Origin: an uncultured Chloroflexia bacterium
Lineage (GTDB): Bacteria > Chloroflexota > Anaerolineae > CG2-30-64-16
DNA: 64,000 nucleotides
Assembly (NCBI GenBank): GCA_963810095.1
Contig: CAWEMM010000002.1
Location: 32,001-96,000, forward strand
Direction of reading: 5' to 3'
The notes beneath the pieces were generated by a model. That model was not told where the DNA came from, did not search any database, and saw only the letters and a program-made list of their open reading frames with translations. The position numbers were made by a program, and so were the translations under genes. Positions within the stretch are counted from its first letter, which is position 1, and each line of letters opens with the position of its first letter. Of the stretch, positions 1-64,000 are shown in pieces.

Positions 1-156
1 CCGGGCATGGGGCGGCTGTACTACGATGCTTTGCAGCGCAGTGACTGGAACGTCGCCCTGGCATTGATCTTCATCACGGCCCTGCTGACGGTCGTGGCGA
101 CGCTGATCGGCGACATCCTGTACACGGTTGTCGACCCTCGCATTAAGTTCTCCTAG
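1..156 (+). CDS. dppB: Peptide ABC transporter permease DppB/OppB, 3' end only (cut by window edge)
   Basis: Frame 1 reads PGMGRLYYDALQRSDWNVALALIFITALLTVVATLIGDILYTVVDPRIKFS*, nearly identical to the C-terminus of the 6118..7329 product. Confidence 0.9.
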   Translation, partial: PGMGRLYYDALQRSDWNVALALIFITALLTVVATLIGDILYTVVDPRIKFS

Positions 157-223
157 GAGAACGGATCTCGCAGGCGTGAACGAGCGTAGGCGAGAACCTA
201 TCGGCTGACGCCGGAGTTTGAGT

Positions 224-1234
224 ATGACAACAACAACCAGGACGGCTCGCACCATCGGGCCGACCAGTCGAGCCGAAGACGCGACCCAGGAGAGCCAAGT
301 CAAGGTCGTCTTCCGGCGCTTTCGCCGCCACCGCCTTGCCGTGATCTCGGCGATCTTGCTGCTCGTGATCTTTGTCGCGTCGCTGCTGGCACCGCTGATC
401 ACGACGTTCCCGCGAGATGCGGTCGACGTGTCGACGTCCGCTCGCCCCGCGCCGCCCGGCACGGTCGCCAGGGACGGACGGGTGCACCTGTTGGGGGTCG
501 ACCATCTCGGCCGCGATCTGTATACGCGCGTGCTCTACGCGGCGCGCGTCTCGCTGACGATCGCCGTGCTCGTCGTGCTGTTGAGCGAGTCGTTCGGAAC
601 CATGTTGGGCGCGATCGCCGGGTATTACGGCGGGCGGACGGATGTCCTCCTGTCGCGCATCAACGAGTTCATGTTGACAATCCCGCAGCTGCCGATCCTG
701 CTGATCATCTCGGCGATCCTGCTGAAACGCGACGTAGTGCTGCCACTGCCGGGGTTCTTCAACAAGTTCCTGAGCGCGCTGATGTTGGCGCCCGAGCGCG
801 AAGCGCAGAAGGTGGTCGTGCTGGTGCTGATCCTGGTGATCTTCGGCTGGCTGGGCTCGTTCCGCCTGATGCGCGGCATGGCGCTGACGCTGTCGAAGCA
901 GGACTTCGTCGAGGCGCTGCGGGCGGCCGGGGCCAGCGATGCCCGGATCATCTTCCGGCACATCATCCCCAACGGGCTGGCGCCGATCCTCGTGAATGCG
1001 AGCCTGAGCCTGGGTGCGGTGATCGTGCTGGAATCGGCGCTGAGCTTTTTGGGGCTGGGGGTGCAAGACCCGACGCCGACATGGGGCAACATGCTGGACT
1101 TTGCGCGGTCGTACATGTTCAAGCACCCGTGGCTGCCGTTGGTGCCGGGGATTCCGCTGGTGATCGTGGCGATGGGGTTCAACTTCATCGGCGACGGGCT
1201 GCGCGATGCGCTGGACCCGCGGCTGAAGCGCTAG
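224..1234 (+). CDS. dppC: Peptide ABC transporter permease DppC/OppC
   Basis: HLLGVDHLGRDLYTRVLYAARVSL, EAA-like loop FVEALRAAGASDARIIFRHIIPN, end GDGLRDALDPR. GGAG RBS at 213-216 favours ATG 224. Confidence 0.93.
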   Translation: MTTTTRTARTIGPTSRAEDATQESQVKVVFRRFRRHRLAVISAILLLVIFVASLLAPLITTFPRDAVDVSTSARPAPPGTVARDGRVHLLGVDHLGRDLYTRVLYAARVSLTIAVLVVLLSESFGTMLGAIAGYYGGRTDVLLSRINEFMLTIPQLPILLIISAILLKRDVVLPLPGFFNKFLSALMLAPEREAQKVVVLVLILVIFGWLGSFRLMRGMALTLSKQDFVEALRAAGASDARIIFRHIIPNGLAPILVNASLSLGAVIVLESALSFLGLGVQDPTPTWGNMLDFARSYMFKHPWLPLVPGIPLVIVAMGFNFIGDGLRDALDPRLKR

Positions 1235-1246
1235 CGGCCGGAGCGA

Positions 1247-1309
1247 ACCACAAAGACACCAAGCCACGCAGCGGGCACAAAGGCTCGTTGGCCTTGGTGT
1301 CTTTGTGGT
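1247..1309. repeat. REP-like palindromic element (CACAAAG family), copy 1
   Basis: ACCACAAAGACACCAAG...CTTGGTGTCTTTGTGGT inverted repeat in the dppC-dppD gap. Confidence 0.8.
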
Positions 1310-1361
1310 CAATTGTGGACCGGGAGCTCTCCTTGAAAGCGCAATAAGGTAGACAAGACGT

Positions 1362-2472
1362 ATGCCAGAGACTAAGGACCTGCAGGACCAGAAGATACTG
1401 ATCGAGGTGCGGAACCTGAAGACGCACTTTTTCACCGAGGACGGGGTGGTCCAGGCGGTGAACGGGGTGGACTTCACGATCCGTGAGGGGGAAGTGATGG
1501 GGTTGGTGGGCGAGTCGGGCTCGGGGAAGAGCGTGACGAGCCTGTCGATCATGCGGTTATTGGGGGGTAGCGGGAAGATCGTGGACGGGGCGGTGGTGTA
1601 CAAGGGCCGCGACCTGGCACAGTTGTCCGAAGAAGCGATGGTGAAGATCCGGGGCAACGAGCTGTCGATGATCTTTCAGCAGCCGACGAGCTGCCTGAAC
1701 CCGGTGTTTCAGATTGGGGCGCAGGTGGCGGAGGTGATGGAGATCCACCAGGGGATGGGGCGGGAAGAGGCGTGGGCGCAGGCGGTGGAGATGTTCCGCA
1801 AGGTGGGGATCCCGGACCCGGAGCGGCGGGCGAAGAGTTTTCCGCACGAGATTTCGGGGGGCCAGGCGCAGCGGGTGATGATTGCGATGGCGCTGGCGAC
1901 GGTGCCGGACCTGTTGATTGCGGACGAGCCGACGACGGCGCTGGACGTGACGATCCAGGCGCAGATTCTGGACCTGATGCGGCGGCTGCGGACGGAGACG
2001 GGGACGGCGATTCTGCTGATCACGCACGACATGGGCGTGATTGCGGAGATGTGCGACCACGTGGCGGTGATGTATGCGGGGCAGATCGTGGAGTACACGG
2101 ACGTGGCGACGCTGTTCGAGACGCAGCTGCACCCGTACACGGAGGGGCTGCTGGCGGCGATTCCGGTGTTAGGGGAAGTGCGGGATACGCTGGCGGTGAT
2201 TCCGGGGAGCGTGCCGAACCTGATCAACCTGCCGGGGGGGTGCAAGTTCCACCCGCGGTGTCCGTATGCGAAGGAGATCTGCACGGGGGTGACGCCGGGG
2301 CTGCAGGAAGTGGCGCCGGGGCACAAGGTGCGCTGCTACATGCGGTTTCCGGAGACGGCGGCGCTGTGGGCGGGGGTGGGCAAGGCGGACTGGCACTTCT
2401 TTGGCGACGAGGTGTTGGCGCCGGCGCCGGTCGCGGCGGCCGACCGCCGGTGGCGGCGAGGAGGTGCGCTGA
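1362..2472 (+). CDS. dppD: Peptide ABC transporter ATP-binding protein DppD (indels near 3' end)
   Basis: [25 protein letters not shown]-terminal GCKFHPRCP. Two single-G deletions (~2443, ~2459) relative to copy 2 make the ORF read through the TGATG junction. Confidence 0.9.
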
Positions 2473-3507
2473 TGCCGGGGATCGCGACGAGCCAGAAGGA
2501 CTTATTGGTGGTGGACAACCTGCAGAAGTATTTTCCGGTGCGCAGCGGGCTGTTCCAGAAGGTGACGGCGTGGGTGCAGGCGGTGGACGGGGTGAGTTTC
2601 CGGGTGCGGGAGGGGGAGACGTTCGGGCTGGTGGGAGAGTCGGGGTGTGGGAAGACGACGATCGGGCGGACGGTGCTGCGGCTGACGCCGAACACGGGCG
2701 GGCCAGGTGTATTTTGATGGGGAGGATGTGTTTGCGAAGCGGGGTGCGGAGCTGAAGGGGTTGCGGCGGAACATGCAGATCGTGTTCCAGGACCCGTACA
2801 GTTCGTTGGACCCGCGCATGCCGGTGGGGGAGATCATCGGGGAGGGGTTGCAGATCCACGGGATCGGGAATGCGAAGGAGCGGGCGGAGATCGTGACGGA
2901 GATGCTGGCGAAGGTGGGGTTGAACCCGTACCATGCGCGGCGCTATCCGCACGAGTTCAGCGGTGGGCAGCGGCAGCGGATCGGGATTGCGCGGGCGTTG
3001 GCGCTGAAGCCGAAGTTCATCGTGTGCGACGAGCCGGTGTCGGCGTTGGACGTGTCGATCCAGTCGCAGGTGTTGAACCTGTTGAACAAGCTGCAGGCGG
3101 AATTTGGGCTGACGTACCTGTTCATTGCGCACAATCTGTCGGTGGTGGAGCACATCTCGGACCGGATCGGGGTGATGTATCTGGGGAAGATGGTGGAGAT
3201 CACGGGGCGGGAGGAGCTGTACCGGCAGCCGCTGCACCCGTACACGCAGGCGCTGTTGAGTGCGATCCCGACGCCGCACCCGAACATGAAGCGGGAGCGC
3301 ATCGTGTTGACAGGGGATGTGCCGAGTCCGCTCAATCCGCCGACGGGGTGCCGGTTCCACCCGCGCTGTCCGCTGGCGGTGGATCTGTGCAAGCAGGTGG
3401 AGCCGGCGTTCGAGCAGAAGGCGGCGGATCACTGGGTGGCCTGTCACCTGGTGCCGGCTTCTGGCGTCACCGCCAAACCGGGGAAGAACGGCGCCAGCGA
3501 GCCTTAG
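2472..3507 (+). CDS. dppF: Peptide ABC transporter ATP-binding protein DppF (frameshift ~2700)
   Basis: [24 protein letters not shown]. One extra G at ~2700 versus the intact copy at 9650..10669. Confidence 0.9.
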
Positions 3508-3668
3508 GCAGCAAAGGGAGTAGGGCGCTAACATAAAACTGGTCCTTCCCGTAGCAAGGGTCCTATTGGGCTGGAATGAGAAATCATTCCAGCCCTTTTT
3601 ATTTGTGTAACCAACGGTATATCACAGAATCTTGTGTAAGAGCAGTGCGTTGCCAATGTCTTATCGAC

Positions 3669-3697
3669 TTGACATCCTCTCACCGCCATGCTATTGT
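3669..3697 (+). promoter_or_regulatory. Sigma70-type promoter for the SBP-dppBCDF operon
   Basis: TTGACA (3669-3674), 17-nt spacer, TGc-TATTGT (3692-3697) in an AT-rich intergenic region. Confidence 0.7.
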
Positions 3698-3966
3698 TAC
3701 GTATCTCTGGCACAGAGGAAGCACCTCTTGCTTCTTTACCCGGAAAAGTGCCTCCGGGGCTATGACCCACGTCCGGGGGTCTTCAGCCACGATCGAACAT
3801 TGCCTTATCAAAGGAGGTGATGGCTCGACCTGACAGGAAGTAGCCCGTCTTGCGACGTCAAATTGCCCAACCTATCCAGACAAGCGAGTGGACACGCGTT
3901 ACCCGACGCGTGCCGAAGAGTTGTTCTTCCGTTTTTCATCCCACATCCATCTCTCAGGAGGAGAAA

Positions 3967-5938
<1,972 letters not shown>

Positions 5939-5947
5939 TATTACGAG

Positions 5948-5976
5948 CGTAGGGGCGGCCTGCCGGCGCCCCTACG
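5948..5976. repeat. GTAG-type REP-like hairpin
   Basis: CGTAGGGGCG-9 nt-CGCCCCTACG just after the SBP stop. Confidence 0.6.
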
Positions 5977-5992
5977 TAGAGAAGAGCACATG

Positions 5993-6038
5993 ACACGGGC
6001 GGGCCCCTCTCACCAGGGATGAGCCCGCCCGTGTTTCA
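5993..6038 (+). terminator. Stem-loop after SBP gene (partial terminator or mRNA stabiliser)
   Basis: ACACGGGCGGGC...GCCCGCCCGTGT followed by only a short T run. Confidence 0.55.
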
Positions 6039-6117
6039 CATAACAGCCAATCCGGTCCGGTTCGGCCTCCAACGAAGTGGGGGCCTCGAGCGTCACGAGC
6101 CTCAAGCGTGAGGGCAT

Positions 6118-7329
6118 ATGACTAATTACCTCATCCGCCGCGTGTTTCAGATGGCCATCGTCGTCTTTCTTGCGGCGCTGTTCGTCTATTTCCTATTCAA
6201 CATTTCGCCGGGCGGGCCGCTGGCGGGCATCCAGCAGCAGCAGCGCCGCATCACACGTGAGGACCTGGCGCGGCTGCGGGCAGGGTACGAGCTGGACCTG
6301 TACTGGCCGGTGCGCTTCAGCCGCTGGCTGATCGGCGTGCCCAACGGCCCAATTACCGTCGGCGGCCGCGAGCTGTTCAAGGACACTCCGGTCGGCTGCT
6401 ACCTGCCGCGTTATGAGGCGAGCAGCACCAGCAGCCTGCAGCCGAAGGTGGTCGGCTGCGACGACTACGTCTATTTGGCTGAAATGCCCAAGCTGCACCC
6501 GGCCATTACCTCGAGCAAGGGCATCCTCCGGGGCGATTTTGGCCTCTCGACCGTGATCCTACGCTCTCGGCCGGTTAGTGATCTGATTAAGAGCCGCATT
6601 TGGGCAACGCTCGAGCTGATGACCATTTCGCTGCTCCTCTCGCTGCTGCTGGGCGTGCCGATTGGCATTTACAGCGCGGTCAAGCAGTACTCGAAGTTCG
6701 ACTATTTCTTCACCGCGTTTGCGTTCGTGGGCTCGGCCATGCCGACGTTCTTCTTTGCGCTGCTGCTGATCCTGGTGTTTTCGGTGTTCCCGGTGTTCCT
6801 GGTCGATACGGTGCCGTGGATCCCGCGGCTGCCGCCCGGGCTGCAGCAGGCGGTGCGGCCGTATGAGGTCGCCTCGTGGCTGCCCAAGATCCAGCCCGGC
6901 ACGCCGGTCGACCGTGTGCTGCACTTGCTGATGCCGGTGGCGGTGCTGACGTTCTTCACCATGGCGCCGTGGAGCCGCTTCGTGCGCTCGTCGATGCTGG
7001 AAGTGATGCGGCAGGATTACGTGCGGACGGCGCGAGCCAAGGGGCTGTACGAGCGGGTCGTGATCATGAAGCACGCGCTGCGCAATGCGCTGATCCCGTT
7101 CGTAACGATCGTCGTATTGGCGATCCCCGGGCTATTCGCCGGGGCCATCATTACGGAGACGGTATTTGCCTGGCCGGGCATGGGGCGGCTGTACTACGAC
7201 GCTTTGCAGCGCAGCGACTGGAACGTCGCCCTGGCATTGATCTTCATCACGGCGTTGCTGACCGTCCTGGCCACCCTGCTTGGCGACATCCTGTACACGG
7301 TTGTCGACCCGCGCATTAAGTTCTCATGA
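6118..7329 (+). CDS. dppB: Peptide ABC transporter permease DppB/OppB
   Basis: YLIRR start, RGDFGLS, RSSMLEVMRQDYVRTARAKGL, end VDPRIKFS. Confidence 0.95.
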   Translation: MTNYLIRRVFQMAIVVFLAALFVYFLFNISPGGPLAGIQQQQRRITREDLARLRAGYELDLYWPVRFSRWLIGVPNGPITVGGRELFKDTPVGCYLPRYEASSTSSLQPKVVGCDDYVYLAEMPKLHPAITSSKGILRGDFGLSTVILRSRPVSDLIKSRIWATLELMTISLLLSLLLGVPIGIYSAVKQYSKFDYFFTAFAFVGSAMPTFFFALLLILVFSVFPVFLVDTVPWIPRLPPGLQQAVRPYEVASWLPKIQPGTPVDRVLHLLMPVAVLTFFTMAPWSRFVRSSMLEVMRQDYVRTARAKGLYERVVIMKHALRNALIPFVTIVVLAIPGLFAGAIITETVFAWPGMGRLYYDALQRSDWNVALALIFITALLTVLATLLGDILYTVVDPRIKFS

Positions 7330-7403
7330 GAGCCGTTCTCGATGAGTACCGTTCTCGTAAGGTCCGAACGCCCGCGCCGTTGCGCATATAAGGAGTCATA
7401 ACC

Positions 7404-8406
7404 ATGACCGCATCAGCCAGAACGATCGGGCCGGCCAACCGGGCGGAGGACGCGACGCAGGAGAGCCAACTCAAGATCGTCTTCCGGCGCTTTCGCCGCC
7501 ACCGCCTCGCCGTCGTCTCGTCCATCGCATTGCTGGCGATCTTCGTCGCGTCGCTGTTGGCGCCGCATTATTACGACGTTCCCGCGCGATGCCATCGACG
7601 TATCGACCTCCGCCCGCCCCGCGCCGCCCGGCGCGCTCGCCAAGGACGGACAGGTTCACATTCTCGGCGTGGATCACCTCGGCCGCGATCTGTATACGCG
7701 CGTGCTATACGCGGCGCGCGTGTCGTTGACGATCGCGGTGCTGGTGGTGCTGATCAGCGAGTCGTTCGGCACGATGCTCGGCGCAATTGCCGGATATTAC
7801 GGCGGGCGAACCGACATGCTGCTGTCGCGCATCAACGAGTTCATGCTGACCATCCCCGACCTGCCGATCCTGCTGATCATCTCGGCGATCCTGCTGAAAC
7901 GCGACGTAGTGCTGCCGCTGCCGGGGTTCTTCAACAAGTTCCTGAGCGCGCTGATGCTGGCGCCCGAGCGCGAGGCGCAGAAGGTGGTCGTGCTGGTGCT
8001 GATCCTGGTGATCTTCGGCTGGCTGGGCTCGTTCCGCCTGATGCGCGGCATGGCGCTGACGCTGTCGAAGCAGGACTTCGTCGAGGCGCTGCGGGCGGCC
8101 GGGGCCAGCGATGCCCGGATCATCTTCCGGCACATCATCCCCAACGGGCTGGCGCCGATCCTCGTGCATGCCAGTCTCCAACTCGGGGCAATTATCGTGC
8201 TGGAATCGGCGTTGAGCTTTTTGGGGCTGGGGGTGCAAGACCCGACGCCGACATGGGGCAACATGCTGGACTTTGCGCGGTCGTACATGTTCAAGCACCC
8301 GTGGCTGCCGTTGGTGCCGGGGATTCCGCTGGTGATCGTGGCGATGGGGTTCAACTTCATCGGCGACGGGCTGCGCGATGCGCTGGACCCGCGGCTGAAG
8401 CGCTAG
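7404..8406 (+). CDS. dppC: Peptide ABC transporter permease DppC (frameshift ~7567)
   Basis: AAGGAG RBS. N-terminus in ORF 7404..8417, remainder in 7669..8406. One extra base at GCGCCGC(A)TTATT versus APLIT in copy 1. Confidence 0.9.
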
Positions 8407-8420
8407 CGGCCGCCTGAGGA

Positions 8421-8497
8421 CGAACCACAAAGACACCAAGCCACGCAGGGGCACAAAGGCTTCGTTGGACTTGGTGTCTTTAGGCCTTTGTGGTTCG
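8421..8497. repeat. REP-like palindromic element (CACAAAG family), copy 2
   Basis: CGAACCACAAAG...CTTTGTGGTTCG with internal AAAGACACCAAG/CTTGGTGTCTTT. Confidence 0.8.
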
Positions 8498-8537
8498 GAA
8501 GCTCTCCCTTGAGAGCGCAGTAAGGTAGACAAGACGT

Positions 8538-9650
8538 ATGCCAGAGACTAAGGACCTGCAGGACCAGAAGATACTGATCGAGGTGCGGAACCTGAAGACG
8601 CACTTTTTCACCGAGGACGGGGTGGTCCAGGCGGTGAACGGGGTGGACTTCACGATCCGTGAGGGGGAAGTGATGGGGTTGGTGGGCGAGTCGGGCTCGG
8701 GGAAGAGCGTGACGAGCCTGTCGATCATGCGGTTATTGGGGGGTAGCGGGAAGATCGTGGACGGGGCGGTGGTGTACAAAGGCCGCGACCTGGCACAGTT
8801 GTCCGAAGAAGCGATGGTGAAGATCCGGGGCAACGAGCTGTCGATGATCTTCCAGCAGCCGACGAGCTGCCTGAACCCGGTGTTTCAGATTGGGGCGCAG
8901 GTGGCGGAGGTGATGGAGATCCACCAGGGGATGGGGCGGGAAGAGGCGTGGGCGCAGGCGGTGGAGATGTTCCGCAAGGTGGGGATCCCGGACCCGGAGC
9001 GGCGGGCGAAGAGTTTTCCGCACGAGATATCGGGGGGCCAGGCGCAGCGGGTGATGATTGCGATGGCGCTGGCGACGGTGCCGGACCTGTTGATTGCGGA
9101 CGAGCCGACGACGGCGCTGGACGTGACGATCCAGGCGCAGATTCTGGACCTGATGCGGCGGCTGCGGACGGAGACGGGGACGGCGATTCTGCTGATCACG
9201 CACGACATGGGCGTGATTGCGGAGATGTGCGACCACGTGGCGGTGATGTATGCGGGGCAGATCGTGGAGTACACGGACGTGGCGACGCTGTTCGAGACGC
9301 AGCTGCACCCGTACACGGAGGGGCTGCTGGCGGCGATTCCGGTGTTAGGGGAAGTGCGGGATACGCTGGCGGTGATTCCGGGGAGCGTGCCGAACCTGAT
9401 CAACCTGCCGGGGGGGTGCAAGTTCCACCCGCGGTGTCCGTATGCGAAGGAGATCTGCACGGGGGTGACGCCGGGGCTGCAGGAAGTGGCGCCGGGGCAC
9501 AAGGTGCGCTGCTACATGCGGTTTCCGGAGACGGCGGCGCTGTGGGCGGGGGTGGGCAAGGCGGACTGGCACTTCTTTGGCGACGAGGTGTTGGCGCCGG
9601 CGCCGGTCGCGGCGGCCGAGCCGCCGGTGGCGGCGGAGGAGGTGCGCTGA
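8538..9650 (+). CDS. dppD: Peptide ABC transporter ATP-binding protein DppD
   Basis: Intact 370-aa ORF with Walker A/B, signature motif and C-terminal Cys-containing oligo_HPY region. Confidence 0.95.
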
Positions 9651-10669
9651 TGCCGGGGATCGCGACGAGCCAGAAGGACTTATTGGTGGTGGACAACCTG
9701 CAGAAGTATTTTCCGGTGCGCAGCGGGCTGTTCCAGAAGGTGACGGCGTGGGTGCAGGCGGTGGACGGGGTGAGTTTCCGGGTGCGGGAGGGGGAGACGT
9801 TCGGGCTGGTGGGAGAGTCGGGGTGTGGGAAGACGACGATCGGGCGGACGGTGCTGCGGCTGACGCCGAACACGGGCGGCCAGGTGTATTTTGATGGGGA
9901 GGATGTGTTTGCGAAGCGGGGTGCGGAGCTGAAGGGGCTGCGGCGGAACATGCAGATCGTGTTCCAGGACCCGTACAGTTCGTTGGACCCGCGCATGCCG
10001 GTGGGGGAGATCATCGGGGAGGGGTTGCAGATCCACGGGATCGGGAATGCGAAGGAGCGGGCAGAGATCGTGACGGAGATGCTGGCGAAGGTGGGGTTGA
10101 ACCCGTACCATGCGCGGCGCTATCCGCACGAGTTCAGCGGTGGGCAGCGGCAGCGGATCGGGATTGCGCGGGCGTTGGCGCTGAAGCCGAAGTTCATCGT
10201 GTGCGACGAGCCGGTGTCGGCGTTGGACGTGTCGATCCAGTCGCAGGTGTTGAACCTGTTGAACAAGCTGCAGGCGGAATTTGGGCTGACGTACCTGTTC
10301 ATTGCGCACAATCTGTCGGTGGTGGAGCACATCTCGGACCGGATCGGGGTGATGTATCTGGGCAAGATGGTGGAGATCACGGGGCGGGAGGAGCTGTACC
10401 GGCAGCCGCTGCACCCGTACACGCAGGCGCTGTTGAGTGCGATCCCGACACCGCACCCGAACATGAAGCGGGAGCGCATCGTGCTGACAGGGGATGTGCC
10501 GAGTCCGCTCAATCCGCCGACGGGGTGCCGGTTCCACCCGCGCTGTCCGCTGGCGGTGGATCTGTGCAAGCAGGTGGAGCCGGCGTTCGAGCAGAAGGCG
10601 GCGGACCACTGGGTGGCCTGTCACCTGGTGCCGGCTTCTGGCGTCACCGCCAAACCGGGGAAGAACTAA
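9650..10669 (+). CDS. dppF: Peptide ABC transporter ATP-binding protein DppF
   Basis: ATG overlaps the dppD stop (TGATG); [23 protein letters not shown]. Confidence 0.95.
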
Positions 10670-10682
10670 CGGCCGCCCTCTC

Positions 10683-10761
10683 AACACAAAGGCACGAAAG
10701 CACAGAGACATGATTATCGCTGACCCTGTCAGCCGTCCTTGTGCCTTCGTGTCTTTGTGTT
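10683..10761. repeat. REP-like palindromic element (CACAAAG family), copy 3
   Basis: AACACAAAGGCACGAA...TTCGTGTCTTTGTGTT. Confidence 0.8.
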
Positions 10762-10808
10762 TACAATCCCCCTTGGACTTCCAGCTAACCTGAGTCCTCG
10801 GAGAACCC

Positions 10809-12113
10809 ATGTCATCACCTAACTCGCAGCCAGATGCGCCGCAAGAACCCGCCGATCCCCCGGCCGCGGCCGAGTCATTGACAGCCAGCATCCGCAAGTT
10901 ACCGCGCAACGTTTGGGCCGTCAGCCTGACCAGCTTTTTGATGGACGTCTCGAGCGAGATGGTCATCAACCTGTTGCCGCTGTTTCTTGCTAACGTGCTC
11001 GGCGTCAGGACCAGCATCATCGGCGTGATCGAGGGTGTTGCCGAGGCAGTTGCCAGCATCCTTAAGCTCTTCTCCGGCTGGCTCTCTGATCGCCTGGGAG
11101 CCCGGAAGTGGCTGGCCGTGGTCGGCTATGGTATCTCCGCGTTGTCGAAGCCGTTCTTCTATTTCGCGACGACATGGGAAGCGATTGCCGCGGCACGGTG
11201 GGCCGACCGCGTGGGCAAGGGCATCCGCACTGCGCCCCGCGACGCGCTGGTGGCCGATTCCATCGACGAGAAGCGCCGCGGTCTCGCCTTCGGCTTTCAC
11301 CGGGCGGCCGACACCGCCGGCGCGATGTTGGGCCTGCTGATCGCCTTCGGGATCGTCTGGGCAGCACAGCGCGCAGCTGTCACGCTGAGTGCCAATGTCT
11401 TCCACGTCATCGTCCTCGTCAGCGTCGTCCCTGCGCTGCTCGCGGTCGTGTCACTTGCCTTCCTCGCGCGCGACGTCCCCGTCAAGGGCCGGCGATCCGC
11501 CCCAAAGTTTGCGCTGCGCAGCCTCGGCAAGCCGTTCCTGGTCTTTATGCTGATCGTGGGCATCTTCGACCTGGGGAACTCGTCCGATGCCTTCCTTGTG
11601 CTGCGCGCCCAGGACGCGGGTGCGAGCGTTGCGGGCATCCTCCTGATGCTGATCACGTTCAATTTCATCTATACGCTGATCTCCACGCCGGCCGGCGCGT
11701 TGTCTGACCGCATTGGCCGCCGGGGGATTATTATTGGCGGCTGGGTCGCCTACGCCGTCATCTATCTGGGCTTTGGCCTCGCGCGCACTCCGACTCAAAT
11801 CTGGGTCCTCTACGCGCTCTACGGACTTTACTACGGCTCGGCCTACGGCACGGCCAAAGCGTTGGTCGCCGACCTGGTGCCGGCCGAGCTGCGCGGCACG
11901 GCGTACGGGACGTATAACGCAATCCTGGGCATCCTGGACTTCCCCGCCTCGGCCATTGCCGGCATTCTCTGGCAAGGTGTGGGCAACTGGTCGGGACTCG
12001 GCGCGGCCGCGCCCTTCATCTTCGGCGGCGTTCTGGCGCTGCTCGCGGCCGTGCTGTTGGCCCTATCAGGCATTGGACGGGCGCCCGCGTCTACCGCCAC
12101 CGCGCACTCCTAG
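10809..12113 (+). CDS. MFS transporter
   Basis: About 12 hydrophobic segments; motif A GWLSDRLGARK and GALSDRIGRR; DRVGKGIRTAPRDAL. Confidence 0.92.
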   Translation: MSSPNSQPDAPQEPADPPAAAESLTASIRKLPRNVWAVSLTSFLMDVSSEMVINLLPLFLANVLGVRTSIIGVIEGVAEAVASILKLFSGWLSDRLGARKWLAVVGYGISALSKPFFYFATTWEAIAAARWADRVGKGIRTAPRDALVADSIDEKRRGLAFGFHRAADTAGAMLGLLIAFGIVWAAQRAAVTLSANVFHVIVLVSVVPALLAVVSLAFLARDVPVKGRRSAPKFALRSLGKPFLVFMLIVGIFDLGNSSDAFLVLRAQDAGASVAGILLMLITFNFIYTLISTPAGALSDRIGRRGIIIGGWVAYAVIYLGFGLARTPTQIWVLYALYGLYYGSAYGTAKALVADLVPAELRGTAYGTYNAILGILDFPASAIAGILWQGVGNWSGLGAAAPFIFGGVLALLAAVLLALSGIGRAPASTATAHS

Positions 12114-12244
12114 CCGAGTTTTACCTGGCTGGTTTCCCCGTCCCGGGCTCCGCTGCCGGCCTCCGCGCGCCGCCTGCGCGGCCCTTGAATGCGGCTTGCA
12201 CACTACCGGCCAAACTAATTGCGTTTTCCCCATTTCAGGTTCAC

Positions 12245-12274
12245 TTGACACTCGAATACCCCCTGTGCTATCAT
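12245..12274 (+). promoter_or_regulatory. Sigma70-type promoter for oppDFABC
   Basis: TTGACA, 18-nt spacer, TGc-TATCAT. Confidence 0.7.
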
Positions 12275-12319
12275 CACGCCACTCCAGTCATAGATCCCCG
12301 GTCCGGTCGGAGGAGTTGG

Positions 12320-13348
12320 ATGAGTAGATTACTCGAGGTGAAGGGGCTCGAAACCCGCTTCTTCACCCAGGACGGTGTCGTCCGAGCCGTCAATGGCATC
12401 TCCTATCATCTTGACGAAGGCGAAACGCTGGCGATTGTAGGAGAGAGTGGTTGCGGTAAAAGTGTAGGTGTGATGTCCCTGCTGCGGCTGATTCCGATGC
12501 CGCCGGGGAAGGTGACGGCTGGTCAGGTGTGGTTTGGCACCGGGGATGACCGCAAGGACCTGCTCAAGCTCTCGGATGACGAGATCCGGCAGGTGCGCGG
12601 CAATCGCATCGCGATGATTTTCCAAGACCCCATGACCTCCCTCAATCCCGTTCTCACGATCGGTTTCCAGATTTCCGAAGCGCTGATGTTGCACTTGGGC
12701 ATGGACAAAGAGAAGGCCCGCAAGCGCAGCGTCGAACTGCTGGAACTGGTCGGCATTCCCCACGCGGCTGACCGGCTTGACGACTACCCGCATCAGTTCT
12801 CCGGCGGCATGCGCCAGCGCGTAATGATCGCGATGGGGCTAAGCTGCAACCCCCAGTTGCTGATTGCAGACGAGCCGACAACCGCGCTCGACGTAACGAT
12901 CCAGGCACAGATTGCGGACCTGGTCAAGCGCCTGCGCGATGAGATCGGCATGGCTATTATCTGGATTACACACGACCTGGGCGTCGTGGCAGGGTTGGCG
13001 GATCGAGTGATCGTTATGTATGCGGGTTTCATCGTAGAGGAAGCCCAAGTCAAGGAATTATACGCAAATCCGCGCCACCCCTACACCCTCGGCCTGCTTG
13101 GGTCGCTGCCACGCCTGGACGTCGGGCGTGCTCACCGCCTGACATCCATCGAGGGCCTGCCGCCCGACCTGATCGACTTGCCCAAAGGCTGCCCCTTCTA
13201 CGCCCGTTGCAAGTACCGCATCGACATCTGTGCCACCGACAACCCGCGTCTGGAGCCGGTCGCTCCCGGGCATAAAGTCGCATGCCATCGCGAGGTCACT
13301 AAGGACACGCCGCCCACAGTCGAGATTGAAGGGGAGCTTGTGGCATGA
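12320..13348 (+). CDS. oppD: Oligopeptide ABC transporter ATP-binding protein OppD
   Basis: GGAGGAG RBS before ATG 12320; [26 protein letters not shown]. Confidence 0.95.
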
Positions 13349-14346
13349 CGACACCCAACAACCACAGCGGCAAGAGCGCTCTCGTGCATGTCCGTGGGCT
13401 GAAGATGTATTTCCCGATCCGCCGCGGCGTGATGCAGCGTCATGTGGGCGATGTCAAGGCGGTCGACGGTATTGATTTCGACATCTTTGCCGGCGAGACG
13501 CTCGGCCTGGTCGGCGAATCCGGCTGCGGCAAGTCGACCACGGGCCGCGCGATCCTCCAGCTGTACCGGCCGACCGGCGGGGAGGTCGATTTCGGGGGCA
13601 AAGATCTGACCAAGCTTAAGGGCGAGGACCTCCGCAAGCAGCGGCGGCAGATGCAGATGATCTTCCAGGACCCCTACGCCTCGCTGAACCCGCGCATGAC
13701 CGTCGGCAGTATCGTGGCCGAACCACTGGAAGTTCACAACATCGGAACCAAGTCGGAACGCCTCGCACGCGTGCGGCAGCTTCTGGAGATCGTCGGCCTT
13801 AACCCCTACTTCATCAACCGCTATCCGCACGAGTTCTCGGGCGGTCAGCGCCAGCGCATCGGCGTTGCACGGGCGCTGGCGGTTAACCCCTCGTTTATCG
13901 TCTGCGACGAGCCGATCTCGGCCCTCGACGTGTCGATCCAGGCGCAGGTCATCAACCTGCTGGAAGACCTGCAAGCGCAGTTTGACCTCACGTACCTGTT
14001 CATCGCCCACGATCTTTCCGTGGTCCGCCACATCTCGGACCGCATCGCAGTCATGTACCTTGGGAAGATCATGGAGATCGCGGATCGCGACGGGCTCTAC
14101 GCGAACCCGATGCACCCCTATACCCAGGCGCTTCTGTCCGCAGTGCCCATCCCTGATCCCGTCATCGAAGAGAAGCGGAAGCGCATTATCCTCGAGGGCG
14201 ACGTGCCCTCGCCGGCAAATCCGCCCAAGGGCTGCAACTTTTGCACCCGCTGCCCGAAGGCCATGGATGTCTGCCGCGAGCAGGAGCCGGTCTTCAAGGA
14301 TTACGGAGACGGCCACTACGCCGCGTGTTGGCTCTACCCACAATGA
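13345..14346 (+). CDS. oppF: Oligopeptide ABC transporter ATP-binding protein OppF
   Basis: ATGA overlap; [22 protein letters not shown]. Confidence 0.95.
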
Positions 14347-14513
14347 AAGGGGGTGGTTAGCAACACTGAAACAGCCTTTCGGGTAAAGGACGCGCCGCGG
14401 GTTGGCGGGGCCAGGAGGCTGGCCGGCGCCGGTCTGCAGGCGAAGCCAGTTTTTTGGCTGTCCGATAGTTATGGTCCGGTCGCACAGCAACACCGCATCT
14501 CTTAGGAGGAGAC

Positions 14514-16355
14514 ATGTCACTCAAGAAGTGGTCCTTCATGCTCGGCATCCTCGTCGTCGCCAGCATGATCCTGACGGCCTGCCCTGCGCCCCAGGCGCAG
14601 GTGGTCGAGAAGGTCGTGACGCAGGTCGTCGAGAAGCAGGTCGTCCAGACCCAGGTCGTGGAGAAGGTCCAGACCCAGGTTGTGGAAAAAGAGGTTCAGA
14701 AAGAGGTCCAGGTCGTTGCGACCCCGACCCCGCTGCCCGAGGAAAAGAAGCTCCGCATCAACCTCGGCACCTATCCTGACATGGTCGACCCGCAGAAGAG
14801 CTCGTTCGTCAACGAGATCGCGCACCTGCGCCTCATGTACGACGGCCTCACCCGCCTTGACAAGGACCTGAAGACGGTCCCCGCTTCGGCCAAGGAATGG
14901 AAGTACAACGAGGACGCGACCGAGCTGACCTTCACCCTGCAAGATGGGCTGAAGTACTCGGACGGCACCCCGCTGAATGCGGCTCGCTTTGCCTACTCCA
15001 TCAAGCGCAACATCAACCCTGAAACCGCCGGCGAGTATGCTCAGATCACCGACGAGATCAAGGGCGCGCCGGAATGGCGCGGTTGCGGCGACGACGCAGC
15101 GAAGTGCGAAGAGGCGATGAAGGCCCTCGACGCCAGCATCCAGCCGCTCCATGCGGATGGACAGCCCTGCGCGGCCGAAGACACCTACGCCGATGAGGCC
15201 TGCAACACCCTCAAGCTGACGTTCTCCAAGCCGGCCCCGTACTTCCACACCGTCATGTCGCTGTGGGTCACCTACCCGGCCAAGGAAGAGAACATCACCC
15301 AGGGCGGCGAGAACTGGTGGAACAGCTCGAAGTGGCAGGTTGGTAACGGCCCCTTCGTCCTCCAGAACCTCGAACCGTTCGTCCGCGGGTACTTCACCCC
15401 GAACGCCAACTACTGGGGCGACAAGGCGAAGGTTAACATCGAGTTCTCCTACATCACCGATACGGCTGTCGCCTTCGAAGCCTACAAGAACAACGAATTC
15501 GACATCATCCCGGCCGGCGCTGAGGACCTCGAAGTCATCAAGGCTGACCCAACCCTCAGCAAGGAACTCAACACCTACCCCGGCTCCTGCACGTTCGCCG
15601 TCATGTTCCATCAGTTGAAGGAACCGTTCACCGATCAGAAGGTGCGCGAAGCCTTCGCCATGGGCCTGGACCGCGAGGCCTGGGTGCGCGACGTGTTGGC
15701 CGGCCTCGGCTCGCCGACCCTCACCTGGATCCCGCCCGGGTTCCCTGGCTACGACAAGGAAGAGAACCGCTGGGGCTTCGATGCCGAGGCGGCTAAGAAG
15801 GCTCTTGCCGAGTCTTCGTACGGCAGCGCGGACAAGCTCCCGCCCATCACCCTGACCTTCAGCGACACGCCTCGTAACCGCAAGCGCAACGAATGGCTGG
15901 CCCAGATGTGGAAGACCTCGCTGGGTGTCGATCTGAAGCTGGACCCGGTTGAGTCCACGACCTACACCGCCCTGACCAAGGACATCAAGACCGCGCCGCA
16001 GACCTTCATCCTTGGCTGGTGCGCAGACTACCCGGATCCGCAGAACTGGCTGAGCGTCTACTGGAAGACCGGCGCGTTCGGCGAGCGCATCGGCTACTCG
16101 AATAAGGACCTGGACGCCCTGCTCGACAAGGCCGACGTCGAACTCGACCCGACCAAGCGCATGGAGCTCTATGCCCAGGCGCAGAAGCTGCTGACCGATG
16201 GCGCCCCGGTGGCGTTCATGTACAACAACGTGAACAACTACCTGGTCAAGCCGTGGGTTACGGGCATCGTCACGACCCCGCAGGACTCGGAATTCCCGGG
16301 TGCGGTTGGCGGCGTGACGGGCATCGACATCGACCTGGCTTCTCGCCAGCAGTAA
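14514..16355 (+). CDS. oppA: Oligopeptide ABC substrate-binding lipoprotein OppA (canonical motif order)
   Basis: Lipobox LTAC, VVEK stalk, then TFTL..YSDG, GNGPF, PFTDQKVREAF, GWCADYPDP in the usual order. Confidence 0.93.
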   Translation: MSLKKWSFMLGILVVASMILTACPAPQAQVVEKVVTQVVEKQVVQTQVVEKVQTQVVEKEVQKEVQVVATPTPLPEEKKLRINLGTYPDMVDPQKSSFVNEIAHLRLMYDGLTRLDKDLKTVPASAKEWKYNEDATELTFTLQDGLKYSDGTPLNAARFAYSIKRNINPETAGEYAQITDEIKGAPEWRGCGDDAAKCEEAMKALDASIQPLHADGQPCAAEDTYADEACNTLKLTFSKPAPYFHTVMSLWVTYPAKEENITQGGENWWNSSKWQVGNGPFVLQNLEPFVRGYFTPNANYWGDKAKVNIEFSYITDTAVAFEAYKNNEFDIIPAGAEDLEVIKADPTLSKELNTYPGSCTFAVMFHQLKEPFTDQKVREAFAMGLDREAWVRDVLAGLGSPTLTWIPPGFPGYDKEENRWGFDAEAAKKALAESSYGSADKLPPITLTFSDTPRNRKRNEWLAQMWKTSLGVDLKLDPVESTTYTALTKDIKTAPQTFILGWCADYPDPQNWLSVYWKTGAFGERIGYSNKDLDALLDKADVELDPTKRMELYAQAQKLLTDGAPVAFMYNNVNNYLVKPWVTGIVTTPQDSEFPGAVGGVTGIDIDLASRQQ

Positions 16356-16366
16356 AGACTACCTGA

Positions 16367-16458
16367 ACGGGAGTCAGGGTCCGGTTTCTGGCTCCCGTCC
16401 TGGCCCCTACTCAGGGGCGTAAATATGATGTCGGGCCGGTTCCCCTCGGAACCGGCCC
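16367..16458 (+). terminator. Stem-loops between oppA and oppB
   Basis: ACGGGAGTCAG...CTGGCTCCCGT and CGGGCCGGTTCC...GGAACCGGCCCG. Confidence 0.5.
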
Positions 16459-16483
16459 GGCGTGCCAAGGGAGGGCCGGTGGC

Positions 16484-17479
16484 ATGACCACCTACGTCAT
16501 TCGACGTCTTCTGTATATGATCCCTACGTTGTTCTTCGTCGCGCTCATCACGTTCGTGCTGATGCATGCGGCGCCTGGCGGGCCATGGGACCGCGATCTG
16601 GAAGCGCGACAGGTAGACAAGACGACGCAGACATTGCTGAGCAAGCGTTTCGGCCTGGACAAGCCGCTTTTCTTAACACGAGCGGCGGCAATCCCTTGGA
16701 CAGCCAGTTCTTCAGCTATATTGGCGGCGTCGTGCGCGGCGACCTCGGGCCCTTCGTACCGCCAGCGTGGGCTAGACGTGCAGGACATCCTTTTCAAGCC
16801 GCCCGAAGGCAAGCCTTTCTGGTACAGCAAATTCGGCTACTCCGTACGCCTCGGCATTCTGGCCGTATTCCTGGCCTGCCTGTTTGGCATCCCATTAGGC
16901 ATTCTGGGTGCCTTGAAACGTAATACTTTCTGGGATTATGTCTCCCTCCTCATTTCGACCATTGGGGTATCTGTGCCCAACTTCGTGCTCGCAATCTTCT
17001 TTATCATCATCTTCGCGAGCAAGCTGAAGTTGGTCAAGATCGTGCAGCAGAACTGGAACAGCCCTGGCGCCTGGCTTGTGCCCGCCGTGATCCTGGGGTT
17101 CGGCACGTTTGCTTACATCACTCGCCTGACGCGCTCGTCTATGCTCGAGGTGATGCAGCAGGACTATGTGCGGACGGCGCGGGCGAAGGGGCTGGCCGAG
17201 CGTGTGGTGATCTTGCGCCATATGCTTCGTAACGCCTTGATCCCGGTCGTGACGATCTTAGGGCCTGCTCTTGCCGGTCTGGTCGTCGGCTCGTTCATCA
17301 TCGAGCAGATGTTCGCCTTCCCGGGCAGCGGTCGAGCGTTCGTGCTTTCGATTCAGCAGCGCGATTATTCGATGATTATGGGGACCACCCTGATCTATGC
17401 GATCCTGATCGCCTTTGCGAATCTGTCGGTGGATGTGGTATACGGCTTCCTTGATCCACGGATCAAGGTGGGAGACTGA
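16484..17479 (+). CDS. oppB: Oligopeptide ABC permease OppB (two compensating indels, ~16675-16750)
   Basis: YVIRR, APGGPWD, RSSMLEVMQQDYVRTARAKGL. The expected NPLDSQFFSYIGGVVRGDLGP segment lies in the alternative frame. Confidence 0.92.
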   Translation: MTTYVIRRLLYMIPTLFFVALITFVLMHAAPGGPWDRDLEARQVDKTTQTLLSKRFGLDKPLFLTRAAAIPWTASSSAILAASCAATSGPSYRQRGLDVQDILFKPPEGKPFWYSKFGYSVRLGILAVFLACLFGIPLGILGALKRNTFWDYVSLLISTIGVSVPNFVLAIFFIIIFASKLKLVKIVQQNWNSPGAWLVPAVILGFGTFAYITRLTRSSMLEVMQQDYVRTARAKGLAERVVILRHMLRNALIPVVTILGPALAGLVVGSFIIEQMFAFPGSGRAFVLSIQQRDYSMIMGTTLIYAILIAFANLSVDVVYGFLDPRIKVGD

Positions 17480-17480
17480 A

Positions 17481-18472
17481 ATGACTGCGCAATCGACCAC
17501 CGGGAATAAGTCCTTCGTCATTCCGACGACGATCACCCGCCCACCGCGATCACTATGGGGCGACGCCTGGCACCGGCTTGCCAAGAATAAGGCCGCGATC
17601 GCGGGCGCGGTCGTGATCATCATCTTCGGGTTTATCGCGATCTTTGCGCCGTTGCTGGCGCCCCACAGCCCCTTGCAGATCTACCCGGGCAGCCGTTACC
17701 TGCCTCCCGCCTGGGAGACCTCCGGTCCCACAGGCAAACCCGGTAGCTCCCAGTTCCTGCTGGGCACAGACAGCATCGGCCGCGATGTGTTTAGCCGCCT
17801 GCTCTATGGTGCCGCGTGTCCATGGTGGTCGGCCTGGTGCCAACCATCATCATCCTGGTCCTGGGCATTTCGATGGGCCTGATTGCGGGTTTTGCAGGTG
17901 GCGGACTCGACAACCTGCTGATGCGTATCACCGACATCATCTACGCGTTCCCCGACCTCCTTTTCTTCGTCATCGTGATGGCAGCTCTGCGTGAAACGGC
18001 CATCGGCCAGGCGCTAAACGGTTTGCTGCTGCTCTTCGTGGCGTTGTCGATCGTCAGCTGGGTGGGTTTGGCCCGTCTTGTGCGTGGGTCCGCGCTCTCG
18101 CTCAAACAAAAGGAGTTTGTCGAGGCGGGCAAGATGATCGGCGCGCCGAGCAGCCGTATCATGCTGAAGCACTTGCTGCCGAACAGCCTCGGGCCGATCA
18201 TCGTCTTCACGGCATTCCTTATCCCGCGGATGATCATCACCGAGGCGATTCTCGGCTACCTGGGCTTGGGCCTCAGACCCTCCACCGACCCCAGTGCACC
18301 GTTTATCACCAGCTGGGGCTCCTTGCTGCTGGACGGTCAATCCGCGATCAACGCGCAGCCCTGGCTGCTGCTGGCGCCGGCGCTCTGCGTAGCGCTCGTC
18401 GTGTTGGCCTTCAACTACCTCGGCGACGGTTTGCGCGACGCGCTTGATCCGCGCCTGGCGGGCACCGAATAG
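17481..18472 (+). CDS. oppC: Oligopeptide ABC permease OppC (frameshift ~17812)
   Basis: SLWGDAWHRL, LLGTDSIGRDVFSRLLYGA, then FVEAGKMIGA and GDGLRDALDPR. Confidence 0.9.
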
Positions 18473-18493
18473 CGCAACCGGTTCAATGAAGAT

Positions 18494-18537
18494 AAAACAG
18501 GCCCCGTGGCTGACAGTGTCACGGGGCCTGTTGTTTA
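18494..18537. terminator. Bidirectional intrinsic terminator
   Basis: AACAGGCCCCGTG...CACGGGGCCTGTT flanked by A and T runs, between convergent genes. Confidence 0.85.
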
Positions 18538-18559
18538 ATAGAATGAGATACGAAGAGTG

Positions 18560-19744
18560 CTAGCGCCCGTCCTTCGAGTTGCGTGCCGGTGCCGATTTGC
18601 GCCACGCACGCAGCGCGTCGCGCAGGTCTACCCCCGTTGACGGCTGTGCCCCCGCACGGAGCGAACGGATATACTCGACAAGTGTGTGCGGCGCTTCGCT
18701 CGTGGGCGAGGGCTTGATGGTCGGGCTGGGCTCGGGGGTGTGCGTGACCCGGCGGGTGCGCGTGGGCAACGGAATCACCGGCGTCGCGCTCGCCTCCGGC
18801 GTTTCCGTCAGCGTGGGTCGAGGCGTCTGCGACGGCTGGCCGGTCTTCGTGGCTCCGGGCGTCGAGCTGGGCTGCACCGTGGCCGTCTTCGTGGGCTCAG
18901 GCGTTTCGCTCGGCGATACTGTCCGCGTCAGCGTAGGCTTTACGCGGGTGGCGGTCGGCGCGACGGGCGCGGTCGAGGTAGCCGAAGGCATCACCGTCGG
19001 CGCACGCGGGGTTGCAGTTGGCGGCGCGGGTGCGGCCGGTGTTGCCGTAGGTTCCGGCGGACTTGCGACCGTGGGGCTGGCGGGCAGCCCGCTGACCGGC
19101 GTCACGGCTCGGGTGGGCCCGTTGCTGCTCGTGGGCTTGGCGCGGGTCGCGGTGGGGGCAGGCTGCTGGGTCTCCAGGAGATCCTCGACCGTCCGCGTCC
19201 AGAAGATCGCCCGGTCGAAAGCGTCCGTCGGCTCGGGCGTGCTGCGCCACCGGATCGTCGGGCTGGGCGCGGGGGTCGCAACCACGAAAACCGTGGCCCG
19301 CTCCTCAAATGTGGGCGAAGGTGAGGCCGTCCGCGTGGACGTCGTCAGCACGGCCGGAACGGCGGTGGCGGTCAGGCCCGGCCGGTTCGTCGGCCGCAGC
19401 GGGCTAATCGGCGACGCGAAGTAAGTCGTGCCCGCCAGCAGCATTAAGGCGACACCGGCCCCCACCTGGCGCCAGATGGGCGGCACGAGGAAGCGCCGCC
19501 GCGCCCTTTGCTCGGCCAGGGCAGCGTGCATCCGTTCGCGCCCGGCAACCCGGGCGGCCATCGATAGTGTCGGCCACCGAGATGTGCGCAGGCGGTACGC
19601 GGTTTCGAGAAGCGGAGCAAGCTCCGTTTCGTACTGCGGGTATCGGTCCAGAACCTGGAGCGGGGTAAGCCCATCCTCGATGTCTTCGAGGGCCTGGCCC
19701 AGCGCTTCGTCCAGGGAGCGAGCCGCGCGCGGCGAAGGGGTCAC
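18560..19744 (-). CDS. Putative anti-sigma factor; single TM segment and long Pro/Thr-rich tail
   Basis: GTGA overlap with the sigma gene; N-terminal 'LDRYPQYETELAPLLETA' helical domain, one TM segment, PT-rich low-complexity region. Confidence 0.7.
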   Translation of the reverse strand: MTPSPRAARSLDEALGQALEDIEDGLTPLQVLDRYPQYETELAPLLETAYRLRTSRWPTLSMAARVAGRERMHAALAEQRARRRFLVPPIWRQVGAGVALMLLAGTTYFASPISPLRPTNRPGLTATAVPAVLTTSTRTASPSPTFEERATVFVVATPAPSPTIRWRSTPEPTDAFDRAIFWTRTVEDLLETQQPAPTATRAKPTSSNGPTRAVTPVSGLPASPTVASPPEPTATPAAPAPPTATPRAPTVMPSATSTAPVAPTATRVKPTLTRTVSPSETPEPTKTATVQPSSTPGATKTGQPSQTPRPTLTETPEASATPVIPLPTRTRRVTHTPEPSPTIKPSPTSEAPHTLVEYIRSLRAGAQPSTGVDLRDALRAWRKSAPARNSKDGR

Positions 19745-20319
19745 CGAATGGCCTCCATGTCCAGAATGCGACGTAGGTTGGCGATGGCCCGGTGCTGGAG
19801 CGCCTTGATTGCGCCCGTCGTCTTCCCCATGATCTCCGCAACCTCGTTTACACTAAACTCGTCGCCGAAGCGATAAAGGAGCACCGCCTGTTGCTCCGAG
19901 CCCAACTTGCGCATCGCGTCCAACAACTCGCGGCTGTTCTCGGATGCCGCGGTGTGCATGAATGGTTCCGGCCGACGGTCCGCCAGGTTGGGCTGGTCGT
20001 CGATGTCCTGGTGGTCGCGATGCTTCTGCTTGCGGTACTGGTCCGTCAGCAGGTTGCCCGCGACCCGATAGACGAATGCCGAGAACGATGCCACGGGCCG
20101 CGACCCATTCACCTTGAAGCGCGGCAGGTTCTGCAGCAGGCGCACAAAGACATCTGCCGTCAGATCTTCGGCCAGTTCTCGCTGGCCGAGCCGCGCGTAA
20201 AGGTATCTGAAGACGCGATCCGCGTATAGATTGTAGAGCCGATCATAGGCTGCTGACTCGCCTGCTCGTGCTGCTTGCAGCAGTGCGAGCATGTCAGCGT
20301 CGCTGCAGACGTCTTGCAT
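19741..20319 (-). CDS. ECF RNA polymerase sigma factor
   Basis: Region 2 'AEDLTADVFVR', region 4 'FSVNEVAEIMGKTTGAIKALQHRA'. Confidence 0.95.
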   Translation of the reverse strand: MQDVCSDADMLALLQAARAGESAAYDRLYNLYADRVFRYLYARLGQRELAEDLTADVFVRLLQNLPRFKVNGSRPVASFSAFVYRVAGNLLTDQYRKQKHRDHQDIDDQPNLADRRPEPFMHTAASENSRELLDAMRKLGSEQQAVLLYRFGDEFSVNEVAEIMGKTTGAIKALQHRAIANLRRILDMEAIR

Positions 20320-20432
20320 CGGTTCTCGCTATGGGCAAACGTTCGAAGATATCGAAGGATACGTTCAGGTCTGGCGCCGCATGTTGCCGATTCGCCGGTG
20401 CTGACGGCAAAGGCAGCATGCAGCGCCGGTGG

Positions 20433-21761
20433 TTAAGACGCACTGACACCACTCATGTACTGTTCGATTTGGGGCAGTGCGAGCAGCTTCTCGCGGAAGA
20501 AGTTGTTGACTACATTAATGACACGTTGGCGGGCGGCCTCGGTTTCGGCGCTGAGCGCTTCGCCCGTGGTCTCCTTTGACACCATGTCACGGAGGATGAG
20601 CAGCTGTTTCACGATCTCGCTCTCAGCCGCGCCCTCCAGCACATCGATCACGTCCAGGATCAGTTGGTTGGTCTGGCCCACCACCTGGTCCATCGACATC
20701 GCGCTGTCCGGGTCGCACGCCTCGTCGATGGCCCGCAGCAGGGACCACACCTGGTACAGCAGCGTGGCCGGCTCGTCGAATAGCTCGCGGACGAACGCGG
20801 CTTCTGCGTGGCGGCCGGTGAGGCGGAAGATGTTGTACATCCGCTTTGCGGCTTTGCCGTAGTTGAGATCCTTGGTCAGGTACTTCTTAACCTCATGCTC
20901 CATCAGGGAAACATACTCGTCGAGCGAGTCGGCCGATACGTGGCGCACCAGCTTGGAAAAGATCGGGATGGAGTCTGCGTTGAGATAGACTTCCTGGAAA
21001 TACGGATCCAGGTAACCGTCGAGCGGCGTGATCGAGCCGTCTGGCGCTTCCCACGTCGCATCGAGCACGTTGGAGGCCTTCGCCAGCCGGTTGCGCACGG
21101 GATCGGCGATGAGCCAGTCCAACTTCAGCCAGCCCGGGTCGATGGCCACTTCGTCCCATCGCAGCGTCACCTGCGTGCCGTCGTCGCGCACCCCTTGCAT
21201 TTCGCCGGCGAGCAGCGCCGGGACGTGCCAGGAGAGCGATGTGCCCGCGTTGTAGTGCCAGCCGCGTGCGGTCACATTGAACGGCGCGCACCCGAACCGC
21301 ACCTCGACCAACTGGTACGTGGGCCCTTTGATCGTGTTGAGGGCTTTTTCGCGGATGACCTCGGCCAGAATCCGGCACGCTTCTTCCTTCGTCGCCGCCC
21401 GCACGTTCACCCGCTCGAAGTAGTCGCAATCGCCGGGGTAGGTTTGGATTTTATTCTGGGCGGACGAGCCGGCCAGGGCCAGCGCGGTCTCGACTACGCC
21501 GGGTGTGTCGGGCAACTCGACGATGTGCCCCACCTGGCGGAAATAGGCCAGCTCGCGGGGGTTGAAGTCGAGCATGACGATGCGGTGGCCGAACACGCCG
21601 TCCACGTCGTCGATTTCCACGTCATCATAGGCCTTCCAGGCCGCGATCTTCGTCATCCATTGCAGCGCGTCCGCCTCGTCCATCTCGACGCCCAGGCGCC
21701 GCGCGGATTCCACGATCACACTCAACTGTTCAGCCGGATTTACACGTGGGTCATAACTCAT
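20433..21761 (-). CDS. Hypothetical protein with Pol-beta-like nucleotidyltransferase motif
   Basis: LAGS-x11-DCD motif and possible third Asp in KLDW; GGAGG RBS 6 nt before ATG 21761; helical C-terminus. Confidence 0.7.
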   Translation of the reverse strand: MSYDPRVNPAEQLSVIVESARRLGVEMDEADALQWMTKIAAWKAYDDVEIDDVDGVFGHRIVMLDFNPRELAYFRQVGHIVELPDTPGVVETALALAGSSAQNKIQTYPGDCDYFERVNVRAATKEEACRILAEVIREKALNTIKGPTYQLVEVRFGCAPFNVTARGWHYNAGTSLSWHVPALLAGEMQGVRDDGTQVTLRWDEVAIDPGWLKLDWLIADPVRNRLAKASNVLDATWEAPDGSITPLDGYLDPYFQEVYLNADSIPIFSKLVRHVSADSLDEYVSLMEHEVKKYLTKDLNYGKAAKRMYNIFRLTGRHAEAAFVRELFDEPATLLYQVWSLLRAIDEACDPDSAMSMDQVVGQTNQLILDVIDVLEGAAESEIVKQLLILRDMVSKETTGEALSAETEAARQRVINVVNNFFREKLLALPQIEQYMSGVSAS

Positions 21762-22368
21762 CGTCATCCTCCGTCCGGCCGCGCCCTTGTGGTGCGAGGG
21801 CGGGCGATGTCAGGGGTAGGGTGGCTTCTTCGAGCATGGCGCTCATCAGGCTGGCTTGATCGATGGCGTCGGCAAGGGCGTTGTGCGTCAGCGACGGCGG
21901 GCCCCCGAAGTGGGCGGCGACGTGCTTGAGTGAGGTCTCCGTCCATCGGGCGCCTGTTCTGCCGGCATAAAACGACTTGATGTCGAGTGCGTTGTGGCCG
22001 AAGGGGTTGTAACCCAGGAATCGATGAAAGTAATCGTTGATGAACATCCAGTCGAACGGCGCATTGAATCCTACGAACACGGGCGGCCGGCCCGCGGGCG
22101 CCACGGTCTGCAGCCAGCCTGCAAAATCCAGCATGGCTTCGGCCGGCGGCAGCCCCTCCTCCGTCAGCCGTTCGAGATCCAGCCCCGTGACTGCGAGCGC
22201 ATCGGGTACGACGTCGGGGCTCAGCGGCTGGAGTTCCACGTAGAACGTCAGCGATGGATCTGCGACGACGCACGCGCCAATTGAAAGCAGAGAATAGCGG
22301 CCGGGGTACGGCCCTGCAGTCTCTACGTCGACGGAAATGAGGAAATCGTCCGGTGTCTTCATCAGCAA
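21751..22368 (-). CDS. DEDDh (DnaQ-like) 3'-5' exonuclease
   Basis: ExoI SVDVET, ExoII GFNAPFD, ExoIII HNALADA. Confidence 0.9.
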   Translation of the reverse strand: MLMKTPDDFLISVDVETAGPYPGRYSLLSIGACVVADPSLTFYVELQPLSPDVVPDALAVTGLDLERLTEEGLPPAEAMLDFAGWLQTVAPAGRPPVFVGFNAPFDWMFINDYFHRFLGYNPFGHNALDIKSFYAGRTGARWTETSLKHVAAHFGGPPSLTHNALADAIDQASLMSAMLEEATLPLTSPALAPQGRGRTEDDDEL

Positions 22369-22392
22369 GAGCGACGTAAAGGCCGCTCACGT

Positions 22393-22420
22393 ATTATAAC
22401 CGGAGTCGGGTGATTCGCAA
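22393..22420 (-). promoter_or_regulatory. Sigma70-type promoter upstream of the exonuclease gene
   Basis: Minus strand TTGCGA, 16-nt spacer, TATAAT. Confidence 0.6.
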
Positions 22421-22485
22421 AGGTTGCGCGCGGTCGTTAGTTTATTTGGTCACGAAGGGGAGGAACACATTTTATTTTAGCGGAC

Positions 22486-22524
22486 ACGAGCAAACCCGTC
22501 TCCGCCGGAGACGGGTTTGCTCGT
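22486..22524 (-). terminator. Strong hairpin after the FAD oxidoreductase gene
   Basis: 18-bp perfect stem ACGAGCAAACCCGTCTCC/GGAGACGGGTTTGCTCGT with a 3-nt loop. Confidence 0.7.
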
Positions 22525-22528
22525 CTGC

Positions 22529-23728
22529 TTACTTCAGTTTCTCCATGCCCTTGAACTCGCGGTAGGGTGACAAGATCGCAAGCGTTTCCCTGTCGTCCTC
22601 CGTCATGCGCCGCTGCACCATGCGCGTGAGCAGCTCACCTAGCCCCGGCCCGAGCATGAAGCCCTGGCCGCACATGCCCACGGCCTGGATAAACCCCTCG
22701 ACCTCGCGCGCCCAGCCGACCAGGGGCGAGCCGTCCGGCGTCATCGGGTAGAGCCCACGCCAGGTGCGCCGCACCCGGATATTGGCCAACCGGGGCATCA
22801 GGTCGATCATACGCCGGCTGATGGTGGGCAGGAAGTCGCTGGTCTCGCGCTTGTCCGTGCCCCAAATGCTGGGACTGGGCGTGATGCAGAAGATGATCTG
22901 CCCGGTGTAGTGCTGGTAGAAGTAGTAGTTCGTCGAGCCGGGCGCGGGCCGGATGTCGACGACCATGGGGTTGAGGAAGCGCCCGACGGGTTCCGTGATG
23001 GCGGCTTCGTGCGAGTCGGGGCGGACCGGCGCAGACAGCCCGACGAGCCGGGCTACTTCGTCTGCCTCGGCGCCCGCAGCATTGATGACCACGTCCGCAC
23101 CGTACCGGCCGTGCGGGGTCTGAACGCCCACGACCTTGCCGCCTTCCACGTCGATAGCGGTAAGCGGCTCGTTGAAGCGGAACTCCGCCCCGCAGGCCCG
23201 GGCGTGATCGTAGAACGCATGCAGCGTCAGCAGCGTCGAGCAGTGGCCGTCGTCGGGCGAAAAGGTACCGCCGGTCAGGTGCGAGTCGTCCCGCGATTCG
23301 CGGTTCAGGTCCGGCAGCAGGTCGAGCATCTGCTCGCGGTCCAGCCAGTCGATGTTGAGCCCGTACTGCTGCTGCACGACCAACAGCTCTTTGAGGATCC
23401 GCTCCTCCCGCTCGCGGTAAGCCACGAACACATAGCCGCCGGTGTTCCACTCGATATCGTCGCCGTAGACCTGGCGCCACGACTTGAGGATTTCGAGCGT
23501 GCGGAGGTTCAGCCGGATCTTGGCCGGGTCGGAGTGGGTGGCGCGCACCCCGCCGATCGCCGCCTTGTTGGAACCCTGGCCCGGGCTCGGCCGGCCGTCG
23601 AGCACGAGGGTGCGGACGCCGGCACTGGCGAGAGCGAAGGCAGTGGGAACGCCGACGCTTCCCGCCCCCGCAATGATCACGTCGTAGTGTTTTGGCGTCT
23701 GCGCGGCCGTCAGCGTCGCTGCGTTCAT
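22529..23728 (-). CDS. FAD-dependent oxidoreductase, DAO family (sarcosine oxidase beta / dye-linked L-proline dehydrogenase beta-like)
   Basis: IAGAGSVG Rossmann motif, WRGLYPMTPDGSPLVG, GMCGQGFMLGP. Confidence 0.88.
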   Translation of the reverse strand: MNAATLTAAQTPKHYDVIIAGAGSVGVPTAFALASAGVRTLVLDGRPSPGQGSNKAAIGGVRATHSDPAKIRLNLRTLEILKSWRQVYGDDIEWNTGGYVFVAYREREERILKELLVVQQQYGLNIDWLDREQMLDLLPDLNRESRDDSHLTGGTFSPDDGHCSTLLTLHAFYDHARACGAEFRFNEPLTAIDVEGGKVVGVQTPHGRYGADVVINAAGAEADEVARLVGLSAPVRPDSHEAAITEPVGRFLNPMVVDIRPAPGSTNYYFYQHYTGQIIFCITPSPSIWGTDKRETSDFLPTISRRMIDLMPRLANIRVRRTWRGLYPMTPDGSPLVGWAREVEGFIQAVGMCGQGFMLGPGLGELLTRMVQRRMTEDDRETLAILSPYREFKGMEKLK

Positions 23729-25825
23729 CGCTCACCTCCCGTTGCGACGCCGGCAAAGACAGCCAGGGGCACTTCCATGAAGAGCGGGCGCTTTGTGCCG
23801 TCGACAACCTCCGGGTCGGGGATGCCTTCGTCGCGGAACAGGCGGCGGATCAGCGCCGAGCAGGTCTTCGAGCCGCACGAGCCCATCCCGGCCCGCGTGA
23901 CCGCCTTGATCTCGTTCACGTCGCGGTAGCCCTTGCGAATCAGCGTCCGGATCTCGCCGGCCGTAACCCGCTCGCAGCGGCAAACGACCACGTCGTCGGT
24001 CAGCCGCTCGACATAGTGGTCCATCGGCTCGGCCACCCACTCTTCCTGCACCTGGATGCCGGCGATCCGCTTCGCGACCGCGGCCGGCGCCTTCACCTGC
24101 ACCAGGACCGTCCGGTCATTGGCCTTGGCCGCCCGCACCCGGCTCACTTCCACGTTCCCCAACGCCTCGCCTGCAACGTCGAGCACGGTCACGCGTGTCG
24201 CCCGGCTTGATCGTCTCGCGCAGGAACTCGTAGGGGATCGTGACCGTGGGCGCGGCCGCATCCTTGCGGTAGTCCACCAAGCGTGATCGCCAGGCCAGGG
24301 CAGACGGTTACACACTTCTCGCACCCGATGCAGCGCTTGCCGAGCTGCTCGGCGATGAACTGCGGCACGTTTCGGATGTCGTTCTCGTCGATGAAGATGG
24401 CGCCCTGCGAGCAGACCGACGTGCACGGGTTGCACGGGATTTCCTGCTGGCAGTGGAATACGGGGAAAACATCCTCCTGTTTCCGCCGGAATGACCTCGG
24501 GCGCCACCTTGCCCGGCTTCGAGCGCAGGATTTCGGCCGTGCGGTACCAGTCGGGTGGGATTTGGTCCACGTCTAGGCCGAGCGCCCGGGCGATCTCCAG
24601 CCCCTTGATCTTGCCCGAGAACATGGCTGCAGACGCCTCGGCGATTTCTTCCGCATCCCCGGCCGCAAAGGCCGTCAGCCCGAAAGCCTGCGCCTTGGAA
24701 AAGAACTCGTCGACCGGATCGAGTCCCACTGCAATGAGCACGGTGTCGCACGCAAAGGACTTCTCGGTCCCGTGGATGGGGCGGAACTTCTCGTCCACCT
24801 GTGCGACGGTCACGGACTCGACACCGTCCGTCGCCGTTGGCGCTCAGGATGGTGTGCGACGTGTAGATGGGGACGCCCATGCGGTGCAGCTTGTCCTTGT
24901 GCACCTTGTAGCCGCCGCACTCGGGCAGCGCCTCGACCAGCCCCACCACCTGGATGCCCGCCTGGAGCGCGTGGTAGCCGGCGATCAGGCCGACATTGCC
25001 CCCGCCGACGATGAACAGCCGCTCGGCCGCCCGGACCAGGTCGCGATTGACCAGTGTCTGGAACGCGCCCGCCCCGTAGACGCCCGGCAAGGTGTTGCCG
25101 CGGAACGCCAGCGATTTCTCCCGCGCGCCCGCAGCCACCAACAACACCTGCGGCTTGACCAGTGCATACTGGTTACCACCCTTGAGCACGCCTACCTTGC
25201 GGTCGCTGAACACCGCCAGCGCCGTGCTGTTTAGCCAGACGTCGACTTCGGGGAGATCCCGTACCTGGGCTTCGAGCTTCGTCGCAATGTCGATGCCCCG
25301 CGTCCCGGCGTAGACGGCGTTGATCGACCCGAAGAAACGGTGCGTCTGCAGCACCAGCTTGCCGCCGAGGCGGTCTTTATCGTCGATCAGCAGGCAGCGG
25401 ACGCCGCGCTGGCCCAGTTGGATGGCCGCCGACATGCCGGCTGGCCCGCCGCCGATGATGAGCACGGGGACGTCGATTTCTTCGATCTCGCGCATTTCCG
25501 GCGCTGTGGCGACCTTGGGCAACTCGGGCAGCCGGTCTACCGGCTCGACCCGCATGCCGTCCGTGACCGGGGTCATGCACGATTTGACCGGCATGCCGTC
25601 GGCCAACACGAGACACTGGGCACACTGGCCGTTGGCACAGAAAATGCCTTGTGGTGAGCCATCCTTGGGATGATGTCCGAAGACCCGAACGCCATTCGCG
25701 AAGAGGGCGGAGGCGATGTTTTCGCCGGCGAGCGCTGCGAGTGCCTCGCCGTGCCAGAAAAATGTTACGCTCGGACGCGGCGCTGAAGACAAGATGGGGT
25801 GGGCTGAAATCCGATACTCGGCCAT
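23725..25825 (-). CDS. Sarcosine oxidase / proline dehydrogenase alpha-like multidomain Fe-S flavoprotein (several frameshifts)
   Basis: N-terminal FCANGQCAQC 2Fe-2S motif, GGGPAG and GGGNVG dinucleotide motifs, CNPCTSVC/CIGCEKCVTVCP ferredoxin motifs in shifted frames, C-terminal VCRCERV...CGSKTC BFD-like motif. Confidence 0.82.
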
Positions 25826-26030
25826 TGGCTCTCCTTTGAACCTGGAGGTACAAGTACGTTATATCACCGCGGGGCAGGAGCGTCTATGACCTCGCGCAGC
25901 TATGCGGCGGGCCGGCCCAGGCCGCAGGCCGGGGTGGACGAGGCGGATGGATCGGATCAGCGCCGGCAGGAACCGCCACGGTCGGCCGCATCCGCGTTCA
26001 TCTGGGTTGTATTCCGGCGCCGGGCGCCTC

Positions 26031-26051
26031 TGTGCTATACTCGGCCGCATG
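26031..26051 (+). promoter_or_regulatory. Extended -10 promoter, probably leaderless
   Basis: TGTGCTATACT ends 7 nt before ATG 26049; no SD sequence. Confidence 0.6.
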
Positions 26052-29000
26052 AAAATCGTCGCTGACCTCCACATCCACTCCCATTACTCCCGGGCTACGA
26101 GTAAGAACCTCACTTTCGAACACCTGGCGCGCTGGGCGCAGCTGAAGGGCGTCCAGGTCGTCGGTACGGGCGACATTGGGCATCCCGGCTGGTTGCAGGA
26201 GATGCGCGACAAGCTCGTGCCGGCCGAGCCAGGGCTTTACCGCTTGAAGGACGAGTACGCGCATGAGGTGCAGCGGACCGTGCCGCCGGCGTGCCAGGGC
26301 ATCGTGCGGTTCCTGCTCGGCGGTGAGATCAGCAATATCTACAAGAAGGCGGGCGCCGACGGGCAGCCCCGCACGCGCAAGGTCCACAACGTCGTCTTTG
26401 CACCCGACCTCGACGCGGTAGCAGCTCTGCAAGCCCGGCTCGAAAAGATCGGCAACATCCGCTCGGACGGCCGCCCGATCTTGGGGCTCGACTCGCGCGA
26501 CCTGCTCGAAACGCTGCTCGAGGTCGACCCCGCTTGCCACCTGATCCCCGCGCACATCTGGACGCCGTGGTTCTCGCTGCTCGGGTCGAAGTCGGGCTTC
26601 GACCGCGTCGACGAATGTTTCGGCGACCTGACCTCTCACATCTTTGCGGTTGAGACCGGCCTGTCCTCAGATCCCCCGATGAACTGGCGCGTGTCGCAGC
26701 TCGATCGCTACACGCTTGTGTCCAATTCCGATGCGCATTCGCCGGAGAAGCTCGCACGCGAGGCGACGCTTTTCGACACGGAGTTGTCCTACCCGGCCAT
26801 CTTTGGCGCGCTTCAGACCGGCGACCCAGGCACCTACCGCGGCACGGTCGAGTTCTTCCCCGAGGAAGGGAAGTACCATCTGGACGGCCACCGGGCGTGC
26901 GGGATCGTGTGGGAGCCGGCGACGACGCGCGAGCACGGCGGCGCTTGCCCGGTCTGCGGCAAGGAAGTGACGATCGGGGTCATGCACCGTGTCGAAGAGC
27001 TTGCCGACCGCCCAGCGGGACGAGCGCCCTTGCGAACCTACCCCTTCAACAGTCTCATCCCGCTCGCGGAAGTTCTTGGCGAAGTGTTGGGCGTCGGCGC
27101 AGGCTCGGGGCGGGTGGAGCAGGAGATGCAGAAGCTGCTGGCCCGGCTCGGACCAGAGCTCGCATATCCTCCGAGAGGCCGGGCTCGAAGAGATCCGCCG
27201 GGCCGGTGGCGACCGGCTGGCCGAAGGTATTGAGCGTATGCGGCGGGGCGAGGTCGACGCGCAGGCGGGCTACGACGGCGAGTACGGGGCCATTCGTCTG
27301 TTCACCGCACGAGCCGCCGGCCATACGGTGCAGGGCGGCCTGTTCGCCGAAATCGAGACCCATGCCGGTCGGGCCTGAGCCCGCGGAGCCCGGCGCTCCT
27401 GTGCAAGCCCCGGCAGCGCCAGACGCCGACACGGCGCAGGAGGAGACCGCAGTCGGAGATGGGTGGCAGGCGTCGTTCTTCGACCTCGACGCCGGTTTGG
27501 AGCCGGAAGCGCCGGTCGCAGGGTCAGGCGGCTTCACCGTGCCCGTTGCGGCCCTGCTGGGCGGCCTGAACGAGGCACAGCGCGAGGCGGTGCAGTGCGT
27601 GGACCGCTCTGTCGTCATCTCGGCCGGCCCGGGCACCGGCAAAACCCGCACGCTCACCCACCGTATCGCTTTCCTCGTGCTGCAGCAAGGCGTTGCGCCC
27701 GAATCGATCCTGGCCATTACGTTTACGAACAAGGCGGCCGAGGAGATGGCCGAGCGGCTCGCCGCGCTGCTGGGCAAGCGCAGCGCCGGCATCACGGTCA
27801 AGACCTTCCATGCGTTCGGCGCATCCCTGCTGCGTGAGTACGGGCGGCTGCTCGGCATTGATCCGCGATTTCGTCATTTGCAGCGAAGAAGATCGAGGCG
27901 TGCTCCTGCGCTGGGCCTGCCCCCACTTGTCCCAGTCCGAGCTCCAAGCGACGCTCGACGCGATCGGCGAGGCGAAGAACCAACTGCTAAGGCCCGAGGA
28001 ACTGGAGCCGGAGCCGGCGGCCCGGTACTGCGGCGTACGAAACCGCGTTGGCGGGCAGTCATGCGCTGGATTTCGACGACCTGGTCGCCAAATGCGTGCG
28101 GCTGCTGGAAACCTGTCCTGACGTGTTGGCGGCCGTCCGGGCGCGCTACCGCTGGCTCTCCGTGGACGAGTACCAGGACGTCAACGCGGCGCAGGTGCGC
28201 CTGCTGGCGCTGCTGGCCCAGGGCGGGGCGAATCTGTGCGTCATTGGCGACCCCGACCAGGCCATCTACGGCTTTCGGGGCTCGGACCGCGGCTACTTCC
28301 TCGCCTTTCAGCAGGAGCATCCCGAAGCGGCAGCGCTGCATCTCTCGGAGAACTACCGATCGACGCAGGTGATCCTCGACGCGGCCGTGCAGGTCATCTC
28401 GGGTGAGACCGAGCACGTCTGGGCCGCGCGACCTGCGGGCGGTTCAGGCGTTTGCGGATTTCGCCGACCAGGTCAAGCTGGACGTCTACCACGGGCCCAC
28501 GGACCGCGCCGAGGCCGAGTACGTCGTGCACCAAATTGAGCAGATGGTGGGCGGCACCAGCTATTTCTCGCTGGACTCGGGCCGCGCCGCCGGCGACGTG
28601 CCCGAAATATCGCGGTCGTTCGCCGACTTTGCGGTGCTCTACCGGCTTGGAAGCCAGAGCCGGCTGCTGATCGAGGCGTTCGATCGTTCCGGCATTCCGT
28701 ATCAGACGGTCGGGCACGCGCCCTTGCACACGGAGCCGGACGTGCGCGCAGTTCTCGCTCACCTGTGGCTCCTGCAAAACCCGCTTTCGCGGCTGCACTG
28801 GCTTGCCGTGCTCGATGCCTCAAAGACGAGCGGCGCACCGGCCGCCGCCGACCGCATCCTGGCCCGTCTCGAAAGGGAGGAGAGCGGCAGGCGATCGTTG
28901 AGCCGTGCCCTGGCCGACGTGGCGAGCGATGCAGGCAGAGGCGCCGATGGGCAGCTCTTGCGGCTCAGCAAGCTCTATGGCGAGCTGCAGGGCCGGAGCA

Positions 29001-29514
29001 GCGTGACGCGGGCCGTCGAGCGGGTCTGGCAGTACCTGCAGGCCGAGCGGCCGGGGTTCGAGGCTCGGCACACGTCGACCAACTGCTGCGCCTGGCCGGC
29101 CCCTTCGGTGATGGCCTGCGCGACTTCCTCCTGGCCCTGGTGCTGCGCGCCGAGACCGACGCCTACGATCCCCGGGCCGACCGCGTGACGCTGATGACGC
29201 TGCATGCGGCGAAGGGGCTGGAGTTCCCCGTGGTCTTTATGGTGGGCTGCGAGGAAGGCTTGCTGCCCTACAGTCGCAAGGGCGAAACGCCGGACGTCGA
29301 CGAAGAGCGGCGACTGTTCTACGTGGGCATGACCCGGGCGGAGCAGAAACTGGTGCTTTGCCATGCCCGCAAGCGGTGGCTCTTCGGGCAAGCGATGGAG
29401 AACCCGGCGTCGCGCTTCCTCGACGATATCGAGGCAGCGCTCAAGGTGCTCAAGCAGATGGAGGCGCGGCGCAGAGAGCCCAAAGAGGGGCCTTCACAAC
29501 TGGCGTTGTTCTAG
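26049..29514 (+). CDS. Endonuclease Q-like PHP domain fused to UvrD/PcrA-family helicase (about 6 frameshifts)
   Basis: ADLHIHSHYS, PAHIWTPWF, SNSDAHS, YHLDGHRAC..CPVCG, GYDGEYG; then LNEAQ, AGPGTGKT, TFTNKAA, VDEYQD, GDPDQAIYGFRG, ENYRS, TLHAAKGLEF, EERRLFYVGMTRA. Confidence 0.85.
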
Positions 29515-29529
29515 CGGGTAATCGGGCCT

Positions 29530-29593
29530 AAACACAAAGGCACAAGGACACGAGGAGAAGAACTGCTCGTCGTGTCCTTGTGCCTTTGTGTTT
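29530..29593. repeat. REP-like palindromic element (CACAAAG family), copy 4, between convergent genes
   Basis: AAACACAAAGGCACAAGGACACG...CGTGTCCTTGTGCCTTTGTGTTT. Confidence 0.85.
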
Positions 29594-29602
29594 TGGTATG
29601 AC

Positions 29603-31055
29603 TTATCGCAGGGCCAGCGTGCTCACCGCCTGCTGTACCGCCTGGATGAACGGGAACTGCCAGAAGCCCAGGGCGATCGTTCCCGCTGCGGCCAGGACGA
29701 CCACCGCCCAGACCGGCCAGCCATTTTTGGGCAGGTCCGCGCCGGACGGTCGGGGCTCAGACATGAACATGGAGACGGTGACGCGCAGGTAGTAGAAGGC
29801 GGCGATGGCGCTGTTGATCACCGCGATGATCGCCAGCCAGACCATGCCGGACTGCACGGCCGCGCCGAACACGTACAGCTTGCCGAAGAACCCGGCGAGC
29901 GGCGGGATGCCGGTCAGCGCGAACATGAAGATCGCCATGAGCACGGCCAGCGCCGGCTGCCGGCTCGAAAGGCCCGCCATCCGCTCGATCGACACGTCGT
30001 TTTCCTCACGGCGCTGCACGGCCAGCAGCACCGCAAACGCGCCCAGATTCATGAAGGTGTAGACGAGCAGGTAATAGAGCGAGGCCTGCGCACCCTGTGC
30101 GGTGCCCGTGGCCAGCCCAACGAGAACATAGCCGGCCTGCGCGATGCTGGAATACGCTAGCATGCGCTTGAGGCTGGTCTGCCGCAGCGCGGCCAGGTTG
30201 CCGATTGTCATCGTGAGCACGGCCAACACCGCGAGGCCGATGAGCCAGGGCCGGTCGTAGCTGACAAACGATCCCAGCACGCGGATCAGCGAGGCGAACG
30301 CTGCGGTCTTGGTCGCGACGGACATGAACGCGGTCACGGACGTCGGCGCGCCCTGGTAAACGTCGGGGGTCCACTGGTGGAACGGCACCAGCGCGACCTT
30401 GAAGCCGTAGCCGACCAGCAAGAGCCCGATACCGATCGGCAGCAGCGGCGCAAAGGGCAGGGTCACCGACAAAGGCGCCATACCCTGGCTGATCTGGGTC
30501 AGGTTCGTCGTCCCGGTCGCCCCGTAGATCAGGGCGATGCCATAGAGGAAGAAGCCGCTGGCGAACGCGCCCAGCAGGAAGTATTTCAGCGATGCTTCGG
30601 CCGAGCGGGCGTCGCGCCGGTTGTAGCCGGAAAGGATGTACAGCGCGAGCGAGAAGATCTCCAGGCCGAGGAAGATGATCAGGAAGTCGTTCCCCTTCGC
30701 CATCGCGATCATGCCGGCGCTGGCCAGGAGGATGAGCGCATAGTACGGGCCGGGATGCCGCGTGAAATCTTCGGTGCGCTGGACGGCAAGCAGAATCGCC
30801 AACCCGGCCGCGATCAGACACCGCGGTGGCGGCGAAGAGTCCGAGCTCGTCTGCCAACGACATGCCCTGGAAGTCAGGTGAGGCCGGCCGCACAAGCCAC
30901 ATCTCGGCGCCGGCGGCAATCACTGCCACCAGGCTGAACCAGCCCAGGATGCGCTTGTTCTTGAGGATCACGTCTGCCAGCAGCAGGAGCAGCGATGCCA
31001 CGACCAGGATGACCTGCGGCATGATTGCCAGTATGTTCAACGTAGGAAAGTTCAT
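29603..31055 (-). CDS. nuoN: NADH-quinone oxidoreductase subunit N (frameshift ~30820)
   Basis: EASLKYFLLG, GFKVALVPFHQWTPDVYQGAP, KRMLAYSSI, GIPPLAGFFGK. Confidence 0.92.
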
Positions 31056-31066
31056 CGCACTTGCCC

Positions 31067-32629
31067 CTACTTGTCGATCGTTGTACCGGCGCTCGTCAGG
31101 CCGGCGGGCGCCATGCTCACGGCGGGCGCTCGGCGGTTGACCGCGTCTGCCACCGCTTGAGCCGATGGGTTGATCTTGTCGAAGAACAGGTTCGGGAACA
31201 GGCCGATCACGAAGAACAGGATGATCAGCGGAACAAGCGTGATGACTTCACGCGGCCCCAGGTCGCGCACCTGCTGGTTTTCCGGCTTCGTGACGGGTCC
31301 GTGCAGCATGAGCCGGATGGCCCCCAGGAGGTACCAGGCGGCGACGATGATGCCCAGCGTGCCGAATACCGCAAAGACCGGGTTCGTCTGGAACGCGCCG
31401 AGCAGGATGTTGAACTCGCCGACGAACCCGTTCAGCCCGGGCAGGCCGACCGACGAGAGCGCCACAATGATGAACAGGAACCCGTAGACGGGGATCGTCT
31501 TCCACAAGCCCCCATATTCCGAGAGCAGCCGGGTGTGCCGCCGGTTGTACAGCATGCCGACCATGAGGAACAGGGCGCCGGTGCTCAACCCGTGGTTGAC
31601 CATCTGCAGCGTCGCGCCCGCGATGCCCTGGCTGTTCAGCGCCATAATGCCCAACATGACGAAGCCGAGGTGGGCCACCGACGAATAGGCGACGAGCGAT
31701 TTGACGTCTTTCTGCACGAGCGCCACCAGGCCGCCGTACAGGATGCCCACGATCGCAAGCGCCGCGATCCAAGGCGCAAAGGTTTGCGTGGCATCGGGGA
31801 AGAGCGGCAGGCAGAAGCGCACGAAGCCGTACGTGCCCATCTTCAGCAGGACGGCCGCCAGGATGACTGACCCACCCGTCGGCGCCGCCACGTGTGCGTC
31901 GGGCAGCCAGGTGTGAAACGGGAAGATCGGCACCTTGACCGCGAACGCCAAGGCAAAGGCCAGGAAGAGCCACGTCTGCGCACCGGCCGGGATGCGCTGA
32001 GCCTGGAGCTGCAGCAGGTCGAACGTGCCGCCTTGGGCATAGAGCACCAGGATGGCGACCAGCATCAGCGCGCTGGCGGCGAACGTGTACAGGAAGAACT
32101 TGAGCGCGGCATAGATGCGCCATGACATCGTGCGCCCGAGGAAGGTATACGTGCCGTGTGCGTCGCCCCAGCCGCCAATCAGGAAGTACATGGGGATCAG
32201 CGTGAGCTCCCAGAAGACGTAGAACAACACCAGGTCGAGCGAGACGAACACGCCGATCATCCCCGCTTCGAGCGCCAGGATGAGGAACAGGTAGGTTTTG
32301 ACCTGTTTGTCGACGCCTTCCCACGAGAAGAGGATGACCAAGGCCGTGATGAGCGTGGTCAGCAGCACGAGAAACAGGCTCAGTCCGTCGACGCCGACGA
32401 AATACTGGATGTTGAACTGGGGCACCCAGGGCAGCCGTTCGACAAACTGCATGCCCGGCTCGCCCGTCTTCCACCATGCAAAGAGCAAGCAGGATACGGC
32501 GAACGTGAGCAGGCTGACTGCCAGCGCAAACCATTTAGGCGCGCGCTTGCCGGGCAGGAGCAGCAGCACCAGCCCGCCCACCAGTGGGAGGAAGGTGATA
32601 ATGGATAGCAACGGGATATTGAGGTTCAT
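31067..32629 (-). CDS. nuoM: NADH-quinone oxidoreductase subunit M
   Basis: GVDGLS, FYVFWE, KVPIFPFHTWLPDAH, LLKMGTYG, GLPGLNGFVGE. Confidence 0.96.
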   Translation of the reverse strand: MNLNIPLLSIITFLPLVGGLVLLLLPGKRAPKWFALAVSLLTFAVSCLLFAWWKTGEPGMQFVERLPWVPQFNIQYFVGVDGLSLFLVLLTTLITALVILFSWEGVDKQVKTYLFLILALEAGMIGVFVSLDLVLFYVFWELTLIPMYFLIGGWGDAHGTYTFLGRTMSWRIYAALKFFLYTFAASALMLVAILVLYAQGGTFDLLQLQAQRIPAGAQTWLFLAFALAFAVKVPIFPFHTWLPDAHVAAPTGGSVILAAVLLKMGTYGFVRFCLPLFPDATQTFAPWIAALAIVGILYGGLVALVQKDVKSLVAYSSVAHLGFVMLGIMALNSQGIAGATLQMVNHGLSTGALFLMVGMLYNRRHTRLLSEYGGLWKTIPVYGFLFIIVALSSVGLPGLNGFVGEFNILLGAFQTNPVFAVFGTLGIIVAAWYLLGAIRLMLHGPVTKPENQQVRDLGPREVITLVPLIILFFVIGLFPNLFFDKINPSAQAVADAVNRRAPAVSMAPAGLTSAGTTIDK

Positions 32630-32677
32630 AACCGCTCGTTTCGCTTGGGTCGCCAGGCCGAATGGTCGCCCGATCGA

Positions 32678-34576
32678 CTACCGGATAGCCAGCCAGGCCA
32701 ACAGTGCCACCGCGCCGAACAGCATCGCCAGCGCGTAGAGCCCCACCATGCCGCTCTGCAGGCGGCGCACCTGCGAACCCAGCCAGCCGGTTGCGCCGGC
32801 CAGGCCGTTCACCGCACCGTCGATGCCGCCCCGGTCAAAGACCCGGGCCAGCCAGTCGCCGATCGCCCGCAGCGGGTTGACGATGATCATGTTGTAGAGT
32901 TCGTCGACGTAGTACTTGCGGTCCACCCACTCGGCCACGGGGCCGAGCGCGGCGCGGAAGCGCTTGGGCAGGCTCGTGTCGACGATGTAGGCGCGGTAAG
33001 CGAGATAGGCGCCGGCAATCGCAATCAAACCTGATACGGCCAACAGGATCAGCTCGACGACGAGGTTCGGATGAACCGCGGGGGCAGCCGCACCCGCGGC
33101 CTCGAAGGCGGGCTCGAGCGCCGGGTCGATGATTGACAGGCTGGGCAGGCCAAGATAACCGGTCAGGAGCGCGCCGGCAGCCAGGAGGATGAGCGGGATG
33201 GTCATCACCCGGGGCGATTCGTGCGCCGAATTGAACAGCTTCTTGTCCCGCTCCTGGCCCCAGAAGGCCATGAAGAGCATGCGGAACGAATAGACGGCGG
33301 TCATAAAGGCGGTGACCGCACCGACGGCCCACAGCGGGATCGAATACTCAAACGCGTTGAAGAGAATGGCGTCCTTGCTGAAGAAGCCGGACAGCAGCGG
33401 GATGCCCGCGAGTGCGCCCACACCCACAACGAAGGTCCAGTAGGTCGTCGGCATCTTGACGCGCAGGTTGCCCATCTTCCGAATATCCAGCTCGCCGTGC
33501 AGGCCGTGCATCACGCTGCCCGCGCCGAGGAACAGCAGGGCCTTGAAGAACGCGTGCGTGACCAGGTGAAAGATGGCGGCCGGATAGGCGCCGACGCCCA
33601 CTGCGATGAACATAAAGCCGAGCTGCGAGACGGTCGAATAGGCCAGGATGCGCTTCATATCGGTTTGCGCGAGGGCAATGGTGGCTGCGATGAACGCAGT
33701 CGCCACGCCGATCCAGGCCACCCAGTTGCCCGTCGTCGGCGCCAATTCGAACAGCGGGGCCGAACGAGCGATCATGTACACGCCGGCGGTCACCATGGTC
33801 GCGGCATGAATCAGGGCGGAAACCGGTGTCGGACCTTCCATGGCGTCGGGGAGCCAGACGTAGAGGGGGATCTGCGCGCTCTTGCCCGTCGCTGCCAACA
33901 GCATGAGCATAGTGGCTGCGACCACCGCGGCGCTGCCCACGGCCCACACTTGCGGCGCTTTCGCAAACACCTCCGTGAACTGCAGCGAGCCAAGCCCCGT
34001 AAAGATAATCATGATAGCGAGCAGCAGGCCGAAGTCGCCGATGCGGTTGACGATAAAGGCTTTCTTGCCTGCGTCCGCCGCGGAGGGCTTTTCGAACCAG
34101 AAACCGATCAGCAGGTATGAGGCCAGGCCCACGCCTTCCCAGCCGACGAACATCAGCAGGTAGTTGTTCGCCAGGATCAGCGTCAACATCATGAGGATGA
34201 AGAGGTTGAGATAGGCGAAGAAGCGCGGGAAGCGCGGATCGTCGTGCATGTAGCCGGTAGAATAGACGTGGATCAGGAAGCCGACGCCCGTGACCACCAG
34301 GGCCATCACAACCGAGAGCTGGTCGATGAGCAGGGCCGCATCGACCTTGAAGTTGCCGACGAGCATCCACTGCCACAGGAAGACCTGGTGCTTGCGCTCT
34401 TCGCCGGGCAGGCTGAACAACTGTACGGCAACCGCGACGGCCACTGCAAAGCTCAGGAAGACCATGGCCGGCGCGATCCAGCCGACCGCCTTGCGCCCCA
34501 GCCGCCTGCCGAAGAGCGAAATGACCAGCGCGCCCAGCGCCGGAAAAACGAGCATCAACCAGGCATAATCAAGCAT
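32678..34576 (-). CDS. nuoL: NADH-quinone oxidoreductase subunit L (standard-length helix HL)
   Basis: GWEGVGLASY, GKSAQIPLYVWLPDAMEGPTP, THAFFKALLF, KYYVDELY...LQSG. Confidence 0.96.
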   Translation of the reverse strand: MLDYAWLMLVFPALGALVISLFGRRLGRKAVGWIAPAMVFLSFAVAVAVAVQLFSLPGEERKHQVFLWQWMLVGNFKVDAALLIDQLSVVMALVVTGVGFLIHVYSTGYMHDDPRFPRFFAYLNLFILMMLTLILANNYLLMFVGWEGVGLASYLLIGFWFEKPSAADAGKKAFIVNRIGDFGLLLAIMIIFTGLGSLQFTEVFAKAPQVWAVGSAAVVAATMLMLLAATGKSAQIPLYVWLPDAMEGPTPVSALIHAATMVTAGVYMIARSAPLFELAPTTGNWVAWIGVATAFIAATIALAQTDMKRILAYSTVSQLGFMFIAVGVGAYPAAIFHLVTHAFFKALLFLGAGSVMHGLHGELDIRKMGNLRVKMPTTYWTFVVGVGALAGIPLLSGFFSKDAILFNAFEYSIPLWAVGAVTAFMTAVYSFRMLFMAFWGQERDKKLFNSAHESPRVMTIPLILLAAGALLTGYLGLPSLSIIDPALEPAFEAAGAAAPAVHPNLVVELILLAVSGLIAIAGAYLAYRAYIVDTSLPKRFRAALGPVAEWVDRKYYVDELYNMIIVNPLRAIGDWLARVFDRGGIDGAVNGLAGATGWLGSQVRRLQSGMVGLYALAMLFGAVALLAWLAIR

Positions 34577-34611
34577 GCTGTCACCTTTCGGGTGTTAGCC
34601 CGACCGCTTCT

Positions 34612-34914
34612 TTATCCCTTCAACAGGTTCATGTCTTCGATGTTGGTCGTATCTTTGTGCCGGATTACGGCCATGACGATCGCCAGGCCGATGGCAACTT
34701 CGGCGGCCGCGACGACCATGACCATCAGCACGAAGATCTGGCCGTGGATCTGGAGGAAATGGCGCGCGAGCGCGGCGAACGTCAGGTTCACCGCGTTGAG
34801 CATCATTTCCACCGACATGAAGATGATCAGCACGTTGCGCCGGAGCAGCACGCCCAGCGCGCCGATGGTAAACAGGACGGCGCTGAGCACCAGGTAGTAG
34901 GTGGTCGGGACCAT
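34612..34914 (-). CDS. nuoK: NADH-quinone oxidoreductase subunit K
   Basis: RRN...VEMMLNAVN, AAAEVAIGLA. Confidence 0.96.
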   Translation of the reverse strand: MVPTTYYLVLSAVLFTIGALGVLLRRNVLIIFMSVEMMLNAVNLTFAALARHFLQIHGQIFVLMVMVVAAAEVAIGLAIVMAVIRHKDTTNIEDMNLLKG

Positions 34915-35003
34915 AGACGGTTACTCTCTCGTATCTGTAGTGGCGACCCATGGTCGCCGCGGGCGAGCGCGGCTCACCCCTGCCAGGCTTGGCGCCACCG
35001 GTT

Positions 35004-35522
35004 TTACTTCTCCGGCGGCCGTGCCAGCACCACCGCGCCGATCATGCCGACCAGCAGCAGCACCGAGGCCAACTCGAACGGCAGGATGTAGTCGGTGTAG
35101 AGCACCGACCCGATGGCTTGCACGGTGCCCATGCCGAACGCGGCCACGTCGCCCGTCTGCGGGTAGAGTTGGCCCGACACGATTCCGTAGCCGACGCCCG
35201 CCAGCAGCAGCAGGCCCAGCACGACGGCCAGGATGCGCGACCAACCCAGGCGCTTCATGAACGGGCGGTTTGGATCGCGGATGTCGTTCAAGTCGCCGCC
35301 GCCCAGGAGCATGACGACGAAGAGGAACAGCACCACGATCGCGCCGGCGTAGACGATGACCTGCACCGCGGCCAGGAACTGTGCCTGGAGCATGACGTAC
35401 ATCGCGGCCAGGGACGCGAAGTTCGTCAGCAAGAACAGGGCGCTGTAGATCGGCCGCCTGCTGACGATCACGCCCACGGCTGCCACGATGGCGATGAGAC
35501 TGAACACGATGAATAAGAACAT
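35004..35522 (-). CDS. nuoJ: NADH-quinone oxidoreductase subunit J
   Basis: QVIVYAGAIVVLFLF, LPFELASVLLL; GGAGG RBS before ATG 35522. Confidence 0.94.
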   Translation of the reverse strand: MFLFIVFSLIAIVAAVGVIVSRRPIYSALFLLTNFASLAAMYVMLQAQFLAAVQVIVYAGAIVVLFLFVVMLLGGGDLNDIRDPNRPFMKRLGWSRILAVVLGLLLLAGVGYGIVSGQLYPQTGDVAAFGMGTVQAIGSVLYTDYILPFELASVLLLVGMIGAVVLARPPEK

Positions 35523-35544
35523 TCCTGCCTCCGGAAAGCCGTTC

Positions 35545-35596
35545 AACACAAAGGCACGAAGACACAACGCCTGATAGAACTTCGTGTCTTTGTGTT
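35545..35596. repeat. REP-like palindromic element (CACAAAG family), copy 5, nuoI-nuoJ gap
   Basis: AACACAAAGGCACGAAG...CTTCGTGTCTTTGTGTT. Confidence 0.8.
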
Positions 35597-35616
35597 AAGG
35601 GCTGCCGCTCGTGATG

Positions 35617-36087
35617 CTATTCTGCTCGCACAACCACGTTGGGCTGGGTGGGCTTAAGCAGCTCTTCTTTCGTCCACAGGAACCCTTCGCGGGTGTACGA
35701 AGCCGTCTCGAACTCGTGGCCGAGTACCACTGCCTCGACCGGGCAGGCCGTCTCGCAGTCGCCGCAGTAGATGCAGCGCAGGAGGTTCACTTCCCAGATC
35801 ATGGCGTAGCGTTCGCCCGGGCTCACAGGATGCTCGGGGTCGTTCTCCGCGGCTTCCACGTGAATGGCGTTCGTGGGGCAGGCCGCCTCGCACAACATGC
35901 AACCGATACACCGTTCCAGCCCGTTCTCGTAACGCCGTAGCTCATGCCGTCCCCGAAAGCGCGGGTACATGGGCACAGGCTGTTCGGGATATTGCCACGT
36001 CACCGGGCCCTTTACCAGGTTCTTGAAGGTGATGCCGAAACCCCTGACGATTTCGAAGACACCCCTAAAGGAATCGCTTACAGCCAT
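35617..36087 (-). CDS. nuoI: NADH-quinone oxidoreductase subunit I
   Basis: YPE..RFRGRH, CIGCMLCEAACP and CIYCGDCETACP. Confidence 0.96.
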   Translation of the reverse strand: MAVSDSFRGVFEIVRGFGITFKNLVKGPVTWQYPEQPVPMYPRFRGRHELRRYENGLERCIGCMLCEAACPTNAIHVEAAENDPEHPVSPGERYAMIWEVNLLRCIYCGDCETACPVEAVVLGHEFETASYTREGFLWTKEELLKPTQPNVVVRAE

Positions 36088-36109
36088 TACAGCACCTCAA
36101 ACAGTGCGC

Positions 36110-37135
36110 TCAGACGAGCGTCACAATCACGGCAGTCACGGCCAGGTAGACCAGCGCCACCGGGAAGAGCCAGGTCCAGCAGAACTTGAGCAGCTGATCG
36201 TACCGCGGGCGAGGCACAGCGGCGCTCGTCCAGATGAACAGGAAGATCAGGGCAATGACCTTGGCGACGAAGTACAGCGGGCCCAGGAACGGCAGTTGAT
36301 CGACGAACGGGCCGCGCCAGCCGCCGAAGAACACCGACACCGCGACGCCGCAGGCGCCGATAATGTGCAGGTACTCGGTCATGTAGAACAGGGCGAACTT
36401 GATGCTGCCGTACTCCGTCTGGAAGCCGGCCACCAACTCGTTCTCCGTTTCCGGGAAGTCGAACGGCTTGCGGCTGGTTTCGGCCAGCATGGTGATGAAG
36501 AAGAACGGGAACGCGATCCAGATCCACAGCCACAGCCAGATGGGCCGGTTCATTTCGACGATCTGGTTGAGGCTGAGCGTGCCGTAGCCGTCCTTCGTGC
36601 CCAGCGTCGTGGTCAGGACCAGCGCCAGCAGCAGCATGCCCATCGGCAGTTCGTAGGAGAGCATCTGCGCACTGGTGCGCAGCGCGCCGAGCAGCGAGTA
36701 CTTGTTGTTGCTGGCGTAACCGCCCAGGATGACGCCGTAGACGCCCACGCTCGCAACGGCCAACACCCACAGGAATCCGATGTTGACGTCGGCCACCTGC
36801 AGCGAGATCTGCCGGCCGAAGAGCGTAAAGCCGGGCCCCACCGGAACCACCGCAAAGATCAGGAGCGCCGGCGCGATGGCGAGTGCGGGCGCGATCACGT
36901 AAAGCAGCTTGTCGGCGCGGGCGGGGATGATCTCTTCCTTGAAAATCATCTTGAGCGCATCGGCGATAGGGTGACCCAGGCCGAACAGCCAGGCCCGGTT
37001 GGGCCCGATCCGCAGCTGAAAGCGGCCGATGAGCTTGCGCTCGAACCAGGTGGCGTATGCGAACCCGGTGAGCAGGATCACTACCAGGATGATTGACTTG
37101 ATCGCCGGGATCAGAATCAGGGTAATCCAGTCCAT
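36110..37135 (-). CDS. nuoH: NADH-quinone oxidoreductase subunit H
   Basis: ERKLIG...GPNR, ASNNKYSLLGALR, AETSRKPFDFPETENELVAGFQTEY. Confidence 0.96.
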   Translation of the reverse strand: MDWITLILIPAIKSIILVVILLTGFAYATWFERKLIGRFQLRIGPNRAWLFGLGHPIADALKMIFKEEIIPARADKLLYVIAPALAIAPALLIFAVVPVGPGFTLFGRQISLQVADVNIGFLWVLAVASVGVYGVILGGYASNNKYSLLGALRTSAQMLSYELPMGMLLLALVLTTTLGTKDGYGTLSLNQIVEMNRPIWLWLWIWIAFPFFFITMLAETSRKPFDFPETENELVAGFQTEYGSIKFALFYMTEYLHIIGACGVAVSVFFGGWRGPFVDQLPFLGPLYFVAKVIALIFLFIWTSAAVPRPRYDQLLKFCWTWLFPVALVYLAVTAVIVTLV

Positions 37136-37139
37136 GCCG

Positions 37140-39876
37140 CTACTCCGACGCCAAGCTGGCGAGTGGTGCGTGGTCGGCCGCTGTCACAGCGGGTGAAAGG
37201 GCTACGGAGACGCTCTCTCCGCGGCCGGCGCCGAGGGTTTCTGCGGGAAGCCCGGGCAACCCGAACGGGATCCAGGCCGTACCCGCCTGCACGGAAGCAT
37301 CGGCGCGCAGCGCAACGCTGACGCTGCCCAGCGCGGAGGTGATCGTCACCTGGCTGCCTTCAGCCAACCGCACTGCAGCGAGGTCACCCGGGTTCAGGGC
37401 CACGAACGGCGCCGGCAGCCGGTCACGCAGCTGGGCTGCGGCGTGCTGCATGAGCGTTCCGCCGTCCCACAGCCACGGACCGCCGGTTAGTGTGAACTGC
37501 CCGGCTGGCGCGGCTGCGACCGGCTGCACGTCGAGCGGCTCGAACCGCCGCGGGGGGCGAACCAGCGCGCTCGCCGGCCATTGCAGGCCCTGATCGGTCA
37601 GGTTCTCCCAACGCAGCGCGCCGTAGACGGGCACGGCCTTGCTGATCTCTTCCAGCACGGCCTGGGCCGTCTGGTAGCTCCACGGCTTCGGCGCGGGCGC
37701 GCCCTTGGCGGCCGTTCGCGCGCGTTTCTTGCGCTTCCAGTCGGGCACACCGTCGGCCGGAGCCTGCGGACAGCGTGCGCCGTGGCCTGCACGGCGATCC
37801 AGCGCTCCGCGAGCAGCGTCATCACGGCCCAGCCGGGCAGGGAGTTCTGGATCGAATCGATGGCGTCGGGCGCGCGCTGCACCCTTCGCTCGAGGTTGGT
37901 ATACGTGCCGTTCGTCTCGGCCCAGGTCGTTGCGGGCAGGACGACGTGCGCCAGTTTCGCGGTCTCGGTGAGGAACAGGTCTTGCACGACGAGAAAGTCG
38001 AGCTGACGCAACGCCTCGGCCGTCTTCGGCGACGCTGCCGGGTCGGCTTCCATTACGAACAGCCCGCGCACGCCGCCGTCCAGCATCTGCTGGTACGTCT
38101 GGCCCGGCTCGGCCGGCGGCTGCACGCCCCACAGCTTGCCCAAGCCGGTCGCGCACGCCGGCCTCGCCCACCGGCAGGTGGCCCGGCAAGCTATCGGCCA
38201 CGACGCCCATGTCGCGCAGGCCCTGCCCGTTCGCCTCGTGCCCGACGTAGGCGAGCTTGTCGCCCGCGCCGAGCAGCACCGCCACGTTACCCAGGGCCGC
38301 CAGGGTTTGCCGGCCGCGCTCGCCCCGGGCCGCGTCGGGCCCGTAGATGAAGAGCGGCGCCTTGGCGGCGAGCAAGGTATCGACCGCCGCGGCGATGTCG
38401 GGCCGTGGCGCGCAGCGTCAGCGCCACCGCGCCCGCGGGCTGAGCCGGCCGGCTCGTCGCGGCGGGCTGGGGTCTAGGTCCGCGGGCCGCGCCCGGCTCG
38501 GGCTTCTGAGCCTGTGCCTGGCTGGCTTTCTTCGTCTGCAGGGCCGCGGCCAGCTCGCTCAACGCCAGTGCTTCGTCGCCGGGCCGGGCTGAGATGAAAA
38601 CGCTGCCGCTCACCCGCGGGTCGTCGACATAGCGTGCCGCCTCGATCTTGCGAGGGTTGATGATGACCAGTTTCGCGCTCTTGCGGCGCACCGCCCGCTT
38701 GATATGCAGATCGAGCACCGGTGCGGCCTCGCTGGGGTCGAACCCTACGAGCACAATCACGTCGCTCTTGGCGATGTCGGCGATGGCGGGCAGCCCGGTT
38801 GGCAGCGCCGCCACCGACGCGCCCTCGGAGAAGTCCACGTTGTTCGTGCCCACGAGGGTGCGGAAGAATTTCTGGAGCAGGTAGCCCGACTCGTTCGAGA
38901 CGCGGCCGGCCGCAATGCCGCCTACGGCGTTGGGCCCCTTCTGTTCTGCGAGCGCTTCAAAGCCTTCGACGACTGCCGCAATCGCTTCCTGCCAGGTGGC
39001 CTCGCGCAGTTGGCCGCCTTGCCGGATCATCGGCGACTTCAGGCGCCCCGGATGGTCCACGTGCTGGTGCAGGAACCGGCCCTTGTCGCAGATCCACTCG
39101 TCGTTGACGGCCATGTTCTCGCGTGCGACGATCCGGCGCAGCGTGTGCACACGTTCGTCAAGCCGTACGTTGCAGCCGACCGGGCAGTGCGTGCAGACAC
39201 TTGGCGTCCGGCGCAGCTCCCACGGCCGGTAGCGGAAACGGGCCACCCGGTTGGTCAGCGCGCCCACGGGGCAGATGTCGATGATGCTGCCCGACGTCTT
39301 CGCATCGACCGGCTTGCCGGGGAACACGTCGATGATCGTCTCGCCCCCGCGCTCGAACAGGCCGATCTGGGGCTTATCTTCCCACTCTTCCAGGTAACGG
39401 ATGCAGCGCCAGCACAGAATGCAGCGCTCCTGGTCCAACATGATCAGGTCGCTGATCGGGTAGTGCTTCTGCTTGCGCCGCTTGACCTCTACGAACTTGC
39501 TCGCGCCGGGACCGTACTCCATCGTATTGTCCTGTAGCGGGCACTCGCCGCCCTTGTCGCAAATGGGGCAGTCGAGCGGGTGATTGATCAGGATGAAGCC
39601 CAGCACGGCTTCGCGCGCCTGCTGGACCTGCTCGCTGTCCGTCCGGACCGCCATCCCCTCGTTGACGCGCACGGTGCAGGCGGTGTCGAGGCGGCTGCCG
39701 CGCGGGCCCGGAAACTCGACCAGGCACATGCGGCACGCACCGAGCGGGTCCAGCTTAGGATGCGAGCAGAAGATCGGGATGTCGACGCCGGCGGCTTTGG
39801 CCGCGTCGATCACCAGCGTCCCTGCCGGGACCTGGACCTTGATGTCATTGATGGTCACGTTGACCAAATCAGCCAT
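37140..39876 (-). CDS. nuoG: NADH-quinone oxidoreductase subunit G (frameshifts ~38400, ~38140, ~37760)
   Basis: IPIFCSHP..GACRMCLVE, NHPLDCPICDKGGECPLQ, RCILCWRC, CPVGAL, N7 motif CTHCPVGC...ICDKGRF; molybdopterin-oxidoreductase-like C-terminal part. Confidence 0.9.
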
Positions 39877-39916
39877 AGAAAACCTCAGTTGCTCAATGCG
39901 CTAGCGTTTGCACTGG

Positions 39917-40318
39917 CTAGTACGGTTGAATCACCTGTAAGCCGGAAACCGGTTCGAAATGACGCACGTTGCGCGTGTACACGACGAGGTCATGTTCGAT
40001 AGCCGTAGCCGCGATGAGGGCGTCCGGTATGGCAAGGCCGTGGCCCAGGAACAGCGCCTCGATGAGACGGTATGCGGTCTGAGATGCCGGGCCACTAACC
40101 GGCAGCACCATCACCTCATTCAGCATCCGTTGAACCTGGCGCAACTCGCCCGTAGCGCGGCATCCCCGGATGAGCTCCATGGCGGAAATGATGCTGATGC
40201 GGACGGCATCGGCAGCATATCGCTCGGTCAGGAACTGCTTTGCTTCTGCGACGCCACGGGCGCTGTCTACCAGGACGTCAGTGTCGATCAGTCCTGCCGG
40301 TCTGAGCGTGTCTCCCAT
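39917..40318 (-). CDS. vapC: PIN-domain VapC-family toxin
   Basis: LIDTDVLVD, SAMEL..G, IPDALIAATA, TRNVRHF. Confidence 0.88.
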   Translation of the reverse strand: MGDTLRPAGLIDTDVLVDSARGVAEAKQFLTERYAADAVRISIISAMELIRGCRATGELRQVQRMLNEVMVLPVSGPASQTAYRLIEALFLGHGLAIPDALIAATAIEHDLVVYTRNVRHFEPVSGLQVIQPY

Positions 40319-40548
40319 TTGACTCTTTCCTCGCGAACCCATGCCGCCCCGTCGCGCATATCGGTTCGATCGGCCCACATGCCGAAGAACGCCAGATTTG
40401 AGAACGCCTCGCCGGCTTCGCGCTGAGATCGCTCTGCATCTTCGACCGTTTCGACCCGCACGTAAACCTCAGTGCCGTCCGGATAACCCAGGTTCTTCGG
40501 AAAGATGATGCTCTTGCCTTTGATCTTCCCTCGCTCTATCGCCGTCAT
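40288..40548 (-). CDS. Putative antitoxin, overlapping the PIN gene
   Basis: 86 aa; beta-rich N-terminus 'GKIKGKSIIF..YPDGTEVYVRV', C-terminal 'FFGMWADRTDM...WVREER' typical of PIN-associated antitoxins. Confidence 0.75.
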   Translation of the reverse strand: MTAIERGKIKGKSIIFPKNLGYPDGTEVYVRVETVEDAERSQREAGEAFSNLAFFGMWADRTDMRDGAAWVREERVKWETRSDRQD

Positions 40549-40580
40549 CGCTCGCTCTCCCTACCACTCCACACCGGTCC

Positions 40581-42521
40581 TTATCGCTTCACCGTCGGCT
40601 GGTTGAACTTCTCTTCCTGGGGCAGCGCCGGCGACGTCACGCCCGACGGCACGCCGGGATCGGGCCGGTAGACCGGCCGGATCGGGATGACGGGCTGCTG
40701 GTGGGCGCCGGCAATCGCCTGTTCGAACTCGGGCCGGAACTTGGCCAGGTTACTCTGCAGGCCCCAGACCGCCGCGAACGAGAACGGGCAGAAGCTCTTG
40801 CCGGCGATCATATCCGCGATGTAGAGCATCAGCCCGATGTCGTCGGTCTTGCCCTCGCCGCGCTCCACCCGCTCCAGGATATCCTCCAGCCAGCCCGTGC
40901 CCTCGCGACACGGCGTGCACTTGCCGCAGCTCTCTTCCCGGTAGAACGACAAGGTCCGCCGGGCCACTTCCACCATGCTCTGGTTCTTGCCGATGACGAT
41001 GACCGCGGCCGCGCCCAGGCTCGAGCCCTGCTTGGCGACGGCGTCGAAGTCCATCGGCGTATCGATCTGGTTCTCGTCAAGCAACTGCATGGACAGGCCA
41101 CCCGGCACCACCGCCTTCAGGCCCTCGGCCTCATCCGTCAGGCCACCGCCCCACTCGTAAATCAGCTCGCGCAGTGTGACGCCGTGCGGCAGTTCATACA
41201 GGCCGGGCTTCTGCACCTGTCCGCTCACGCAGTAGATGCGGAAGCCGGTGCTGTTGGGGGTGCCCCACTGCTTGTACCAGTCCGCGCCGCTCTTCAGCAC
41301 GTGCGGCACGTTGCTGATGGTCTCGACGTTGTTGACGATGGTCGGCTTGCTGTACAGGCCGGCGACCGCGGGGAAGGGCGGCTTGAGCCGCGGATGGCCG
41401 CGGTAGCCTTCGAGCGAGGTCAACTCCGCGGTCTCTTCGCCGCACTCGTATGCGCCCGCGCCCCGGTGCACCACGATCTTGAGCTTCTTTCCGGTCCCGC
41501 CCGCGCCGCGGTCGGCGAATAGGTTGTCGCCCAGGATGCCGCGGGCCTCGGCCTCCGCGATGGCGCCCATCAGGCGCTCGGCCGCAAAGTAATACTCGCC
41601 GCGCACGTAGATGAACGCGCGCTCGGCCTCGATCGCATAGCACGCCAGGATGATCCCCTCGAGGAGCTGGTGGGGGTCGTATTCCATGATCATGCGGTCT
41701 TTGAACGTGCCCGGCTCGGACTCGTCCGCGTTGACGACCAGGTAGCGGGGGTACACGCCCTGCGGGATGAAGCTCCACTTTTGCCCTGCGGAGAAGCCGG
41801 CGCCGCCGCGCCCGCGCACGTTCGCCGCCTTCATCTCGTCGATGACCTGGGCCGGCGTCTTGCCGCCGCTGAGCACCGCCCGAGCGGTCTCGTAGCCGCC
41901 GTCCTCGAGGTAGGAGTCGAGCGTGTGCGAGTTCGGTTTGTCCACCCGCCCCAGCAGGAAGTTCGTGTCGGGCCGGCCACCATGCCGGTAGGGACCGGTG
42001 GGCCAGCGCTCCGTCGTGTCAAACCCCTGGCCCGAGCCGATCAGCGCCAGCGCCTCGTCCAGCTTTTCGGGCGTGTCCAGTTCCTCGAAGTACCGGATCT
42101 TCTGCGTCTTCTTCTCGGTGCACATGAACATGGGCGCGGTCGCGCAGGCGCCCAGGCATTCGACGTGGCCTAGCGTGAACTTGCCGTCCGGGGTGGTTTC
42201 CCCGAAGGGAATCCCGAGCCGCTCCTCGAGCATCTTCGTGAGCTTGCTCGACCCGCGCAGCATGCACGGGACGTTGTCGCAGACTTCGATCGTGTATTCG
42301 CCCGGCTCGTGATGGACGTTATACATATGGTAGAAGCTGGCGAATTCGCCCACTTCCGCCTCGTCCAGCCCAAAGAGCGCGCCCACCTCGGCCATGACCC
42401 CCGACGGCAGCCAGCCGTTCTCCCGCTGGGCGACGTAAAGTGCCGGCCCCAGCGCGGAGCGGGGAACGGGATAACGGGCCTGAAGCGCCCGGATTTCAGC
42501 AATAGCGTTTTCCGATAGCAC
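40581..42521 (-). CDS. nuoEF: Fused NADH-quinone oxidoreductase subunits E and F
   Basis: NuoE CDNVPC...CLGAC in frame with NuoF RGRGGAGF, NADESEPGT, GAGAYECGEE, ESCGKCTPCREG. Confidence 0.93.
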   Translation of the reverse strand: MLSENAIAEIRALQARYPVPRSALGPALYVAQRENGWLPSGVMAEVGALFGLDEAEVGEFASFYHMYNVHHEPGEYTIEVCDNVPCMLRGSSKLTKMLEERLGIPFGETTPDGKFTLGHVECLGACATAPMFMCTEKKTQKIRYFEELDTPEKLDEALALIGSGQGFDTTERWPTGPYRHGGRPDTNFLLGRVDKPNSHTLDSYLEDGGYETARAVLSGGKTPAQVIDEMKAANVRGRGGAGFSAGQKWSFIPQGVYPRYLVVNADESEPGTFKDRMIMEYDPHQLLEGIILACYAIEAERAFIYVRGEYYFAAERLMGAIAEAEARGILGDNLFADRGAGGTGKKLKIVVHRGAGAYECGEETAELTSLEGYRGHPRLKPPFPAVAGLYSKPTIVNNVETISNVPHVLKSGADWYKQWGTPNSTGFRIYCVSGQVQKPGLYELPHGVTLRELIYEWGGGLTDEAEGLKAVVPGGLSMQLLDENQIDTPMDFDAVAKQGSSLGAAAVIVIGKNQSMVEVARRTLSFYREESCGKCTPCREGTGWLEDILERVERGEGKTDDIGLMLYIADMIAGKSFCPFSFAAVWGLQSNLAKFRPEFEQAIAGAHQQPVIPIRPVYRPDPGVPSGVTSPALPQEEKFNQPTVKR

Positions 42522-42555
42522 GTAGTCCTCCGTGGGACCGGGGTCAGCTTACATG

Positions 42556-42614
42556 AAGAACCAAAGAACTCACTCGGCACGAAGGTTTGCGGACTTCGTG
42601 AACCTCTGGTTCTT
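42556..42614. repeat. Degenerate REP-like palindrome, nuoCD-nuoEF gap
   Basis: AAGAACCAAAG..CACGAAG...CTTCGTG..CTCTGGTTCTT. Confidence 0.5.
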
Positions 42615-42638
42615 TGATGCTTCCTGTAGAAGCGGCCC

Positions 42639-44450
<1,812 letters not shown>

Positions 44451-44453
44451 GCT

Positions 44454-45041
44454 TTACCTCGCAGCCCCGCGCGGCGCGCCGTTGGCCGGCTCCGCCAGCT
44501 TGACATCCACCGGGCTCGCGACCGGCTCGCGCAGCGGATTCACCGCGTCGATGCGGCTGTACTTGCGATCGCGGAACCGTTCCTTCTGGATCTTCTGCTG
44601 CAGCAGTGTCAGGCCGTACAGCAGCGCCTCGGGCCGCGGCGGGCAGCCGGGGATGTAGACGTCGACCGGCAGGATCTTGTCTACGCCCTGCACGATAGCA
44701 TAATTATTGAAGGGCCCGCCCGCGCTGGCGCAGATGCCCATCGCAATGACCCACTTGGGCTCGAGCATCTGGTCGTAAATGCGCTTGATGACCGGGGCCA
44801 TTTTCTGGCTTACTCGGCCGGAGACAATCAGCAAATCGGCCTGCCGCGGCGAAGCACGGAAAACCTCGGAGCCGAACCGGGCAATATCGAAACGGCTCCC
44901 GCCGGCCGCGATCTGTTCGATCGCACAGCAGGCGAGGCCGAATGTCAGCGGAAAGATGGACCACTTGCGGCCCCAATTGACCGCGTTTTCCAGAGTCGTC
45001 GTAACAAAGCCCTCATCGGGCAGTTTTTCTTCCAGACCCAT
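44454..45041 (-). CDS. nuoB: NADH-quinone oxidoreductase subunit B
   Basis: [32 protein letters not shown]. Confidence 0.97.
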
Positions 45042-45081
45042 TACTCACACTCCGCCAATGTGGCTGCGCCGAACCCGCACC

Positions 45082-45438
45082 TTACTGCCACTTGAACGCG
45101 TCGTTCTTCCACGCGTAGACAAACCCAACGAGCAGAATCACGACGAAAATCGCCATTTCGATGAGCCCAAACAATCCGAGCTTGCGGGCGGCCACGGCCC
45201 ACGGATACATCAGGATGACCTCGACATCGAACAGGATGAAGAGGACCGCCACCAGGTAGAACTGGACCGGGAAGCGGCGCTGGGCGTCGCCGAAGGGCAG
45301 GATGCCCGACTCGTACGGCTCGTCCTTCGCCGAGTTGCGGCGACGAGGGCCCAATAGAGCCGACACCCCGAGCGCGATGGCGGCAAAGCCAAACGCGACG
45401 ACGACCATGACGAGGATCGGGAGATAGCCTTCTGGCAT
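45082..45438 (-). CDS. nuoA: NADH-quinone oxidoreductase subunit A
   Basis: PYESG, FILFDVEV, YAWK..W; GGAG before ATG 45438. Confidence 0.95.
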   Translation of the reverse strand: MPEGYLPILVMVVVAFGFAAIALGVSALLGPRRRNSAKDEPYESGILPFGDAQRRFPVQFYLVAVLFILFDVEVILMYPWAVAARKLGLFGLIEMAIFVVILLVGFVYAWKNDAFKWQ

Positions 45439-45540
45439 GACGGACTCCGCAAAAATCGGATTGCTCGACAACCACCTCAGCCGGCAGCGCGCGGGTCATG
45501 CCGGCGTCAACGACTCAACCCGGCGGGCGCGCGTTGGCGA

Positions 45541-45570
45541 AGTCTATCACGAACGGCGTTTCGTTGTCAA
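45541..45570 (-). promoter_or_regulatory. Promoter for the complete nuo operon
   Basis: Minus strand TTGACA, 18-nt spacer, TGa-TAGACT. Confidence 0.65.
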
Positions 45571-45615
45571 AAGAGTCCCGCAAAAGCCCCCTCCGTTGAT
45601 ACCAAAGGCCACATT

Positions 45616-45752
45616 TTGTGTGTGACGTCCGGTACAGTATAATGGCGCAGGCCGCAGCGGCCCGGATCCCTCTGGGAGCCGCGCGGATACATTCACTGAA
45701 TCGCTGGCTTTGCGTTCTATATGCCGTCGTGCTACAATGCCGCGGCATTGTA
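45616..45752 (+). promoter_or_regulatory. Candidate promoters and palindromic operator for the second nuo operon
   Basis: TTGTGT-16-TATAAT (45616-45643); TTGCGT-17-TACAAT (45710-45738); perfect palindrome TACAATGCCGCGGCATTGTA (45733-45752). Confidence 0.55.
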
Positions 45753-45910
45753 CGATGCTGTGGCATCTAGGGGTGCCGAAGTATCATCTGATGCGGTTGC
45801 ATTGCACCGGGGTTTCTCCTAAAACCTCTTCCCGGCGCGACTACTGATAGAACGGCCATCACCGCAGCGCTCCCGTAGCTGGGCGCGCGCGGCCCAAAGG
45901 AGGGTTGACC

Positions 45911-46267
45911 GTGCTCTCGCAGTACGCTTTTATCGCCATTTTCGCTGTTATCGCCTTCGCGCTGCCCGTCATTGGCCTCGTCATGTCCTGGCTGATCCGC
46001 CCCAAAAAGCCCAATCCCGCAAAGAACGCTACTTACGAATGCGGCATGGAAACCATCGGCGACACCTGGGTCCAGTTTAAGGCGCAGTATTATCTTTACG
46101 CGCTCGTCTTTGTCGTCTTTGACGTCGAAGCGATTTTCGTCTTTCCCTGGGCGGTTGCCTACAACAAGCTCGGGTTGTACGCGCTGGTGGAGATGGTGCT
46201 CTTCGTCGCGATTCTGCTTGGCGGCCTGCTCTATGCGTGGCAGAAGAAAGCGCTGGAGTGGCATTGA
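45911..46267 (+). CDS. nuoA: NADH-quinone oxidoreductase subunit A (second copy)
   Basis: [29 protein letters not shown]; GGGAGG RBS before GTG. Confidence 0.94.
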
Positions 46268-46268
46268 T

Positions 46269-47451
46269 ATGAACTACATCCTGGACTTCTTTGTGAATCT
46301 CGGCAATTCGTGGACGGCCTGGCTGAGCACGTTTCTGCCTGCCTGGGGCGTGACCGCGGTCAACTATCTGCTCGTGGGCATCATCCTGGTGATGATGCCG
46401 GTGATTGCGACCCTCACACTGACGTGGATGGAGCGCAAGGTTATCGGCCGGATTCAGAACCGGATTGGACCCAACCGCGTGGGCCCGTGGGGCATCTTCC
46501 AGGCCATCGCCGACGCGGTCAAGATGCTCGATTAAGGAAGACATCGTACCCTCCGGGGCCGATCGTCCCGTGTTCAACCTGTCGCCTATCCTGATCGCCG
46601 GCGCGGCCGCGCTGCTCTGGGCCGTCATCCCGTTCGGCAAGGGCATGATCGGGCAGGACTTGAACGTGGGCGTGCTCTACCTGGTCGCCATCGGCTCGAT
46701 CACGACCGTTTCAGTCGTGATGGCAGGCTGGGCGTCCAACAACAAGTTCGCGCTGATCGGTGCATTCCGCGTCGTGGCGCAACTGCTGAGCTACGAAGTG
46801 CCGATGATCCTGTCGATCGCCACCGTCGTGCTGTTAGCCGGCACAATGAGCACGATGGGCATCGTGGAGGCGCAGCAAGTGCCCTTCATCTTCGTCCTGC
46901 CCATGGCCGCCCTCGCGTACTTCGTCGCCGGCTCGGCCGAGGTGGGCCGCGCGCCCTTCGATTTGCTCGAAGCGGACTCGGAAATCGTCGCGGGCTATTT
47001 CATCGAGTACAGCGGCCTCAAGTTCGGCTGGTTCTACATCGCCGAGTACGGCAACCTCTTCGCGATCTCGGCCATCACGGCCACCCTGTTCCTGGGCGGT
47101 TGGCGTGGCCCCTTCGCCCACGAGGCGCCGGTGCTGGGTCCCGTTTACTTCATTCTGAAAACCTTGCTGGTCGTCTTCCTGCTCATGTGGATTCGCGGCA
47201 CGTGGCCCCGGTTCCGCATCGACCAGATGCTGGCGTTTGCCTGGAAGGTTCTCGTGCCCGCGTCCCTGGCGAACCTGCTCTGGGTGGCAATCGTCCTGAA
47301 GCTGCCCGTGCCGACGTTCGCGCAGTGGGTCCTGGTGTTAGGCGGCAACCTGATCATTCTGGCCGTGGCTGCAACCATGCTCGGCCGGGCCGCCAGGCGT
47401 TACGCTGACCAGCACAAAGTCGCCACCGCATCTGCGGCGGCGTCTGCCTGA
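46269..47451 (+). CDS. nuoH: NADH-quinone oxidoreductase subunit H (second copy, frameshift ~46530)
   Basis: [54 protein letters not shown]. Confidence 0.92.
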
Positions 47452-47602
47452 CATTCCGTACAGCAGCGCGGCGCCCACCCAGGCCTGCGCGGGCGCGAGT
47501 CGTTGACCACGCTAGCCTTTGCCTGCGCTGCTGTGTCTCTTGACCGCCTATTCCGCCAATCCGTCGCTGAACGGGAACGCACTCATGCAAGGGGTTGCAG
47601 CC

Positions 47603-48094
47603 ATGCAACAGGTCATGTTCTTTGTCCTCAGCGCAGTTACGCTGATCTCCGGTGCCCTGGTGGTCACCACGCGCAGCCTCTTCCGCTCCGCGCTCTGGCT
47701 CGTCCTGGCCTTCTTCGGCATCGCGGGGCTGTTCATCCTCCTCAACGCCGAGTTTCTGGCCGTTGCGCAGGTGCTCATCTACGTTGGCGCAATCTCGACC
47801 CTGATCATTTTCGCGATCATGCTGAGCCGCGGCGTCATGGACCCCGACGCCCGGCGCTTCAACAGCCAGTGGGGGCTCGTCGCGGGCTTCGGCGCAGTGT
47901 TCTTCGTGCTCCTGGCCGCCATCCTCACCCGCGTGCAGTGGCCCATCACGATGGGTGCGGTGCCCCCCGATGCCATCCAGCAGCTGGGTTCTGACTTCGT
48001 GGGGCCTTTTGTGGTCCCCTTCGAAGTGGCGTCGGTATTACTCGTCGTCGCCATGATTGGCGCCATCATCATCGCGCGTGAGCGGGAGAACTAG
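47603..48094 (+). CDS. nuoJ: NADH-quinone oxidoreductase subunit J (second copy)
   Basis: [25 protein letters not shown]. Confidence 0.93.
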
Positions 48095-48095
48095 C

Positions 48096-48419
48096 ATGGT
48101 TCCACTCACCTGGTACCTCCTTGTTGCGGCCGCGCTGTTCTGCATCGGTGCGTTCGGCGCGCTCGCCCGGCGCAATGCCGTGGCCGTCCTGATGGGCATC
48201 GAGCTGATGCTCAACGCGGTCAACATTAACCTGGTTGCCTTCTGGCGCTATGTCAGCGCGGGGGCGAGCGCGGCCGCGAACATGACGGGGCAGTTGTTCG
48301 CCATCTTCGTCATCACCGTTGCGGCGGCAGAAGCTGCGGTTGGCCTGGCGCTGATCATCGCGATCTACCGCCAACGCAGCACCGTCGTCGTCGAAGACAT
48401 CGACACGATGAAGGGATAG
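48096..48419 (+). CDS. nuoK: NADH-quinone oxidoreductase subunit K (second copy)
   Basis: RRNA...[21 protein letters not shown]. Confidence 0.95.
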
Positions 48420-48423
48420 CGGC

Positions 48424-50722
48424 ATGAGCGAAGCCACCACCTACCCGGCCGTCTTCAACCTGACGCCGATCATCCCGTTCCTGCCGCTCGCGGCCTTCGT
48501 GCTCATCGTGCTCTGGGCCAATCGCAGCAAGAAGCTCAGCGCCGCACTCGCGATTGCAGGCATCGCGCTCTCCTGGGTCATTAGTTGGGCGGTTGCCTTC
48601 ACCACCTTCGGGATGGAGCGGTTCGGCGAGAACCCCGTCACATTCGTCGCGCAACTGGCTGCCCACGGGCTCGACCTGGCAGGCGTTCGGCTTCCGGGTC
48701 GATCCGCTTTCTGCCGCCATGCTCTTCATGGTTCCGTTCGTTTGCTTCCTTATTTTTGTGTACGCAGTCGGCTACATGGGTGTGGGCAAAGAGGAGAGCG
48801 CAATTGAGGCCGGTGGGCACGACGAGCGCGGCAAGCCGGCCGAGCCCGGCCATGTCGACCGCCTCGCCAGTCGCTTCTTCGCCTACATCGCCCTCTTCGC
48901 ATCGGGCATGCTCGGCTTTGTCCTCTCCGACAACTGGGTCATGGCGTTCATCTTTTGGGAACTCATGGGCCTTTGCTCGTACCTCCTGATTGGCTTCTGG
49001 TTCGCCCGCAAGTATCCGAACCCGAAACAGATTACGCCCAAGGAGGCCGGGCTGAAGGCTTTCCTGACCACCCGGGTCGGCGACACGATCATGCTGGTCG
49101 GGTTCCTGATCCTCTTCGGCATCACCGGCTCGATCACGTTCTCTCAGATCCTGTCGCCCCAGACGCTGGAGCAGCTGACGACCCTGACGTTCAACCTGCC
49201 GGTCTTCGGCCCGGTCCCGGCGGCGACCGTCATCGCGATCCTGATCTTCTTCGGCGCCATCGGTAAGAGCGCCCAATTCCCCCTGCACGTCTGGCTGCCC
49301 GACGCGATGGAGGGCCCGACGCCCGTTTCCGCCCTGATCCACGCGGCCACCATGGTGTCGGCGGGCGTGTACCTGATCATTCGCCTCTTCCCGCTCATGG
49401 CGGCCGTGGAGCACGGCGGGGCGCTGCGCTTCATCGGCTTCATCGGCTCGTTCACCGCGCTGTTTGCGGCCACGATCGCCGTGGCGCAGAACGACATCAA
49501 GAAGGTGCTGGCGTACTCCACCATTTCCCAGCTCGGGTTTATGTTTGCCGCACTTGGCATCGGCGCGTACGTCGCCGCGACCTTCCACCTGCTGATGCAC
49601 GCCTTCTTCAAGGCCCTGCTGTTCCTCGGCTCGGGCAGCGTGATTCACGGCATGGAGCATGGACACCACGAGGCCGCGCACGTTCACACCCCCGCGGTGG
49701 CGCACGCGGACGAAGTGAGCAGCATCGCTCGTGACTCGCACACGGCGGAGACCAGCCCGCGCGAGGAGCACGGCTTCGATCCGCAGGACATGCGCAACAT
49801 GGGCGGCCTGTTCCGACGGATGCCCCGCACGGCCTGGACCTTCATTATCGGCGGCCTGGCGCTCAGTGGATTCCCGCTTGTGACTGCGGGCTTCTGGAGC
49901 AAGGACGAAATCCTGGCGGATGCTTGGTACAACCAGCACCACGTGGTCTTCTTCGTGCTGGCCCTGGCCGCGCTGCTCACCGCGTTCTACACCGGGCGCC
50001 AGATCATGATGACGTTCTTCGGCAAGCCGCGCACCGAGGCCGCGATGCACGCCTCGGAGCACGACAGCATCTTTGCCTGGATGACCATTCCGCTCATGGT
50101 GCTGGCCGTCTTCGCCGTTGTTGCGGGTTGGGTGGGTATCCCGACCACCTTCCCGGCGCTGGGCGCCCTGTCCACCAATCCCTTCCACGAATACATTGGC
50201 GGCCTCGCCGAGGCGCTCCACGTGGAGGCCGCGGAACTGCCGTTTACACCCGTGCCGCTCGTGACGTCGATGATTGTGGCGCTGGGCGGCCTGCTGCTCG
50301 GCTACCTGGTGTACCGGGGCTACGCGGCGAGGGCGCAGAGCGAGACCCGTGACCCGCTCTCCCGGCCGCTCGGCGGGCTGTACCGTGTGCTGCAGAACAA
50401 GTACTACGTGGACGAGCTTTATTACAAGGTGTTCGTGCGGGGCACTCAGCGGCTGTCCAACTGGCTCTTCAAGTTCGACGATGCGTGGGTAATCGACCCG
50501 ATCGTCGACGGGGTGGGCAAGGTGGGCCGGCGGCTTTCAGAGGCGGGTCACTGGTTCGATGTGCACGTCGTGGACGCCATCGTGAACGGCATCGGCAAGG
50601 CGGCCGACGCCTTCGGCGGCGCCCTGCGAGCCCTGCAAACCGGCCGGGCGCAGAACTACCTGTTTACGATCCTGGTCGTGTTGTCGGTAGCGCTGGGCTT
50701 GTACCTGCTGCTGCCCAAGTGA
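48424..50722 (+). CDS. nuoL: NADH-quinone oxidoreductase subunit L (second copy, extended helix HL, frameshift ~48650)
   Basis: FWELMGLCSY, GKSAQFPLHVWLPDAMEGPTP, HAFFKALLF, KYYVDELY...LQTG. Confidence 0.93.
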
Positions 50723-50782
50723 TTTCGACCTTACGTTATTCCGTTCGATCTTATCGCAACCGGTCCATCGGAGGGCTCTTTG

Positions 50783-52366
50783 ATGAATAACCTGCTGCTG
50801 ACCATTATTACCTTCGTCCCGCTTGTCGGCGCCATCCTCGTGCTGCTGCCGTGGGGTAGATGGTTCAGGCTAGACAAGGCGCGCGAGGAAAGGCTGATCA
50901 AGACGGGCGCGATCGCGATCAGCACGCTGCCCTTGGGCCTCGCGATCATGCTGTGGTTCGCCTACGATCGGGCGGCCGGCGGCATGCAGTTCCAGGCGAT
51001 GGTGCCGTGGATTCCGGCGATCAACGTGAGCTTCCACGTCGGCGTGGATGGCTTGAGCGTCCCGTTTATCTTTCTGACGACGTTCCTGACCACCCTCGGC
51101 CTGTGGTACTCGGCGCGCACGATCAAGGTGCGCGTGCGGGAATTCTTCTTCCTTTTCCTGCTGCTCGAAATGGGCATGTTGGGCGTCTTCATCTCGCTCG
51201 ACCTCGTGCTCTTCTACGTGTTCTGGGAGATCGGCCTCGTCCCGATGTACTTCCTGATCGGCATCTGGGGGCAGGCGAAGGACCGGCCGCAGTATTCGGC
51301 GATCAAGTTCTTCCTCTATACCATGGCCGGTTCGGTCTTCATGCTGCTGGCAATCCTGGCGATCTACTTTGCCACCGGCAGCTTCGACCTCCTCGTGGCG
51401 CAACGGGTGCATCCCTACGCGAATAATGCCCTGTTATCCGGCTTGTTTTTCTTCGCCTTCTTCCTGGCGTTTGCGATCAAGGTCCCGAGTTGGCCGTTCC
51501 ACACCTGGCTGCCCGACGCGCACACTGCCGCGCCCACCGCTGGCTCTGTCATCCTGGCCGGCATCCTGTTGAAGCTTGGCGCGTACGGCATCATCCGCAT
51601 CGCGCTGCCGGTCTTTCCGACCGCGGCCAACCGGTTCGCCGTGGTGCTCGTCGCGCTCGGCGTGATCTCAATCATCTACGGCGCGCTCGTGTCGATGGCC
51701 CAATGGGATCTAAAACGCCTGATCGCGTACTCTTCTGTGAGCCACATGGGGTACATCCTGCTCGGTGTGGGCGCGGCTGCCTACATGTTCGGGCGGCCCG
51801 AGTATATCGATGCGGGCGCGATGGCGCTGAGCGGCGCCACCTTGCAGATGTTTACGCACGGGCTCAGCACCGGCGCCTTGTTCTTCCTCGTCGGCGTGAT
51901 CTACGAACGCTCGCACGTGCGTGACTTGAAAATGTTCGGCGGCCTGAGCAGCAAGCTCCCGTACTACTACGGCCTTTTCGCTCTCGCAGCCTTCACATCG
52001 CTCGGGCTGCCCGGCCTGGCCGGCTTCTGGAGCGAGCTCTTCGTCTTCCGAGGCGTGTTCGCGGTGCCGGCGCTGGCCATCTGGGCGGTGATCGGCGTGA
52101 TCGGCATCGTCCTGACCGCGGCGTACATCCTCTGGAAGATCGTGCAGTACACCTTCCTGGGCCAGTATGATCCGCACAAGATCGCGCACTGGACCGACGT
52201 GGAGACCGGCGCCGAGCTGCACGAGCCCAAGGACATGGCGCTGTTCGAGAAGATCACGCTGTGGCCCCTGGCGATCTTTATGATCCTCTTCGGCGTGGCC
52301 CCGGCCCTGATCCTGACGTTCTTCAACGGAACGTTCACGACCTTCATGACCTCGCTCGCCAGGTGA
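50783..52366 (+). CDS. nuoM: NADH-quinone oxidoreductase subunit M (second copy)
   Basis: GVDGLS, FYVFWE, KVPSWPFHTWLPDAH, LLKLGAYG, GLPGLAGFWSE. Confidence 0.95.
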   Translation: MNNLLLTIITFVPLVGAILVLLPWGRWFRLDKAREERLIKTGAIAISTLPLGLAIMLWFAYDRAAGGMQFQAMVPWIPAINVSFHVGVDGLSVPFIFLTTFLTTLGLWYSARTIKVRVREFFFLFLLLEMGMLGVFISLDLVLFYVFWEIGLVPMYFLIGIWGQAKDRPQYSAIKFFLYTMAGSVFMLLAILAIYFATGSFDLLVAQRVHPYANNALLSGLFFFAFFLAFAIKVPSWPFHTWLPDAHTAAPTAGSVILAGILLKLGAYGIIRIALPVFPTAANRFAVVLVALGVISIIYGALVSMAQWDLKRLIAYSSVSHMGYILLGVGAAAYMFGRPEYIDAGAMALSGATLQMFTHGLSTGALFFLVGVIYERSHVRDLKMFGGLSSKLPYYYGLFALAAFTSLGLPGLAGFWSELFVFRGVFAVPALAIWAVIGVIGIVLTAAYILWKIVQYTFLGQYDPHKIAHWTDVETGAELHEPKDMALFEKITLWPLAIFMILFGVAPALILTFFNGTFTTFMTSLAR

Positions 52367-52390
52367 TGATCCAGGACGGGAGGCAGACTC

Positions 52391-53902
52391 TTGAAACTCT
52401 CTGACATTACCTACCTGCTGCCCGAGCTGGTGCTCCTCGTGGGCGCGGCGTTGGTCTTCCTGCTCGACATCCTTTGGCTGCGCCCCAAGATGTCTGGCGA
52501 CCCGAGATCGCAGGACCGGCGTTTCTCCTGGCTGCCCGGCATCGCAATTGTCGTGTTGCTCGTGGCGGCGGTGGCCATTATTCCCAGCCAGGCGCGTCCG
52601 GCCACCATCGTGGCGACGATGCTCACGATCGACGGGTTTGCCCTGTTCTTCAAGGCGCTGGCGCTCATGGGCGTTGGCCTCGTGATCCTGACCGCGATGC
52701 CCTATCTCAAGGGCCGCACGCCGTTCGGCGGCGAGTTCTACGCGCTCCTGCTGATCACCGCACTGGCGATTTGCCTGGCCGTTTCCGCCAACAACCTGAT
52801 CATGATCTACCTGGCGATGGAGTTCCTCAGCATAACGAGCTACGTGCTGGCGGGCTACCTGCGCAACGATCGGAAGTCGGGCGAGGCGGCGCTGAAGTAC
52901 TTCCTCTACGGCGCGACTGCGTCGGGTGTGATGCTCTACGGCATGTCGCTGCTCTATGGCGCGACGGGCACCACCGTGCTGTCGGAATTGGCGCAGGTTC
53001 TCTCGGCCCGGCCACAAGGCGACCTGGTGTATCTGATCGTGCCCGCCATCGTCATGCTGCTGGCCGGTTTCGGCTTCAAGGCCAGCCTGGTGCCCTTCCA
53101 TCAGTGGGCGCCCGATACGTACGAAGGTGCGCCAACGCCCATCACCGCGTTCCTTTCGACCGCTTCCAAGGCCACCGGGTTCGCGATCCTGATGCGGGTT
53201 TTCGTCACTGCGTTTGGGTTCCTGCCGGTTGCAGGGCAGTGGGTCACCATCCTGGTCGGGATTTCGGTCCTGACGATGACCCTCGGCAACCTGACCGCCC
53301 TGCGGCAGACCAATATCAAACGGCTGCTGGCCTACTCGTCTATCGCACAGGCCGGCTACATGCTGATTGGCGTCGCGGCCGTGGCCGTTACGCCCGGACT
53401 GACTTTCAACGGCATCAACGGCGTGCTCCTCTACCTGTTCGCCTACCTGTTCACCAATCTGGGTGCGTTCGCGGTGGTCATCGCCATCGAGACCAGCACG
53501 GGCAAGGTCGAGCTGAAGGACTACAGCGGGATGGTGCGCCGCTCGCCGTGGTTGGCCGTGCTCCTGGCCATCTTCCTGTTGTCGCTCGCGGGCATTCCGC
53601 CCACGGGCGGCTTCCTGGGTAAGCTCTACGTGTTTGGTGCGGCCGTGTACCGGGAGATGTGGGTGCTTCTGGCCATTGCAGCGATCAACACCGTCATCGC
53701 GGCGTTTTACTACCTGAATATCGTCCGTTACATGTTCTTCGTGCCCAGCGAAGAGCCTGTCGAACGCGTCCCCGTCGCGCCGGCCTTCGGGGCCGTCCTG
53801 GCGATCACTGCCACTGTGACCCTGGCGCTCGGCATCGTGCCGGGGCCGTTCATTGCGTGGGCGTCAGTCTCGGCACGCTCCCTGCTATCCGTACTTAGGT
53901 AG
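52391..53902 (+). CDS. nuoN: NADH-quinone oxidoreductase subunit N (second copy)
   Basis: TTG start with GGAGG RBS; EAALKYFLYG, GFKASLVPFHQWAPDTYEGAP, GIPPTGGFLGK. Confidence 0.95.
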   Translation: MKLSDITYLLPELVLLVGAALVFLLDILWLRPKMSGDPRSQDRRFSWLPGIAIVVLLVAAVAIIPSQARPATIVATMLTIDGFALFFKALALMGVGLVILTAMPYLKGRTPFGGEFYALLLITALAICLAVSANNLIMIYLAMEFLSITSYVLAGYLRNDRKSGEAALKYFLYGATASGVMLYGMSLLYGATGTTVLSELAQVLSARPQGDLVYLIVPAIVMLLAGFGFKASLVPFHQWAPDTYEGAPTPITAFLSTASKATGFAILMRVFVTAFGFLPVAGQWVTILVGISVLTMTLGNLTALRQTNIKRLLAYSSIAQAGYMLIGVAAVAVTPGLTFNGINGVLLYLFAYLFTNLGAFAVVIAIETSTGKVELKDYSGMVRRSPWLAVLLAIFLLSLAGIPPTGGFLGKLYVFGAAVYREMWVLLAIAAINTVIAAFYYLNIVRYMFFVPSEEPVERVPVAPAFGAVLAITATVTLALGIVPGPFIAWASVSARSLLSVLR

Positions 53903-53918
53903 ACGTTCCGGAGCCGGT

Positions 53919-54461
53919 GTGAACGACGACAAACCGGTCAGACAAAAGCACAGACATCAGCGGGAACCGATTCGTACGGTTCCCGCCTGGCGCAAGTATG
54001 GCGTTGAGCTGGCCGGTCTTGTCGTGGTCGGGGTGGGCCTGTTCCTGGTGCTCGAGCGGATGACCCTGCGCGAGACGCTCTCCACCTGGTTTCGTGACAC
54101 GGCTCGTTCGCTCATGGGCCGGTTCCAGCAGGCCGGCAGCGCCTTCGACGCGTTTCTCGACCAGGTCTCGGTTTCGGATGTCGTCGGCTTCACCCTGATC
54201 GTGGGCGCGCTGGCCGCGATCCTGCTGCGGATTCGCTGGCGCCTGCTGAACAATCCGAAGCTCACGGCCGTGGTGTGTCCCAAGTGCGGGGGCGTGATCC
54301 ACCGGGCTCATCGCACCAAGACCGACCACGTGGTCGCAGCGTTTGTGCCGGTCCGCCGCTACCGCTGCGCGAGTATCAGTTGCGGATGGCGCGGGCTGCG
54401 GGTGGGTGAACAACACGGGTCGTCACATCACCACGCGCGACCCTCAAACGTAGGAGAGTAG
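53919..54461 (+). CDS. Hypothetical membrane protein with C-terminal zinc ribbon
   Basis: Two TM segments, CPKC...RYRCASISCGW; GGAG before GTG 53919. Confidence 0.7.
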   Translation: MNDDKPVRQKHRHQREPIRTVPAWRKYGVELAGLVVVGVGLFLVLERMTLRETLSTWFRDTARSLMGRFQQAGSAFDAFLDQVSVSDVVGFTLIVGALAAILLRIRWRLLNNPKLTAVVCPKCGGVIHRAHRTKTDHVVAAFVPVRRYRCASISCGWRGLRVGEQHGSSHHHARPSNVGE

Positions 54462-54470
54462 AAGCGGTCC

Positions 54471-56117
54471 ATGCGACTTGGGTTGCTCCTCGAGGCGGTG
54501 CCGGGCATCCTGTCGGCGCCGCCTGACCTCGACATCGAGATTGCTTCGATCACTTCCGATTCGCGCCAGGTTACCCCTGGCGCTCTGTTTGTTGCGTACG
54601 CGGGCGTAGGTGCGGACGGGCACCGCTATATCGGCGACGCGCTGGCCCGCGGCGCGGCCGCCATTGTGGGTGAGCAAACGGCGGCGGACTTGCTCCCCGG
54701 GCTGGCCGTTCCGTATGTCAGGGTTGCGGATGGCCGGTCTGCCCTGGCCTGGCTGCATGCCGGGTGGTACGGTCACCCGAGCCGCAGCATGGTTGTGATC
54801 GGTGTGACCGGGACCGACGGCAAGACCACGACCTGCAATCTCCTCTTCAGCATCCTGAAGGCGGCGGGGCTTCGGGCCAGCATGATCAGCACGGTCAACG
54901 CGGTCATTGGCGACACGGCTTACGACACGGGCTTGCACACGACCACGCCCGACGCCGCCGACGTTCAGCGATATCTCGCCCAAATGCGAGATGCGCGAAC
55001 CGAGGTCGCCGTGCTCGAAACCACTTCCCACGGGCTGGCGCAACACCGCGTCACCGGGGTCGACTACGATGTGGCGGTCGTCACGAACATCACCCACGAG
55101 CACCTTGACTTTCACGGCAGTTACGAGGCCTACCGGGATGCGAAGGCGATGCTCTTCCGGTCGTTGCTGGCTGCGGGCCGCGATACGAAAGCAATGTCAT
55201 TTGGGAAACCGGGTTTCTTGAGCGCGAACCCAAAGACCGCGGTCCTTAACCTGGACGACAGCTCGTTCGCATACCTGGCGCAGATTCCCGCGCCGCGCAC
55301 CGTGGTCTACAGCGCAGGGGCCTCGGGTCCTGACCTTCCGCACGGAGTCACGGCGCTGCGGGCGAGCGGCGCGCGGCAGGGTCCCGCTGGCATGTCGTTC
55401 GACGTGGAGGTGACAGAGAACACGAGGGTGGCCGCGGCCTTCCACCTCAGCACTCCTCTCGTCGGGCGCTTCAACGTGTCGAATGTGCTCGCCGCGGCCG
55501 GCGCCGCCGTCGCGCTCGGGCTGCCGGCGGAGCACATCGTCGCAGGCGTGGCGGGCCTCAAGGGCATTCCGGGCCGGATGGAACGGATCGACCGTGGCCA
55601 GCCGTTTACCGCGGTCGTCGACTTCGCCCACACACCGAATGCCCTGGCGCAGGCCCTGGCAGCGGCGCGGGACGGCGTCGAAATGGGCGGGCGAGTGATC
55701 GTCGTCTTCGGCAGCGCGGGGCTGCGTGACCGCGAGAAACGCCGCCTCATGGGCGAGGTTGCGGCGAAGCACGCCGACTATACGGTGATTACCGCGGAGG
55801 ATCCCCGCACTGAAGACCTCGCCGCGATCCTGGCCGAAACCGCGGGCGCTATGACGCAGGCTGGCCGGGTGGAAGGGGTTGACTTCGAGCGTGTGCCCGA
55901 CCGTCAGACCGCTATTCTGGCGGGGGTGCGCAACGCGCGGGCCGGCGACATCGTACTGGTGTGTGGCAAGGGCCACGAGCAGTCAATGTGCTTTGGGGTG
56001 GTCGAGCATCCGTGGCGTGACCAGGCCGCGTTGGCGTGGGCGCTCGACAAGCTGCTGGGCAGGGGACCGGCCGAGCCACCCTTCGTCCTGCCGACGTGGC
56101 CCGGCGCACGCGCCTGA
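54471..56117 (+). CDS. murE: UDP-MurNAc-L-Ala-D-Glu:diamino acid ligase MurE
   Basis: DSRQV, GVTGTDGKTT, TTP, ETTSHGL, EHLDFHG, PGRME, VDFAHTP, EDPR, GKGHE. Confidence 0.93.
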   Translation: MRLGLLLEAVPGILSAPPDLDIEIASITSDSRQVTPGALFVAYAGVGADGHRYIGDALARGAAAIVGEQTAADLLPGLAVPYVRVADGRSALAWLHAGWYGHPSRSMVVIGVTGTDGKTTTCNLLFSILKAAGLRASMISTVNAVIGDTAYDTGLHTTTPDAADVQRYLAQMRDARTEVAVLETTSHGLAQHRVTGVDYDVAVVTNITHEHLDFHGSYEAYRDAKAMLFRSLLAAGRDTKAMSFGKPGFLSANPKTAVLNLDDSSFAYLAQIPAPRTVVYSAGASGPDLPHGVTALRASGARQGPAGMSFDVEVTENTRVAAAFHLSTPLVGRFNVSNVLAAAGAAVALGLPAEHIVAGVAGLKGIPGRMERIDRGQPFTAVVDFAHTPNALAQALAAARDGVEMGGRVIVVFGSAGLRDREKRRLMGEVAAKHADYTVITAEDPRTEDLAAILAETAGAMTQAGRVEGVDFERVPDRQTAILAGVRNARAGDIVLVCGKGHEQSMCFGVVEHPWRDQAALAWALDKLLGRGPAEPPFVLPTWPGARA

Positions 56118-56148
56118 GTCCGAAGACGGTCGTCCCTTGTGCGCGGTT

Positions 56149-56576
56149 TTGCGCATAGGGGCACAAAGATTAGAATGCTTGGGCGGGCGCGCACTCAGCT
56201 CGCCGCCGGCTGCCATTCATTGCGGTTGCATCGATGGGTGGGGAGAGTGATCTCCTAAGGATTTACCGAACGGTTTATGGGACCAAAAACGAAACCTGGT
56301 AGTACCAGCGGTGCTGATGACGGTATCAGTCTGAGCGTCAGCACCTCGAAGCACCGGCAGACGGCCTGCCGCCGGCCCCTCGCAGTGATGCCGCCCCGGG
56401 TTTAGCGACCCCGCCGGGCCATCCCTGTGTGGCCACCGGCGTCTCCAGTACCTTCCTGCTGCAAAATCAAGCCGACACTTTATCCGGACGTCGCGGTTCC
56501 ACGCGTCGCCGGGTTGTCCGCGTTCCCCTGCGCGGTGCACCGGCGCCGAGCGCCGACTCTGGGGCGGGAGGAGTCG
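56149..56576 (+). promoter_or_regulatory. Candidate promoter and long structured 5' leader of corA
   Basis: TTGCGC-16-TAGAAT (56149-56176); several stems; CGACTC/GAGTCG stem covering the SD next to the ATG. Confidence 0.5.
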
Positions 56577-57507
56577 ATGATCACATTCTACAAGACCGGC
56601 GAGCAAGGTATCGAGGTCCTGGACGAAATCACTAAGGGCTGCTGGATCAACGTGGTGGACCCCAGCCCCGAGGAACTTGCCGCGGCTGCGCGAGCTGTCC
56701 GTGCCGCCCGAATTCACCACTTACCCGCTGGACCTGGACGAACGGCCGCGCGTCGAGCGCGAGGACGCGGACACGATGATCCTGCTGCGCGTCCCCTATT
56801 ATGACGGCGCAAGCGAGGATGCTCCGTTCACCACCATCCCCCTCGGCATCGTGCTTAACGGGCAATGGATCATGACCGTGTGCCGCCATGATCACGATTT
56901 GCTCCGCGAGATGGCGGCCGGCAAAATGCGCGGGCTGTCTACGGCGAAGCGAAACCGCTTCATCCTCCACGTGCTGCTGGCGGCGGCCGGCAAATATCTG
57001 CTCTACCTGCGGGAAATCAACCGGACGGTCGAGGGGATTGAAGATCAGCTGCAGATGTCGATGCAGAACCGCGAGCTGCTGGCGCTCCTGCGTTACCAGA
57101 AGAGCCTGGTCTACTTCACCACCGCGCTCAAGGCGAACGAGTTGATGATGGAGCGGCTGCACCGCTCGGGCTTCTTCCGCACGTATCCCGACGACGAGGA
57201 CTTGCTGGAGGATGTCATCACCGAGAACCAGCAGGCAATCGAGATGACCAACATCGCGAGCAACATTCTCACGACCATGATGGACACGTTCGCGTCGATC
57301 ATCAACAATAACATGAACGTCGTGATGAAGTTCCTGGCCGCAACCACCATCGTGATCGCGCTGCCCACGCTGATTGCCAGCCTGTATGGCATGAACGTCC
57401 GGCTGCCGTTCCAGGATCATGCGCTGGCATTTGTCTTCGTGGTGGCCGCAGCCATCGGCATTGCGCTTGTCGTCATACGGATTTTTGCGAAGCGCAACTG
57501 GTTCTGA
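56577..57507 (+). CDS. corA: CorA-family Mg2+/Co2+ transporter (frameshift ~56680)
   Basis: WINVVDPS, LDLDERPR, IINNNMNVVMK, PTLIASLYGMNV signature, two C-terminal TM segments. Confidence 0.92.
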
Positions 57508-57614
57508 TCTGAACGGGGACGCTGATGCAACTGGCTGAAGCGATCAGCAGCGCGGGGTGGCGTCTGGACTGGCTGGCCGAGGCCCAAGAAATCCGACCGC
57601 CGCGGGGTTGCCTG

Positions 57615-58961
57615 CTAGGCCGTCCCCAGCGCGGCGTCGAGTTGGGCGAGCCGCTGCCCGACGAGTTCCAGCCCTTGCTCGGCCACCTGCCGCACCTCGG
57701 GCCGCGGATGCGCCAGGTGGGCCCGGTAGGCCTCCCCCGCCTGTTCGGTCGCGGCGCGCCACGCCTTCAAAGTGGCACGATCGGCCAACTGCCAATCATC
57801 GCCGGCTTGCAGGCTGGCCTGCAGCGACGCGGTCAGGCCCAGGAGCCGCTGTCGCTGCGCGAGGGGGTCGAGCGCGCCGCCCGCCCGCACCCGTGCGGGA
57901 ACGGTGAAGATCACGCCATCCGCCGCGTTTGTGAACAGCACCGGCGCGGCCCAACTTCGGTCGCCCGGGTGCAGCACCGACAGCATGCTTCGCGCATATG
58001 CGACGGCGACGTCGACCTGTCCGGCCTCGTCGCCCACGCACAGCCGCTTGTAAAACTCCCGGGCGAACGTTGCGGCGGCCTTGTCCGTGATGGGAAACTG
58101 CATCGCGATGACGGCCGGGATGCCGGCCGCGACCAGCTGGGGGGCCAGCCCGGCGAAGGCCCGGCCGTCGTCCGTCTGCCCACTGTCACATGCGTTCAAC
58201 ACCGCCAAGCGAATGGAGCGGTAGTTGTTAACCAGCCGTGCCAGGGCCTCGCCGTCCAGCCAGTCGGCGCCGCCGTCCGGCTCATTCAGGCCCAGCAGCC
58301 CTCTGCCCTCGACGAAGCCGCCGTGGCCGCCAAAGTGCAGGATGCGATAGTCGCCCAGCAGTAGCGCGTCGGCCAGGTCCGAACGGGTCACCCCGCCCTC
58401 GAGCACTCGCACCCGCAGCGCGCCTTCAGTTGCCGCGGCCACGGCCTCCACGTTGCTTCTTTCGCGGGCGAGGTCGAGGTCGGCGGCGGTGGGCAAGACG
58501 AGGAGCAGCTCGATGGGGAGCTCGGTGCCAGGGTCTGCCGGTGCGCCGAAACGATCCGTCTGGTCGTAGCACCGCACGAGGGGGGTGGCCGCCGAAGTTG
58601 CGAAGGTGCGGCCGGCCTCTGAGTCGTGCAATAGCTCCCACGGCCAGGCGGCCAGTTCTGGCGGCTCCACCGCCAGCCGCAAGCGCAGTCCTTCACCGGC
58701 CTGCTGCGTCCGGTCGAGGGCCAAGCGCAGCTGGGTGCGGATGGAGGGGGGAAAGGCCCATTCGAACAGCAGCGCGCCCGCTTTCGTGAGGGCTTCTGCC
58801 GCGGCCTTTCGCCCCGCGGCTCGGGCGAGCGCCGCCGTCAGCCCAACGGGCGGAGGCGGCAGCGCGGCGCTGGCCCGGCCGAGGCCCGTCGCAAGTGCGG
58901 TCGCAGTGAAGCCCCCGGCCCCCCTGTCACCGATTGTCAGGGTGAAATCGGCGAAGCGCAC
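57615..58961 (-). CDS. CHAT-domain (caspase-like) protease
   Basis: LAAWPWELL, ILHFGGHG (His), VLNACDSG (Cys), AVIAMQFPI, WAAPVLF. Confidence 0.9.
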   Translation of the reverse strand: MRFADFTLTIGDRGAGGFTATALATGLGRASAALPPPPVGLTAALARAAGRKAAAEALTKAGALLFEWAFPPSIRTQLRLALDRTQQAGEGLRLRLAVEPPELAAWPWELLHDSEAGRTFATSAATPLVRCYDQTDRFGAPADPGTELPIELLLVLPTAADLDLARERSNVEAVAAATEGALRVRVLEGGVTRSDLADALLLGDYRILHFGGHGGFVEGRGLLGLNEPDGGADWLDGEALARLVNNYRSIRLAVLNACDSGQTDDGRAFAGLAPQLVAAGIPAVIAMQFPITDKAAATFAREFYKRLCVGDEAGQVDVAVAYARSMLSVLHPGDRSWAAPVLFTNAADGVIFTVPARVRAGGALDPLAQRQRLLGLTASLQASLQAGDDWQLADRATLKAWRAATEQAGEAYRAHLAHPRPEVRQVAEQGLELVGQRLAQLDAALGTA

Positions 58962-58964
58962 GCC

Positions 58965-59444
58965 TCACTCCCCCTTTCGGACCATGACCATGCCTCGTTG
59001 TTCCAGGCCGAACACCCGCCCCACCGCCTGGACCCCATTGATGAGCCGCACCATCCGGCGGAAGTACGGCGGGGCGCCGTGCGGGTCGGTCAGACGACAG
59101 AAGCCGAACCGTTCGTAGAACTTTTCGTTGTGCGAGCGGCACGTCAGGTAGAGCGGACCTGCGCTTGCGCTCGCATTCGTTTTCAGTAATGCCTCGACGA
59201 TCGCCGTGGCGATACCTTCACCCCGGCGGTCGGGCACGGTCGCGATGGAGGCAAGCTCCCGGCTGCGGTCGCCGTGCACCTTGATTTGCCCGATGCCCAC
59301 GATCCGCCGGCCCTCGGGCAAACCGTCTTCGGCAACGATGAACCGCCCCCACTCGATGCCGAGGGGATTCAGCCCCTCCGCCCGCACCAGTCGTTTGATG
59401 GCGGACGCATCTTGCTCGGTCGCCCAGCGCAGTGCGAACGGCAT
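58965..59444 (-). CDS. GNAT family N-acetyltransferase (ArgA-like)
   Basis: ELASIATVPDRRGEGIA (motif A), FYERFGF. Confidence 0.9.
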   Translation of the reverse strand: MPFALRWATEQDASAIKRLVRAEGLNPLGIEWGRFIVAEDGLPEGRRIVGIGQIKVHGDRSRELASIATVPDRRGEGIATAIVEALLKTNASASAGPLYLTCRSHNEKFYERFGFCRLTDPHGAPPYFRRMVRLINGVQAVGRVFGLEQRGMVMVRKGE

Positions 59445-59450
59445 GGCGGC

Positions 59451-60230
59451 CTACGCGACCAACTCGTAGCCGCCATCCATGATGATGGTCTGGCCCATGA
59501 TCATGCGGGCGTCGTCGGTGCACAGCCATGCCACCAGCTTCGCCACTTCCTCGGGGGTGACAAAGCGCCCCGCAGGGGTGCGCCGTAACCCTTCGGAAAG
59601 GATGGCCTGCTTGCTCGGGAAGAAGTCCAACGCTTCGGTCTCGACTACGCCGGGACTGACCGTATTGCAGCTGATCCCCAACGGGGCATACTCGACCGCG
59701 AGATAGCGGATCAGGGCTTCGATCGCTGCTTTGCTCACGCCCACCACGCTGTACTCGGGCAGGACGCGGCGGGAACCGAAGCTGCTGATGCCGATCACCC
59801 GACCCCAGCGCTGCTTGGTCATGTACCGCGCCGCAGCCTGAGCGCCGAAGAGGATCGAGCGGGCGTTGATGTTCAGCGTCCACTCCCAGCCCTTGAGTTC
59901 TTGCTCCGCCACCGGCTTGAGAACGCCCGAAGCCGCATTGCCCACGAAGATGTCGACGGAGCCGAATGCCTCTGCCGCCGTTTCGACCAGACGCTGCACT
60001 CCTTCCACCTCGCCCACGTGGGCCTTGACCACGATGGCCCGGGCGCCGCGCGCCTCGACCTCCGCGGCGGTTTCTTCGGCATGCACCCTGTGCCGGAAGT
60101 AGTTCACCGCGATATTCACCCCGTGTCCCGCCAACTCCAGCGCAATGGCGCGGCCGATGCCGCGGCCGCTGCCCGTGATGACTGCGGCTTTGCCCCCCAG
60201 AATGTCGTAAGCGCTCGCAGGCGGTGTCAT
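59451..60230 (-). CDS. fabL: SDR family enoyl-ACP reductase, FabL-like
   Basis: [38 protein letters not shown] (Y-x6-K). Confidence 0.8.
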
Positions 60231-61054
60231 CAGCCGACGACGTCCTCGCCACCGTCGACGAAGATCACCGACCCGCTGACAAACTGCACTGCGGGGTTGC
60301 TGAACGCTGCAATGGTTGCGGCCACGTCTTCCGGTCGGGTCATGCGGCCGCCCGGGTTCCGCCGCAGCGTGGTCTCGATCATGATTTCGTTGCCCGGGAT
60401 CTTGCGCAGCGCGGGCGTGTCGGTCACACCGGCCTGGATGCAGTTCACCAGCACCCCTCGCGGCCCCAACTCCATCGCCAACTGCCGGGTATGCGCCTCT
60501 AGCGCTGCCTTGGCCGCGCCGACGGCGCCATAGTTAGGCACTACCCGGTGACTGCCCTCACTGGTCATGCTAAAGACGCGGCTGCCCCGCCGCAGCATGC
60601 CGCGCGTCACCAGGTCCTGCACCCAATAGACGAGGCTGTGCGCCATCACATTGAAGGTCATCTCCATCTGCGCCGGTTCCAGCGCAGCATCTGCCGGGCC
60701 AGGCGTGCCGTCTTCGGCCAGTGGGGGGATGAACGGCTTGAGCGTGCCGAACGCCAGCGAGTGCATGAAGACGTGAACGTACTCGTCTGGCCCCATCGCA
60801 TCCTGCAGCCCCTGCAGGATCTTGCTGCGGCGGTCGGGGTCGACCGCGTTGGTGTTGAAGAAGAGCGCCTTGACGCCTTGTGCTTCGATATCGGCGATCA
60901 CGGCTTTCGCGTTCGGCAGCGTGGCCCGCAGGTCCAGGTGGACGCCCGCAATGTTCATGCCCTGTGTGGCCAGCGCCCGGCCCGTAGCCGCGCCGAATCC
61001 GCTGGATGCACCGAGGATCAAAGCCCACCGGCCTTCGAGAGGTCGTTCAGACAT
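60230..61054 (-). CDS. SDR family oxidoreductase, enoyl-ACP reductase-like
   Basis: [26 protein letters not shown] (Y-x6-K), [13 protein letters not shown]. Confidence 0.82.
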
Positions 61055-61160
61055 GATGACTCCTTCGTTGGGAGGGGTAGTTTGTGACGTGTTCGTGCTG
61101 TGCGCTTAACCCGCCCGCGAGAATAAGGTCGCGTGGCTGCGCCCGGAGAAACCCGGTTTC

Positions 61161-62097
61161 TTAATTCCCCACGAGCGCGCGCAGGAAAAAGAGCATGTTT
61201 GCGGGCCGCTCGGCAAGGCGGCGCATGAAATACGGGTACCAGTGTGTTCCATAGGGCACGTAGATGCGCATCTTGTGCCCTTTAGCGACGAGGTCGGCCT
61301 GCAGCTCGCGGCGAATCCCGTACAGCATCTGGAACTCGACTTCGCCGGGCGCCAGGCCGTGCTGATAGGTGTAGGCACGCGCGAAGTTGATCACGTCTTC
61401 GTCATGCGACGCAATGGCAGCGTACGCGCCCTGCGCCCGCGCCTCAGGCGAGAAAGAGGTGCGGATCAACTCCTGCATCGACTGCGTGACCCGGCTGCGT
61501 TCCCGGTAGGCGATGGTGGCCGGCTCATCATAGGCGCCTTTGCACAGCCGGAAGTGCCCCATCCCGTCCGCGATCAGCGACTCGACGTCGGCCTGCGTCC
61601 GGTGCAGGTAGGCCTGGACGACCAGCCCCACATTCGAGTACTCCCCGCGCAGCCGCCGGTAGAGCCCGATGGTCCGCTCGGTGTACTCCGAGCCCTCCAT
61701 GTCCACCCGGACGAAGTTGTTTAGCTCTGCGGCGCGGTCGACGATGCGGCTCACATTGTCATAACAGAAATCGTCGCCGAGGTCCATGCCCATCTGCGTC
61801 AGCTTCAGCGATACGTTCGAATCTACCCCCGACTCGGCCAGCGCGTCGAGTGCAATCAGGTACTCGTCTCCGGCCGTGATCGCTTCCTCGCGGCGTCGCA
61901 ACGTTTTCCCCCAGGTGGTCCAGGGTCGCCAACATGCCCTGGCGGTTTAGCTCCCGCACCGCCTCGATCGCCTCGTCGAGCGTCTCACCCGCGACGAACC
62001 GGCGCGCCATCTTCCTGGAGACGGGAACATCGACGATCAGGTCTTGCAGGGCCTTATTTCGGGAAAGTGCGATGAGGGCGGTTCGCATGACTGGCAT
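61161..62097 (-). CDS. Monofunctional proline dehydrogenase (frameshift ~61895)
   Basis: RRFVAGE, TLDHLGE, SLKLTQ, RVDMEGS, QAYL, RLCKGAY, ASHD, EFQMLYG, YFMRRLAERPAN. Confidence 0.92.
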
Positions 62098-62134
62098 AGT
62101 CGTCTCCTGGGCAGCTTCGATTCAATCGCCGCTT

Positions 62135-62215
62135 ATTGTGCCGCGCGGTGCGAGGGTTGTCAAGCAGTTGCCTTATTTTTGGTGCTTGTGCGCTCGGGAG
62201 GCTTCGTGATAAAAT
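62135..62215. promoter_or_regulatory. Divergent promoters
   Basis: Minus strand TTGACA-17-CACAAT (62135-62163); plus strand TTGTGC-18-TAAAAT with TG extension (62186-62215). Confidence 0.55.
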
Positions 62216-62285
62216 TGCACGCGTATTGTAGGCAGACTCGTCCCCCGTTCTCGTCTGCCTTCTCCGCCCACTCAGGAGGTGCCTC

Positions 62286-64000
62286 ATGCAGACGTTCTTT
62301 GCCGGTTTGGCGCTCGCAGTCGTCGGCCTTGTCAGTGCGTTCTTTGGCTACCGCCTCTTCCGTATCCTCCTGCCGATCTACGGCGCGATCACAGGATTCG
62401 TCTTCGCCTGGGGGTGGTTGGGCTCCGACCAGTGGCTGTTGGCCCTGATCGTGGGTGTGGGCCTCGGACTTATCCTCGGCATCCTGGCTTACGGGATCTG
62501 GAGCGTGCTCGTCGGGGTCAGCGGCGCAATCCTGGGCTTAGCTCTTGCTGCCCTGATTTCGAGTTCACTCAGCCTGTGGACCTGGCTGGCCGTGGTCCTG
62601 GCGGTGGTTTTTGCGGTGGGGTTTGGCCTCCTGTTCGTGAAGATCAGGAACGAGATGGTGATCGTGCTGACCGCCGTCGTAGGCGCCTCCGCGGTCGCGC
62701 GGGGCATCGGCCAGTGGCTGGGTGTAAGCGGGCAGTTTGACGCGACCAACCCGGTTCCCGTGCTTCTGATCCTGGTCATGGCCGCGATCCTGGTCGCTGT
62801 CGCCATCCTGGGCATCCGGTACCAGTGGGGCCGCTACCTGAAGCTGAACCTGTACGGCAAGAAGGCCCCGGCCCAACAGGCGCAGCCTGCGCCGGCCGCC
62901 ACGCGCGCTGCCGCCGAGGTTCCGGTCGCCCAAGCGGCAGTGGTGGCGGGCGCCGCAGCCGCTGGGGTCGCAGTTGCCGAGCAGCAGCCCGCAGCGGCCG
63001 TCGAAGAGCCGGTTGTCGAGGCGCCGGTGGCCGAAGCAGCAGTCGTCGCGGGCGCAGTGGCCGCCGTGGAAGAAGAGCGAACGGAAGCACCCGCCGAGGA
63101 GCCGGCAGCCGTCATCGAAGCGCCGGTTGTCGAGGCGCCGGTGGCCAAAGCGGCAGTCGCCGCGGGCGCGGTGGCCGCCGCGGAAGAAGAGCGAGCGGAA
63201 GCACCCGCCGAGGAGCCGGCAGCCGTCATCGAAGCGCCGGTTGTCGAGGCGCCGGTGGCCAAAGCGGCAGTCGCCGCGGGCGCGGTGGCCGCCGCGGAAG
63301 AAGCGCGAGCGGAAGCACCCGCCGAGGAGCCGGCAGCGGTTATCGAAGAGCCGGTTGTCGAGGCGCCGGTGGCCGAAGCGGCAGTCGTAGCGGGCGCGGT
63401 GGCCGCGGCAGACGAGCGAACGGAAGCGCCCGCCGAGGATCCGGTTGTCGAGGCGCCGGTGGCTGAAGCCGCAGTCGAGGCTGCCGTGGTCGCTGCTGCC
63501 GCGGACAACAAATTAACAGAAACGATTCCTTCTGACGAGGCTGCGCCTGCCGCCGACGATGCCAATATGAACGTCGTGGAAGAGGTGGTCAAGCAGATCG
63601 AGGAAACTTACTCGCTCGACGATATCGCGAAGTTCAAGGAGAAACTGGAGTACGTCGAAGGCATCGGCGCAGCTTACGCCGAGAAGCTGCGGGGCGCGGG
63701 TCTCAACACGGTGCTCGACCTGCTGCAGCGCGGCGCAACCCGAAAGGGTCGGGCTGAGCTGGTCGAAGTGACCGGAATTACGGGCAAGCTCATCCTGAAG
63801 TGGGTCAACCACGCCGACCTGTACCGGATCAAGGGGGTCGGCTCAGAGTACGCCGACCTGCTCGAGGCGGCGGGCGTGGATACGGTGGTCGAGCTGGCGC
63901 ACCGCAACCCGGCCAACCTGCTTAGCGCCGTGGTCGAAACGAACAAGGTCAAGAACCTGGTTCGGAAGGAGCCGGTCGCTTCGCAGGTCGAGGATTGGGT
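62286..64000 (+). CDS. DUF4203-like membrane domain, Ala/Glu/Val/Pro repeat linker and DUF4332 (HhH) domain; runs off the window
   Basis: AGGAGGT RBS; MQTFF...GYRLFRILLPIYG multi-TM region; in the same frame GIGAAYAEKL...WVNHADLYRIKGVGSEYADLLEAAGVDTV. Absent from the ORF track because there is no stop in the window. Confidence 0.85.
   Translation, partial: MQTFFAGLALAVVGLVSAFFGYRLFRILLPIYGAITGFVFAWGWLGSDQWLLALIVGVGLGLILGILAYGIWSVLVGVSGAILGLALAALISSSLSLWTWLAVVLAVVFAVGFGLLFVKIRNEMVIVLTAVVGASAVARGIGQWLGVSGQFDATNPVPVLLILVMAAILVAVAILGIRYQWGRYLKLNLYGKKAPAQQAQPAPAATRAAAEVPVAQAAVVAGAAAAGVAVAEQQPAAAVEEPVVEAPVAEAAVVAGAVAAVEEERTEAPAEEPAAVIEAPVVEAPVAKAAVAAGAVAAAEEERAEAPAEEPAAVIEAPVVEAPVAKAAVAAGAVAAAEEARAEAPAEEPAAVIEEPVVEAPVAEAAVVAGAVAAADERTEAPAEDPVVEAPVAEAAVEAAVVAAAADNKLTETIPSDEAAPAADDANMNVVEEVVKQIEETYSLDDIAKFKEKLEYVEGIGAAYAEKLRGAGLNTVLDLLQRGATRKGRAELVEVTGITGKLILKWVNHADLYRIKGVGSEYADLLEAAGVDTVVELAHRNPANLLSAVVETNKVKNLVRKEPVASQVEDW
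63009..63480 (+). repeat. Coding tandem repeat, 114-nt (38-aa) unit, about 4.3 copies
   Basis: CCGGTTGTCGAGGCGCCGGTGGC recurs at 63009, 63123, 63237, 63351 and 63441. Confidence 0.9.

Follow-up and report, generated by a model that had tools for sequence, protein, structure and literature searches.

What do a DEDDh-type exonuclease and a Pol-beta-like nucleotidyltransferase (NTase) do together when their genes overlap in an uncultured Chloroflexia bacterium? The first-pass annotation of the window (the whole 64,000-nt stretch of DNA analysed here) had proposed a writer/eraser pair, working either in RNA 3' tailing or in nucleotide-signal synthesis and turnover, and had left the pair without a named family. 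Here we examine the gene structure, the two protein families, and their linkage across related genomes, and weigh the functions that the pair might serve.

Gene structure

The features of the locus are collected in Table 1. The exonuclease ORF has a maximal extent of 21751-22368 and a likely start at ATG 22362, which is preferred because the alignment to PDB 7t2s starts at MKT. The NTase ORF extends maximally over 20433-21767, and its second ATG (21761) is the likely start, since GGAGG lies 6 nt before it and the homologues are 442 aa long. As the exonuclease stop codon is the TGA at 21753-21751, a start at 21761 gives an overlap of 11 nt (21751-21761); counted from the first NTase ATG (21767), it would be 17 nt. 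The exonuclease stop is therefore indeed inside the start of a ~440-aa minus-strand ORF, as had been described from the sequence. Among related loci, the gap between the two genes is negative in 13 of 75 when it is taken up to the point where the tblastn alignment begins.

The pair had also been credited with a TATAAT promoter of its own, and the sequence pattern agrees: the predicted promoter, TTGCGA-16-TATAAT at 22420-22393, matches the consensus at 10 of 12 positions, and the pattern recurs in relatives, with the same boxes kept in the close relatives L003 and L004. Two promoter-like sites were seen in the region against 0.6 expected. Upstream of the partner exonucleases (73 regions), the most recurrent words are TATAAT-type 7-mers; only promoter words were seen there, with no riboswitch-like conserved element, and positions 18000-24000 of the window contain no Rfam family. 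The hairpin on the far side of the promoter was missed by the terminator scan because it has no T-run.

Table 1. Features of the exonuclease/NTase locus (positions in the window)
Feature	Position	Strand	Remark
Cap18/Exo-type DEDDh exonuclease, 203 aa	21751..22362	(-)	ORF also opens at TTG 22368
Pol-beta-fold NTase-like protein (Mg662-like), 442 aa, unannotated	20433..21761	(-)	Alternative ATG 21767
GGAGG ribosome-binding site	21768..21772	(-)	Within exonuclease 3' end, 6 nt before ATG 21761
Sigma-70-like promoter TTGCGA-16-TATAAT	22393..22420	(-)	~30 nt upstream of exonuclease start; pattern only
GC-rich perfect hairpin	22490..22520	(-)	3' of upstream FAD-oxidoreductase gene, parts that gene from the pair

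Exonuclease family and NTase fold

By sequence, the exonuclease is a member of the CBASS Cap18/Exo family. It matches the PADLOC profile PDLC00753 ("Effector/Exonuclease") with an E-value of 8.6e-68 (residues 4-181 on profile positions 2-179 of 184) and PDB 7t2s_A with 2e-49 (residues 3-176), compared with 0.0046 for the RNase T-group structure 2f96. Pfam RNase_T (E 2.4e-6) and Rv2179c-like exoribonuclease models are matched as well. Identities to the exonucleases of annotated CBASS operons range from 46 to 56%, with 55.7% for that of a type II operon on a P. aeruginosa plasmid and 50.3% for that of a type III operon of Enterobacter. In a quick tree of 47 sequences, with SH-aLRT support alone, the main NTase-linked group (31 rows, SH-aLRT 93) and the plasmid/CBASS group (7 rows, SH-aLRT 92) are close neighbours, with branches of ~0.35, and a branch of 4.3 separates other DEDDh enzymes from the Cap18/Exo group. 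The exonuclease partners of divergent NTases and those found in fusions are basal in this tree, without resolution.

The DEDDh residues (D12, E14, D104, H160 and D165), together with P18 and F121, are invariant in 33 NTase-linked exonucleases, and N100 is nearly so. Cap18 reportedly displayed a non-specific 3'-5' DNA exonuclease activity in an earlier study, which counts against 2'-5' specificity. Such specificity is described in a preprint (10.1101/2025.03.04.641389), where the Cap18-type Exo family is stated to cut 2'-5' dinucleotide intermediates and 2-5A, not DNA or RNA, selective 2'-5' phosphodiesterase activity is given for three CBASS Exo members, and a pocket Pro and a dimer-contributed Phe are named for VcExo/SmExo. 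That the 2'-5' specificity comes from one preprint counts against the reading that we favour below. Judged by numbering position, without an alignment, D12, E14, P18, V58, N100, D104, F121, H160 and D165 of the window exonuclease seem to match the Exo residues named in the preprint, and D12, P18 and V58 bear SmExo numbers.

For the NTase, no match was found in Pfam at E <= 1, nor in NCBIfam or PADLOC. PDB sequences gave none by phmmer or with a 38-sequence profile (4ams, 4amq and 4xul were absent at E <= 10), and no precomputed Pfam domain occurs in the best 120 listed of more than 5290 homologues. Those >5290 scored proteins fall into 554 clusters at 50% identity and come from 521 species genomes, and the relatives in a protein atlas are Chloroflexota clusters without names plus weak viral NTP_transf_2 leads (0.87-0.89). 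The absence of a named family thus holds for the NTase and no longer for the exonuclease.

The AlphaFold model of the NTase (pLDDT 90.8, pTM 0.87) indicates a Pol-beta-superfamily fold. Its best structural match is Megavirus Mg662 (4xul_A; Z 21.5, rmsd 3.4 over 303 residues, model residues 66-442), on which both lobes, the NTase core and the helical C-terminal domain, superpose; the next match has a Z of 7.1. Foldseek gives E-values of 9e-7 to 6e-5 with a probability of 1.0 against 4ams, 4xul and 4amq, and in BFVD a match at E <= 1e-3 was obtained with 17 models of giant-virus or virophage proteins. Generic Pol-beta enzymes (FAM46C, Tailor, Pol mu, PAP, TUT1/7, GLD-2, ClCdnE and CdnG) follow at Z 5.5-6.0, over NTase residues ~66-257, and helical-bundle matches to the C-terminal part rank beside them, below Mg662. 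The NTase is structurally no nearer cGAS/OAS than tailing enzymes (all Z ~5.5-6), and OAS1 and cGAS match the model weakly by Foldseek (E ~0.05, TM ~0.2). The Pol-beta-like fold proposed from the letters alone is therefore recovered in the model, as is the helical C-terminal part (helices 262-441).

The two-lobe architecture appears to be common to the NTase, Mg662 of Megavirus chilensis (4AMS, 4XUL), 4AMQ, and proteins of Zamilon, V21-like and L544-like (helical domain) type. Unlike these viral proteins, the bacterial NTase has an extra 65 residues at its N-terminus, and it shares no detectable sequence or profile similarity with them; identities in the structural alignments are 10-14%. The 4XUL entry is titled as a GTP complex, and no functional description of Mg662/L544 was found in the literature. 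We know of no exonuclease partner for the Mg662-type viral proteins.

The GS-x11-DxD motif noted in the first-pass annotation is present as G98-S99-x11-D111-x-D113 and is conserved among 46 diverse members (G98 in 43; S99, D111 and D113 in 41 each); D111 and D113 are also found in the fusions and multidomain forms. In the model, the hG[GS] pattern is seen as A97-G98-S99, where strand 90-97 ends and helix 98-101 begins, and the [DE]h[DE]h pattern as D111-C-D113-Y on strand 111-121. The third Asp that had been suggested (D215, in KLDW) exists, but it is poorly conserved: only 33 of 46 members keep it, and the natural fusion proteins have Gly at this position. Candidates for the third carboxylate include E153 (E or D in 39/46), D234 (43/46), D248 (44/46) and D252 (43/46). 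Within NYGKAAKRMYNIFR, between 43 and 46 of the 46 members retain K303, R307, N310 and R313, which with D248, D252 and Q256 make up a dense invariant polar set. Some NTase domains are fused to AbfB, FBA, lectin, PLAT or PQQ-like modules (P0232, P0181), with GS/DxD intact; the lectin-like and beta-propeller fusions are a poor fit to a simple signalling role.

Linkage and evolution of the pair

The NTase is linked to the exonuclease, and the pairing holds even when the genes are unlinked. An exonuclease is present in 83 of 160 NTase loci (in 3 of the 83 as a distant DEDDh enzyme only) and in 75 of the 160 it immediately precedes the NTase on the same strand, with linked NTases that include ones just 39-44% identical to that of the window. 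Two natural exonuclease-NTase fusions were found, P0271 (618 aa, L086:4455-6311) and P0272 (615 aa, from another source), and the fusion model has a pLDDT of 90.1 and a pTM of 0.78. The pairwise identities of the two proteins correlate (r 0.62). Linkage between homologues of the NTase and the exonuclease, on which the original proposal depended, is thus well documented.

Co-occurrence is asymmetric. In a sample of 301 genomes of the class, 20 of the 21 with a strong exonuclease match also carry the NTase, which is itself patchy (54 of 301); the two genes are adjacent in 12 of these 20 genomes, and in the other 8 they are on separate contigs. Ordinary genes surround the unlinked exonucleases, which lie outside CBASS as well, and no CD-NTase was found near them in the 36 scanned of 69 called ORFs. 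Conversely, since the exonuclease is present in only 20 of the 54 NTase-bearing genomes and in only 15 of 65 evaluable metagenome NTase loci, the NTase works without it. A description of the NTase as a core gene of the class was rejected on account of the 54/301 count.

The NTase is not an arms-race gene. Over 105 pairs from 15 loci, its pairwise identity is 69.9%, compared with 63.1% for the neighbouring glycyl-tRNA synthetase (GlyQS). The two sets of identities correlate (r 0.91), with higher conservation of the NTase in 96% of pairs, so that it evolves more slowly than its neighbour. The fusion proteins, the asymmetric co-occurrence, the slow evolution of the NTase despite its patchiness, and the poor conservation of D215 are new here.

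Neighbours in related loci are housekeeping genes such as glyQS, nadE, dnaG and rpoD; the pair of the window is surrounded by genes for an opp-type peptide ABC transporter, nuo genes and oxidoreductases. The 160 loci have no conserved receptor or effector gene next to the pair, and DUF3786 (22 loci) is the only one of 323 neighbour clusters to recur. DUF3786 and a 2H phosphoesterase (6 loci) were rejected as core partners, being lineage-specific synteny, and a place in the unit for the ECF sigma/anti-sigma-like genes downstream was likewise rejected, since only the five closest loci (L001-L005) combine them with the pair. The pair is not flanked by any RNA gene or Rfam family. PADLOC names the exonuclease alone in the window, with no cyclase, effector or other CBASS gene, and leaves the NTase unrecognised, so the pair is not a known defence system; nor does the window's own genome (88.5% complete) contain a SMODS match. 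In IMG/VR, none of 90 pattern matches, a search bounded by its patterns, was confirmed as an NTase relative on a viral contig. Overall, the pair looks chromosomal and inherited, not part of a defence island.

Possible functions and their significance

The reading that we favour, with a confidence a little short of even, is that the NTase joins nucleotides and the exonuclease breaks down the resulting product or intermediate, which may carry a 2'-5' link. The two proteins would form one functional unit, in which the 442-aa protein would be an active Pol-beta-superfamily NTase of the Mg662/L544 structural family. We infer its catalysis, the nature and linkage of its product, and the role of the exonuclease as follows. 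Starting plausibly from GTP or ATP, the NTase would make either a short product of non-canonical type or a linear intermediate able to diffuse, in which the nucleotides would plausibly be joined by a 2'-5' linkage. The exonuclease would hydrolyse that product or intermediate and so provide a threshold or turnover, as is reported for its CBASS relatives with cGAS-like cyclases. It would be an optional, dependent partner, needing the NTase, which in turn would not need the exonuclease. The module is chromosomal, vertical and under strong purifying selection, and therefore probably serves cellular signalling or nucleotide metabolism, not abortive-infection defence.

The strongest alternative, which we consider unlikely but worth serious attention, is that the NTase adds untemplated nucleotides to RNA (or DNA) 3' ends and the exonuclease trims them. 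The CCA-adding enzyme and RNase T act in this way on tRNA ends, as do TENT/TUTase enzymes and DEDD deadenylases elsewhere, and these systems likewise combine a Pol-beta NTase with a DEDDh exonuclease. The NTase matches TENT5/FAM46, Tailor, TUT1, TUT7, GLD-2 and poly(A) polymerase at similar strength, the exonuclease has its RNase_T and Rv2179c-like matches, and the slow NTase evolution and housekeeping neighbours suit RNA metabolism; the 2H (LigT-like) phosphoesterase lies directly downstream in its 6 loci, all of one lineage. However, the exonuclease falls in the Cap18/Exo group, outside the RNase T group and far from other DEDDh enzymes, and the preprint reports a member of the Exo family to be without DNA or RNA nuclease activity (10.1101/2025.03.04.641389). 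The NTase, for its part, has neither the head/neck/body architecture of tRNA nucleotidyltransferases nor a Pfam PolyA_pol or NTP_transf_2 match, its patchy distribution would be odd for a general RNA-maturation step, and the surroundings of the pair are free of RNA genes. Because the exonuclease belongs to the Cap18/CBASS Exo family, the nucleotide-signal half of the original writer/eraser proposal is favoured over its RNA-tailing half.

It is distinctly improbable that the NTase instead resembles DrrA, Tam41 or LicD/FKRP-type enzymes in modifying a protein, lipid, glycan or small molecule with a nucleotidyl or phospho-alcohol group, with the exonuclease acting separately. Weak structural matches to Tam41 (Z 6.2), DrrA (Z 5.5, 207 residues) and a viral LicD-like model fit such a role, as do the multidomain fusions, but the in-frame exonuclease-NTase fusion, the co-occurrence that includes unlinked genes, and the correlated identities of the two proteins all argue against separate functions.

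Very unlikely, too, is a minimal or dispersed CBASS-like anti-phage system, in which the NTase would replace the CD-NTase, the exonuclease would be a regulator, and the effector would be encoded elsewhere. The family to which the exonuclease belongs is otherwise found in CBASS operons, and the patchiness of the NTase across the class and its viral structural relatives would suit defence; against this stand the lack of any PADLOC cyclase or conserved effector, the slow NTase evolution that tracks GlyRS, and the absence of defence-island neighbours and of confirmed relatives on IMG/VR viral contigs. Finally, a catalytically inactive nucleotide-binding sensor or scaffold is the least probable reading: several candidates for the third carboxylate, none singled out, and a nearest solved relative known here just as a GTP complex would allow it, but the conserved GS, D111 and D113 and an invariant polar set typical of an active site oppose it.

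The favoured make-and-degrade reading draws on comparison with CBASS systems that carry Cap18/Exo (E. coli upec-117 type III, S. marcescens and V. cholerae). The exonuclease family is the same, the catalytic residues are kept and so, by position, are the substrate-pocket residues named in the preprint, where Exo is reported in about 4% of CBASS operons (10.1101/2025.03.04.641389); in both settings a Pol-beta-fold enzyme that joins nucleotides would have the exonuclease as an optional accessory. Unlike in CBASS, the partner here does not belong to the CD-NTases (it matches no SMODS or PADLOC cyclase model, and hhalign against three plasmid CD-NTases gives a probability of 0.1). The pair has no effector, Cap2/Cap3, HORMA/TRIP13, CapW or CapH/P, lies in a housekeeping context, and evolves slowly and vertically. 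Natural fusions occur here, whereas Exo and cGAS did not interact in the CBASS case according to the same preprint (10.1101/2025.03.04.641389). That CBASS Exo did not bind its cyclase counts against the favoured reading. So do the lack of a conserved receptor or effector gene next to the pair, the many NTase-bearing genomes and loci that have no exonuclease, and the NTase's want of profile similarity to CD-NTases, along with a structure no nearer to cGAS/OAS than to tailing enzymes. By analogy, the same logic would apply to the eukaryotic OAS/2-5A system, in which a Pol-beta-fold 2'-5' synthase is combined with dedicated 2'-5' phosphodiesterases; the pair differs in having no RNase L-like receptor, and 2'-5' chemistry of the NTase would be our inference.

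The pair points to an undescribed make-and-break nucleotide pathway. Its NTase belongs to a large family that surpasses a tRNA synthetase in conservation and is absent from Pfam, NCBIfam and PADLOC, and its sole steady partner is an exonuclease recently reported to be 2'-5'-specific. This yields the concrete hypothesis of a 2'-5' product, for which the natural single-chain fusion already provides a test construct. A bolder version, which we regard as doubtful, is that the 442-aa protein represents the founding bacterial member of a large family so far overlooked, and makes a 2'-5'-linked oligonucleotide or other non-canonical nucleotide messenger that serves housekeeping instead of immunity, with the Cap18-type exonuclease as dedicated eraser and a fold common to the Mg662/L544/V21-like orphans; in that event, CBASS would have borrowed, or lent, the eraser. 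If the product were an ordinary RNA tail, the pair would be a new but unsurprising tail-and-trim module. If the hypothesis of a 2'-5' product is true, bacterial 2'-5' nucleotide chemistry would reach beyond CBASS, an accessory eraser would be seen to move between unrelated synthases, and the giant-virus and virophage orphan NTases would gain their first functional lead.

Layout and surroundings of the gene pair

Both of the overlapping ORFs proposed in the first-pass annotation are present on the minus strand, encoding a DEDDh exonuclease and a nucleotidyltransferase-like protein (NTase; see table). ATG 22362 is the most likely start of the exonuclease, since the alignment with PDB entry 7t2s opens at MKT; for the NTase it is the second ATG, because a GGAGG precedes that codon and the homologues are 442 aa long with MSYDP-like beginnings. 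Counted from this ATG, the two genes overlap by 11 nt. The TATAAT promoter noted earlier corresponds to a sigma-70-like pattern whose boxes are kept in close relatives; two such sites occur in the scanned region (0.6 expected), and the most recurrent 7-mers in 73 regions upstream of partner exonucleases are TATAAT-type words. No Rfam family was found in window positions 18000-24000.

Downstream of the NTase, the gene for an ECF-type sigma factor overlaps by 4 nt that of a 394-aa Pro/Thr-rich protein with no family match, which is possibly its anti-sigma factor; of the related loci, only the five closest (L001-L005) have these two genes beside the pair. Other neighbours are of the housekeeping type, namely an opp-type transporter, nuo genes and oxidoreductases in the window, and glyQS, nadE, dnaG and rpoD elsewhere. 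On the other side of the pair, an iron-sulfur oxidoreductase region and a UvrD-type helicase look split between frames or ORFs, and these may represent frameshifts, assembly indels or pseudogenes.

Features of the window and of the related loci, each in the coordinates of its own sequence
Feature	Sequence	Positions	Strand	Remark
Exonuclease ORF	window	21751-22368	-	likely start ATG 22362, 203 aa; stop TGA 21753-21751
NTase ORF	window	20433-21767	-	likely start second ATG, 21761
GGAGG	window	21772-21768	-	6 nt ahead of ATG 21761
TTGCGA-16-TATAAT, sigma-70-like	window	22420-22393	-	upstream of pair; sequence pattern
GC-rich hairpin	window	22520-22490	-	after preceding FAD-oxidoreductase gene
ECF-type sigma factor (Sigma70_r2, r4)	window	19741-20319	-	directly downstream of NTase
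ECF and 394-aa protein genes	window	18560-20319	-	
Fer2_4 + Pyr_redox_2 ORF	window	24308-25825	-	within split-looking 23725-25825
BFD-like 2Fe-2S ORF	window	23725-24813	-	overlaps preceding row by ~500 nt
443-aa ORF	window	25902-27233	+	unassigned; ahead of helicase; split-looking region 25902-29188
UvrD-type helicase	window	26897-28372, 28403-29188	+	spread over two ORFs
Exonuclease-NTase fusion	L086	4455-6311		single 618-aa frame
DUF3786 gene	L057	7356-8045		directly downstream of NTase
2H phosphoesterase	L066	7519-8085		also in L025, L026, L048, L053, L061
NTase homologue	L087	3444-4763		in-frame stop codon
Cyclase-STAND-TPR gene	L175	3330-7585		genome G139

Structural and sequence relatives of the two proteins

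The NTase has no match in Pfam, NCBIfam or PADLOC, nor among PDB sequences (phmmer and a 38-sequence profile), and none of the 120 homologues listed carries a Pfam domain. The family comprises more than 5290 proteins at E <= 0.001 among 8000 scored, falls into 554 clusters at 50% identity, and is found in 521 species genomes. For the AlphaFold model (38-sequence alignment; pLDDT 90.8, pTM 0.87), the best Foldseek matches are 4ams, 4xul and 4amq (E 9e-7 to 6e-5), which are titled either [quoted passage not shown] or Mg662-GTP, and TENT5/FAM46, MB21D2, cGAS, DncV and OAS1 follow only at E of about 0.01-0.1. In a Foldseek-independent search, 303 residues of 4xul_A align with model residues 66-442 (Z 21.5, rmsd 3.4); the next match has a Z of 7.1, and generic Pol-beta enzymes reach 5.5-6.2. 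The Pol-beta-like fold predicted from the sequence is thus upheld, with the Megavirus protein Mg662 as its closest structural relative. Seventeen viral models also match at E <= 1e-3, among them Zamilon, a V21 virophage-like protein, a Pithovirus "nucleotidyl transferase" and an "L544-like helical domain" protein. Comparison with three plasmid CD-NTases gives an hhalign probability of 0.1.

The GS/DxD motif that had been recognized holds up well, with G98, S99, D111 and D113 at the expected Pol-beta places and kept in 41-43 of 46 diverse members. The proposed third Asp, D215, is doubtful, since 33 of the 46 keep it and the fusions have Gly in its place; stronger candidates for the third carboxylate are E153, D234, D248 and D252.

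The exonuclease matches Pfam RNase_T weakly (E 2.4e-6), and matches the PADLOC CBASS model PDLC00753 ("Effector", Exonuclease) nearly end to end (E 8.6e-68). Its PDB match is 7t2s_A (E 2e-49), which, going by a preprint's wording, is probably E. coli upec-117 Cap18; RNase T and Cas2-DEDDh entries reach E 0.003-0.008. In a tblastn search it shares 46-56% identity with plasmid genes that carry the annotation "3'-5' exonuclease". Of eight such contexts examined, four are CBASS operons, judging from annotation. Those of P. aeruginosa and P. syringae encode a nucleotidyltransferase, a ThiF-type E1 and an MPN/JAB protein (P. syringae also a SAVED protein), and one K. pneumoniae operon has the same layout without annotation. 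In Enterobacter, an MTA/SAH nucleosidase, a WYL protein, a "CBASS oligonucleotide cyclase" and two further genes precede the exonuclease, which is the layout of upec-117 CBASS. The Bradyrhizobium context looks similar but lacks CBASS annotation, and no CBASS genes occur in the stretches read around the exonucleases of another K. pneumoniae, Acinetobacter and Chondrinema.

A quick maximum-likelihood tree of 47 sequences places the main NTase-linked group (31 rows, SH-aLRT 93) next to the plasmid/CBASS exonucleases (7 rows, 92), as neighbouring clades on short branches; the branch leading to other DEDDh enzymes is 4.3. The two fusions and the partners of the most divergent NTases lie at the base, in no resolved order. 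A preprint names D9, E11, D101, H157 and D162 as catalytic in CBASS Exo proteins, with a pocket shaped by P15, V55, N97 and F120 (10.1101/2025.03.04.641389). Judged by position, the residues of the window's exonuclease appear to match these. In 33 NTase-linked exonucleases, D12, E14, D104, H160 and D165 are invariant, as are P18 and F121.

Linkage, fusion and co-occurrence

The NTase homologues are linked to the exonuclease in 83 of 160 loci, directly upstream in 75 (three of the 83 have a distant DEDDh only). In the best 80 genome loci, all titled as Chloroflexota MAGs, it lies directly upstream on the same strand in 59 (three partial); 19 lack it, a further locus has just a distant DEDDh, on the opposite strand, and another a 39-aa remnant. 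At locus L034, no DNA upstream of the NTase is available. An alignment of divergent members was used to scan metagenome contigs, where the NTases share 38-67% identity with the window's. Upstream DNA of 650 nt or more is available at 65 of these loci; the exonuclease is immediately upstream in 15 of them and present anywhere in 20. Five loci with shorter upstream DNA also show it. Loci with the exonuclease include L082, L083, L084 and L086, where the NTases are least like the window's (39-44%). The NTase homologue at L087 (39% identical), interrupted by an in-frame stop and without upstream exonuclease, is perhaps in decay.

Second to the exonuclease among same-strand neighbours is DUF3786, which directly follows the NTase in 22 of 160 loci, mostly where an upstream exonuclease occurs too. 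In six loci of one Anaerolineaceae lineage, a 2H (LigT-like, PF13563) phosphoesterase directly follows the NTase and is itself followed by a DUF1232 protein, an arrangement that probably arose only once. Some 2H enzymes are 2'-5' phosphodiesterases, so these neighbours may be relevant to the pair.

At L086, the NTase continues directly from exonuclease residues 1 to about 178. Searching for long proteins with this exonuclease part finds the L086 protein itself (P0271; 3 member sequences, JGI) and P0272, a 615-aa protein from another source that is 85% identical to it and aligns with the window exonuclease over residues 7-179 (48%) and the window NTase over 181-607 (40%). The fusion model (pLDDT 90.1, pTM 0.78) suggests that the two parts hold a defined arrangement. 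Other multidomain forms join the NTase, with GS/DxD intact, to AbfB, F-box-associated, C-type-lectin and PLAT domains (P0232, 1291 aa) or to a PQQ-like beta-propeller (P0181, 1067 aa), and P0123 (545 aa) carries an unassigned 107-aa N-terminal extension.

Among 301 evenly drawn genomes of the class, each 80% complete or more, 54 contain the NTase (18%; 34 of 220 high-quality genomes, 41 of 175 genera) and 21 (7%) a strong exonuclease match (E <= 7e-50); the pair is not a constant feature of the class. The dependence is one-sided: 20 of the 21 exonuclease genomes have the NTase, but the exonuclease occurs in only 20 of the 54 genomes with the NTase. In 12 genomes the two genes sit side by side, and in eight they are on different contigs, often mid-contig. 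These counts are descriptive and carry no statistical test, because the sampled genomes are related. The single exception, G197, has an in-frame TAG in its exonuclease; nearby on the opposite strand (locus L178) are a DAC (c-di-AMP synthase)-YbbR gene and a histidine phosphatase gene. An additional NTase copy, sharing 41-43% identity with that of the window, is present in genomes G080 and G081, and in G080 the exonuclease, which has one in-frame TGA, lies beside this copy (41%) rather than the main one. Weaker DEDDh matches (33-40% identity) occur in ten further genomes, six with the NTase and four without. In a phylum sample the NTase is present in 14 of 301 genomes, ten of them in other classes.

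Around the unlinked exonucleases, no CD-NTase was found in the 36 of 69 called ORFs scanned, which are ordinary metabolic genes. At L175, where the exonuclease is not linked to the NTase, the end of a gene for a 1219-aa adenylate/guanylate cyclase-STAND ATPase-TPR protein overlaps the exonuclease gene by 22 nt, suggesting another nucleotide-signalling partner. The genome that the window comes from (6.1 Mb, 88.5% complete) contains a single copy of the exonuclease, and no SMODS match was found in it.

Proposed substrate of the exonuclease

The one-sided dependence, the fusion, the co-occurrence of unlinked genes and the known exonuclease family argue that the exonuclease acts on the NTase product. 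The main rival is that the two proteins tail and trim RNA ends; CBASS Exo proteins, including upec-117 Cap18, are reported to lack DNA or RNA nuclease activity (10.1101/2025.03.04.641389).

A dispersed defence system is less likely. At 15 loci where the fused glycyl-tRNA synthetase (GlyQS) is also a neighbour, mean pairwise identity over 105 pairs is 69.9% for the NTase versus 63.1% for GlyQS. The two sets of identities are correlated (r 0.91), and in 96% of pairs the NTase has the higher value. For NTase and exonuclease the corresponding correlation is r 0.62 (400 pairs). These data fit vertical descent with losses under strong constraint, and do not fit an arms-race gene. An NTase with a non-nucleic-acid acceptor, or one that is an inactive sensor, is likewise less likely.

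The preprint reports that CBASS Exo proteins do not bind the cyclase, and that their substrates are 2-5A and the dinucleotide intermediates, joined 2'-5', of cGAS-like cyclases (10.1101/2025.03.04.641389). Catalysis by the NTase and the nature of its product are both inferred: if the reported specificity extends to this exonuclease clade, the NTase product or an intermediate would carry a 2'-5' link.

Follow-up and report, generated by a model that had tools for sequence, protein, structure and literature searches.

The second of two complex I-type gene clusters in the window analysed here (a stretch of 64,000 nucleotides from an uncultured Chloroflexia bacterium) raises the question of whether the length of the lateral helix HL of NuoL reveals how many antiporter-like subunits an enzyme contains. 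In 2M complex I (Chadwick 2018, as relayed in the available portions of PMC9040806, PMC6606698 and PMC7117926), a second nuoM goes together with a NuoL whose HL is ~26 aa longer, and within those portions the long HL is taken as support for the extra NuoM. Operon 2 of the window (nuoA2-H2-J2-K2-L2-M2-N2) encodes such a long HL alongside a single nuoM, and a sequence-only reading of this DNA had proposed from this combination a fourth antiporter-like subunit that is not encoded in cis.

The lateral helix of NuoL2

Operon 2 lies head to head with a divergent 14-subunit operon, operon 1, at a distance of 434 nt (45472-45904; Table 1), and the same arrangement is found at loci L006 and L016. Its nuoB2, nuoCD2 (fused, 553-aa frame) and nuoI2 are unlinked to it but belong to the same genome (G000:C6:1556474-1560056). 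NuoL2 can be assigned to NuoL by its Proton_antipo_M and Proton_antipo_N domains (PF00361, 1.4e-74; PF00662, 7.7e-13), by its HL and last transmembrane helix, which we take to be TM16 in the usual numbering, and by the position of its gene between nuoK and nuoM; Proton_antipo_C (PF01010, 7.7e-06) scores 26.1 bits, slightly below the 26.8-bit cut-off. Several genes of the window are read in two frames, marking the assembly as error-prone. The two frames of nuoH2 match positions 5-53 and 53-298 of the PF00146 profile, respectively, and those of nuoL2 are split by one surplus base at 48646/48647 that is absent from the contigs of three read runs. The N-terminal 71 aa of NuoL2 share 58 % identity with the NuoL N-terminus of locus L001.

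Table 1. Coordinates in the window of the operon 2 genes, of the HL features of NuoL2 and of two genes of operon 1.
Feature	Coordinates	Strand	Remarks
nuoA2	45905..46267	+	first gene of operon 2; PF00507, E 1.5e-38
nuoH2	46269..47451	+	two frames (46269-46532, 46465-47451); apparent frameshift near 46520-46535
nuoJ2	47519..48094	+	PF00499, E 2.7e-37
nuoK2	48057..48419	+	PF00420, E 2.2e-28; ORF as listed, true start probably further in
nuoL2	48424..50722	+	N-terminus in frame 1 from 48424; rest in frame of ORF 48554-50722
HL segment of NuoL2, KYY to QTG, 82 aa	50399..50644	+
HL module 1, 25 aa	50399..50473	+	not homologous to modules 2 and 3 (hhalign)
HL module 2, 27 aa	50474..50554	+	extra module, absent in short-HL NuoL; gap relative to 6hum_F here
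HL module 3, 30 aa to QTG	50555..50644	+	corresponds to the one FD..VVDG.VNG module present in canonical NuoL
Last transmembrane helix of NuoL2	50648..50710	+	AlphaFold2 helix, residues 657-677 of 680-aa query
nuoM2	50783..52366	+	sole nuoM of operon 2; L-proximal 'Ma' type; PF00361, E 1.5e-74
nuoN2	52391..53902	+	last gene of operon 2; PF00361, E 1.4e-76
nuoL1	32678..34576	-	divergent 14-subunit operon; canonical 56-aa HL segment
nuoM1	31067..32629	-	operon 1

The segment from KYY to LQ[ST]G spans 82 aa in NuoL2 compared with 56 aa in NuoL1, exactly the coordinates and lengths first reported for it. When 77 NuoL rows were aligned with MAFFT, the HL segments fell into length classes of 55-56, 80-85 and 104-108 aa, which places NuoL2 in the second class, and module 2 is missing from all 10 short-HL rows. 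In line with this, a phmmer alignment of NuoL2 (query from window positions 49700-50719) with 6hum_F, the cyanobacterial NdhF1, leaves residues 260-286 of the query unaligned, corresponding to a 27-aa insert within HL at ~nt 50477-50557.

Profile comparison identifies the additional 26-27 residues as an ancient duplicate of the final HL module; the sequence-only reading had described a 26-aa duplication. With module profiles built on 65 long-HL rows, hhalign aligned module 2 with module 3 over 26 columns (probability 97.5 %, E 7e-12), and module 1 proved unrelated to either of them (probabilities 2.5 % and 0.3 %). The nuoL2 gene taken singly cannot demonstrate the duplication, which becomes clear at the profile level: the best protein register of the two units, 9/27 identities at offset 26, was reached by 18 of 200 shuffles, no DNA-level repeat was found, and the ungapped nucleotide identity between the units is 25/81. 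We accordingly rejected any significance of the repeat based on this gene by itself.

AlphaFold2 predicts the HL of NuoL2 as one continuous helix of 79 residues (574-652 of the 680-aa query, nt 50399-50635), and the NuoL1 control yields a helix of 53 aa (residues 554-606); the insertion is thus modelled inside the helix rather than as a loop outside it. The NuoL2 model matches the NuoL chains of solved complex I with VIA-align Z values of 42-44 at 39-48 % identity. A displacement of the last NuoL2 helix by one subunit width, initially read from structural superposition, was rejected. Rigid fits of the NuoL2 model to solved NuoL (rmsd 2-4 Å) stop at residues 601-621, and forcing rows through the last helix gives an rmsd of ~11 Å; the canonical NuoL1 model behaves likewise, its rigid fits stopping at 575-583 and its rows that include the last helix showing 7-10 Å, so that the superposition argument is void. 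Monomer models, on the evidence of these fits, do not position the distal strap as in the complex. No chain with the insert occurs among 35 sequence matches to solved structures, the literature searched yielded no structure paper for any complex I of the 2M or long-HL type, and PMC8357420 gave no information on the docking site of the last NuoL helix.

nuoM number in operon 2 and in related loci

As claimed at the outset, operon 2 contains one nuoM, on the evidence of both its gene order and its spacing. A gap of 57 nt separates nuoL2 from nuoM2, and the end of nuoL2 lies 1669 nt from the start of nuoN2, compared with 3038-4672 nt in 24 two-nuoM loci. The same distance amounts to 1511-1978 nt, space for one gene, in 33 of 38 one-nuoM loci; of the five exceptions, two contain a DUF3800 or a GmrSD gene. 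Longer L-to-N distances are also seen at loci L048, L052 and L064.

Could a second nuoM have been collapsed or dropped between nuoL2 and nuoN2 during assembly? The error-prone nature of the assembly, directly shown by the surplus base in nuoL2, would allow for this, as would the nuoM2/nuoN2 junction (52366-52391), which none of the contig pieces listed bridges. However, the single-nuoM L-M-N order is common to seven related Chloroflexota loci from other assemblies (L001, at 74 % identity, L005, L006, L007, L022, L030 and L034), and an independent 151-nt short-read contig from run X1 reads through the nuoL2/nuoM2 junction with zero differences. This read support for the first of the two junctions comes from runs that contain no more than 0.25 of the sampled words and gave short contigs only. 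A joint in X3 from 51910 to 52920 was disregarded, since its 22-letter side was flagged unreliable. Furthermore, single-base errors do not produce a 1.5 kb deletion, and the two NuoM types of 2M operons, Ma and Mb, are too dissimilar to collapse (those of locus L013 share 54 % and 40 % identity, respectively, with NuoM2). An assembly artefact thus seems scarcely credible.

No further nuoM was found in the genome as assembled (88.5 % complete). Its nine PF00361 genes are L1, M1, N1, L2, M2, N2, an MrpA-like and an MrpD-like gene, and one coding for a divergent protein; the Mrp cluster is MrpA/C/D-like.

We then surveyed HL length and nuoM number in 80 related loci, gathered with NuoL2 as bait, five of which (L016, L032, L036, L040 and L054) were excluded from the counts because the NuoL frame was interrupted by a contig end or fell below 560 aa after trimming. 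Among the 77 NuoL rows, 54 come from complete long-HL operons, that is, with N on the same contig; 30 of these have one nuoM and 24 have two, a ratio that, given the bait, is no population frequency. A long HL is present in all 26 two-nuoM rows examined, and none of the 10 short-HL rows has two nuoM. The '2M signature' assigned to NuoL2 by the sequence-only reading therefore holds in one direction, since every two-nuoM row has the long HL, but not in the other, since more than half of the complete long-HL operons in the sample have one nuoM. These one-nuoM operons come from about ten phyla, with taxa as given in the sequence records: Chloroflexota, Ignavibacteriota, Bacteroidota, Balneolota, Calditrichota, Zixibacteria, Omnitrophota, Planctomycetota, Bacillota and Actinomycetota. 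On these alignments, a long HL is not confined to 2M operons.

The wider genomes agree with this. In the long-HL genome G008 (locus L062), the family is represented by a single L, a single M and a single N and by no other member. No orphan nuoM was found in two complete chromosomes whose one-nuoM operon has a long HL (L022 and L051); each has two L-M-N sets, and that of L022 also has one divergent gene. The proposed fourth antiporter-like subunit is left unsupported by these counts and by the missing spare nuoM in its own genome and in both chromosomes: a long HL that is old and common to many one-nuoM bacteria is, by itself, no sign of a hidden fourth pump.

A probable three-pump enzyme and its alternatives

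We consider it likely that the long HL is an old lineage trait, and that operon 2 is a genuine one-nuoM operon that most likely specifies an 11-subunit, NuoEFG-less three-pump enzyme. NuoL2 would descend from an old and widespread NuoL lineage in which HL has three modules rather than two, the last module having been duplicated long ago; the occurrence of this lineage in both one-nuoM and two-nuoM operons makes the long HL a trait of the lineage and not a pump count. Operon 2 and the unlinked nuoB2, nuoCD2 and nuoI2 would together encode the complex-I-type enzyme, with L2, M2 and N2 as its probable three antiporter-like subunits. The extra strap, ~39 Å long (26 residues x 1.5 Å rise), could then run past NuoN over the NuoK/J/A bundle, or it could be accommodated in some other way that requires no fourth pump. 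If it reaches past NuoN over NuoK/J/A towards NuoH, the arm may have an architecture seen in no solved structure. Two features of the modules weigh against this reading. The FD..(I/V)DG.VNG motif of the middle module is kept across phyla in one-nuoM operons, so that the module is under constraint and presumably contacts something specific. Short-HL and long-HL rows, moreover, closely resemble each other in the last module and in the turn (QTG..Q.Y) that leads to the final helix; this would be consistent with one common docking site at NuoN, in which case a single NuoM would need to be covered by two modules.

That similarity would suit a four-pump enzyme in which NuoM2 is used twice, giving L2-M2-M2-N2 from one nuoM gene with HL acting as a ruler. 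Such an arrangement would draw further on an HL that is one full module longer and modelled as a straight continuous helix, and on NuoL2 sharing its HL length class with every two-nuoM row. The available part of PMC8165549 moreover reports that across complex I, MBH, MBS and Mrp the length of HL tracks the number of antiporter-like subunits spanned, a rule that a long HL with one nuoM breaks, so that a structural explanation is needed. If L-M-M-N were true, a whole five-proton class of complex I would be hidden from gene counting, extending to enzymes with a long HL and one nuoM in Ignavibacteriota, Bacteroidota, Zixibacteria and other groups. However, the two NuoM proteins of each 2M operon examined are deeply diverged paralogues (clades Ma, support 98, and Mb, support 100), which argues that the two positions need different proteins, and double use would need to hold for 30 operons of about ten phyla. 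We moreover know of no case in which one gene product occupies two unlike positions of a complex I arm, and we judge double use improbable. Recruitment of NuoM1, which the sequence-only reading had put forward as another source of the fourth subunit, is less probable by far. The head-to-head operons, kept in L006 and L016, make co-expression plausible, but NuoM1 groups with the sole NuoM proteins of the short-HL operons L076 and L075 (97) and falls outside the 34-row Mb clade, which supplies the second NuoM of real 2M operons; and the genome of L062, which has a long HL without any second L-M-N set, indicates that borrowing is no general requirement of the long HL.

A further alternative bears on evolutionary history alone and does not conflict with a present-day three-pump enzyme: the one-nuoM Chloroflexota group may have had a 2M ancestor, from which Mb was lost and the long HL left over. 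In the concatenated NuoA+H+J+K+N tree, operon 2 belongs to an 8-row one-nuoM group (83/79) that is sister to a 20-row Anaerolineae 2M clade (100/100) within a 28-row clade (100/99). Outside this Anaerolineae-type clade fall the 2M operons from Chloroflexus and from Acidobacteriota/Verrucomicrobiota; they share an unresolved fork with an Omnitrophota operon that has one nuoM, which makes a 2M ancestor possible, and in the NuoL tree the one-nuoM and 2M Chloroflexota rows are interleaved. The NuoM tree that the sequence-only reading had called for points the other way. NuoM2 sits in an 11-row clade (98) made up of the sole NuoM proteins of one-nuoM Chloroflexota operons, sister to a 30-row clade of first NuoM proteins from 2M operons; that the first NuoM proteins of all 2M operons form one clade (98) without the operon-2 group agrees with one gain following the split. 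The NuoM and NuoA+H+J+K+N trees conflict as to whether the 2M operons as a whole are monophyletic. Since long-HL one-nuoM operons are also much more widespread than 2M operons in our sample, the long HL more likely came first, and path lengths of up to ~1 change per column within the 8-row group indicate that the one-nuoM state is old. A relic of this kind is therefore conceivable, although we think it doubtful. The old lineage trait in a three-pump enzyme accordingly remains our preferred reading, and lengthening of the strap, against a three-pump background, probably preceded the addition of a second NuoM in some lineages.

Comparison with known complex I types

Operon 2 and its companions show that the HL length of 2M enzymes occurs in single-nuoM operons of many phyla: a ~26-aa HL insertion, a single nuoM and a single nuoN characterise operon 2 and 29 other complete loci alike. 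HL length alone is thus unfit for inferring pump number or H+/e- stoichiometry from genomes.

With the solved NuoL/Nqo12/ND5 proteins (among them 3RKO, 4HE8, 7Z7S, 8E9G and 6HUM), the NuoL2 model shares its fold and the closing order TM15, HL, TM16, and differs in an HL helix that is 26 residues longer than the canonical one. The nearest relatives of operon 2 in the trees of NuoL, NuoM and NuoA+H+J+K+N are the 2M complex I operons of Chloroflexi. These have an HL segment of the same length class and, like operon 2, an A-H-J-K-L..N gene order from which nuoB, a fused nuoCD and nuoI are set apart, an organisation that the available text of PMC7117926, paraphrasing Chadwick 2018, also describes for them. 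What sets operon 2 apart is the second nuoM between nuoL and nuoN (Mb, beside nuoN), which is missing from the operon; no Mb-type NuoM was found in the assembled genome either (88.5 % complete), NuoM1 and NuoM2 both falling outside the Mb clade.

Another close match comes from a different phylum. According to the accessible portion of Yu et al. 2022 (PMC9040806), the three-pump Complex_I_1 and Complex_I_2 of the nitrospirotal 'Ca. Manganitrophaceae' also carry a 26-aa HL insertion in NuoL, which its authors call curious and whose meaning they leave open. The likeness to operon 2, a ~26-aa insertion together with the standard three pumps, is one of description, the 80 loci including no Manganitrophaceae locus. 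Unlike the Manganitrophaceae complexes as described in that portion, operon 2 of this chloroflexotal genome is without nuoB, nuoC, nuoD and nuoI in cis and has a 2M clade as its sister group. A long HL with the standard three pumps is, so far as that portion shows, already in print for the Manganitrophaceae.

Gene content and the single nuoM of operon 2

The window (G000:C2:32001-96000) belongs to a genome of 6.13 Mb in 16 contigs, 88.5 % complete, and its closest NuoL relatives are found in Anaerolineae and Caldilineaceae MAGs. Its two nuo operons stand head-to-head, with the gene sets listed in the table. The Q-module genes matching operon 2 are found on contig C6: nuoB2, a nuoCD2 fusion and a long nuoI2. 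In PMC7117926, paraphrasing Chadwick, a nuoB, fused nuoCD and nuoI set apart from the operon is the Chloroflexi layout of 2M complex I, the type with two nuoM genes. The two-ferredoxin core of NuoI2 occupies residues 129-229 of 462, leaving a long C-terminal extension; the 2M loci L037-L039 likewise have long NuoI frames (358-402 aa).

Features of the window (plain numbers) and of other contigs and loci
Feature	Position	Strand	Remarks
Operon 1	45471 down to 29603	minus	Full set: nuoA, B, fused CD, fused EF, PIN-domain gene, G, H, I, J, K, L1, M1, N1
Operon 2	45905-53902	plus	Membrane subunits only: nuoA2, H2, J2, K2, L2, M2, N2
UvrD-like helicase gene	25902-29514 (25.9-29.5 kb)		At least two frames
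nuoN1	29603-31055		At least two frames
nuoG1	37140-39876		At least two frames
PIN-domain gene	39917-40378	minus	PF01850, E 1.6e-11; flanked by fused nuoEF and nuoG
Fused nuoEF	40581-42521	minus	Single 646-aa frame; 2Fe-2S thioredoxin-like, 51K and SLBB domains
Fused nuoCD	42639-44450	minus	603 aa
nuoH2	46269-47451		At least two frames
nuoL2	48424-50722		At least two frames
KYY to LQ[ST]G of nuoL2	50399-50644
nuoM2 indel pair	51488-51493		Contigs of four runs: one base added behind 51488, one missing at 51492/51493
202-aa frame	53853-54461	plus	Immediately 3' of nuoN2; two hydrophobic stretches; weak zinc-ribbon match (PF12760, E 6e-4, below cut-off)
nuoI2	G000:C6:1558671-1560056 (L083:4672-6057)
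Divergent PF00361 gene	G000:C6:380386-381807		474 aa; adjoins HMG-CoA reductase gene
Same, further sites	G001:C1:279072; G003:C54:282710; G005:C201:9247
DUF3800 gene	L001:12079-12693		Between nuoL and nuoM, closest relative
GmrSD-type restriction endonuclease gene	L079:6894-8954		Between nuoM and nuoN, Chitinophagaceae MAG
nuoL with 104-aa HL segment	L035:10001-11923
nuoL with 108-aa HL segment and the two nuoM after it	L013:1852-6872

Operon 2 has one nuoM, as the sequence-only reading had stated. The end of nuoL2 and the start of nuoN2 are 1669 nt apart; this distance is 1511-1978 nt in 33 of 38 one-nuoM loci and 3038-4672 nt in 24 two-nuoM loci, and in two one-nuoM loci where it is longer the inserted gene encodes a DUF3800 protein or a GmrSD nuclease, not a membrane protein. 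The L-M-N order is identical in seven relatives from other assemblies (L001, the closest at 74 % identity, L005, L006, L007, L022, L030 and L034), and the head-to-head pair is also retained in L006 and L016. A 151-nt contig of sequencing run X1 crosses nuoL2/nuoM2 without any difference; no bridging piece was among those listed for nuoM2/nuoN2.

Several genes of the window are split between frames (see table), and the assembly as a whole appears indel-prone. For nuoL2 at least, the split is an assembly error and not decay, since one base at 48646/48647 is absent from contigs of three public runs; the upstream frame, from 48424, corresponds to the N-terminal part of NuoL in the closest relative. 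The indels in nuoM2 compensate each other, altering one or two residues, and reflect either a local assembly error or a strain difference.

The extended lateral helix of NuoL2

The segment from KYY to LQ[ST]G, which covers the lateral helix HL, counts 82 residues in NuoL2 against 56 in NuoL1, exactly as claimed earlier. In a phmmer comparison with cyanobacterial NdhF1 (6hum_F), the match is interrupted precisely by 27 residues of NuoL2. In an alignment of 77 rows, made up of both window copies and 75 of the 80 loci fetched (the other five, with truncated or short frames, being excluded), HL segments fall into three length classes, 55-56, 80-85 and 104-108.

The description of the extra length as a tandem repeat was borne out in profiles made from the 65 rows with a long HL, where module 2, the extra one, matches module 3 (probability 97.5 %, E 7e-12) and module 1 is related to neither. 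Because no DNA-level repeat was found between the HL modules of nuoL2, and the best protein register within NuoL2 (9/27 identities, offset 26) was reached by 18 of 200 shuffles, the clear profile match marks the duplication, judged from sequence, as ancient. An AlphaFold2 model of NuoL2 (76-row alignment, mean pLDDT 89.8) places residues 574-652 in a single uninterrupted helix, 79 residues long, with the last transmembrane helix after it, whereas HL of NuoL1, folded with the same rows, has 53; the insertion is thus modelled as helix and not as a loop outside HL. A position for the last helix read from structural superposition was dropped after its control failed.

Still longer segments occur. 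At L035, a one-nuoM operon, the surplus is a polar stretch near the HL start rather than a repeat unit. NuoL of L013 has a four-module segment with three FD/D..VID-type units and is followed by an Ma-type (L-proximal) and an Mb-type (N-proximal, second) nuoM and no nuoN, with ATP synthase genes next on the other strand. In this lineage, again, HL is longer than the nuoM count would predict.

Kinship with two-nuoM complexes

In the NuoM tree, a 30-row clade (support 98) unites the Ma proteins of all 2M operons; its sister is an 11-row clade (98) that contains NuoM2 and consists of the sole NuoM of one-nuoM Chloroflexota operons. Mb of all 2M operons shares a 34-row clade (100) with the single NuoM of short-HL operons from Bacillota and Verrucomicrobiota; by this grouping, the second pump looks like an import from a canonical complex I and not like a copy made in place. 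NuoM1, proposed earlier as a possible recruit, lies outside the Mb clade and clusters with NuoM proteins that are the only ones of their short-HL operons.

A concatenated NuoA+H+J+K+N tree recovers a 28-row Anaerolineae-type clade (100/99) with a two-way split: the window sits on one side, in an 8-row one-nuoM group (83/79), and the other side comprises 20 rows (100/100), 18 with two nuoM plus L004 and L021, both cut off by a contig end behind the first nuoM. The NuoL tree without HL columns agrees, with the window in a 6-row clade (95). As placed in these phylogenies, the window is not nested within the 2M clade, and there is no sign of a recent nuoM loss. Below the 28-row clade, Chloroflexus-type 2M, Acidobacteriota-type 2M and one-nuoM Omnitrophota operons join in an open fork, which leaves the common ancestor with either one or two nuoM.

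The two trees disagree on the 2M operons themselves. Ma is a single clade in the NuoM tree, and the concatenated tree puts Anaerolineae 2M with one-nuoM Anaerolineae, apart from Chloroflexus and Acidobacteriota 2M (100/99). The cause is either transfer of a NuoM pair from one operon to another or convergence of Ma once Mb was present.

Long lateral helices and the number of pumps

A long HL is present in all 26 two-nuoM rows, and no row with two nuoM is among the 10 with a short HL, in agreement with Chadwick et al. 2018 as reported in citing papers. As a 2M signature, however, a long HL fails in the other direction: of the 54 long-HL operons whose contig also includes nuoN, 30 have one nuoM, a count that shows the state to be common and old and gives no frequency, as the loci were fetched with NuoL2 as bait. 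By record labels, these 30 belong to Chloroflexota, Ignavibacteriota, Bacteroidota, Balneolota, Calditrichota, Zixibacteria, Omnitrophota, Planctomycetota, Bacillota and Actinomycetota. Of the sequence-only reading, the lengthened HL and the relationship to 2M complexes hold up; the hidden fourth pump is not supported.

No further nuoM is present among the nine PF00361 genes of the 88.5 %-complete genome, which are the window's own six (L1, M1, N1, L2, M2 and N2), an Mrp cluster (MrpA-, MrpC- and MrpD-like) located on contig C8 and the gene of a divergent protein. Proteins of the latter kind (about 475-500 aa, 65-74 bits) recur in four Chloroflexota genomes. Among long-HL relatives, the complete chromosome of L022, with one nuoM beside its long HL, carries two L-M-N sets plus a divergent gene of that kind, and the Zixibacteria chromosome of L051 has two L-M-N sets and no more. 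The 5.6-Mb genome of L062 holds one L, one M, one N and no other family member, so a NuoM borrowed from another operon cannot be a general requirement of a long HL.

Most likely, operon 2 and the C6 genes would together yield an 11-subunit complex-I-type enzyme without NuoEFG. It would have three antiporter-like subunits and a strap of three modules, the extra one adding about 39 Å (26 residues at a 1.5 Å rise); our leading guess is that the strap would extend beyond NuoN and lie over NuoK/J/A, the small subunits. That the complex would instead use NuoM2 twice seems improbable to us, and it keeps some weight because, in the wider family, HL length follows how many pumps it spans (PMC8165549), because short and long HL forms resemble each other in the last module and in the turn that leads into the final helix, and because the middle-module motif is kept across phyla.

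HL length alone must not serve to infer pump number. Our literature search found no paper with a structure of a three-pump, long-HL enzyme. The three-pump arrangement itself has a precedent in Manganitrophaceae, whose Complex_I_1 and Complex_I_2 likewise combine an HL insertion of about 26 aa with three pumps; in PMC9040806, the authors call this insertion curious and leave its meaning open. A long HL with three pumps is already in print for that family, and the operon of the window would not be the first case.
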